Below the pieces are notes generated by a model that made no database searches, was not told the origin of the DNA, and was given only the letters and a program-made list of their open reading frames with translations. Position numbers and translations under genes: made by a program. A stretch of DNA of 64,000 bases, from NCBI GenBank assembly GCA_002269645.1, contig NIVC01000396.1, positions 434,001 to 498,000 on the forward strand, read 5' to 3'. Positions 1 through 64,000 of the stretch are shown here, piece by piece. The stretch's first letter is position 1, and each line of letters starts with the position of its first letter. Origin of the DNA: Macrostomum lignano. Taxonomy: Eukaryota.

Positions 1-1199
1 AATAGTTTCTGTCTGCCTGTCTGGTCTACCGCTTTTGAAACTGTTTTGTAGCCGCCACCGCCGCAGCCGCCGGCGGGACTGGGAGCGGCTGAGCAAGGAC
101 GGGTTGGGGGGGGGGGGGAACGGGGAAAATAGGAGTCCATCCAGGAGGCTCTCAAGTGAATCCCCGCGTCTCCCATTTCCCCGCCAGTCCTCAAATCCCC
201 AGGTCGCCCCCCCCCCTGTGTCTGAGTCCGAGCTGTTTTGCGTGCTCAGAGTGATGTCACTCCGAGCCGCCTGGACAAGGGGGGGGGCGCGAACAGCTTT
301 GCTCTCGCGCGTTGACAACCCCATCGGCCTCCTAATTCCTTGCCTGGCCCCAGCCTGAGCCCCGGCGACCGCCTGTCAATCAAGCGGCTCAGCCGTCGCC
401 GCCGCCGCCGCCATCGTGTCGTGTCAGCCCTCCCTGCCCTGCCTCTCCCCGCCGGCTCTCGATGAGGATGCACCAGGCAGATGAGGCAGCGAGCAGGAGC
501 CCCCATAAGCCTGCATGGAATGCTTTAAGCTACCCAGTGGAGTGGTGGCCTGAGTGCTTGCTTTCCATTGCGAGTGTCTGCCGCAGTGTCCTTCACTGCT
601 TGTCCCTCCCTTCTCCCCGCCTCTCCGCCGGCCCTATCAAGCAAATTTTCTATTTTCCAACAAAATTTGCTTCTATTTTATCCATGAGCTGGACTTCCAC
701 TTTCCCTGCCTGTCTACCTGTCCATCAACCTGTTCCATGGCTACCGCCCATCCCCCGGCCACCGCAGTAATGCAAACTTATTAATTATATGTTACAAGCA
801 CTGTGGAGTTTGCTAACTTCTCTGCAAACTTGTTGCTCTCTGTGAGAGTTGGGCACTGGCGAGGACAGGGGGGGGGGGCGACCTCGGGCCGCGGCGGAGA
901 GCCAGTCTAAGCGGGAGAGAAATTGCTGCAGCAAAAACTACGGCGATGAAGAGATGAGGAGATCGAAGGCGGTTCTCCCAGGCAGGGCGGGCATGGGGAC
1001 TCAACCTCCCCCTAATCTGGGGCAGCTCATTCCCAGTCTCCGGGCCAATGCAGTACAGTAAGTATTATTATAATTACTATCATACGCAGCCTCCTACTCA
1101 CTATCTGAGGAGTATCGGAAATCGATGCGGGACAAGAAATTAATGGGAGCCTGGACTGGCCCAGCAGCTCAAATCGAAGTTCCTGAGCCGTCGTGCTCG

Positions 1200-1690
1200 C
1201 TGTGGCACTGGGATTAAAGCAGTTTTTATCCCATTCGAGTGCAAAATCCGGTAGGGAAAATGAATAATCACAATAGTATAGTCAGTCACAGTCACGGTGT
1301 CTGTGCTCGGGTCAATGCACGGGTCAACACTACTAATTGGACCCAGGCTGGATCAGCTACTGCTCAACCTCTGACGGGACGATCGGTGAGGTGAACGAAA
1401 GTGTCCCTATGGCTACCTGGTTTTGGGCTAAGCTTAATGAAGCGAGTTGGTTCCCTAGCACCTGTTCAGTTCAATGCCTTGTTAAGATTCTCTCTCCATC
1501 TGTGTCTCCCTTGCATTCCTTCTCGCGAATTCCCTGCTCGAACTTCAACAGCCAGCACTTCTCAATCCCTGCAACTCAAGCCAGCCGCCTCCTTCGGCCT
1601 AACGAAGGCGCAGATCCGGAAGACTGTGACAGCAGGTAAAAGTGGGAAGTAGGTGGAACTCGTTAGCCAGGGAGGCGCCTGACTACCTTT
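1200..1690 (+). mobile_element. Possible relic of a tyrosine-recombinase (DIRS/Ngaro) retroelement
   Basis: Frameshifted pieces QFNALLRFSL, NFNSQHFSIPATQA, GLTKAQIRK, GRWNSLA echo the YR H-x-x-R and GRW motifs. Confidence 0.3.
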
Positions 1691-1898
1691 AAACCATGGA
1701 CTTTAAGGAGCAATTCGAGGGAAGCTCTTAGCTAAGGATGCTGAACTACGATATTGATTTACCTGGAGCAGTGTGCAGCTCACTGCTCAGCTCTGGGGTC
1801 CGCCTCTCTGTCTGACTCAATATCAAAACTTATTAGACTATAGCGTAGTCAGGCTCCTGTTGCATAGGCTCTGTGTTATCGCTAAGTAGTCTGCATAT

Positions 1899-2345
1899 CT
1901 AGTCTAGTCTATATATATATATTCTAGTCTCTGTATCTAGTCTAGTCTCTATATCTATTCTAGTCTCTATATCTATTCTAGTCTCTGTATCTAGTCTAGT
2001 CTCTGTATCTAGTCTAGTCTCTATATCTATTCTAGTCTCTATATCTATTCTAGTCTCTGTATCTAGTCTAGTCTCTGTATCTAGTCTAGTCTCTATATCT
2101 AGTCTAGTCTCTATATCTATTCTAGTCTCTGTATCTAGTCTAGTCTCTGTATCTAGTCTAGTCTCTATATCTAGTCTAGTCTCTATATCTAGTCTAGTCT
2201 CCATATATATTCTAGTCTCTATATTTATCTAGTCTAATCTCCATATCTAGTCAAGTCTCCATACTTAGTCTAGTCTCCATATCCCCTATTCTAATCTCTA
2301 TACCTAATCAATTTTCTATATCTATTCTCTCTAGTCCCCATATTT
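1899..2345. repeat. About 18-bp minisatellite (TCTAGTCTCTATATCTAT/G)
   Basis: Direct inspection. Confidence 0.9.
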
Positions 2346-2998
2346 AGTCTAGTTTCTGTTTTTCATATCTATTCTCTCCAGAATCTATGCATCCACTCTA
2401 TTTAGTCTCTATTTCTAGTAACTATAACTATTAATATATACCTGTTTTCCCGGCCTTACCTCATCTACTCTAACTTTCTGTTTTCTCCTCTTCTAATTGT
2501 TCCTCATCTTCTTTGTTTTGTTATCCCATTTGTGAGTCGTATTTATTTTGCTCAAAGTTCTGTTTCAGCAGAACAGCATCTCTCCATCTATCTGCCTATC
2601 CATCTAAAGAGACAAAGAGGCTGCTTTATCTGGGGGCAGAATTAACGTGCGCATATTCCCAGGTAGAGGCTCTTAGTGCAGGGAGGTTGACACTTATCCA
2701 TCAAGTAATGAGGATATTCCCCTCCAACCCTCATGTCACACTCTAACGCCCTGCAACAAAAAAATCTTTACAAGATGTGTCGCCAGCCCAGCAGCTTTTT
2801 GCTGGGGTTGCATTTTGTTAGAATGAATTGGGGATTTTTGTCAAGGGTCGCGCTAGGATCTAAAAGGGATTCGTCAGTCAAGAAAGGGCTTGACAAATGT
2901 GGCATGTAAAAGCTTAATGCTTTCTAAATAACTGTTGTTGCAAAGTAAAAGTTTGACAATATAGGGAAAAATGGGACAAAAGAAATATAGAAAAAAAT

Positions 2999-3548
2999 GT
3001 CTATGGTGTAGGGAGTGTGTCTATGGTGTAGGAAGTGTGTCTATGGTGTGGGAAGTGTGTCTATGGTGTGGGAAGTGTGTCTATGGTGTGGGAAGTGTGT
3101 CTATGGTGTGGGAAGTGTGTCTATGGTGTGGGAAGGTTGTCTATGGTGTGGGAAGCGTGTCTATGGTGTGGGAAGTGTGTCTATGGTGTGGGAAGTGTGT
3201 CTATGGTGTGGGAAGTGTGTCTATGGTGTGGGAAGTGTGTCTATGGTGTGGGAAGTGTGTCTATGGTGTGGGAAGGTTGTCTATGGTGTAGGAAGTGTGT
3301 CTATGGTGTGGGAAGTGTGTCTATGGTGTGGGAAGTGTGTCTATGGTGTGGGAAGTGTGTCTATGGTGTGAGAAGTGTGTCTATGGTGTGAGAAGTGTGT
3401 CTATGGTGTGGAAAGTGTGTCTATGGTGTAGGGAGTGTGTCTATGGTGTGGGAAGTGTGTCTATGGTGTGGAAAGTGTGTCTATGGTGTAGGAAGTGTGT
3501 CTATGGTGTGGGAAGTGTGTCTATGGTGTGGGAAGTGTGTCTATGGTG
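2999..3548. repeat. 20-bp tandem repeat CTATGGTGTGGGAAGTGTGT
   Basis: About 27 near-identical units. Confidence 0.95.
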
Positions 3549-3654
3549 AGGATGTATGTCCTTCGTCTACGAGCTAGGGACACTAGGTAAAGATGCATGT
3601 GCTGAATAGACTGTGTCTTATGGTCAAAGGGATTTTCGTATGTGTCCATGGGCA

Positions 3655-3798
3655 CAAAATACTGTGTCCATAGGCTAGAATACTGTGTCCATAGGCTAGA
3701 ATGCTGTGTCCATAGGCTAGAATACTGTGTCCATATGCTAGAATGCTGTGTCCATAGGCTAGAATGCTGTGTCCATAGGCTAGAATGCTGTGTCCATG
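3655..3798. repeat. 21-bp tandem repeat TGCTGTGTCCATAGGCTAGAA
   Basis: About 6 units. Confidence 0.9.
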
Positions 3799-4176
3799 GT
3801 GCTTTCGAAGCTTAAAAAAACTGAGCAAGCCAGAAGTTGATTCTGCCAGTCCTCATGCGGAATTCAAAGCTGGCCAGAGACAGGAGTTTCATATTTCCCG
3901 ATACTGCTCCCAGATAGCTTTGTGTGAGCATCTGAGCAGCTCAGTTCGGGCGTGAATTCGTTTGATCAGGAGACTGGGATGCTGCGGCTTCCTGTTCTCG
4001 TTTCCTCATCAAAAACAGCTTTGAGACGGGTGGCTGGAGAAAAACTGTTTTGAACAGCGACCTGACAAGGATAATGGCTTGGTGGGCCAAATTGGACTGA
4101 GATGCCCCTCCCTTTCGGACTGTCTTGACATTCCCTCAGCCAGGGAAGGAATGCGTCCCTGCGGCTCTGCTGAAAC

Positions 4177-5038
<862 letters not shown>

Positions 5039-6464
5039 AGCATCGCACTCGGATGCAAGGCTGTGTCAGACGCTGTCAGGCAGGCGAGTCTCACCCAGCT
5101 CCAGTACCCCCTCTCCTCGGTGATGGATGGCAAACAAGCCACAGACAGGCAGGCATTCGAATAGAAAACCGATTGCCAGTCGGTCCGCTCCACCTCCCTG
5201 TTGCCCTCTTGCGCCCCTTCCCGTGACCGCTGGCTCTCCTTCTCCTACTTTCCTAGAAAGCTTTTTTCGCCCCGACGCCAACCCGGGGCGCGGGCGGACG
5301 GACACGAAATTACAATTTACACCGCCAGGGCCAGAATGTCCTGTCTGCCTTTGCTGTTCGGCGCACAAAAACACGCACAACAGGGGGGGGGCTGGCATTT
5401 GCAACCGCCTCAATAAATTCCACTATACAGATATGCAGGTTTTTTTGCTAATCACCCAAAATCGTCTTCTCTGTTGCTAAGGGCGGCGCGCCTACTCGCG
5501 TGAATTTTATTGTGCGCATGCGATGCGCCAAACGATCGCTGCTGATAACCCGGAGATTCGATGCCGTGATAACGGGCTTCAAGATGAAGGAGACTGACAT
5601 CGGAAGGCAGGGAGATGCGAGGACTGGGCGGCAGCTGTTGAGTGCACATTCGCCGCTGCTCTCAACTCTCGAGTGGGAATCTCGAGGAGCAGCGCTGACG
5701 TCACACACTCGTCGGGCGAAACTCCCTAGTGCTCAAAGACTTTCCTCAAACTATATGAAATCTTGCCTTGTAGAAAACAAATTGAGATTTGAGCTGCTGA
5801 TAGAGATGGGGGGTTGGGAGACAGTCAGACAGGGGCCCTGCTCTCAGATCAGATGAGTCAGCGAGCGTGACGCACCCCCCTTCCCACCGCCACCCTATGC
5901 TCAACCAGAGCTGATCAACGGACTCATTGTCCGGAATCTACCCAAATTTTTTAATCGCCTAAATTTTAAGTTTGAAAATATTTTTAGATAGGAACTTTCA
6001 GCGGAGAAGACGCTGGCAGTGTGGCAGTCTGAGAGGCCAAGGCGCTCCGCCCAACCCCCGCTGAGAGGTTTTAATAAACTGGAGAAAGTGGCTGTGCATG
6101 CGGTCAGTTCGGCCACAATGGGTCTGTCCGGGCCTCTGTGTGGTCTCTCGGCCTTCCGCAGAGCTCTTGGGGCGAAGGTGACTGACAGATGTCTGTCACA
6201 CTGTCTGCTAGCAGCTGCCTTGCTGCGTGACTAAAAGCTTTCACTGGGCTGCTGAGTAGCACACGGCTACGCTTAGCTGAGCTCAAATAATTCATTGTCT
6301 CATTGAGCTGTGGATTGATTTGTTTGTGTGAAGCATCGGAGCGACTGAGTTAGTGAGTAAATCAAGGAGCGAGTGAATGAGTCAAATGTGTTCAAGAATG
6401 AGATCATGAGCTTATATGGGAGTTCATAGAATATGAGTTAATGGGTGTGATCGTGAGTTCCTGA

Positions 6465-7065
6465 GTTCCTGAGTTCCTGAGTTCCTGAGTTCCTGAGTTC
6501 CTGAGTTCCTGAGTTAATGAGTTCCTGAGTTCCTGAGTTCATGAGTTAATGAGTTCCTGAGTTCCTGAGTTCCTGAGTTCCTGAGTTCATGAGTTCCTGA
6601 GTTCCTGAGTTCCTGAGTTCCTGAGTTAATGAGTTCCTGAGTTCATGAGTTCATGAGTTCATGAGTTCATGAGTTCCTGAGTTCATGAGTTCATGAGTTC
6701 ATGAGTTCATGAGTTCATGAGTTCATGAGTTCCTGAATTCCTGAGTTCCTGAGTTCCTGAGTTCCTGAGTTCATGAGTTTCTGAGTTCCTAAGTTCATGA
6801 GTTCATGAGTTCATGAGTTCATGAGTTCATGAGTTCATGAGTTCATGAGTTCATGAGTTCCTGAGTTCATGAGTTCATGAGTTCCTGAGTTCATGAGTTT
6901 CTGAGTTCATGAGTTCATGAGTTCATGAGTTCCTGAGTTCATGAGTTCATGAGTTCCTGAGTTCATGAGTTCATGAGTTCCTGAGTTTCTGAGTTCCTGA
7001 GTTCATGAGTTCCTGAGTTCATGAGTTCATGAGTTCATGAGTTCCTGAGTTCATGAGTTCGTGAG
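6465..7065. repeat. 8-bp tandem repeat GAGTTC(C/A)T
   Basis: Direct inspection. Confidence 0.95.
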
Positions 7066-8740
7066 TTCAAGAAAGAGTTACCGAGTACAAAAGTGAGCTC
7101 ACGTGCTTACGCAGTGAGCTCAGACTCAGAGGTGGGAAGTCTTGGCTCCGCAGCCAGCTGCTGCCCAGCCCAGATCCCCAACTGTTCACGCATCTCAGCT
7201 CCCATCGGGGGACCCCAGCTGCTTCTGCGGCAGCGCTTGCCCAATTTGACTATGAAGCCAAGATGAGAAAAAAATTGCTCATTCCCGGCAACACTTCTCA
7301 TCATCCTCGTCCCCGCGCCGTGGGAATACCCGTTCGACGGAAAAATCCCTCCCAAAATATCTCCCTGTCTGCACCGGGTTTCGCTGCCGTACTGGTCGGG
7401 AAATAGCACGACATGCAAAATCATCTCTTCGCGCTGCCTTCCCCTTATTTTCAATTTTCGCGCCGGCAGAGCAGAGTGCTTTTCCCACCTCTTTTGGGGG
7501 CCGCCTTAGTGTTTTCCTTCGCGGCCACTCCGGCTTCTTCTCTTGTCCCCGAGCAGTGATGGGGCGGGGTTTGAGCAAAGGCCTTTTAAAATATTTCTGC
7601 TTCATCATTGCTACTTTCGCAGCCAGTCTCTCTCTCTCTCTCTCTGTGAGCAGGAATCCACTCGATTCCAGCTGGGCAACTCAGGACGAGCAATCTGGAA
7701 GAGAAGTTTTCAGACTTCCTTTGGCCTGCTTTATTATTGTGCTCAGCGTCTGGAGTGGCAGGGAGAGCATGATGAAGAGCGGCAACTGCGAATGAAGAGG
7801 CACCGCCGGTCGATCGAAGTGAAGAATCGAACCACCGACCTTAATAACCCCCTCTCCTGCCTCAATTAAGGCCGAATTACTGCAGCCAGCGAGCCACTCA
7901 CCCAGTTGACGTGGACCCTCTCCGTCCAAGACGACCTGTTGTCACTCCCTGCTTGCTGCTGCTGTGGTTATTGCGGCTCTGGCTTCGTCTCAATCTTCTC
8001 TTCTTATTTCCTGAGCAGCAGCGCAGGCAGTTTTTCTGGCCGAAACTGTCCAACAAATAATTGATGGCCTCAGCCAAATCACAAATGGTCGGGCACGGGG
8101 GGGGGAGCAGCTCTATTAGTGACTTCAGCTTTGCAGCGATCGCTGATTGGCTGCTTTCAAGAGAGCCAATCAGCGATCGCCTGAGGATATGGGAGGATTC
8201 AGGCTGAGAGAGACAATGCGATGCCAGCAATGCAGAAGGCCTGGCTGGCTCTATTCATAAATCAATTCAGTCTGCTTTTGAAAGGCGCAATTTTTTCAAT
8301 ATTTACTCGCTCGAGTAAAACGAAAATTGCTTAGCAAAAAAGCTAGATTGTTTGCTTTCAGCAAAATTGCTTTTTATTGTACTTTTGCCGCGTTAGACTT
8401 TTGCCACAAGGCTTCGGAGAGAATCAATTACATGCAATTGTGTAGGAACTTGATGGCGGCAACTTCAAACGGAACTTGTGTGTCACGGCCAGATTCACAT
8501 AATAGATGAGCGAACGGAAGTTAACTGGCTGGGCTGAACTTTATCGTAATTTGAACTGAAACTTTGAGGTTTCTAAATAGTGCGCGTCGCTTTAAAGAGC
8601 TTTCAAAGTGCGCTGAGATTGCAGGGTGGTCGGCGACTTCAAAGACTCTGACTGACTGAGAATGCTCTAGTGAGTTGGTGAATTTATAATGATTGGCTGA
8701 AGCAAAGTGGTGGTTAAATTTTTCTTTTCCTTTATTATTA

Positions 8741-9387
8741 GCGGCAACTTCAAAGGGATGATGGGAGCTTAAAAATAATCCGGCGGCAAATTCAAAGGGA
8801 TGGTCCGGGTTTTAAAAATAATCAGTTGGCAACTTCAAAGGGATGGTCCGGGTTTAAAAAATAATCAGGAGACAACTTCAAAGGGATGATGGGAGCTTAA
8901 AAATAATCCGGCGGCAACTTCAAAGGGAAGGTCCAGGTTTTAAAAATAATCAGGAGACAACTTCAAAGGGATGGTCCGGGTTTTAAAAATAATCAGGCGG
9001 CAACTTCAAAGAGATGGTCGGGAGTTTGACAAAGGCGGCAACTTTAAAGGCATACTCTGGGTTTTAAAAACAATCAGGCGGCAACTTCAAAGGGAAGGTC
9101 GGGGTTTAAAAACAATCAGGCGGCAACTTCAAAGGGATGGTCGGGGTTTAAAAACAATCAGGCGGCAACTTCAAAGGGATGGTCGGGGTTTAAAAACAAT
9201 CAGGCGGCAACTTCAAAGGGATGGTCGGGGTTTAAAAATAATCAGGCGGCAACTTCAAAGGGATGGTCGGGGTTTAAAAATAATCAGGCGGCAACTTCAA
9301 AGGGATGGTCGGGGTTTAAAAACAATCAGGCGGCAACTTCAAAGGGATGGTCGGGGTTTAAAAACAATCAGGCGGCAACTTCAAAGG
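8741..9387. repeat. 42-bp tandem repeat AATCAGGCGGCAACTTCAAAGGGATGGTCGGGGTTTAAAAA(C/T)
   Basis: About 16 units. Confidence 0.95.
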
Positions 9388-10204
9388 AATCAGAGTTAAT
9401 TTTGGAGGAATTCAAACGCTTAAATGAAAAATGGACTTTGAGCCTAGTTTTGGAGCTCTATCGAGACAGAAGGGGGTCGACTTGATTAGAATTCATTGCA
9501 GCCGAATCAAACTAAAATTCTGGAATTCTCTAGAATGCTTCAAGCGAGCTCCCAATTAGGCACCAATTCAAAAATAGACCAAGTCTTACTTGAGAGATCT
9601 CTTGTAGCTGAAACTTAAAACAAAATGTCTCCAAAGCCCTGCAGATGCCCCAGAGTTGAAGCGCTGCGCGGCAGTTCTCTGCTGCCGCTGCTTTCTTTCT
9701 TGGTCTTCTGTGCAACAGATTGCGTCCTTGGGGCGCCTTTTTCATTCCCTCAGGGCCTGAGGGGCAAAATTTGAAACTAGAGACAGAGAGCTGAGACATT
9801 CAAGACAACTGTCTGCCCTGGCATCATTGTATAGTCCACTTTATTCAATGGGGTAGGAAATGCAAATATGATTGGGGGGCTTCGGGTGTCCCAGCCTCCT
9901 TGCAGCCTTCCCTCTTTCTAATCGCTTCAACCCCTCCATCCAGTCATCTGCCAAATTAGTCCTGACAGCAGGAGAGTCTGGAGAGGCAGCCATGCCCCGC
10001 CGTTATTCGCTCCGTTGCGTCATCTGTGAATTTTGGTGGCGCCTCCCTCTGCAGCCACGCCCACCCCTGAAAATTGCTGCAGAAAAAAATTGGGTTCTGT
10101 CTCACATGCTTTCTCAATTCTTACATCTGAGTTTATAGAACTAAAGCTCAATTCATTTTTTATGAGTAAGCGGTGACTCAGTTTTAGTCGATGACCAGCT
10201 TGTC

Positions 10205-10790
10205 TCTCAGTTGCATAGAATTTGCACGGGTTGAGTCTATGGCCAGTACCAATTGTATAGAATCTGAACGGGTTTAGTCTATGGCCAGCACCAATTGCAT
10301 AGGATCTGCATGGGTTTAGTATATAGCCAGTACCAATGGCATATAATCTACATGGGTTTAGTCTATGGCCAGTACCAATTGCATAGAATCTACATGGGTT
10401 TAGTCTATGGCCAGTACCAATTGCATAGAATCTGCATGGGTTTAGTCTATGGCCAGTACCAATGGCATAGAATCTGCATGGGTTTAGTATATAGCCAGTA
10501 CCAATGGCATATAATCTACATGGGTTTAGTCTATGGCCAGTACCAATTGCATAGAATCTACATGGGTTTAGTCTATGGCCAGTACCAATTGCATAGAATC
10601 TGCATGGGTTTAGTCTATGGCCAGTACCAATGGCATAGAATCTGCATGGGTTTAGTCTATAGCCAGTACCAATTGTATAGAATCTACACGGGTTTAGTCT
10701 ATGGCCAGTACCAATTGCATAGAATCTGCATGGGTTTAGTTTATGGCCAGTACCAATTGCATAGAATAGGAGTTTAGTCTATAGCCAGTC
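10205..10790. repeat. 42-bp tandem repeat TTGCATAGAATCTGCATGGGTTTAGTCTATGGCCAGTACCAA
   Basis: About 14 units. Confidence 0.95.
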
Positions 10791-11357
10791 AATGAGTGCA
10801 AGTACATTACGCTCATTCTCCAGGTCACCCTGCTATTTCCTTTTTTGTGGAAGCACCTATTGCTACTCAAAGTAGCACAGTAAAGAATTTAAAGAATTTT
10901 TAGGCAACTTTACTTTCAAGACGCATTAAATGAGAAACCTGAATAATTTTTTGGCATGTAGGTAGAGTCCAGAGCCAGGTGCCTCGGGTGTCCTCTCTGC
11001 CGGAAATCTGAGCCGAGCTCTGACGCTAAAAATAGGATCTTAAAACCACTCGACTTGGGATTCAGTCATCAAAGTTTTATCATGTGCCAGCTTTCACCTT
11101 GACAGGCCAGGTGAGGGGGACTCTGATTACGGATATTGATAAGCCGCACTTCCTGCTGCGTAAAATGGAGTCTTTGGTGCGTAAGTTTGACGGGCTCCTG
11201 GCTCTGCTTTGATGAATGACTAAAATAGCCTGGACAACAAAAGCAAGAGGACTCCACCGCCGAACACTACATGTAAATGGACAATAACTCACCTTGTGGA
11301 CCCTCTTTTTCTTGACGAATATTTCTCGAGCGAGTGTTGTCCATGCAGTTTGTCTAA

Positions 11358-11800
11358 CTCGGCGGTCTGGTGCCTGACGTTCGCGACGACCTGCGACGTC
11401 GCCGAGGACTTGCCTGGGCTGACTTCCGTTACGTGAGGGGGGCTGTCCTGCAGTCTGAGGCCCTGCCTGACCGCCAGAGGGCGGCGTTGTTCCAGGCGGT
11501 GACCGAGACCGTCCTGCTGTACAACGCCGAGATCTAAACGCTGATGGAATCGCTCGACCTTCGCGCGCCAACTTCAAGATCGGCTACGAGCGAGTCACCA
11601 ATGCGGCACTCTATCGCCGCACCGGCCTGTCCCGTCGCAGCGAAATGTTGTGCTGTCAGCGACTCCAGCTGAGTCCTACTGCCCGTAGCCGGTGCAGGAG
11701 GTGCTGCTGCTGACGCTGCAGGCACCCTACCGGCGAGGAGACGCGCCCACTCGGCGTTTCGTCGACTGCCTGCCGGCTGATGCCGACGCCCCGGACACTG
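11358..11800 (+). mobile_element. 5'-truncated, decayed RTE-type non-LTR retrotransposon (RT C-terminal region)
   Basis: LGGLVPDVRDDLRRRRGLAWADFR...ALFQAVTETVLLYNAE-stop, then ERVTNAALYRR...PVQEVLLLTLQAPYRRG in another frame; the VLLY.AE motif is typical of RTE/CR1-type RT tails. Confidence 0.75.
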
Positions 11801-12439
11801 TTTGCGAATAAAAATATTAGCTCATAGTGCGTGACATTTTTCCAATTTAGCGCTTAATAATGCTCGAAGCTTTGCATCTGGCTTCCTTCTTTTTCGTTAA
11901 TGAGAGAAAGTCAACAGCCGGGTATCCACCTCTTGATAGCTTCTATTAATTCTATTAATTTTTAATTAATCAAAATTTTTTCGTGTTTGAGTCTTTCCTC
12001 GAAACGACAAGTTAAGGCTTCGAAGTTGACGTATATTTGATTAAATCGCGATTTAACTTTCCCCAAGGATTAAAATTTGACTTTGAAGTGACGAAGTTAA
12101 TTAGAGGGACATGGAGAGAGGGAGTCCAACAGAGTATATGGGGGGGGGGGCAAGCAAAGGCCAGCTGAGGTCCTGCGGCATCGTCGGCAAGAAAGTTGCA
12201 AATTCCGAAGAAGTGAAAGCAATTTCGACTATTGGAAGAATCGCCCGGGGCGACGAGACAGGGATGGACTTATAGCTCTGTGCAGCGTGGGCGGGGCACA
12301 TCCCGGACAGAAAGCTCGGGCATGCGTCGCCGCAGAGGACAAGTACAGAAGTCCGCGACAGAGTATGGAACTCCGAGTTTTAGCCTCATCACGACTTTAG
12401 CTGAGAACTGAGATCTCTTCTTGAGAGCACGACTCACCT

Positions 12440-12630
12440 GACAGGGATCAACAGACAGGCTACTTGGGACAGACAGGGATCAACAGACAGGCCAGAAGGG
12501 ACAGACAGGGATCAACAGACAGGCCAGAAGGGACAGACAGGGATCAACAGACAGGCCAGAAGGGACAGACAGGAATCAACAGACAGGCCAGAAGGGACAG
12601 ACAGGGATCAACAGACGGCCAGAAGGGACA
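12440..12630. repeat. 32-bp tandem repeat ACAGACAGGGATCAACAGACAGGCCAGAAGGG
   Basis: About 5 units. Confidence 0.9.
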
Positions 12631-13240
12631 GAAAGGGCTGCTATTGAGACCGGCAAAAGGATATTGAGGACTGAGAAACCTGGTGATAAAGCCCCCCCCC
12701 CAATTCCCAATTGTCTCGCCATCCGCAATTGATGTCTCGCAATTGATCGGCCTCGCACCTGGAAGTCCGTTATACTTCAGATTGCCATGAAAGGAAGGTG
12801 CTTGGCCAAACCTACTAAGCTATTATTCTTGGTCAGTGAGGGTCGTGCTTGCGTGTAGGCGGGAGCGGAAGCCGAGGGGAGCAAAGAAGAATAACAAGTC
12901 CCCACCAGCCTAAATTTAGAACCAGTTCGAGTGGATCCGCCCGATGAACGGCCTGAGCGAGGTGAGTCGAGGCCGGTTGCTAGGGCGGGGGAGCGATGGT
13001 CTTGCGATTTTCGCTGGAAGACTGCCGCTGATTCAATCAAGCCTGCACTGTTCAGCTTTATGAAGCAGGAAGTCCGCGAGTTACTGGGCCACGAGCAAAC
13101 CTTCCTGCCGCCTTTGCCTGCTTTGGGGCTTCGATCGACCCCTAACGAATGTCATCGTGTTTAAATATAGCCTTGGGAGCCACTTCAAGCGTGCCCAATC
13201 CCAATGCCTTAGAACTTGGCGCTAGTTTGAATGCAGATGG

Positions 13241-13750
13241 GGTGTCTGTGATGTCTTCAGTGTATTCGGTGTCTGTGGTGTCTGTGGTGTCTGTGGTGTC
13301 TGTGGAGTCTGTGGAGTCTGTGGTGTCTGTGGAGTCTTTGGTGTCTGTGGAGTCTGTGGAGTCTGTGGTGTCTGTGGAGTCTGTGATGTCTTCAGTGTAT
13401 TCGGTGTCTGTGGTGTCTGTGGAGTCTGTGGTGTCTGTGGTGTCTGTGGTGTCTGTGGTGTCTGTGGTGTCTGTGGAGTCTGTGGTGTCTTTGGTGTCTG
13501 TGGTGTCTGTGGTGTCTGTGGTGTCTGTGGAGTCTGTGGAGTCTGTGGTGTCTGTGGTGTCTGTGGTGTCTGTGGTGTCTGTGGTGTCTGTGGAGTCTGT
13601 GGAGTCTGTGGTGTCTGTGGTGTCTGTGGTGTCTGTGGTGTCTGTGGTGTCTGTGGAGTCTGTGGTGTCTGTGGTGTCTGTGGAGTCTTTGGTGTCTGTG
13701 GAGTCTTTGGTGTCTGTGGTGTCTGTGGTGTCTGTGGTGTGTGTGGTGTC
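13241..13750. repeat. 9-bp tandem repeat G(T/A)GTCTGTG
   Basis: Direct inspection. Confidence 0.95.
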
Positions 13751-25100: not shown

Positions 25101-27326
25101 CAGGGCGTCCTCCAGGTGCTGCCGGAAGTATTTGTGATTCAGCGACGTGATCTGCAGCTCGTTAGCCGTCTCGCGGTTCTTCAGCCAGATCTTGCCCTGG
25201 CCCTGCGGGTCGATGAGCAGCGGAAAGCGGCTTGCCTGAGTCACAATGATGCCGTTCTCTGTGCTCAGCTCATCGTTGGGCAGCCCCTGCAGGTTCCACT
25301 CTGCAATGGTGGTCGCCTCTACCAGCATCTCGATGAGGTTGAGCGTATCGCTAGACGGAATCTTGCGCTCTTTCAGGTTCTTCTGCCAGTTCCGGTTCAG
25401 CAGGAGGCGGAAGTCCTGGTTGAACGGTCCAGAGTAGGACAGGAAGGCGGTGGCCATCAGGACGTCGCCAACCAGCCTGCCGATCTGAGCCTTGTACTCC
25501 TTGCTCTGCCGGGTCCAGCGCTCCTTCTCGTCGGCCAGGCCGGTGATCAGCTGCTCGGCGGCGTTCATCTTCCGCCGGCAGGCGGCCGCATCGTCCTCCA
25601 GCGCCTGCTTCTTGCGCATCGCCTCATCGTAGATGGCGCGCGCCTTGGCCAGCTCGGCCTCTTTCTCGTCTAGCGTCTGCTGCGCCGCGGCCAAATCTTC
25701 GTTGGCCTTGTGCAGGCGGACCTCCTGCTTGGCCAGATTGTCCTTCAGCGGCATGACCTCCTTGTTGATCCAGAAGAAGTCCTGCATGGCTTTGGTCCAC
25801 GACAGCAAACCGGCAACGTTGCCGCAGACGCGCTTCGCCGTCTCGAAGTTGTAGTCTTCCATCTCCAGGTAGGGCATGAGGAACTCAATGCTCTCCTCAG
25901 TCATTGAGTCTTTCGAGAAGGTGACCAGCATGTTGAGGAAGCCGGTGTTGGACATGAGCTTGAGCGACTCGGACCAGCTGGGCTTGGCGCAGGGCCGCTC
26001 CGGGTCCTGGGTGACCGTGTCCAGGTGGCGCTGGAACAGCATCAGCACGCAGTCCATGATGCGCATGATGAGGTGCGGCGGTTTGCCCAGCTTCCGTACC
26101 GTCGCAATATCGGCCGGCTTGATGGTGTTCAGCGCCTCCTCGGCCGCCTCCAGGGCCGGGCGGGCGGCCTCCAGCTTGCCTTCGGCGATGGCCTTGTCCT
26201 GCGCGATCGAGTCCACGATGGCCTGAGCTCGATCCTTCACCACCTGCACCTTGTTTTTCACCTCCTGGGCGGCCTGCTGCTGAATAGCCACCTGTTTGAG
26301 CACCTCCTCGGCTTCTCTGTTGGCGATGGCAAGCTCCTTCTCCTTCACAACCAGCTCCTCGCTGAGGACCTTAACGGAATCCTGTGCCTCGAGCAGCTTC
26401 TCAAGACCGCTGTCCATGCGGGCTGCCAGGCCCTGGTAATGCTGCAGCTTGTCCGTGTAGATCTTCTTATAGCCCTGCAGGAAGCTCAGGTAGGACTTCG
26501 GCGTCACGTGCGTGCTGCGCCGGTACCTGTTGAAGTAGTCCACGCAGCTCTCGGCGACGCCGTCGTGCACAACGCCCATGGTCTGGATAAGTTCGTGCTT
26601 GACAGTCTCGGAGCAGACAATCTCGAACTTGGACAGGAAGTGATCAGCCACGGCGACCAGGGCGTCGCGCGGCCAGCGCTGGAACCAGTCCATTGTGCAG
26701 CCGGAGATCAGCGCCGGGAACTTCAGCGCCCGACTACGGAATTTCTCGCCAACCGGAGAGAAGCACAAGACCACGTGCAGGTTCTGGCGCGTGCGGGTCA
26801 GGAAGTACTCTTGCAGGTTCTCGTTAGTTGGTGGCCGTCTGGGAAACTCCTTCTTCATGACACCGATCAGCTCTTGGCAGATCTCGTCCATCTCGTCCCT
26901 GGGGAACAGGTTGGACACTACGCCGGAGGCCAGGACGTTGTTGAGGTACTCCAGGAAGCTCTCATCCTTGATCTCGTTGTCCGTGAACAAGAAGGTGATG
27001 CCCTTGCCCTGCTGGCCGGCGGTTCGGTAGAGGAACTTCAGGTCCTCCATCAGGTTGGACACATTGTACGACCGGGTGAGGGTGATCTGGAAAGTCTTGT
27101 AGCCGGCGATGAAGGAGGCCAGGCGCGTTAGCGACTGCTTGCCGGAGCCGCCGACTCCCACTAGGAGGGCGTTGCCGCGCGGCGTACTGATGATGCGGGA
27201 GATCTTCACCAGGTGCGTCATGGCGTCCTGGAAGAACACCAGGTCCATGCCGGCGCCGCGGATGCTCTCGTTGTACTGGCCCATGAAGTAGCGCAGGCGG
27301 TCGCTCAGGGCCTCGAAAGTTGGGAT
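22149..27326 (-). CDS. DNAH5: Dynein exon 12 (AAA4, stalk/MTBD, AAA5, AAA6, C-terminal domain)
   Basis: 5178-nt open exon from IPTFEAL to LLCDVM-TGA; acceptor CCCACAG. Confidence 0.97.
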
Positions 27327-30300
27327 CTGTGGGCGGAGTGGTGAGTCAGACGGGATCAATTTGTAGGTGAGCTCAGAACTACTCCAAGCTACCTGTCCAA
27401 GCTACCTGTCCAAGCTACCTGTCCAAGCTACCTGTCCAAGCTACCTGTCCAAGCTACCTGTCCAAGCTACCAGTCCAAGCTACCTGTCCAAGCTACCTAT
27501 CCAAGCTACCTGTCCAAGCTACCTGTCCAAGCTACCTGTCCAAGCTACCTGTCCAAGCTACCTGTCCAAGCTACCTGTCCAAGCTACCTGTCCAAGCTAC
27601 CTGTCCAAGCTAACTGTCCAAGCTACCTGTCCAAGCTACCTGTCCAAGCTACCTGTCCAAGCTACCTGTCAAAACTACCTGTCCAAGCTACCTGTCCAAA
27701 CTACCTGTCCAAGCTACCTATTTAAGCTACCTACCATATCTATCTTCATAAAAAGGTGTTTTCACTAAGAAACCACTCAAGACTCGCAAACCCTTGAACC
27801 CAGACAGCCGAAGCTGTCCCGCTCACCGGTTCGTAGATGTGCGGCATCTCGAAGCTGGCATCGTCCGGCTCGTCTCCCGTGGCCTCGGGAGCGTCTCTGG
27901 AAATGGGCGAAATTTGTTCAGAGTTAAAATTTTATAGCATTTTTTTCCTTCCTAGAAACGAGGTTGCGTCTCTCAAGACTTCACAAGATTTCGAAGGCAT
28001 GCAGGACTGTAAGTTAATTTAGATAAAACTGGCTAAATATAATGTTGTTAAAGAGTAATAACTGTGTGTTAATTAGCCGGGTTAAAGTGCTGGTATAATC
28101 ATAGGATAAGATTAATAATAGACTTTAGATAAAACTATTTTGAGCTACCAGCGAACTATCATGGACTCGCGGTAGAGGCATCTCCGGTATGCCCCCCCCC
28201 CCTAAGTGATTTGCACCTGAGAAAGTTGACAAAAAACTCCATCCTATCAATGACGGGGTCAAACAGGTCGCCGAGGTCCTCCTGAACGAGCCGCTTCATG
28301 CTCTTGTCGAACCAGCCGATGTCGGCAAACGTCACGAATCTGCCTCGGATGGGTGGCAGAGGAGCGACTGGTAGCTTCTCCGAATTCCTACCTTCCCCTA
28401 GCAACCATTCCAGCGTAGGCCGCTAGAATTATTGCAGGTTAATCAGTGCATCGAAAGTGTTTAGAAAAATCAAAGGTGCAAAAATTGTGCATAGTTAAGA
28501 GGGGTTTAGCTGAAATAAAATCACTGCAAGTCAGTTGATTAATAAAGGTAAAGGAAAATGTGTCAAGGGTGCAAACAATAAATTGGTGTTTTAATCTGTT
28601 AGCCACAAATCATTTTTCCGGGATTCTAAGACACCAGGACCACCTGAGAAAGTCCACAAAGTAGTGCGTTGGCTCCAGCAGTTTCCCAGCATCATCGCCC
28701 ATGTCCTCCACTAGCACGCGGCTCATGGTCTTCACGAACCAGTTCACGTCGTCATAAGTGGTGAATCTGAGAGTGACAGTCGAATTTCAATTTGAATAGC
28801 AAAGAAAATCAGCGAGTTGGGTTGCAGATTTGGACATCGAAATAAATAACTAGCGGTTACGAAAAACTTAGAAATGAAACTTAAAAAGAAACTTAAAAAA
28901 CAGGAAATGCCAAGGAAGAGGTACAGATACACTCGTAGTCTTACTCAAATCACAGTGTAAGAAGTATTCAATCAGCTGAAATATTAAAAATATGAAAATG
29001 CTGCACCTTTGTTACTTTTTAAAATACTACTAACAGTAGCTAGATAAATCGATTTGACTCTAAAATCATCCTACTAACAGTAGCTAGATGGCTTTATTTT
29101 TTACTTTGAAATCATCCTACTAACAGTAGCTAGATGGCTCTATTTGACTTTAGGATAATCCTACTAACAGTAGCTAGATGGCTCTATTTGACTTTAAGAT
29201 AATCCTACTAACAGTAGCTAGATGGCTCTATTTGACTTTAAGATAATCCTACTAGCAGTAGCTAGATGGCTCTATTTGACTTTAAGATAATCCTACTAGC
29301 AGTAGCTAGATGGCTCTATTTGACTTTAAGATAATCCTACTAACAGTAGCTAGATGGTTCTATTTGACTTTAAGATAATCCTACTAACAGTAGCTAGATG
29401 GCTCTATTTGACTTTAAGATAATCCTACTAACAGCAAGCATTCATTTCAATGTTCACCGCGCGCTCACCTGTCGGAGATGACTCGGCAGCACTCGTGCTT
29501 CCACAGGCTGAGCAGCACGCTGGAGTCCTTGACCACCTCGCTGACGGTGTTGATCATGCCTTGCCAGATCCGGCTGAGATCCCGCAGGTTAAACACGTAG
29601 TGGAATTTGGCCGGGGTCGGCAGCATCTTCATCTTGGTGAGCTGCCACAGGCGCCTGGTCAGCGGCACCAGCTTGGCCACCATAGCGCGCACCTCCTCGG
29701 GGAAGCCGCGCTCCTCGCAGTAGTGACCGCAGCCGATGACGCTGAAGATCTTGTCGATGCTCGGGTTGGACGGCAGCGTGCAGTTGAAGATGTTGAACTG
29801 GCGCTTCAGCCGCTGCGGGATGTCGTTTCGGCCGCCGCCGGGGTGGATCATGGCGGCCATGAACTGCATGTCCACGATGGTGGTGAAGTCTCCCGGCTTC
29901 TCCAGGTTGTAGAAGCCAGAGTTCTCCATCAGCTGGCGGACGATCTCGTTGGCGATCTGGTCGCCCCACTCGTTGATAACCGGCATGTTGATGTCGTCGA
30001 TGAAGACGGTCATCTTGCGGCCGGCCGGCGGGCCGAAGGTCGAGCCCATGCGCTTGTCCACGTAGCTCTCAATGGTCCGCTGGAACATCATCGGCGTGGT
30101 GGCGCTGGAGAAGTTGAGCGCCTTGTTCATGTGCTCCTCCGGGTTGAACTTGGCCAGGAATTTGTTGATCATGACGGTCTTGGCCGTGCCCTGCTCACCG
30201 ATCAGCAGCACCTGCTTCTCCTGCTTGTGAATGGTGTGGATGAGGAACTCGGTGCGCACGTTGTCCACATTGGGCACCAGGATGGAGCCGTACTCGGGGG

Positions 30301-33300
30301 TGCTGTCGGTCGGGTAGAGGAACTCCTCCACCTTCTCGTCCCAGTGCTGCCACTCGCCGGACTCTCCAACGAGGAAGTCGAACATGGTGTTGTCGGAGTC
30401 GGCTGCATACTCGGGCAGGTCCAGCTTCAGCTCCCGCATCTGCGTCTCGAGCTTGTTGCGGTCCTCCCACTCCAGCAGCGCGCCCACCGACCACATGATG
30501 GTGAACACGTACAGCCTGCGGTAGAACTCGGGCCTAAGCGCGCCCTCCTTCTCCTCGCGCTTCGGGATCAGGCCTTCGAGCAGGTCGCAGCATTGTCGCA
30601 CGATGAACGCCTCGAGGACGTCAATCTTGAAGGTGAGGAATTGAATAGCATAGCGAAGGATCTCCGGGAAGGTGCTCTCGAACAGCGGGAACAGCTGGTC
30701 GCGCTCAAATGTTGGCCTCTTGAGCAGCCAGCCGCTGAGCAGGGGGTTCCAGTTGAGCCCAGAGCTGGACATGTACACCATGCCGTTGCGGGACACTGTG
30801 GCAGGCGACGCATTGTCGATGTTGTGCACCTCGAAGATGATCTTGCAGTTCGGCGCCATGGGGATTCGATCGCCGTTAGCCAGAGTCAGCGTCTTGTTGT
30901 CGTCCAGCACGGAGTTGAGGTTCTCGATCCAGATGGCGTCCACGGGGCCGTCCAGCACCAGCCAGATGTGCTCGCCCTTCTTGGCCTTGAGGGTGCGGCG
31001 CCACAGCGTGGAGAAGATGCCGTCAGTCCAGTCGTTGGTGGCCACGTCTAGCCGGCCGAACATCTGCGGCGCCGTGATGGCCTTCGGGTTCATGCGGAGC
31101 TCGCGGTGCGGCTCGCCGCAGTCCGTCAAGGCCTTCATCAGTGTGTGGATGCAGCGGGTCTTGCCGGCTCCGGAGGGGCCCAGCGTCATCATACCGTGAC
31201 GCACGCGCTGCGTCTCAAAAAGCTGAATGAGCTTCAGGTTCCAGGAGTCCCAGTTGATGAGCTCCGCCTCCTGCACCTGCTTGGCGATGGCGGCCTCTAG
31301 CTGCGGGTAGCCCGCCTTGTCCAGCGTGATGCCTGCGGGTTACAAAGTTCATCTTGATCTTTACTTTATTCTGCAAATAATATTGTCTACGTTGTTTCAA
31401 TCCGCTTATACGCTCGTACCTGGGAAAAGATCATTAATAAGCGACAGGAACAGCGGCTCGTCCTGGTCCACCAGCTTGGACAAGTTCATGTCGCGCAGCA
31501 CTCGCATGACGGTCGTCTGCTCGCTGTCGTTCGGGTTGGAGCGTTTCACAGTGCCCAGGGTGCGCAGCACGGACAAAATGTTGCGCAGGCCGAAGTCGTA
31601 GTGCACCTGAAATTAGTAGAAATTGGAATAGCGATAGGAGCAGCATCAGGAGTAGGGTCAGGAGCAAGAGCAGGAGTGGAGCAGGAGTGGAGCAAGAGCA
31701 GGAGTGGAGCAGGAGTGGAGCAAGAGCAGGAGTGGAGCAGGAGTGGAGCAAGAGCAGGAGTGGAGCAGGAGTGGAGCAAGAGCAGGAGTGGAGCAGGAGT
31801 GGAGCAAGAGCAGGAGTGGAGCAGGAGTGGAGCAAGAGCAGGAGTGGAGCAGGAGTGGAGCAGGAGTGGAGCAGGAGTAGAGCAGGAGCAGGAGTGGAGC
31901 AGGAGTAGAGCAGGAGCAGGAGTGGAGCAGGAGTGGAGCAAGAGCAGGAGTGGAGCAGGAGTGGAGCAAGAGCAGGAGTGGAGCAGGAGTGGAGCAGGAG
32001 TGGAGCAGGAGTGGAGCAGGAGCAGGAGTGGAGCAGGAGTGGAGCAGGAGCAGGAGTGGAGCAGGAGCAGGAGCAGGAGTGGAGCAGGAGTAGAGCAGGA
32101 GCAGGAGTGGAGCAAGAGCAGGAGTGGAGCAGGAGACGGTCTCTAAAACCGCTCACCTGCTTGGTTAGCTGCTCCTCGCACAGCTTGTACAAAGTGAAGA
32201 ACTTCCTGGCGAGGGTGATGTTGTCGAGGAAGCCGACCGAGGCCAGCTTGACGCGGATGATGATCTGCCTGTCGGGCACCATCATGGCCACGGTGCGGAA
32301 GTTGATCTTCAGATTCTCCGGCAGCTCCTGACGTCCAGCGTAGCCGGGGTTCATCGTGAGGAAGATGCCGAACTCCGGGTTCATCTCGACCAGGTCGCCG
32401 TCAGTGAAGATGAACTGCTTCTTGCGCTCCTTCTTGCAGGAGAGCACGATGGCGATCTGCTGAGCCGCCACGGACAGCACAGGCAGCTCGATGCGGTTGA
32501 ACTCGTCGAAGCAGCCCCAGCTGCCGGACTGGGCCAGGCCCTGGAAGGAACGACAGGTGTTAATCCGATTAGTTCTGGCGACAGTCGACTAGCAGCCCAG
32601 AGCGAACTACACCTTGGGGAAACAGGCCCTGTTTTCATCGTTCTAGCCATGGCTCTTGTCCTACTACAGCTAAATAAGTGCTTGAATGCGGATCTTTTTG
32701 ATAACTTCAAACAAATAATCGTTAACAATAACTGATTACACCTGCCCTAGTTGGGCCAGATATGCAACCGACAGCTCAGCCGCAGCTATTGCGCGATACA
32801 TCTGAAGGCTGCGTACGGCTGTTCAGTCCAAGGACTGGGGGGTCGCCACACACACTCTCCATTACCCCAGCTAATGCTGGCACCCATTTTACAGCTGGGA
32901 GAACTGAACCAATTCAGAGTTAAGTATCTTGCTCAAGGACACAAATTGTTTCAGTGGGATCGGGAATCGAACCCCGGACCTTCAAGTTGTGAGTCCGACG
33001 CTCTAACCACTACGCTACAACCCCCTGGTTGTACAACGTGTTTGAATCGGTTCCCCCAGTCTTGAGAGCTCTCTCATTGGCTGAGGCAAGGTTCATTTCA
33101 ACAGTTACGTCGTAGGGTTGATCATTAGGCAGGGTTGACCAGCTTACCTTGTAGATTCTGCCCAGACCGCGGAAGTCCATCTGGTCGGAGCAGTTGAACA
33201 CCACGACGTACTTGCCGAGGCAGCGGCCCATGTCTTTGACGGTCTCCGTCTTTCCCGTACCGGCGGGCCCGGCCGGGGCGCCGCCCATGGACATTCCCAG

Positions 33301-36300
33301 AGCCTGGGCGAGGGTGATGTAGCACCTGTCAGTCAGGGGGGTGATTACAAGACGCTCGGTGCAGCCAAGGAACTCGTTCTGGTATTCGAAGTCAACATCC
33401 GTGATGCTGATCATGCATTTGTCCGTGTCCTCGATGAAGTAGAATCTTGTCTGCTTCAGCCACTCGAAGTCTGTCGGTGATTTGATGTGCATCTTGCACA
33501 GATCCTCGAATATGTCGCGCTGGTGCACGTGGATGGTGATGAGCGTCTCGAACTTGGTGCGCTCAACTTTAGTCAACTCGTGCGTGGTCTGATTAATCAG
33601 CAGATTTAGCAGATCTAGGAAGCTCTGATTGGTGCTAGCCATCACCTTCTTGTCGCTCTTGGCGTTTTTCAGCGCGTCCGTGGAGTCACGAGTCCAGATC
33701 AGCTGAATGCCAAGCAGGCCGATCTGCGCCGGGAACATGTCCAGGAACTCCAGGATTTGGAAGTTCTGGTCGCTGATGGCCATGTAGGCAGTGCGGATCA
33801 CGCCGTGCAGCGAGCGCTGGCTCTGCTGCATCAGCGTCATCAGCCAGACTTCCACGTTGCCCTCTGCCTTCACCGGCTTCTCCAGCTCGAGCTGCTCGCC
33901 TTCGCTCGAGTAGCAGGCCAGAATGGTCTCGTACTGCTTCTCGTGGAACTTCACCGTCTTGATGTTATCGAAGATGGACAGCAGGTGGGCCTGGATGGTG
34001 TGCGGGTCCGAGGCCTGGCCGAGGATCTCCAGCAGGGCCGGATCGGACACGAAGAAAAAACGCGGGAACAGCAGGCGCTTCTTCTCCAGGTAGCCGGTGA
34101 GAGACTTCTGGCAGAGCTCCAACTGCTCCAGCAGGTGCGGCAGGAGCTGGGAGAGGGTCTCATCGCCGACGCAGCACTGGATGACGTTGGTGGTTTCGTG
34201 CGCCCGGGTCATGATCTTGATCCAGCTCTTGTCGATGTTGCTGAACCGTTTTGCCTCCTTCGGCAGCTGCTTGGCGATGTCGCCACCGACGAACACGGCC
34301 TCCAGGTACACCCACAGATTCTGAACCGTCATCCACTGCTCGATGATCTCAGAGCTGTTCGACAGGTTGCTCACCCACTGCTGGATTTGCTTCTTGAACG
34401 GTGCGTTGTAGCGGTTGCTAAGCAGCGAGCTGAGCACCATCAGCGAATCCTCCATGAAGCTGATTATCTCGCCGGTGTGGTCGCCGCGCAGGAGCAGCTC
34501 ACCACGGTTTTTGAACGTGCCAAAGCGAAACTCGTGGCTGCTCCACTCGGCGATGACGGCCTTTAGTTTGGCCTCGATGTCCTTCTCCTTGCCGGCGCTG
34601 ATGCAGATGTCCTCGATCTCCTCTTTATACTGCAGCAGCGGCGCCTCCAGGATGTTCCGCAGAGTGAACCCGTCACTCTCAACGTCGAAGTGGTGCTTGG
34701 TGAGGTCGGACATTCTCTGCCAGTGACGCGGCTTCATGGCTTTGTTAGTCATCAGCTCCAGCAGCGGCACCATCTCATTGAAGTCGTCAATTGTCTTGTT
34801 GAGATCGGCGAACGCTGGCCAGTCTTTCAGCGCCTTGGGCAGCTTGCGGCATCGGTTCTGGAACTCTTGCAGCTCCGTGCTGATCTTCTCGATGTCAACT
34901 TCAGTGAACAGAATGTCGTAATAGCCGTTGACCGTGTTGATCACATCGTTATACAGACTGTAGAGCTTAGTGAGCAAGTTCAGCTCCTTCTTGATCCGAT
35001 GGAGCTCCGGGTAGTCGCTGACCGGCAGGCCGAACAGCTCCTCGCCACCCGTGTACGTGACGAACTTCCTGTTGAGATTGTCGAACTGGTTCTGGAAGAT
35101 GATCAGCCTGTCCGAAGCCTCTCGCGGCGCCACGCCGGGCACCATGGGACCCGCAGTGTCATAGTCCTCGTAGAACTTGTTGCAGTCGTTCTTGAACACC
35201 ACCACTTCCTGCACGAGATTGTCCCGGAAGTCTGATTGGATGCTGACCAGGTGGTTCTGCACTTCAATACCGTGGGCGCGCAGCTTCTCCCAGGTGTAAC
35301 GGAGGGTGTCAACTCGTTCGGCCTCCTCCGTGGGCACGGGGAGCTCGTGCTTGTTGAGCATGGCGTAGGACTCCTCGATGGGGCCAATGCCCATGTCGAT
35401 GCGGATCTCGTTCTCCCGGATGTCTTTGAGCGCGGCCATGGCGATGCGGATGTCGTCCAGATCTTTGATTGGCCGGCTGAGTCGCTTCTCGATATCTTCG
35501 ATGAAAGCAAAGAATTCCTCCATCTCGGTCTTGTACTTCTGGTTGCAGGAGCGGCCGTACAGCAGCCGCCAGGCCTTGCTCTCGGTGAGCAGGCCCAGCT
35601 TGAGCCGCTCGGTGAAGATTGCCACCGGGCCGCAGTCGTAGGACGCCGACTCGCCGCTGATTCGCTCCTCCTCGCGCTCGAACTCGATAATTTTGGCCTC
35701 GTATTCGCCTAATCGAGGCGACTGGCTGACGAACTGCTGCAGAGTCTCCTCCCGGTTCAGCTCCCAGATGTACTTGTAGCGGTAGAAGCGCTCCAGAGCC
35801 GTCACGATCTCCTTCTTTTGACTGTTGATGGCAGTTGACAGCAGTGAGGCCAGCTTGGCGACCTCTTTGTTGTCCGATACGTTCTTGAAGTAGTTGTTGG
35901 CCTGCATCTGCACCGCGTACTGCTGCGAGGCAGCGCCGTCCTCGCTGTCCTGCCGCTGCCGGTGGCTCCGCAGGCCAGTCCGGGAAGCGGCCACGTCCGA
36001 CTGACCGGAGATGTCGGTTGGCGCCACGCTGGCTGCCATGCTGGGTCGGCGAGCGTCCGACCTGGCCGTTGCCGGGTCGCCGCCACCCTCGGTCGTCTCG
36101 ATGAAAAAGTCGTCGGCTTCCTCTGGCTTTGCTTTGGTCAGCTTGCGCTCCTTGGACCACTGGGAGACGCCCTTGCTGACGCCGATGATGCTCTGGCAGG
36201 CCTTGTTGACACACTGCTGCACGTCCTCGGTGGTCGGCTGCACCACGACTTGCGGGATCGCCAGCATGGCGAAGCACTGGAAGAACGGCCTCTGGGCGGT

Positions 36301-39300
36301 GGCAGTCCTGTCGTAGGCAGCCAGAGTCGAAGCGGTGATCCGCTTGCGCAGCGCCTCCAGCGTGTTGCGTGTCACCTTCACAATCGCGTCCATGTTCCTG
36401 TGGTTGAAGTGGCTCAGCAGCTCCATTGCGGCTTCCTCGATCTGCGCCTTCTCGTCCTTCTTCGGCCGGCGAAGGATCCGCTCGCCGCCCTCCGGCTGCT
36501 CGGCCGCTGGCGCCTCATCAGTTGGCTTGTCGGCCTCATCGACAGTCGCCGGCTGCTCAGGTTCGTCTTCGCCGACGAGCATGTTGATGAGCTCATTGAC
36601 GGCCTCCTCGACGTTGATGCTCTTAACCTGGAGCAGCTGGGCGCCCTTGTGGCAGAGGCTCTGCGTCCGCTCCAGGAAGGCATCTATGGTCCAGGGCTCA
36701 GTGTCGGGCAGCTCGCACAGCTGCACGGTGGCCATCTCGTCCAGCACCTGGTCGATGCGGAACTCGCGCAGATCCTTAGCGCGGCTGAGCAGCAGCTCCA
36801 CATCGCGCATGTCAGCGTACACCTCCTCGATGTACTTGTCCGTGCCGAGGCTCATCCAGTTGAGCGTGGTCAGTCCCGGCTCCACCACGCGGCGCAGTCT
36901 GTTAAGCCGCGGGCCCATCAGCGGCTCGTACTCGGGCGGCACGCCGTCTAGAATCCGGTTGTACTCGTCCAGCATCATGCCGAGGCTCTCGTAGTGGCGT
37001 TTGATAGCCACCTGGCGGGCCCGAAGATGCTGCGCCGCTAGCGGGATGTCCATGCCCAGACGCGCCATCAGCTCCGTCTCCCTGATCAGAGTGAGAATCT
37101 CAGCGTCCAAGTTGATGAAGAGCCGCTTGGTCTCCGGGTGGCGCACCAGCAGCGAGGCCTTCAGGCCGACCTGCGCCGACTGCACCTGTTTGGTCCAGGC
37201 GCGGTGGTAGAGCATCTCGAATGCCACCAGCACCTCGGCCAGCTTGTTGTAGTTCTTCACAATGCGCTTGCCCTCCGGGCTGGCCAGCAGCTGCGGCATG
37301 GTCTTGAAGAGCACCATGGGCTCCTCGATGCGGCGGAACAGCTGGCGGGCCCAGCAGATTTTGCCGCCGATTGGCGGCAGGTCGCGTGCGATTGGCGGAT
37401 CGTCCTTGTTCTTGTTGTAGATGCGACTGCGCTGTCCAGCTCCTTGCCGTAGAAGACCAGTATCTTCTGGTATTTCTCCTCGATACCAAGGCGAGGAATT
37501 CGCAGCCGTTCGAATCGCTTCAGAGTCTGCAGCGCTCGGTAGGAGCTGGTCAGCTTCTCAAAGCGGGCGTCCATGAAGGCCTGGATGCTGCCCTGGAGCG
37601 TGCCGGGAATGGGAATTCAAGGGTCGATTAGTGCTTGGGCCATAGATAATTAGTGTCATTATCAGTTTAGCTGATACGGTTTGGGTCATGGAGTTTTTTT
37701 ACAGAAAATTTGATTATATACAGTTCGGTTCATAGATAGCTTGGGTCATAGACAGTTTCGGTCATCGACAGCTTTGGTCATAGACAGCTTGGGTCATAGG
37801 TATCTAGAGGGCTACCAAACGACCTCTGTCTTCCCCACTAAAAACCACGCTGAAAACAGGTCCGGCAGACCTCCCTGACCGGCCCCGCGGCCCTAGCTCT
37901 AGTCTAGTCTCAGGGATTAGCGGAATGGGCGACGCTCGCCACCCTGCAGCTGAGTAAAGTAAGTCATAGGCATCTAGATAGCTTGGGTCATAGACAGCCT
38001 GGGATACTGACAGTTTAAATCAGAGACAATAGAAAATGTGAGTCATTGACAGCATGGGTCATTTAGTTTAGGTCATGGAAAGCTTGCCCTACTCGACTAG
38101 AGAAAGACCCTAGCAACGCACCTGCAACTCCAGAATCTGCCGCTTGAAATCCTCATAGTCATTATCGAAATCAACTCTGCGCTGATCCAAAAAGTCGTAC
38201 GGCTTTTTCTTCATGCCAACCACGATGACGTTGAACTTGGCGGACATCATCTCCATGCCTTCGATTTTGGACTCGGCTAGGTGCGAGAACATCTCCATGG
38301 TCTGGAACATCTCGATGATCTTCTTCAGCCGTCGACAGAACGTGTCAAACTTGCCAAAGATGTACATCTCGGAGAACTCGAACTTCTTCTCGTTGGGCAT
38401 CTGCTCGAGCTTGGCCTTGGTCCGCTGGAAGCAGGTCTGGTACTCTTCGTTAAGCCGGATGCAGTCCTTGAGTTTAGCGATCACCTGGTCCGTCGGCTGG
38501 GACCAGATGGTCTCCGTGTGCGCCTGGCTGATGTAGCTCTTGCAAGCGGTGATCATCTGGTTGGTGACCTTCACGAACAGCGAAGTCATCCGCTCGGAGG
38601 TGTTGTAGTACCGCGAGATGCTGTGGATCATCCTGATGCCGTTGATCAGCTTGGGGATCATGTCCACCATCTTCACCGGGTCGCTGTGGTACAGCGGCAT
38701 GCAGTGCTCATCGAGGGTGTACAAAAATTTCACATTATCCTTGGCCTCATTGGCATTGTCCGTGATGCGGCGGTCCATCTCGAACCAAGTCTGGTGGTGC
38801 AAAATAAGCAGGAGCTATGCGTTTGAGAATCAAATAGTTTTAGAAAGTTTTGATGATTTAAATTTGACAAAATTATTTATTTTATGTTGCTTAGACTGTA
38901 ATCAGTAAGACAATGCAAACTAAAACTACATAAACAAATATAAAAATGTTAATAAATGCTCGTATTTTTATGAGTTTGCTTTTAATATATTTACTTAAAT
39001 AGAGAAATAGTTACTATACATGTTGCACTGTACTGTAAATAGGAATTAGCTAGTAATGATTATTATTTCTAAGTAATTATTTCAAATTTTGAATTAATAC
39101 TATTTAAATGCGCGTTTATCAACAGTTTTTCACCGTTTGAGTACACCACAGTTTTACTGAGTTTACACAATTCGACTGATGAAATTTTAATCTAATCAAT
39201 TATAATTAATTTTAATTTGTTTCAGTTCATTTTATTTCATTTTCATTAATTTTCATTAATTTTCATTAATTTTCATTAATTTTAATTAATTTTAAATAAT

Positions 39301-42300
39301 CATGAATCATTCTAAATTATTTTAATTTGTCCTGACTCATTCTACATAGTTCTAAATAGTTTACTTCATTTTAAATCGTTTTAAATCACTCTCTGCATAA
39401 TTCTAAACAGGCATTAGTAATTCAAATCATTTAAGTTAATCAAATGCACTCGTGGATTTTACGTACTTTATATTAACAAAAAATAATAATGCTTGTTTTG
39501 GCGCGATTTTAAATGTAAAAATAATTTAATACTCAATATTGCAATTACGACTAAAAAGATATATTCTACCAATAGTAGCTTTGGCAGAAAATTTTAGTCG
39601 AAAATAATTTATAGAGAAAGCAGGCAGCACTGCACTAGCACAATTACTGCCTGCCCGGCTTAGGTAGAAGAGGAGCAGTGAAGATAGGTGTGCGGTTGCT
39701 ATGGCGAGAGAGGCGTCACAGGTTAGGAGAGCGCTTCTAATTCAAGATGCCTTTAGCCTTTGCACAGCAGGTTAACAATGCAGTGCGTGAGTCTTGATTA
39801 AAAATTTTCTGTGTGTGTCTTGCCGTACCCGACCCGACCCCCTGTCACGCTAAACTCGACGTGGTTCAGCCAAACACGCACAGTAAAACAACCGAAAGGG
39901 TGAGAGAGACGCAGAGACTCAGAGAGACAGACCGCACAACAGGGTGCTTGGCGTCCATAGCAACTGCAAAGCAGAGGCGCTTCATCTTAGGAAGGTAAGG
40001 AAAACAAGAAAATAAAAAGTGAAATGATAGAAACGGGCGGTCGGGGAGACCCCCAGCGTTTAATTGTATGCGAAAGCAGAGACCTTGTGGCAGACACGCA
40101 AGGTAATCCCTATACATAATTGTAATTATGTGCAAGTTAATAAATTAAGCATTAAATAAATATTACACTGCACAGCATATGCACTTGTGGATACAAGGGG
40201 CAACGTTGGCGACAAGACGATAGATTGGCGATAGAAAAGGAGGTTAGAATAGAGAAAAGAAGATTAGAGAGGAGAGGAGAGGAGATAAGAGGAGAGGAGA
40301 GGAGATAAGAGGAGAGGAGAGGAGAGGAGATAAGAGGAGAGGAGAGGAGAGGAGAGGAGAGGAGAGGAGAGGAGAGGAGAGGAGAGGAGAGGAGAGGAGA
40401 GGAGAGGAGAGGAGAGGAGAGGAGAGGAGAGGAGAGAAGAGGAGAGGAGAGGAGAGGAGAGGAGAGGAGAGGAGAGGAGAGGAGAGGAGAGGAGAGGAGA
40501 GGAGAGGAGAGGAGAGGAGAGGAGAGGAGAGGAGAGGAGAGGAGAGGAAGGGAAGAAGGATGAAATATTCATGCAAAGATAAATATGCATATCTGGTGCA
40601 TAATTTCAACACTCAGACTTGACTGCTCACCTTCAAAGAGCGCGATTTGGCGGCGTTGAGCACGCCCAGAACCTGCTTGACGTCGTGCGACTTGAGCTGG
40701 TCCAGCAGGTAGTTGAACTTGGCCATCCGCCGCTTCCAGTACTCCAGCTCGGCCCGAGGCCCCACATTGTCGGCCTCGCGCCGGATCTGCTCGGTCTCGG
40801 CCAGCACCTGCTCGATCTGCTTCATCCAGCCGGCCGCGCACTCCTCGATGGCCGTCAGGCTCTCCGTGTGCGAGGCCGCCGAGTTCAGGTCCGTGACGGA
40901 TTTCAGCCGGCGCAGGTCGAAGCCGGTGCACGGCTTCAGCACCACCTTGTCGTTGATGGTGTCTTGGGCGCCTGGTAGAAGAGTGCCAAGGATGATGGGA
41001 GAGTGCCAAGGATGATGGGAGAGTGCCAAGGATGATAGAAGAGTGCCAAGGATGATGGGAGAGTGCCAAGGATGATAGAAGGGTGCCAAGGATGATAGAA
41101 GAGTGCCAAGGATGATAGAAGAGTGCCAAGGATGATGGGAGAGTGCCAAGGATGATAGAAGAGTGCCAAGGATGATGGGAGAGTGCCAAGGATGATAGAA
41201 GGGTGCCAAGGATGATGGGAGAGTGCCAAGGATGATGAGAGAGTGCCAAGGATGATAGAAGAGTGCCAAGAATGTTAAAAGAGTGCCAAGGATGATAGAA
41301 GAGTGCCAAGGATGATAGAAGAGTGCCAATGATAGAAGAGTGCCAAGAATGATAGAAGAGTGCCAATGATAGAAGAGTGCCAATGATAGAAGAGTGTCAA
41401 AGATGATAGAAGAGTGCCAAGAATGATAGAAGACTGCCAAGGATGATAGAAGAGTGCCAGGAGGATGGGAGAGTGCTAGGAGGATGGGAGAGTGCCAGGA
41501 GGATGGGAGAGTGCCAGGAGGATGGGAGAGTGCCAGGAGGATGGGAGAGTGACAAGGACAATAGAGAATCGCAAGCAGTGGTCCCACAACTCACTGTTGA
41601 GCAGGCTGACGAAGTTCTCCAGACTGTTGAGGAAGTGCTGCTTCGCGTGCTCCTGAGTCTCCAGCTGTCCCCAGCCGCCCTGAAGTTCTCGAAGCTGTGG
41701 CACCAGCAGCTGGGAGAGAATCTGTTCGACACCTTTCAGTACCCCGTCGGAGCCGTCGATGCTGAGAAAGTTCACCTCCTTGGCGATGTTGGCCTCAGTG
41801 ATGGCTGTCTGGCAGTTGGAGCGCATGAATACGGCGCAGGGTCCCTTGATTGGCGCCGTGGCGCCGTCCGAGACGAAGATGCGCGGCTTCTGAGCGCGCG
41901 TGGATTTCGTGCCCGGCTGGCCGATGCGGATGTGATCGGCTGGGAGTGCGAGATAAAAGTACGTAATGCACTTTTTGTGACGGATGCATTGGCTCAGAAT
42001 CCAACCAATCCCCTCAGGATGCTACAAATCCCCTCGGGATGCTACCAATCCCTTCAGGATGCTACCAATCCCCTCGGGATGCTACCAATCCCCTCGGGAT
42101 GCTACCAATCCCTTCAGGATGCTACCAATCCCCTCGGGATGCTACCAATCCCTTCAGGATGCTACTAATCCCTTCAGGATGCTACCAATCCCCTCGGGAT
42201 GCTACCAATCCCTTCAGGATGCTACCAATCTCCTCAGGATGCTACCAATACCTTCAGGGTGCTACCAATCTCCTCAGGATGCTACCAATACCTTCAGGGT

Positions 42301-45175
42301 GCTACCAATCCCCTCAGGATGCTACCAATACCTTCAGGGTGCTACCAATCCCCTCAGGATGCTACCAATACCTTCAGGATGCTACCAATCCCCTCAGGAT
42401 GCTACCAATACCTTCAGGGTGCTACCAATCCCCTCAGGATGCTACCAATCCCTTCAGGATGCTACTAATCCCTTCAGGATGCTACCAATCCCCTCAGGAT
42501 GCTACCAATACCTTCAGGGTGCTACCAATCCCCTCAGGATGCTACCAATACCTTCAGGATGCTATCAATCCCCTCAGGATGCTACCAATCCCTTCAGGGT
42601 GCTACCAATCCCCTCGGGATGCTACCAATCCCCCCAGGATGCTACCAATCTCCTCGGGATGCTACCAATCCCCTCAGGATGCTACCAATCCTTCAGATAC
42701 GCTCGTAGCTAAAACTCGCCTCCCTCTAAAAGTCCCATTTAAGCCCACCAGGGGACAAGGGAAACTTTATGAAAAATTTAAAAAGCAGAAACGGAAGCTT
42801 ATGCAAGGATGCTTTGCAATGCTATCAAAATTAATTACCTGCACTCTTTGCGGTGCATAAGAATTAAGGGGTGATTAAAAATAAACAATTGGCATTGAAT
42901 TATTAAGCTTGCGGGGTTGGGTGAAAGCGCTCTTGACTATATATATTTAGAAATGTGAGCATAATACGTATTAAGCGATAATATTGAGTTTTAAGTGACT
43001 ATATGTATGCGGTAAATAGGCAGCGTGACCTGACGTGACCTATTCAGCCTCAAAAATACCTGTAGAATAAAATTCGGCGGTCCCGACCGGCTTTCGGTGC
43101 GACCTGTTCTGACGCGGCTCTGGGGTAGCAGTTTGTTTTTATTTCATGAGCGTTTGAATTGGTGCACTAACTTTTTGTTATAATCTTTGAGACGAGATGA
43201 AGGGTAACAGTATTCACTGAGGATCTGAAGGAAAGTCCCTGAAGTTAAGTGGAAAAAACCCCGAGCTGCAGGCTTACGGGCCTCCCTATCCAGGTCGGGC
43301 TCCTGGTAGTGCACGAAAATCTTGCATGGCCCGTCAGCAGCGAAGAACTGCTCCATCTGGTCAACGCTGTTGCCATCAAGGATGCCGTCTTCGACCTCGG
43401 CTCGGTCCAGGCAGTAGAAGTCGGCCACCTGGTCCAGCAGGTGCCGGTGCCGGTCATCCAGCTGGTTCCGCTTGGCCTCGCGTTCCTCTTTCAATTTTTG
43501 CTGCATTGAATTCGGTTGGATGAACAAATATTAAAGCTACGTTCGTATTGTTGCATCGAAAACATACAAAAAATGATTAAAATATGCTGCACAAAATGTG
43601 GGAATTTGTTCTAGTTTCACTTTATTAGGCTCAAAGTGCTTCAGCTATTCAAGTAGCGCTTGGCCACCAGAGAAATTCACACAACGAAACGAAAAAAACT
43701 TCAGAAAATCGGTCAAAGTGAACTAACTTTACGAAGAAGCATGTTGCTAGGTCAATCCATAAAATGCTGTGCATGCTGTAGATTGACCCGACTTCGGTGT
43801 GAAATTTTACCTTGTATTATTTTGTCTTTAAGCAGTCAGCCATTTATAAATGCTGCGAGGCATGGAGGAACGGCCACCCGCACTGCCCGTTGACCCTCAG
43901 GCGCCACCCAGGCGCAGCTGCAAGTCTGCCACACGGTTTCCAATAGCAACGCGGCAGCTTGACGGCTAATTAGAATGCTTTAGTCAAAACTCTTGAGGCA
44001 TGAAGCTGTGCAGAGAGAAAAGCGAAAGTAATGCAGCTGTGCAGGTCTGGTAGGAGAGTCACAGATTGACAGGTGTTGAGCTGCGGGGGTGGGGCTTGGA
44101 CAAATAAGTGAAGTTTTTCTCGCAGATCGGCAGAGTATTCGCAAATTCCAAGCAAGAAAGAATTAACAAAAACTTCACGTACGAGTAAAACGATGCACTG
44201 AGGGTTGGCTTTGAAAAATCATTTTCGTCACCACGAATTTTGGCCCTTTTAGATTCGTGTGAAAAAATGCGTTTTAGTTGTAAAAAAATCTTGAACTGTA
44301 CAAGAAGAAAATAATATTTAGTTTTAAATTTCCAAAGCAATTATTTCTGAAAATTGCATTTTATCGGGGCTTTGGGCATTGAAATTAACCTTAATTCCCG
44401 TTTCAGTAATTAAGATAATATGTCTTAGAATAAACAATATAATAAAATAAAAAACACTGAATTTGGGGTTAAAATGTAAAAATTTAAAAGAAATTTAAGC
44501 ATAAAAATTCTATTCGATTGAAAATGTTACAATACGTTTTAGCTTCAGCAGTTTCACAGAAGAAAAGTGTTCATAGAAAAAGCAAAAAATCGGTTAATAA
44601 ATTTGCTTTGATTATCATTTGCTTTGTATTTTCTTTAACTTTTCTTCCAGTCATTTGAGCTTTTTTGCTATATTTAACCAAATGCTACTACCATTCCTGT
44701 GTCTAACCTTGATTCCTTCAAATTATAAAATGGAATTTAATTAAAATATGCAAGATACCTGACTAAGACATAAATCTAAGGCGTACTATAATTAGCAATT
44801 GCGTTATACAAGAGTACATATGCAGAAACTGTGTTAGACCTAAAGAATATTTAATTTCGAAGTTTCCTCGGTCATCACCTGATAATACTGAATCGTCTAC
44901 GGCTACGCGCTCATGTTGTTTCAACACTATCGATTTGGCAGTAACAAAAATTGCAGAAATCATTTTTAAAATATTTTTTAAATACTTCATTTCTTAAAGA
45001 ATATTTAAATAGAAAATGTAGTAAAATAAATAAACCCTGAAAAGTGAATTCAAAATTATTCATTTCAGCTCACCTGTTTTTCCTTTATATTTTCTCCGCT
45101 AGTCAAAACTGAAACACGTGCCTTGCTCTTCTGGGCACTGTTTGAGCGCCTTCCTTGCTCTGGGTCACCAGGCAT
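22149..45175 (-). CDS. DNAH5: Axonemal outer-arm dynein heavy chain, DNAH5/DNAH8 (gamma heavy chain) type, whole multi-exon gene, about 4640 aa
   Basis: Exons join with GT-AG sites and compatible phases once one missing base near 37430 is allowed. P-loops GPAGTGKT (AAA1), GPSGAGKT (AAA2), GEQGTAKT (AAA3), GVGGSGKQS (AAA4); CFDEFNRI Walker B; coiled-coil stalk; C-terminus [15 protein letters not shown]-terminus [17 protein letters not shown] resembles DNAH5/8 as recalled. DNAH5 versus DNAH8 orthology cannot be resolved by eye. Confidence 0.95.
27378..27733. repeat. 13-bp tandem repeat CCAAGCTACCTGT (dynein intron 11)
   Basis: About 27 units. Confidence 0.96.
27827..27896 (-). CDS. DNAH5: Dynein exon 11 (70 nt)
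   Basis: (R)[23 protein letters not shown]; acceptor TTTCCAG, donor GTGAGC, phase 2/0. Confidence 0.92.
28217..28339 (-). CDS. DNAH5: Dynein exon 10b (123-nt paralog of 10a; putative mutually exclusive exon)
   Basis: [40 protein letters not shown]; acceptor GGCAG, donor GTGC; same length and phase as 10a, 16/40 identical residues, no stops. Confidence 0.78.
28644..28766 (-). CDS. DNAH5: Dynein exon 10a (123 nt; alternative to 10b)
   Basis: [40 protein letters not shown]; acceptor CTCTCAG, donor GTGG, phase 2/2. Confidence 0.9.
29020..29432. repeat. 44-bp tandem repeat (dynein intron 9)
   Basis: TAATCCTACTAACAGTAGCTAGATGGCTCTATTTGACTTTAAGA, about 9 units. Confidence 0.95.
29469..31332 (-). 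CDS. DNAH5: Dynein exon 9 (AAA2-AAA3)
   Basis: [52 protein letters not shown]; phase 1/2. Confidence 0.96.
31420..31606 (-). CDS. DNAH5: Dynein exon 8
   Basis: [18 protein letters not shown]...LINDLFP; acceptor TTTCAG, donor GTACG, phase 0/1. Confidence 0.95.
31636..32135. repeat. GGAGTGGAGCA/GGAGCA composite minisatellite (dynein intron 7)
   Basis: Direct inspection. Confidence 0.95.
32157..32540 (-). CDS. DNAH5: Dynein exon 7 (AAA1)
   Basis: [17 protein letters not shown]...[17 protein letters not shown]...EQLTKQ; 384 nt, phase 0/0. Confidence 0.96.
32740..33024 (-). mobile_element. tRNA-derived CORE-type SINE in dynein intron 6
   Basis: A box TAGCGTAGTGG, B box GGTTCGATTCC, then GTGTCCTTGAGCAAGATACTTAAC...CAGCTGTAAAATGGG, resembling the MIR/CORE domain. 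Confidence 0.8.
33148..37592 (-). CDS. DNAH5: Dynein exon 6 (tail, linker, start of AAA1); contains a 1-nt frameshift near 37430
   Basis: ORFs 37257-37574 and 33010-37317 are two frames of one exon; ends [15 protein letters not shown]...GLGRIYK/GTAAG. Confidence 0.95.
37640..38085. repeat. Degenerate TTGGGTCATAGACAG repeats (dynein intron 5)
   Basis: Several diverged copies on both sides of a unique core. Confidence 0.7.
38122..38790 (-). CDS. DNAH5: Dynein exon 5
   Basis: [26 protein letters not shown]...[24 protein letters not shown]; 669 nt, phase 0/0. Confidence 0.95.
40255..40550. repeat. (GAGAG)n microsatellite (dynein intron 4)
   Basis: Direct inspection. Confidence 0.97.
40631..40971 (-). 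CDS. DNAH5: Dynein exon 4 (start of N-terminal tail region 1)
   Basis: [30 protein letters not shown]; acceptor CTACCAG, donor GTGAGC, phase 1/0. Confidence 0.93.
40975..41560. repeat. 20-bp repeat GAGTGCCAAGGATGAT(A/G)G(A/G)A (dynein intron 3)
   Basis: Fills almost the whole intron. Confidence 0.95.
41595..41939 (-). CDS. DNAH5: Dynein exon 3
   Basis: KPRIFVSDG...EVNFLSIDG...[13 protein letters not shown]; acceptor CTCCCAG, donor GTGAGT, phase 1/1. Confidence 0.9.
42000..42695. repeat. 20-bp repeat GCTACCAATCCC(C/T)TCAGGAT (dynein intron 2)
   Basis: About 34 units. Confidence 0.96.
43278..43500 (-). CDS. DNAH5: Dynein exon 2
   Basis: [22 protein letters not shown]...[10 protein letters not shown]; acceptor TGCAG, donor GTAAGC phase 1. 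Confidence 0.85.
43936..43950. promoter_or_regulatory. RFX X-box candidate in dynein intron 1
   Basis: GTTTCC-AAT-AGCAAC, about 430 nt upstream of an in-frame ATG at 43506. Confidence 0.5.
45074..45175 (-). CDS. DNAH5: Dynein exon 1 (putative), [34 protein letters not shown]
   Basis: AAAAATG start, 34 open codons, CAG/GTGAG phase-0 donor matching the phase-0 acceptor at 43500; X-box about 125 nt upstream. Confidence 0.6.
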
Positions 45176-45298
45176 TTTTGATGTACTTTAAATCAATAAC
45201 ATTCTGACAGTGTACTACAATTGCATTAATTATTTATGAAGCGGGGGCTCAGGATCAAATATCGGAATGGCAGTTTAATTGTCTTTACGCGCTTTGGC

Positions 45299-45312
45299 GT
45301 TGTTATGGGGAT
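45299..45312. promoter_or_regulatory. RFX X-box candidate upstream of dynein exon 1
   Basis: Minus-strand ATCCCC-AT-AACAAC fits the RTHNYY-WT-RRNRAC X-box consensus, expected at a ciliary gene. Confidence 0.55.
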
Positions 45313-48300
45313 GTTAAGTATAACAAACTAATGAATATTTTATCAAAAGAAATTAGTCCTAAATGACTGAAATTAAGTTGCTATTATGAAAAACTTAAAA
45401 AGATTTAATTTTTTAACTCTCGAGTGAATAACAAAAACTTCATTTTAGTTTAAAATTTCTACTGATCTTAAAAAACTCTTTCGAGTGGTGCCCATGGTTG
45501 CAGGGACGGGACGGACCTTACATTCAAACCGTGAACCCAAGGACGGTTAGTATTCTTTGGCTTGCACTTAAGTGAAGACTCGCATGATTTAAACAATTTA
45601 AACAAGTATAAAATAAACCGCAAGCTATGAAATTTCTTTGCCATGCACTGCTAACTGGGTACAGGTATAGCACGCGTTTATTTGGCAACTCAAATGCAAA
45701 AATTCTTTGGGCTTCGGCAAAGGATGGTTATTAATTTGTGCATTTATGATACTTCACGCGATTATTTTATTTATTGTTGTATTCATGTTTGCAACTGATT
45801 TTTCTTCGATTACGTCTGCCAGTAACTACTGTTTTGCACATTACTCGTATACATGCATGTGCAGAAGCGGAAATATGCCCACTGTTTAGCTCATGCTTTA
45901 CTGGTGTATATTGAGTACTTTGGAGGGATATAAGCTATAATTTTCATGTATACTTCAGTTTTTTATGCAGTGCCCGTGCATGTTACGCACATTTGACAAT
46001 ACAGCTGGCACATGTAACTTGTACTGGTAAATTGCTTTTCAAGGACTTATCAAGATTATCGAAGAAGTTCCCTGCAAACACAAATAAGTGCCTAGACATT
46101 TGTGCTTCAGACAAACTCTATGGAAAGCGAATCTATGAAAACTGCCAAGGCCTCAACCAAAACTTAAGCCTAAACTCTATAACCAAAAAACCCTAATCTA
46201 AACCCTAATCCAAATCTATTCTCCCACAGAAAGCCGGCTGGCCTAACCTATAAGCTTCTAAAAAAAATCTAACAGAAAGCCGGTTGGCCAAGATAAGTTT
46301 AAAAAAAAACAAAAAAGAAGAGAGCAGTTGAACATCTCGATGGAGCTATGGTGGCTGCAGAGTCTTGCTCAGTAAATACTTGTATATGCTAAAAAAATTA
46401 TAGCAACTTCGAAAAAAACTACAGCTCGCATGTAATCGGCAAGTTACATGCAAGCACCATGCAAACTAGTGACATTGTTATTAGGTTCTCACGATATTCT
46501 GCTGTTATAATAACTCATAATTCACAGAATCAGTTTGAAACTGTCTCTCATTGAAAGAGAGCCGCGGCCTCTTGTAGACGCCTGGGCGCGAGCTCTCACA
46601 TAAATGATACCGAATTTCTAAATTATCTGCGAAATAAATGAATTCAGGTGGCCTGGCATACAGAAAGTTCACGCAGACTTTCAGGCTGCAGCTGAACCAA
46701 GCTTCATTAAACCATAAATAATGTTGCAAGTCTGAGACAGTTCTGAGTTCTGAATGCACTTCAATGACTTTAATACTTCGTATTCTACGAGCTAGTAGCA
46801 GACTTTCTTTCGGGGACTCCTAATCAAATTATTGACTTCGTTTGCTTCAAAATATTAGAAATTTGGCCTTGAAATTATCGCAGTTAAACCGTAGATGTCT
46901 TACATGTTGGTTTGCTGTTCTACTGATTAAATTAACAAGATTTTTTACTATAAGTAGTGGCATAGGAATATTGTTTGTAAATAACCGTATCGCTTGAAGC
47001 ATCGATTAATCGATATAAACAGGCATCGGGTCACATGATTCAGTACCAGAAGCTGCAAAACTTCATAGATAAAAAGTTATCATAGTGATGGGCTCTCAGG
47101 GTGGGTCGGTTTATCTTTAGTGAAAACAACCACGCAGCGCACAAATATTAAACTTTGGAAAATTCTGGCACCGCAGGCGCAAAGCCTTCTTATCTATAAT
47201 ATAGCAAGTTTCAATTAGCTAATCTAAATTAAACAATTATTGGGGTGCGTGCAGCAGCTTGATTGCCAGCCAGTTCGGGCTGCGCCACCGTCGCACTCAG
47301 AGAGGTCAATTGGACCGATGGACTTTTAATTGAATCTCGTAACACATTTTTACAGCCATCTTGCTTTGATTTTTCGTACATTGCAAAACCTCTAATTATA
47401 GGTAAACAATTTGGGGCAATATATGGTTCCCTCTCAGCCCCAGATAATGAATTGCACTGGGTGCACAATAAAAATGTACATACAGATAGTGGGTGCAATC
47501 CTTACCATGGCCAAGTCATTAATTCATCGCCCTGTCACAAGTCCCGCCCTGACGAGTTACTCAGTGCAGCACAATAAATAATCCATTCTCTAAATCCCAC
47601 CCCCACTGCTTTCAATTCAATAATAGCCTGCAGTCTTAAGGATTGTAAATTGGGCTAGAGTCTCAGAAGCCTAGCTAATGAGGCATGATTTTTGTTTACA
47701 ATCCAGGTTTTATAGGCTCAGAACTGGCAGGGGCCAGCAGCTTGCGAAAGTACAAATTGTGATCCTCAAGAAAGAAATAATAAGAAGCAGCAGACAATTG
47801 TGAATTCGAGGATTGTATTTAATAAACTGTTCTGCTGAAGTTGAGCAACTATTGCAACATTAGTAGAGAGGATTAAGCAGTTAAGCTACAGTCCAACATT
47901 GCGCACAAGTGCTATATTAGTTACAATAGTTTGCGACCCTCTAAGTATCTGGCGGGCTTTTTTGGAGTGCAGTAAGGAGGGGGGAGGGGATTTTTACAAC
48001 ACCCCCCGTGGCCGCTAGCTACCCTCTCCCATTCACGGATTGCCAGCTCTCTCCTGCTGCGCTTTGTTGGGGTTGCGGCGTATTGATCCGGTTCTGCTAG
48101 TGCTTAGTCCGTCCTCCAGACCGCCCCGCCTCGGACAGTACTGTGGAGGGTTGGACGTTGCGGGGAGAGGGATTACGTTTGGCTTGAATCAAGGCCTTGG
48201 TTTTCGCGGGTTGGGGAGGCTTGTTTTGAAAAGCGAAGGGAGTAGAGAGGCTCTGTGGCGAAGGGCGAATTTCTGGTTTTGAGGGCAATTAAACCCTCCC

Positions 48301-48934
48301 CTCTCTCTCTCTCCCCTAAAAAACCTCGCGAGAGCACGAGGTCGGCTGGGATAGAAGGGAAGCTAAAATTGCATTGCAGAGCGGGGAGGGTCGGCTGGGC
48401 TATGTGATGAGCATTGCGGGGGGGGGACAGGCGGCCTTCCCTGTACAAATGTACACTTGAACCTGTGTACACTGAGCTTCACCCCTCCCCTTGGTCCCGG
48501 AATTAGCCAATGCTTAGTCCCAGGGTTTTCAGGCCCGTAGGGGGGTGGGTGGCAGGGCAGAGGGCCGAATAGGGCCCAGGCGTGGCTGCAGCCTATATAC
48601 ACTTCCAAGGATAAATTCATCACCACAAGCCGTTACGCCCGCGAGCGTGGTGCGACTGACTCTGTTATTATAATTAATTTTTATTTAGTTTAGAGATTAT
48701 CGATTACTAATAGAAAAACAAACAAGAAAGCGAAGGTAGCACAGAAGGCTTAAGTCCGCTTTATCAAGGAGACTCAGAACTACACCAACAGCGGACAAAA
48801 AATTAAATTTCAGGCCGTTCAAGTCTGTGCACTTTTATTTGTTCATTCTTTTAGTTCGACTCGGATAATCAGAACGAGTCCCAGCAATTGCACTAGCGGA
48901 CAATGCGAAGCGATCTTTATCGACTCAGCTCGAC

Positions 48935-49079
48935 ATGACCGCGGAATCGATCGCCAACACCGGCCAGGTAGAAGAGGCGCCAGCTGCAACAACAACAGCA
49001 AGATGGCGTTGTTTGCTTCAATCTACTGCTTCTGGCAATCTGCTGTGTCTTCTTCTACCGTTTCTCTGCATCTGCTCTT
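48935..49079 (+). CDS. Dscam: Candidate first (signal-peptide) exon of the Dscam-like gene
   Basis: MTAESIANTGQVEEAPAATTTARWRCLLQSTASGNLLCLLLPFLCICS, then T/GTGAGC phase-1 donor compatible with the phase-1 Ig exon. Confidence 0.35.
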
Positions 49080-50009
49080 GTGAGCTCTTCCTTATTATTG
49101 CTTTGTTTGATTAGCGATTTGACTGTCTTGATAGTAAACTAATTTGCAAGCTTTAAATGCCAGATTACTTCTTTTAGAGGCAGAAAAAGGAAGCAACAAA
49201 TAGTGTTGCTTTTTTATTTTTACTACCTGCTATAGCTGGATATAGCCGCTTCTGCTTACTTCTTGTTGCTGCTGCTGCTGTTCTCTTTCCGCCGTTCTTC
49301 TTTCCAGTTGTCGGGCCATCGCTATACTGCGGTGCTGCTTGCTTGGAGACTCTCTCCTCTCTTCTGTCCTCTCCTCTCTCCAGTCTACTGCAGCAGCTCC
49401 CAGCCGCCTCCCACATGTCCAGAATCCGGCACAGAAAGCTGCAGTCGCTCCCCCAACTGCCTGTTATATGCGAAGTGCTGCATATTGCTATTAATAATTA
49501 CTATATTATGTAGCCTGCATTCGTTAGTATCGGCAAGCAGTACGCAAGCAGCCAGGAAATCCCCCCCCCCGGTGCAGCGGGTAGGAAGGCTCCAGTTTCC
49601 TATTCCAACTATTATTATATTTATTCTTTTCCCCAATACCCACAATTCAATGCAGTCATTTTACTATTTTCCGTTAATTTTATTACTTTTATGATTATAG
49701 TTGTACCTTTATCAAACAAAAATGACCTAGCAGTATCACTTTGGCCGTAATTAACTGTACTATTGTGTAGCAGTGAATAGAAACTTACGAACTTATAAGA
49801 GAGCTTAGCTGACTTTCACGGGCAGGGGGGGGGGTACCGGAGCATTAAGAGAAAGCAAACAGAACTGCTTTTTATTCATTCACGACGCGGGCACTGAATA
49901 GAGTATAGAGGGGGGGTTGGGGCGGCTGGCAAGAGAGAGTGGGTGACTCCGGCATTGGCGGGCATCGGCGAGAGCGCCGGCCAAGATAAATAGTCGTGTA
50001 CTCTCCTGG

Positions 50010-50750
50010 AGACCTGGGAGACGGAGAGGCAGAGGCAGGGAGGAGAGGGAGAGGCTGGGAGGAGAGGGAGAGAGGCTGGGAGGAGAGGGAGAGAGGCAGG
50101 GAGGAGAGGGAGAGAAGCAGAGAGAAAAGAGGGAAAGGCTGGGAGGAGAGGGAGAGAGGCAGGGAGGAGAGGGAGAGAAGCAGAGAGAGGGAAGGCAGGG
50201 AGGAGAGGAGAGGCTGGGAGGAGAGGGAGAGAGCAGGGAGAGAGGGAGAGGCTGGGAGGAGAGGGAGAGAGGCAGGGAGGAGAGGGAGAGGCTGGGAGGA
50301 GAGGGAGAGGCAGGGAGAGAGGAGAGGCTGAGGAGAGGGAGAGAAGCAGAGAGAAGAGAGGGAAAGGCTGGGAGGAGAGGGAGAGAGGCAGGGAGGAGAG
50401 GGAGAGGCAGGGAGGAGAGGGAGAGGATGGGAGGAGAGGGAGAGGCAGGGAGGAGAGGGAGAGGCTGGGAGGAGAGGGAGAGGCAGGGAGGAGAGGGAGA
50501 GGATGGGAGGAGAGGGAGAGAGCAGGGAGGAGAGGGAGAGGCAGGGAGGAGAGGGAGAGGATGGAGGAGAGGGAGAGAAGCAGAGGAGAAGAGAGGGAGA
50601 GGCAGGGAGGAGAGGGAGAGGATGGGAGGAGAGGGAGAGCAGGGAGAGAGGGAGAGGCAGGGAGGAGAGGGGAGAAGCAGAGAGAAGAGAGGGAGAGGCA
50701 GGGAGGAGAGGGAGAGGCTGGGAGGAGAGGGAGAGAGGCAGGGAAGGAGC
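50010..50750. repeat. Polypurine minisatellite (GGAGGAGAGGGAGAGGCA/TG) upstream of the Dscam Ig1 exon
   Basis: Direct inspection. Confidence 0.95.
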
Positions 50751-50844
50751 TGGAGCATTAAGAGCAGTTGCCAAGCCAGCCAGTGGAGAGGCATGTTCAT
50801 GGACTAGGGGCCTCCCAGAGCAGACGGAGCCGCCGGAGTTTCAG

Positions 50845-51166
50845 GTGAGGCCAGAGAAGCCAGCCTGACCTGCCGTCAGGAGGATCACAGACTGCAGCTG
50901 CGCTGGCGGTTCGAAGAGATCGACTGGTCGACAGACTCGGCAGTCGCGTCGGTCAACGCCTCGGACTATGTCGGCCCGATGGCGGAATCGACGCTGCCGT
51001 TCTACGACGCCGGCAGAGGTCTGGCTGGGGGGCAGCAGCAACGACGGCCAGTTCGTATTGAGCCCGCCGCACCGGTTCCAAGGCCTGCCAAAGTACAAGC
51101 TGTACTGCGAGGCGCGGAGCGGCAGCAACAACGTGCTGCTATCCAGAATGATGCTGCCTAGGAAGA
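50845..51166 (+). CDS. Dscam: Dscam-like Ig1 exon (5' boundary uncertain: 50819 or 50845; apparent extra G at 51027-51032)
   Basis: ASLTC...LRWRF...GQFVLSPP...YKLYCEARSGSNNVLLSRMMLPRK; high GC3 switches frame at the G run; A/GTGAGG phase-1 donor. Confidence 0.65.
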
Positions 51167-51269
51167 GTGAGGAACTGGGATTGGGATTGGAGCCGCTGGC
51201 ATGGATTCAGCTGATACGGGGAAGCTGTCTGTCTCTGCATCTGCCTGCTCCTCCCTGACATTCTCCTGA

Positions 51270-54066
51270 CTTCCTCTATGCTTCTCTGCCTCCCTTCTTT
51301 CTTTTATCTCTCATGTCTCTCCCCCTCCTGTCTCTCCCTCTCCTGTGAGAGCCCCTCCTGTCTCTCCCTCTCCTGTCTCTCCCCCTCCTGTCTCTCCCTC
51401 TCCTATCTCCTCTCTCCTGTCTCTCCCCCTCCTGTCTCTCCCTCTCCTGTCTCCCTCTCCTGTATTCGCTTCTCAAGTCTCCCCCTCTCCTGTCTCCACC
51501 TCTCCAGCCTCCCCCTCTCCTGTCCCCCCTCTCCTCTCTCCTCTCTCCTGTCTCTCCCTCTCCTGTCTCCCTCTCCTGTATTCCCTTCTCAAGTCTCCCC
51601 CTCTCCTGTCTCCACCTCTCCAGCCTCCCCCTCTCCTGTCCCCCCTCTCCTCTCTCCTCTCTCCTGTCTCTCCCTCTCCAGCCTCCCCCTCTCCTGTCTC
51701 CCCCTCTCCTGCTCCCCCTCTCCTGTCTTCCCTTCTCTCTCCCCTCTCCTGTCTCCCCCTCTCCAGCCTCCCCCTCTCCTGTCTCCTCTCTCCTGTCTCT
51801 CCCCTCTCCTGTCCCCTCTCCCTGTCTCCCCTCTCCTGTTTCCTCTCTCCTGTCTCCCCCTCTCCAGCCTCCCCCTCTCCTGTCTCCTCTCTCCTGTCTC
51901 TCCCCTCTCCTGTCCCCTCTCTCCTGTCTCCCCCCCTCCTGTCTCTCCCTCTCCTATCTCTTCTCTCCTGTCTCTCCCCCTCCTGTCTCTCCCTCTCCTG
52001 TCTCCCTCTCCTGTATTCCCTTCTCAAGTCTCCCCCTCTCCTGTCTCCACCTCTCCAGCCTCCCCCTCTCCTGTCCCCCTCTCTCTCTCCTCTCTCCTGT
52101 CTCTCCCTCTCCTGTCTCCCTCTCCTGTATTCCCTTCTCAAGTCTCCCCCTCTCCTGTCTCCACCTCTCCAGCCTCCCCCTCTCCTGTCCCCCCTCTCCT
52201 CTCTCCTCTCTCCTGTCTCTCCCTCTCCAGCCTCCCCTCTCCTGTCTCCCCCTCTCCTGCTCCCCCTCTCCTGTCTTCCCTTCTCTCTCCCCTCTCCTGT
52301 CTCCCCCTCTCCAGCCTCCCCCTCTCCTGTCTCCTCTCTCCTGTCTCTCCCCTCTCCTGTCCCCTCTCTCCTGTCTCCCCCTCTCCTGTCTCCTCTCTCC
52401 TGTCTCCCCCTCTCCAGCCTCCCCCTCTCCTGTCTCCTCTCTCCTGTCTCTCCCCTCTCCTGTCCCCTCTCTCCTGTCTCCCCCTCTCCTGTCTCCTCTC
52501 TCCTGTCTCCCCCTCTCCTGTCTCCTCTCTCCTGTCTCCCCCTCTCCTGTCTTCCCCTCTTCTCTCTCCCCTCTCCTGTCTCCCCCTCTCCTGACTCCTC
52601 TCTCCTGTCTCTCCCTCTTCTGTCCCCCCTCTCCTGTCTCCCCCTCTCCTGCTCCCCCTCTCCTGTCTTCCCCTCTTCTCTCTCCCCTCTCCAGCCTCCC
52701 CCTCTCCTGTCTCTCCCTCTTCTGTCCCCCCTCTGCTGTCTTCCCCTCTTCTCTCTCCCCTCTTCTCTCTCCCCTCTCCAGCCTCCCCCTCTCCTGTCTC
52801 TCCCTCTTCTGTCCCCCCTCTCCTATCTTCCCCTCTTCTCTCTCCCCTCTCCTGTCTCCCCCTCTCCAGCCTCCCCCTCTCCTGTCTCCTCTCTCCTGTC
52901 TCTCCCCTCTCCTGTCTCCTCTCTCCTGTCTCCCCCTCTCCTGTCTCCTCTCTCCTGTCTCCCCCTCTCCTGTCTCCCTCTCTCCTGTCTCTTCTCTCCT
53001 GTCTCCCCCTCTCCTGTCTCCCCCTCTCCTGTCTTCCCCTCTTCTCTCTCCCCTCTCCTGTCTTCCCCTCTTTTGTCTCCCCTCTCCTGTCTCTCCCTCT
53101 TCTGTCCCCCCTCTCCTATCTTCCCCTCTTCTCTCTCCCCTCTCCTGTCTCCCCCTCTCCAGCCTCCCCCTCTCCTGTCTCCTCTCTCCTGTCTCTCCCC
53201 TCTCCTGTCTCCTCTCTCCTGTCTCCCCCTCTCCTGTCTCCTCTCTCCTGTCTCCCCCTCTCCTGTCTCCCCCTCTCCTGTCTCTTCTCTCCTGTCTCCC
53301 CCTCTCCTGTCTCCCCCTCTCCTGTCTTCCCCTCTTCTCTCTCCCCTCTCCTGTCTTCCCCTCTTTTGTCTCCCCTCTCCTGTCTCTCCCTCTTCTGTCC
53401 CCCCTCTCCTGTCTCCCCTCTCCAGCCTCCCCCTCTCCTGTCTCCCCTCTCCAGCCTCCCCCTCTCCTGTCTTCCCCTCTTTTGTCTCCCCTCTCCTGTC
53501 TCTCCCTCTCCTGTCTCCCCCTCTCCAGCCTCCCCCTCTCCTGTCTCCCCCTCTCCAGCCTCCCCCTCTCCTGTCTCCCCTCTCCAGCCTCCCCCTCTCC
53601 TGTCTCCCCCTCTCCAGCCTCCCCCTCTCCTGTCTCCTCCTATTTCTCCCTCTCTCCAGCCTCCCTCTCTCCAGCCTCCCCCTCTCCTGTCTCCTCCTAT
53701 TTCTCCCTCTCCTGTCTCCTCCTATTTCTCCCTCTCCTGTCTCCTCCTATTTCTCCCTCTCCTGTCTCCTCCTATTTCTCCCTCTCCTGTCTCCTCCTAT
53801 TTCTCCCTCTCCTGTCTCCTCCTATTTCTCCCTCTCCTGTCTCCTCCTATTTCTCCCTCTCCTGTCTCCTCCTATTTCTCCCTCTCCTGTCTCCTCCTAT
53901 TTCTCCCTCTCCTGTCTCCTCCTATTTCTCCCTCTCCTGTCTCCTCCTATTTCTCCCTCTCCTGTCTCCTCCTATTTTTCCCTCTCCTGTCTCCTCCTAT
54001 TTCTCCCTCTCCTGTCTCCTCCTATTTCTCCCTCTCCTGTCTCCTCCTATTTCCCCCTCTCCTGTG
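51270..54066. repeat. Polypyrimidine minisatellite (CTCTCCTGTC/CCAGCCTCCCC), ending in a 25-bp array
   Basis: Direct inspection. Confidence 0.95.
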
Positions 54067-54844
54067 TCCCCTGTGTGCATTTCTGAGAAGTGGAAACTTC
54101 AATGGAACAGCTACTTGGCACTCTGCCAAAACAACGCAGTCTGGTTTGCTTTGCACAGTCCAACACCCCAAGTGCACCGAATCTCGCCGTATCTTCAATT
54201 TCCTTAATAAGAGAGCGCCGAAGCCGCCGAGCTGCGAAGTCCGCCCGCGCCCACCCAGCCAGCAGGGCCAGAAATTGGCCTAAATTGCATGGACTGGTGG
54301 ACTGGTGAAGGGTGGAAGGAGGCGGGAGTGGGCGCCAGGCAGCCCTGTGACACGAAATGATGCCTTCTAAGCAAGTCCCTCAGTTCCTATAGATGCAGCC
54401 CACTCTCTATATCTATACATCATGTATGCACAGAGCGGAAACGAAGTTGCCTGACTGTATCTGGGGGACGGTCAGTAGCCAGTGGAGCTCTCTCGGGTCA
54501 GCTAACTGGCTAGTTTGCAAGTCTCTGGCCTGGCGCCTTCTCGCTCCCCCGGCCCTCTCTTTCTCTCCTCTCGTGTTTTTCTCTGAGTGGGATAAGCCTG
54601 GTGTACACAGTACTGACTGATGCGAAGTGTACGTACGCGAAGTGCGTGTTGTAGGAAAAACCAGCGCTGTGCAGAAAAAGCTTTTTGCGGAGAGTGGGGT
54701 GGGTTAGGCCAGATTTACAGGCAAAGCGAGTTAAGTAAAATGCGCTTCACCTTGCAGAATATTGATGTGCACTTCGCTTCTCGCCTCCTATTGCGGAGTT
54801 ACGATTCCATTCTAATCAAGCGCAAACCTTAGAGCACAAAATCT

Positions 54845-56685
54845 AATCTTATTTAGACTGATCCAATCTTATCTAGACTGATCCAATCTCATTTAGACTG
54901 ATCCAATCTTATCTAGACTGATCCAATCTTATCTAGACTGATCCAATCTCATTTAGACTGATCCAATCTTATCTAGACTGATCCAATCTTATCTAGACTG
55001 ATCCAATCTCATTTAGACTGATCCAATCTTATCTAGACTGATCCAATCTTATCTAGACTGATCCAATCTCATTTAGACTGATCCAATCTTATCTAGACTG
55101 ATCCAATCTTATCTAGACTGATCCAATCTCATTTAGACTGATCCAGTCTCATCTAGACTGATCCAATCTTATCTAGACTGATCCAATCTTATCTAGACTG
55201 ATCCAATCTCATCTAAACTGATCCAATCTCATCTAGACTGATCCAATCTTATCTAGTCTGATCCAATCTCATCTAGCCTGATCCAATCTCATCTAGACCG
55301 ATCCAATCTCATCTAGACTGATCCAATCTCATCTAGCCTGATCTAATCTCATCTAGCCCGATCCAATCTCATCTAGACTGATCCAATCTCATCTAGCCTG
55401 ATCTAATCTCATCTAGCCCGATCCAATCTTATCTAGACTGATCCAATCTTATCTAGACTGATCCAATCTCATTTAGACTGATCCAATCTTATCTAGACTG
55501 ATCCAATCTTATCTAGACTGATCCAATCTCATTTAGACTGATCCAGTCTCATCTAGACTGATCCAATCTTATCTAGACTGATCCAATCTTATCTAGACTG
55601 ATCCAATCTCATCTAAACTGATCCAATCTCATCTAGACTGATCCAATCTTATCTAGTCTGATCCAATCTCATCTAGCCTGATCCAATCTCATCTAGACCG
55701 ATCCAATCTCATCTAGACTGATCCAATCTCATCTAGCCTGATCTAATCTCATCTAGCCCGATCCAATCTCATCTAGACTGATCCAATCTCATCTAGCCCG
55801 ATCCAATCTCATCTAGACTGATTCAATCTCATCTAGCCCGATCCAATCTCATCTAGCCTGATCCAGTCTCATCTAGACTGATCCAGTCTCATCTAGACTG
55901 ATCCAATCTCATTTAAACTGATCCAGTCTCATCTAGCTTGATCCAATCTCATCTAAACTGATCCAGTCTCATCTAGACTGATGCAATCTCATCTAGACTG
56001 ACCCAATCTCATCTAGACTGATGCAATCTCATCTAGACTGATCTAATCTCATCTAGCCCGATCCAATCTCATCTAGACTGATCCAATCTCATCTAGCCCG
56101 ATCCAATCTCATCTAGACTGATTCAATCTCATCTAGCCCGATCCAATCTCATCTAGCCTGATCCAGTCTCATCTAGACTGATCCAGTCTCATCTAGACTG
56201 ATCCAATCTCATTTAAACTGATCCAGTCTCATCTAGCTTGATCCAATCTCATCTAAACTGATCCAGTCTCATCTAGACTGATGCAATCTCATCTAGACTG
56301 ACCCAATCTCATCTAGACTGATGCAATCTCATCTAGACTGACCCAATCTCATCTAGACTGATGCAATCTCATCTAGACTGATCCAGTCTCATCTAGACTG
56401 ATCCAATCTCATCTAGCCTGATCCAATCTCATCTAGACTGATCCAATCTTATCAAGACCGATCCAATCTCATCTAGACTGACCCAATCTCATCTAGCCTG
56501 ATCCAATCTAATCTAGACTGACCCAATCTCATCTGGACTGATCCAGTCTCATCTAGACTGATCCAATCTCATCTAGCCTGATCCAATCTCATCTAGACCG
56601 ATCCAATCTCATCTAGACTGACCCAATTTCATCTAGCCTGACCCAATCTCATCTAGTCTGATCCAATCTCATCTAGCCTGATCCA
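54845..56685. repeat. 20-bp satellite ATCCAATCTCATCTAGACTG; the same family recurs at 59290-59458 and 61493-62047
   Basis: About 90 units. Confidence 0.97.
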
Positions 56686-56753
56686 GTGGCGGTGTGAACT
56701 CCTTGAGACAAAGGAATGACATCTACAGTTACAACAACCGCCATCTCCCGCAG

Positions 56754-57443
56754 TGAGCACCCTCAGGACCGTGAAGGCCGTGCTGAACTGCTTCTCAGGG
56801 CCGCTGAACGGCTCAGCGGTGTGCCGCCTGCTGACGGACCCGAGCCTGCACCGGATCAGCGAATACTTCAATGTTGAGTACTTCAGGGAGCCGAAGATCG
56901 GCGACCGGTGCATCAGCGACGCCGGCACTCGGGAGCGCCTGGACTCCGGCAGCGGCCGCGTCGGCTCGAAATTCGCCGCTTTCAATGCCGAGAAAGGCCA
57001 CCTGCACGTGATGTCGCTGACTGAGGAGGACGCTCGGTTCTGCTACCGGGCCAACATCACCCTGACCGACTCGGTCGGGCGCGTGGTCTACTGGAACGTG
57101 TCGGAGTCGCGTGAAGTCCGCGTCATAGTCGACCCGTCATCGGGGAGGCTGGTCAGCAGGGAGGCCACCCGGTCTGAGGCCGCCTACGAGCTCAGGGCGG
57201 GCGGCCTGCAACTCGCGCTGCCCTGCTATGCCCGCAGCACCAGCCACGGCGGCGGCTATCAGTGGCGTCGGAACGGCGCCCCGGTGGAGGTCGGCGATCC
57301 TGGCGAGGCGCATCGCAAATTCGCCTACCTGAACGTCAACTCCGGCAGTCTGCGACTGCGCGTTGACGGCTGGAACGATTCGGGCGAGTACGAGTGCAGG
57401 CACAATGACCGGACATTGCTCACCATCGGCCTGCAGTTCTACA
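56754..57443 (+). CDS. Dscam: Dscam-like exon, Ig2 and Ig3
   Basis: NGSAVCRLL, GHLHVMSLTEED, LALPC...YQWRRNG...DSGEYEC; acceptor CCCGCAG, donor GTGAGC, phase 1/1. Confidence 0.85.
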
Positions 57444-57454
57444 GTGAGCAGCTA

Positions 57455-58095
<641 letters not shown>

Positions 58096-58154
58096 TCTGT
58101 CCTTTATCGCTTTATTTCCGAAACCCCGTCCCCACCGTCCGCCTGCCGCCGCAG

Positions 58155-58487
58155 AGCCGCTGTCGGTCCGTCTGCCGTCCCGGCGGCGCAGCCTGGACCA
58201 CGGCGGCAGCCTGTCTCTGAACTGCTCGGTCAGCGGCTGGCCGATCAGCCGGATCTTCTGGCTGCACAATGGCCGACGCTTGCCAGCCGGCGATCCACGC
58301 TGTCGCGTCGAGACGGACATTGTTGCGGAGGGCGAGGGCGTCAGCTACGGCCGGCTTCGGGTTTCCGATATCAGCCTGTCCGACCAGGGCGCCTATCAGT
58401 GCGTGGCCGAGCGAGACCTGGACACCGGCGGCTCCCGGCTGGTGCCCTACGACTCCGCTCAGGACGCTACGTTCCTGACTGTCAACA
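58155..58487 (+). CDS. Dscam: Dscam-like exon, Ig4
   Basis: PLSVRLP...[26 protein letters not shown]...DQGAYQCVA...DSAQDATFL; phase 1/1. Confidence 0.88.
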
Positions 58488-58624
58488 GTGAGGGACTGGG
58501 GAGCCGGCTGGATAATGACTCCGGCTATGAACTCTGGGAATACAGTATCTGGGAGACAGTAAAGTGGGATTCAAATGTGTTTCAGAGATTGTTTGATCCC
58601 ATTTTTTGGGAAACTGGTGATTGA

Positions 58625-64000: not shown

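Follow-up and report, generated by a model that had tools for sequence, protein, structure and literature searches.

The 64-kb window, by which we mean the whole stretch of DNA analysed, carries a DNAH5/DNAH8-type dynein heavy-chain gene (class DHC3, outer-arm 'gamma') on the minus strand at 22149–43506, traced from stop-free stretches and their translations, with a likely ATG at 43506–43504 and a stop codon at 22149–22151. It has few introns and long exons (about 4.5, 1.9 and 5.2 kb), one exon being taken as N-terminal from its likeness to the DNAH5 N terminus. Searching the sequences of solved structures in the PDB returned human DNAH5 as the top match (8j07_n0; 3318 bits), followed by a 4730-residue chain of the bovine sperm axoneme entry 9fqr (9fqr_I3; 3198 bits), which, from its length and the entry, is probably DNAH8. 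Chlamydomonas gamma (1970 bits) and Tetrahymena alpha/Dyh3 (1639 bits), both of class DHC3, match more weakly, as do DNAH9 (1241 bits) and DNAH17 (1195 bits), and inner-arm chains reach at most 1365 bits. The best full-length similarity is to DNAH5/DNAH8, ahead of the beta-type (DNAH9/11/17) and inner-arm chains, in agreement with a preliminary description of this DNA that had assigned the gene to the DNAH5/8-type outer-arm heavy chains, and orthology would place its product in the axonemal outer arm. Neighbouring open reading frames give a weak Ig-domain match only, and tandem repeats are abundant throughout the window.

The region of interest lies between the third and fourth AAA modules, and all of its exons and introns are given here on the minus strand, with exons numbered as in the preliminary description. 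Exon 9 (29469–31332) runs from the AAA2 lid to AAA3, including the GEQGTAKT P-loop, and ends in phase 2 with ...CCRVISD plus AG at a strong donor (...GAC AG|gtgagc at 29469). It is followed by intron 9 (28767–29468; 702 nt, GC 0.34), within which a 44-nt minisatellite of 9.3 copies occupies 29023–29434. Beyond the exon pair described below come exon 11 (27827–27896; 70 nt; cag|AGACGC...GAACCG|gtgagc, again with a strong donor), intron 11 (27327–27826; 500 nt), which holds a 13-nt minisatellite of 27 copies at 27383–27732, and exon 12 (22149–27326; 5.2 kb), encoding the AAA4 P-loop, the stalk, AAA5, AAA6 and the C terminus up to the stop codon.

The exon pair and its place in the motor ring

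Exons 10a (28644–28766) and 10b (28217–28339) lie side by side between exons 9 and 11, with no exon between them. Each is 123 nt long, in phase 2/2, flanked by AG and GT and free of stops, and both the coordinates and the peptides (16 of 40 residues identical) are as first reported. Exon 10a (cag|ATTCACC...TTTCTCAG|gtggtc) is the canonical-looking copy and 10b (cag|ATTCGTG...TTTCTCAG|gtgcaa) the divergent one; both donors are weak, and the 10b acceptor has GAGGC between its pyrimidine tract and the AG. An intron of 304 nt (28340–28643; GC 0.42) separates the two copies, and another of 320 nt (27897–28216; GC 0.38) separates 10b from exon 11. Both copies are open solely in the frame that continues exon 9, with stops in the other two frames. 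Identity is 18 of 42 residues when the split Arg codons are counted and 73 of 123 at the nucleotide level. When the peptides of all exons were compared with the window by tblastn, 10a and 10b matched each other (E = 5 × 10−8) and no other exon had a second copy in the window; a six-frame search with the family profile of this segment found exactly two matches in the 64 kb, of 61.7 and 47.3 bits. The similarity is therefore not a matter of chance and, by likeness and position, the pair is a tandem duplication of one exon of the DNAH5/8-type heavy chain.

Reading frame and junction Arg are preserved in all four combinations (9-10a-11, 9-10b-11, both exons and neither), so that the earlier statement that co-inclusion keeps the frame also stands, with Arg at each junction. 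The predicted junctions are CATCTCCGACAG|ATTCACCACTTATG for 9|10a, CATCTCCGACAG|ATTCGTGACGTTTG for 9|10b, GGACTTTCTCAG|AGACGCTCCCGA for 10a|11, CAACTTTCTCAG|AGACGCTCCCGA for 10b|11, GGACTTTCTCAG|ATTCGTGACGTT for 10a|10b and CATCTCCGACAG|AGACGCTCCCGA for 9|11.

AAA3 is a regulatory ATPase site of the motor. The domain order around the pair is Pfam AAA_lid_1, DYN_lid and AAA_8, with both P-loops present (GEQGTAKT in AAA3, and that of AAA4); the pair falls within AAA_lid_1 at positions ~73–97 and AAA_8 begins 50 residues later, which bears out the proposed location of the segment between the AAA3 and AAA4 motifs. Both exons align to the family without gaps, and the AAA3-lid match in Pfam, 57.6 bits without the exon, is raised to 62.3 bits by 10a and to 66.8 bits by 10b. 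AlphaFold2 models of the two isoforms have the same secondary structure, with pLDDT of 77–98 over the exon, and that of 10b fits solved dynein motors with TM scores of 0.72–0.80. In the DNAH5 chain of 8J07 the segment corresponds to residues ~2833–2875. The exon 10 element comprises the last AAA3-lid helices and the strand leading into AAA4. In the models, the exon 10 strand (YFVDF in 10a, FFVNF in 10b) pairs with the HIYEP strand of exon 11, and the exon 10 helix closes off the AAA3 lid. The cores of helix and strand resemble each other in 10a and 10b; an 11-residue surface stretch is wholly different.

Copies in other genomes and selection on both exons

The comparison set comprised 80 metagenome loci with DNAH5-type genes. 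Two full-length copies of the exon are present in 11 of them, representing eight distinct sequences (L013, L015, L022, L026, L042, L045, L051 and L056), and L051 holds three copies. In these loci, the copies share one strand and are flanked by the tail of exon 9 and by exon 11, with ag|N...AG|gt boundaries, and copy length is 123 nt across nine loci (the window and eight others), with 126 nt in two. The comparative test advanced in the preliminary description thus found the same tandem arrangement in eight other species and, where orthologs could be compared, constraint on both copies. This recurrence in eight independent assemblies makes a chance open frame, or an artefact of assembly or haplotypes, a highly improbable source of the pair. 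Tandem repeats of the kind in which the window is rich are able to confuse assemblers, but the two copies differ at 41% of their DNA positions, are separated by unique sequence and have their own splice sites, and the strength of their tblastn match is difficult to reconcile with a fortuitous frame.

Among three related species (L022, L026 and L042), copy 1 is 64–71% identical and copy 2 55–69% identical across species, whereas copy 1 and copy 2 are just 38–52% identical within a species; for both copies, between-species pS is 0.70–0.94, which is saturated, and pN 0.21–0.31. Constraint on both copies was likewise found in the pairs of L013 and L015. Flanking sequence places the window with L022, L026 and L056, all of them two-copy loci. 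Against mini-profiles of copy 2 from L022, L026 and L042, 10b scores +0.7 bits, compared with −9 for 10a and −2 to −29 for other sequences, which is at most suggestive of orthology between 10b and copy 2 of that clade, so that the conservation of the relatives' second copy lends 10b indirect support only. The divergent copy comes first in one clade and second in another, suggesting more than one origin of the arrangement.

Within the window, the dN/dS of 10a versus 10b is uninformative because dS is saturated (dS 1.06, dN 0.53). Exon 10a scores 63.4 bits against the family profile, close to the family median of 64.6 bits, and its best ortholog identity is 64%; 10b scores 50.6 bits, in the lowest 5% of orthologs and still inside their range, with a best identity of 48%. 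Seven of eight near-invariant family residues are kept in 10b (F2, D7, W10, F11, F37, V38 and F40), while at the remaining positions 10a and 10b agree in merely 28% (binomial P = 8 × 10−4), and the positions that the two share fall on low-entropy columns of the family (permutation P = 1.3 × 10−4). The near-invariant Asp of FVDFL is Asn in 10b, although a few orthologs also have FVNFL. GC3 is 0.80 in 10b and 0.75 in 10a (0.89 ± 0.06 in the gene's other exons), against a total GC of 0.34–0.42 in the introns. When neutral copies of 10a were simulated at 15–41% divergence (3000 trials), between 0.4% and 0% remained open and reached the score of 10b. On these features 10b is not a decaying copy and, together with the between-species pS and pN in the relatives, they argue for the long-term purifying selection on both copies that had been proposed from their divergence and retained core residues.

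We consider it unlikely that 10b is a silent relic, that is, a former working exon now unspliced or spliced at noise level whose decay is yet to come. Such a relic could be expected to have the lower family score of 10b, its Asp-to-Asn change, the purines that interrupt its acceptor, its weak gtgcaa donor and no detectable ortholog, and the second copy has been lost in three close relatives of the two-copy locus L013 (L001, L003 and L016), demonstrating that loss does happen. However, the 10b frame is open, its length exact and both of its splice sites intact, its GC3 stands out from an AT-rich intron and its invariant residues are largely kept; because the neutral simulation gives P ≤ 0.004 even with just 15% divergence on 10b, this exon can have fallen silent only very recently, if at all. 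Nor is the donor a sign of death, as weak donors are common to all 19 duplicated exons in the nine loci, canonical ones included: none of these 19 has G at donor position +5, which is present in 11 of the 13 constitutive donors in the flanks (Fisher P = 6 × 10−7; 8 × 10−6 without the window).

Probable exclusive use and candidate mechanisms

Of 120 homologous proteins retrieved, spliced or intron-less, 119 cover the segment, and each of these has it in a single copy. A query with the tandem exons returned 604 homologues with a best flank identity of 75–79%, among which there were no isoform pairs and no protein from this organism or a close relative; the closest named proteins are 65–70% identical in the conserved flanks. 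With the tail region as query, matches over most of its length stayed at or below 56% identity (short partial ones reached 68%), and with 10b alone no protein had as many as three 5-residue words in common. The protein and contig collections searched contained no transcript from this organism or from any species with two copies. No protein with two segments occurred among 301 profile matches in 1.84 billion representatives, a weak negative because the library appears to be without full-length dyneins, the matches being nearly all short open-reading-frame fragments.

These proteins bear on whether 10b might be an optional cassette following a constitutive 10a, or both exons constitutive, so that some or all proteins would contain the element twice. 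An mRNA with both exons would stay in frame with Arg at each junction, the two exons are separated by a spliceable intron of 304 nt, and no exclusivity mechanism of the steric, U12 or RNA-duplex type was found. Even so, we regard this arrangement as quite improbable: the segment is single in every one of the 119 covering homologues, and the 301 profile matches, weak as they are for this purpose, contain no two-segment protein. The constant copy length in nine loci is expected for substitution and unneeded for insertion, L051 has three copies and, in the models, a serial second copy would be left without a partner, since the strand pairs with exon 11 and the helix closes the lid.

As to how one exon might be chosen, the 304-nt intervening intron would impose no steric block between 10a and 10b and, with 123 being 3 × 41, both co-inclusion and double skipping would remain in frame and escape nonsense-mediated decay. 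There are no U12-type sites, and whole-intron duplex folding gave inter-intron RNA duplexes that never exceeded shuffled controls. Within the intron between 10a and 10b, UUUGCACCUUUGA (28470–28482, minus strand) and a near-copy of it (28563–28575, minus strand) are complementary to the 10b donor, and one intronic element, containing UUUGCACCU (28474–28482), has two potential partners, the 10b donor and a site in intron 9. G-runs can act as intronic splicing enhancers, and a run of 11 Gs (G11; 28192–28202, minus strand), situated 15 nt beyond the 10b donor, is possibly such an enhancer for this weak site. A further candidate, AAGCUACCAGUC (28366–28377, minus strand), precedes the 10b acceptor by 27–38 nt and matches the 13-nt repeat unit of intron 11 by complementarity, with one exact and 20 one-mismatch complements, all in the intron-11 array, where 0.42 would be expected by chance; pairing between the acceptor region and this minisatellite was rejected as a switch, as it would loop out exon 11 too and offers no sensible model. 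The docking-site and selector structures of Dscam, 14-3-3zeta and Mhc (PMC6071210) resemble the window in that one element has two possible partners. Unlike in those genes, the pairing that would mask the 10b donor spans 9–10 bp, was found post hoc (P ~0.03), is significant for 10b only, is inconsistent across the loci tested and not repeated in relatives, and has no excess of duplex energy.

Taken together, we think it likely that 10a and 10b are tandem-duplicated, substitution-type alternative exons, probably mutually exclusive, in the organism's single DNAH5/DNAH8-type gene. The splicing-in of 10b, the use of one exon per mRNA and any cell-type specificity are inferred. Either exon would supply the same element, in which the final long helix of the AAA3 lid (small subdomain) is followed by a short helix with a loop and then by the β-strand that pairs with exon 11 and leads into AAA4, and the gene would yield two heavy-chain isoforms, one with 10a as the canonical version and the other with 10b as a fast-evolved, specialised version. 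The likely effect would be a tuned AAA3–AAA4 block or an altered lid surface.

Known systems and evolutionary meaning

How fast and how powerfully cilia beat is set by outer-arm dynein, and what is known of its adaptation within one organism to sperm flagella, epidermal cilia and excretory cilia comes mainly from whole-gene paralogues. The vertebrate class DHC3 paralogues are an example, with DNAH5 serving airway and other motile cilia and DNAH8 serving sperm (PMC5100056). The window gene falls in their orthology class, and their specialisation by axoneme is a function that the exon pair may provide; they are, however, whole-gene duplicates rather than an exon pair. The preliminary description had likened two possible motor variants to the division of labour between these paralogues; a correspondence of the exons to them fails here, as both isoform peptides match DNAH5 equally (261.1 and 262.9 bits), with the DNAH8-like chain at 246.3 bits with 10a and 233.0 bits with 10b, so that 10a and 10b do not map onto DNAH8 and DNAH5.

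In Schistosoma mansoni, a mutually exclusive exon has been predicted for the cytoplasmic chain DHC1 (Pillmann et al., PMC3228551), and predicted mutually exclusive exons in the dynein heavy-chain motor domain are also mentioned in general terms elsewhere (PMC5100056). The DHC1 exons are, like 10a and 10b, tandem, equal in length, homologous and bounded by split codons in the middle of a dynein heavy-chain gene, and both pairs are judged exclusive because family alignments hold one copy. They differ in that the former concerns a cytoplasmic class 1 chain in one species, and 10a/10b an axonemal class 3 chain, the AAA3 lid and at least nine genomes. The kind is therefore known, and the mechanism proposed for 10a/10b is well known in general, although for an exon pair at the AAA3 lid of an axonemal outer-arm class-3 chain we found no description in the literature searched.

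A functional parallel comes from arthropod muscle Mhc clusters (PMC2257972, PMC3228551), in which one motor gene likewise swaps homologous exons for a defined element, standing in for the gene families of other lineages. The exon tuning of insect muscle myosin is a parallel for the effect proposed for 10a/10b, although Mhc belongs to another motor family and its isoform use and kinetic effects are proven by experiment, whereas for 10a/10b both are predictions. Human tandem exon duplication-derived substitution events (PMC8373072, PMC9741552) similarly involve adjacent homologous exons of equal length and phase, and are ancient, conserved and functionally important; a search of the texts (including PMC5740500) turned up no such event in a dynein heavy chain.

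Solved structures of the Tetrahymena outer arm show that, in the beta and gamma chains, neither of which is the DNAH5-type chain, the small subdomain of AAA3 forms a groove in which the linker of a neighbouring chain docks (PMC8500839). A conserved swap of ~40 AAA3-lid residues, if true, would mark a small surface of the motor ring that is used for evolutionary tuning, and the pair offers structural biologists two natural variants for comparison. Its presence in at least eight further genomes makes it more than a single-genome curiosity. More broadly, we raise the tentative possibility, on balance doubtful, that the AAA3-lid exon is a recurrent hot spot of diversification, tandem-duplicated to two or three copies and selected in several animal lineages, with exon swapping giving invertebrates cell-type-specific motors and an RNA switch that might make the choice in the window, one intronic element pairing alternately with the 10b donor or intron 9. 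If so, many invertebrates would diversify their outer-arm motors within one gene where vertebrates use separate genes. For annotation, gene predictors will drop one exon of such a pair or join both, and a pair of this size is easily overlooked in coding sequences of 14 kb.

The duplicated exon and its place in the motor

A dynein heavy chain is encoded on the minus strand from about 43506 to 22149, its coding sequence divided among a handful of exons of very large size (about 4.5, 1.9 and 5.2 kb in single exons). Compared with what is usual for animal DNAH5 orthologues the gene has extremely few introns; its exon GC3 is 0.89–0.92 against a total intron GC of 0.34–0.42. The small exons 10a, 10b and 11 occupy one of its few intron-containing spots. 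Exon 9 ends at 29469 (...TCC GAC AG/gtgagc; slash, splice boundary) and is followed on the minus strand by two homologous 123-nt exons, 10a (28766–28644) and 10b (28339–28217), each flanked by a 5′ cag and a 3′ gt, then by the 70-nt exon 11 (27896–27827) and, from 27326 onwards, the last exon of 5.2 kb. Both copies are open solely in the frame continuing exon 9, and frame and the Arg codon at each junction are retained under any splice combination. They share 16 of 40 residues and 73 of 123 bases, and were the only cross-match (E = 5e-8) when every exon peptide was searched against the window. The gene has no other internal duplication. With coordinates, boundaries, frame and peptides as first described, the pair between exons 9 and 11 is confirmed.

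To assign the class, the C-terminal 1996 residues were scored against solved structures. Human DNAH5 came first at 3318 bits, ahead of chain I3 (4730 residues) in 9fqr, a bovine sperm axoneme entry, at 3198 bits; Chlamydomonas gamma reached 1970 and Tetrahymena Dyh3/alpha 1639 bits, and no beta-type or inner-arm chain exceeded 1365 bits. The gene is of class DHC3 in Kollmar's scheme (PMC5100056). Chain I3 is mislabelled 'Cilia and flagella associated protein 57' in the sequence file; its length and the presence of a DNAH17 chain in the same entry indicate that it is probably the outer-arm heavy chain DNAH8, so the molecule names of 9fqr appear shifted. In Pfam terms, the exon 10 segment closes the AAA3 lid on its C-terminal side: without the exon, the AAA_lid_1 match stops at profile position 72 (57.6 bits); 10a extends it to position 88 (62.3 bits) and 10b to position 97 (66.8 bits). 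AAA_8 (AAA4) begins about 50 residues after this match, an order that, with DNAH5 as the best structural match, bears out the placement of the segment between AAA3 and AAA4 of a DNAH5/8-type chain.

AlphaFold2 models of a 348-residue stretch containing either exon (mean pLDDT 79.6 and 80.4) have the same elements: a long helix (residues 150–168, the DxxWF...EDxG part), a short helix (170–174 in one model, 170–177 in the other) leading into a loop, and a strand (the YFVDF/FFVNF part) paired with HIYEP, a strand encoded by exon 11. Across the exon, pLDDT is 85–95 for 10a and 77–98 for 10b, and the 10b model superposes in all columns on solved axonemal and cytoplasmic dynein motors (TM 0.72–0.80). 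These models, which rely on a shared alignment, show either exon to be compatible with the fold and do not imply function. Differences between 10a and 10b cluster in 11 residues between helix and strand (0 of 11 identical), which is also the most variable part of the family. In the Tetrahymena outer arm, the AAA3 small subdomains form grooves that dock the linker of the neighbouring chain (PMC8500839); by analogy, the AAA3 lid surface may be relevant here too, although it is the beta and gamma rings, and not the DNAH5-type chain, that carry those grooves.

Selection on both copies

Against a profile of 119 aligned homologous segments (42 columns), exon 10a scores 63.4 bits, close to the median of 64.6; it matches orthologous exons at up to 64% identity and is by sequence the canonical copy. 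Exon 10b, whose best identity is 48%, is the divergent one, and its 50.6 bits fall in the lowest 5% yet inside the family range (minimum 45.5). That 10b is a recently silenced relic is unlikely: although its score is low, the positions it shares with 10a coincide with columns conserved in the family (permutation P = 1.3e-4), and it keeps seven of eight near-invariant residues, with 28% agreement elsewhere (P = 8e-4). Its GC3 is 0.80, compared with 0.75 in 10a, 0.89 ± 0.06 in the large exons of the gene and a total GC of 0.34–0.42 in the surrounding introns. When copies of 10a were evolved neutrally under intron-like composition (3,000 trials), those remaining open and scoring at least 50.6 bits made up 0.4%, 0.03%, 0% and 0% at 15, 20, 30 and 41% divergence. 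From the profile scores, retained residues, GC3 and simulations, we conclude that 10b evolved as coding sequence for the dynein element through most or all of its history. The dN/dS of 10a against 10b is uninformative because synonymous sites are saturated.

No protein from the source organism or a close relative was present in the protein collections searched. Metagenome contigs scanned with the isoform A peptide yielded 80 loci with DNAH5-type genes, which were subjected to a six-frame search with the segment profile and inspection of boundaries. Two full-length exon copies are present in L013, L015, L022, L026, L042, L045 and L056; L023, L025 and L041 have copies identical to those of L022 at equal spacing, and L051 has a cluster of three (1850–1975, 2293–2418 and 3370–3498), all open with AG/GT sites. 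Copies in multi-copy loci all lie on the same strand, 3′ of the exon-9 tail, with exon 11 downstream in the five loci whose contig reaches that far; every copy is 123 or 126 nt long, in phase 2/2, with ag/N...AG/gt boundaries, and inter-copy introns span 85–1141 nt. An artefactual exon pair is thus a reading to which we give almost no weight. In other loci the exon is single: it is joined to exon 9 in some (L001 and L003–L006 among them), separate in others (L007, L011, L016, L035, L049) and interrupted by an extra intron in the L063–L082 group.

Across L022, L026 and L042, first copies are 64–71% and second copies 55–69% identical, compared with merely 38–52% between the two copies inside one species; copies match better across species than within. 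L013 and L015 share 90% identity in copy 2 and 52% in copy 1. The duplication therefore predates those species. Orthologous copies have a saturated pS of 0.70–0.94 and, for both copies, a pN of 0.21–0.31 (0.07 for the second copies of L013 and L015), and their dN/dS, where dS was computable, is 0.07–0.13. These low values, from the comparison between species that the preliminary description had called for, support a function of both copies in the relatives compared. Together with the retained residues and simulations for 10b, they uphold the proposal of long-term selection on both copies, and sequence comparison supports an exon pair that is duplicated, selected in both copies and conserved or recurrent in other genomes.

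A rough neighbour-joining tree from flanking exons places the window with the two-copy loci L022, L026 and L056, and the two-copy L013 and L015 amid the single-copy L016, L001 and L003, implying that the alternative exon was lost in some lineages. L001 is 94% identical to L013 across the start of AAA4, but L001 (10256–10684) and L003 (1764–2192) have a single copy fused to exon 9 where L013 has two (7738–8518), which suggests that intron and alternative exon were lost together. By profile score, L013, L015 and L056 have the divergent copy in first place, and the window, L022, L026, L042 and L045 have it in second; this order, judged on 42 residues only, hints that the duplication may have arisen more than once.

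Splice signals and exon choice

Regulated alternative exons are expected to have systematically weak donors. A G at donor position +5 is found in 0 of 19 duplicated exons from nine loci versus 11 of 13 donors of the neighbouring exons 9 and 11 (P = 6e-7 by Fisher's test, and 8e-6 with the window left out). The 10b acceptor carries GAGGC between pyrimidine tract and AG, and a G11 run (28192–28202, minus strand) follows the weak 10b donor at a distance of 15 nt; G-runs beside weak donors are splicing enhancers in other systems, and both features might have roles in 10b splicing.

No convincing mechanism of exclusivity was found among steric hindrance, U12-type splicing, nonsense-mediated decay and RNA duplexes. 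At 304 nt (85–1141 nt in relatives), the intron between 10a and 10b leaves no basis for steric exclusion; U12-type sites were sought at the duplicated exons and none was found; and, with an exon length of 123 nt that is divisible by three, nonsense-mediated decay would not remove transcripts containing both exons. Duplex energies computed for whole introns did not exceed those of shuffled sequences. The element UUUGCACCUUUGA (28470–28482) contains a perfect 9-nt complement to the 10b donor AG/GUGCAAA (P = 0.03 against shuffles) and overlaps a 10-nt complement to an intron 9 site; this pattern, found post hoc, could form a two-state switch in which the element pairs with one or the other, and its donor-masking complement was not repeated in the relatives. 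Intron–intron complementarity is easily over-read here, as the window is saturated with minisatellites. Tandem Repeats Finder returned 43 rows with periods of 4–176 nt, and nearly all introns and intergenic stretches have their own array (for example 29023–29434, 27383–27732, 51308–54071, 54841–56685 and 16156–17372).

Three points speak instead for exclusivity: the segment occurs once in all homologues that are spliced or intron-less, copy length is constant, and the third is the structural argument from the models above. Co-inclusion of 10a and 10b, or use of one as an optional cassette, would preserve the frame and escape decay, but these points make it improbable, slightly more so than a silenced 10b. 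We consider it likely that 10a and 10b are a functional alternative exon of the substitution type. The use of mutually exclusive exons that arose by tandem duplication is a classic mechanism, with examples in insect Mhc, in Dscam and among the substitution events of human genes (PMC2257972, PMC8373072, PMC9741552), and an exclusive pair has been predicted in Schistosoma mansoni cytoplasmic DHC1 (PMC3228551). Kollmar mentions dynein motor domains with alternative splice forms, without details, and ascribes duplicates of outer-arm genes to specialisation by life cycle and cell type (PMC5100056). In the literature covered, which was incomplete, such a pair was not found described for any axonemal heavy chain or for the AAA3 lid. 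The preliminary description likened the pair to the division between DNAH8 and DNAH5; this is reasonable as a functional parallel, but 10a and 10b do not match the two paralogues and were rejected as their counterparts.

Other features of the window

An Rfam tRNA match (32955–33024, minus strand; 33.8 bits, gathering score 29, E = 0.003) sits in the intron after the 4.5-kb exon; ARAGORN predicted no tRNA anywhere within the 64-kb window, and the match may be a tRNA-derived relic. On the plus strand, 56720–57646 is an open frame of 309 codons (GC3 0.75) with a sub-threshold immunoglobulin-domain match (Ig_3, 24.1 bits against a cut-off of 30), a possible exon of a neighbouring gene. Two further plus-strand frames at 59987–60876 (163 and 127 codons), which have no Pfam match and an ordinary amino-acid composition, may be a transposon relic.
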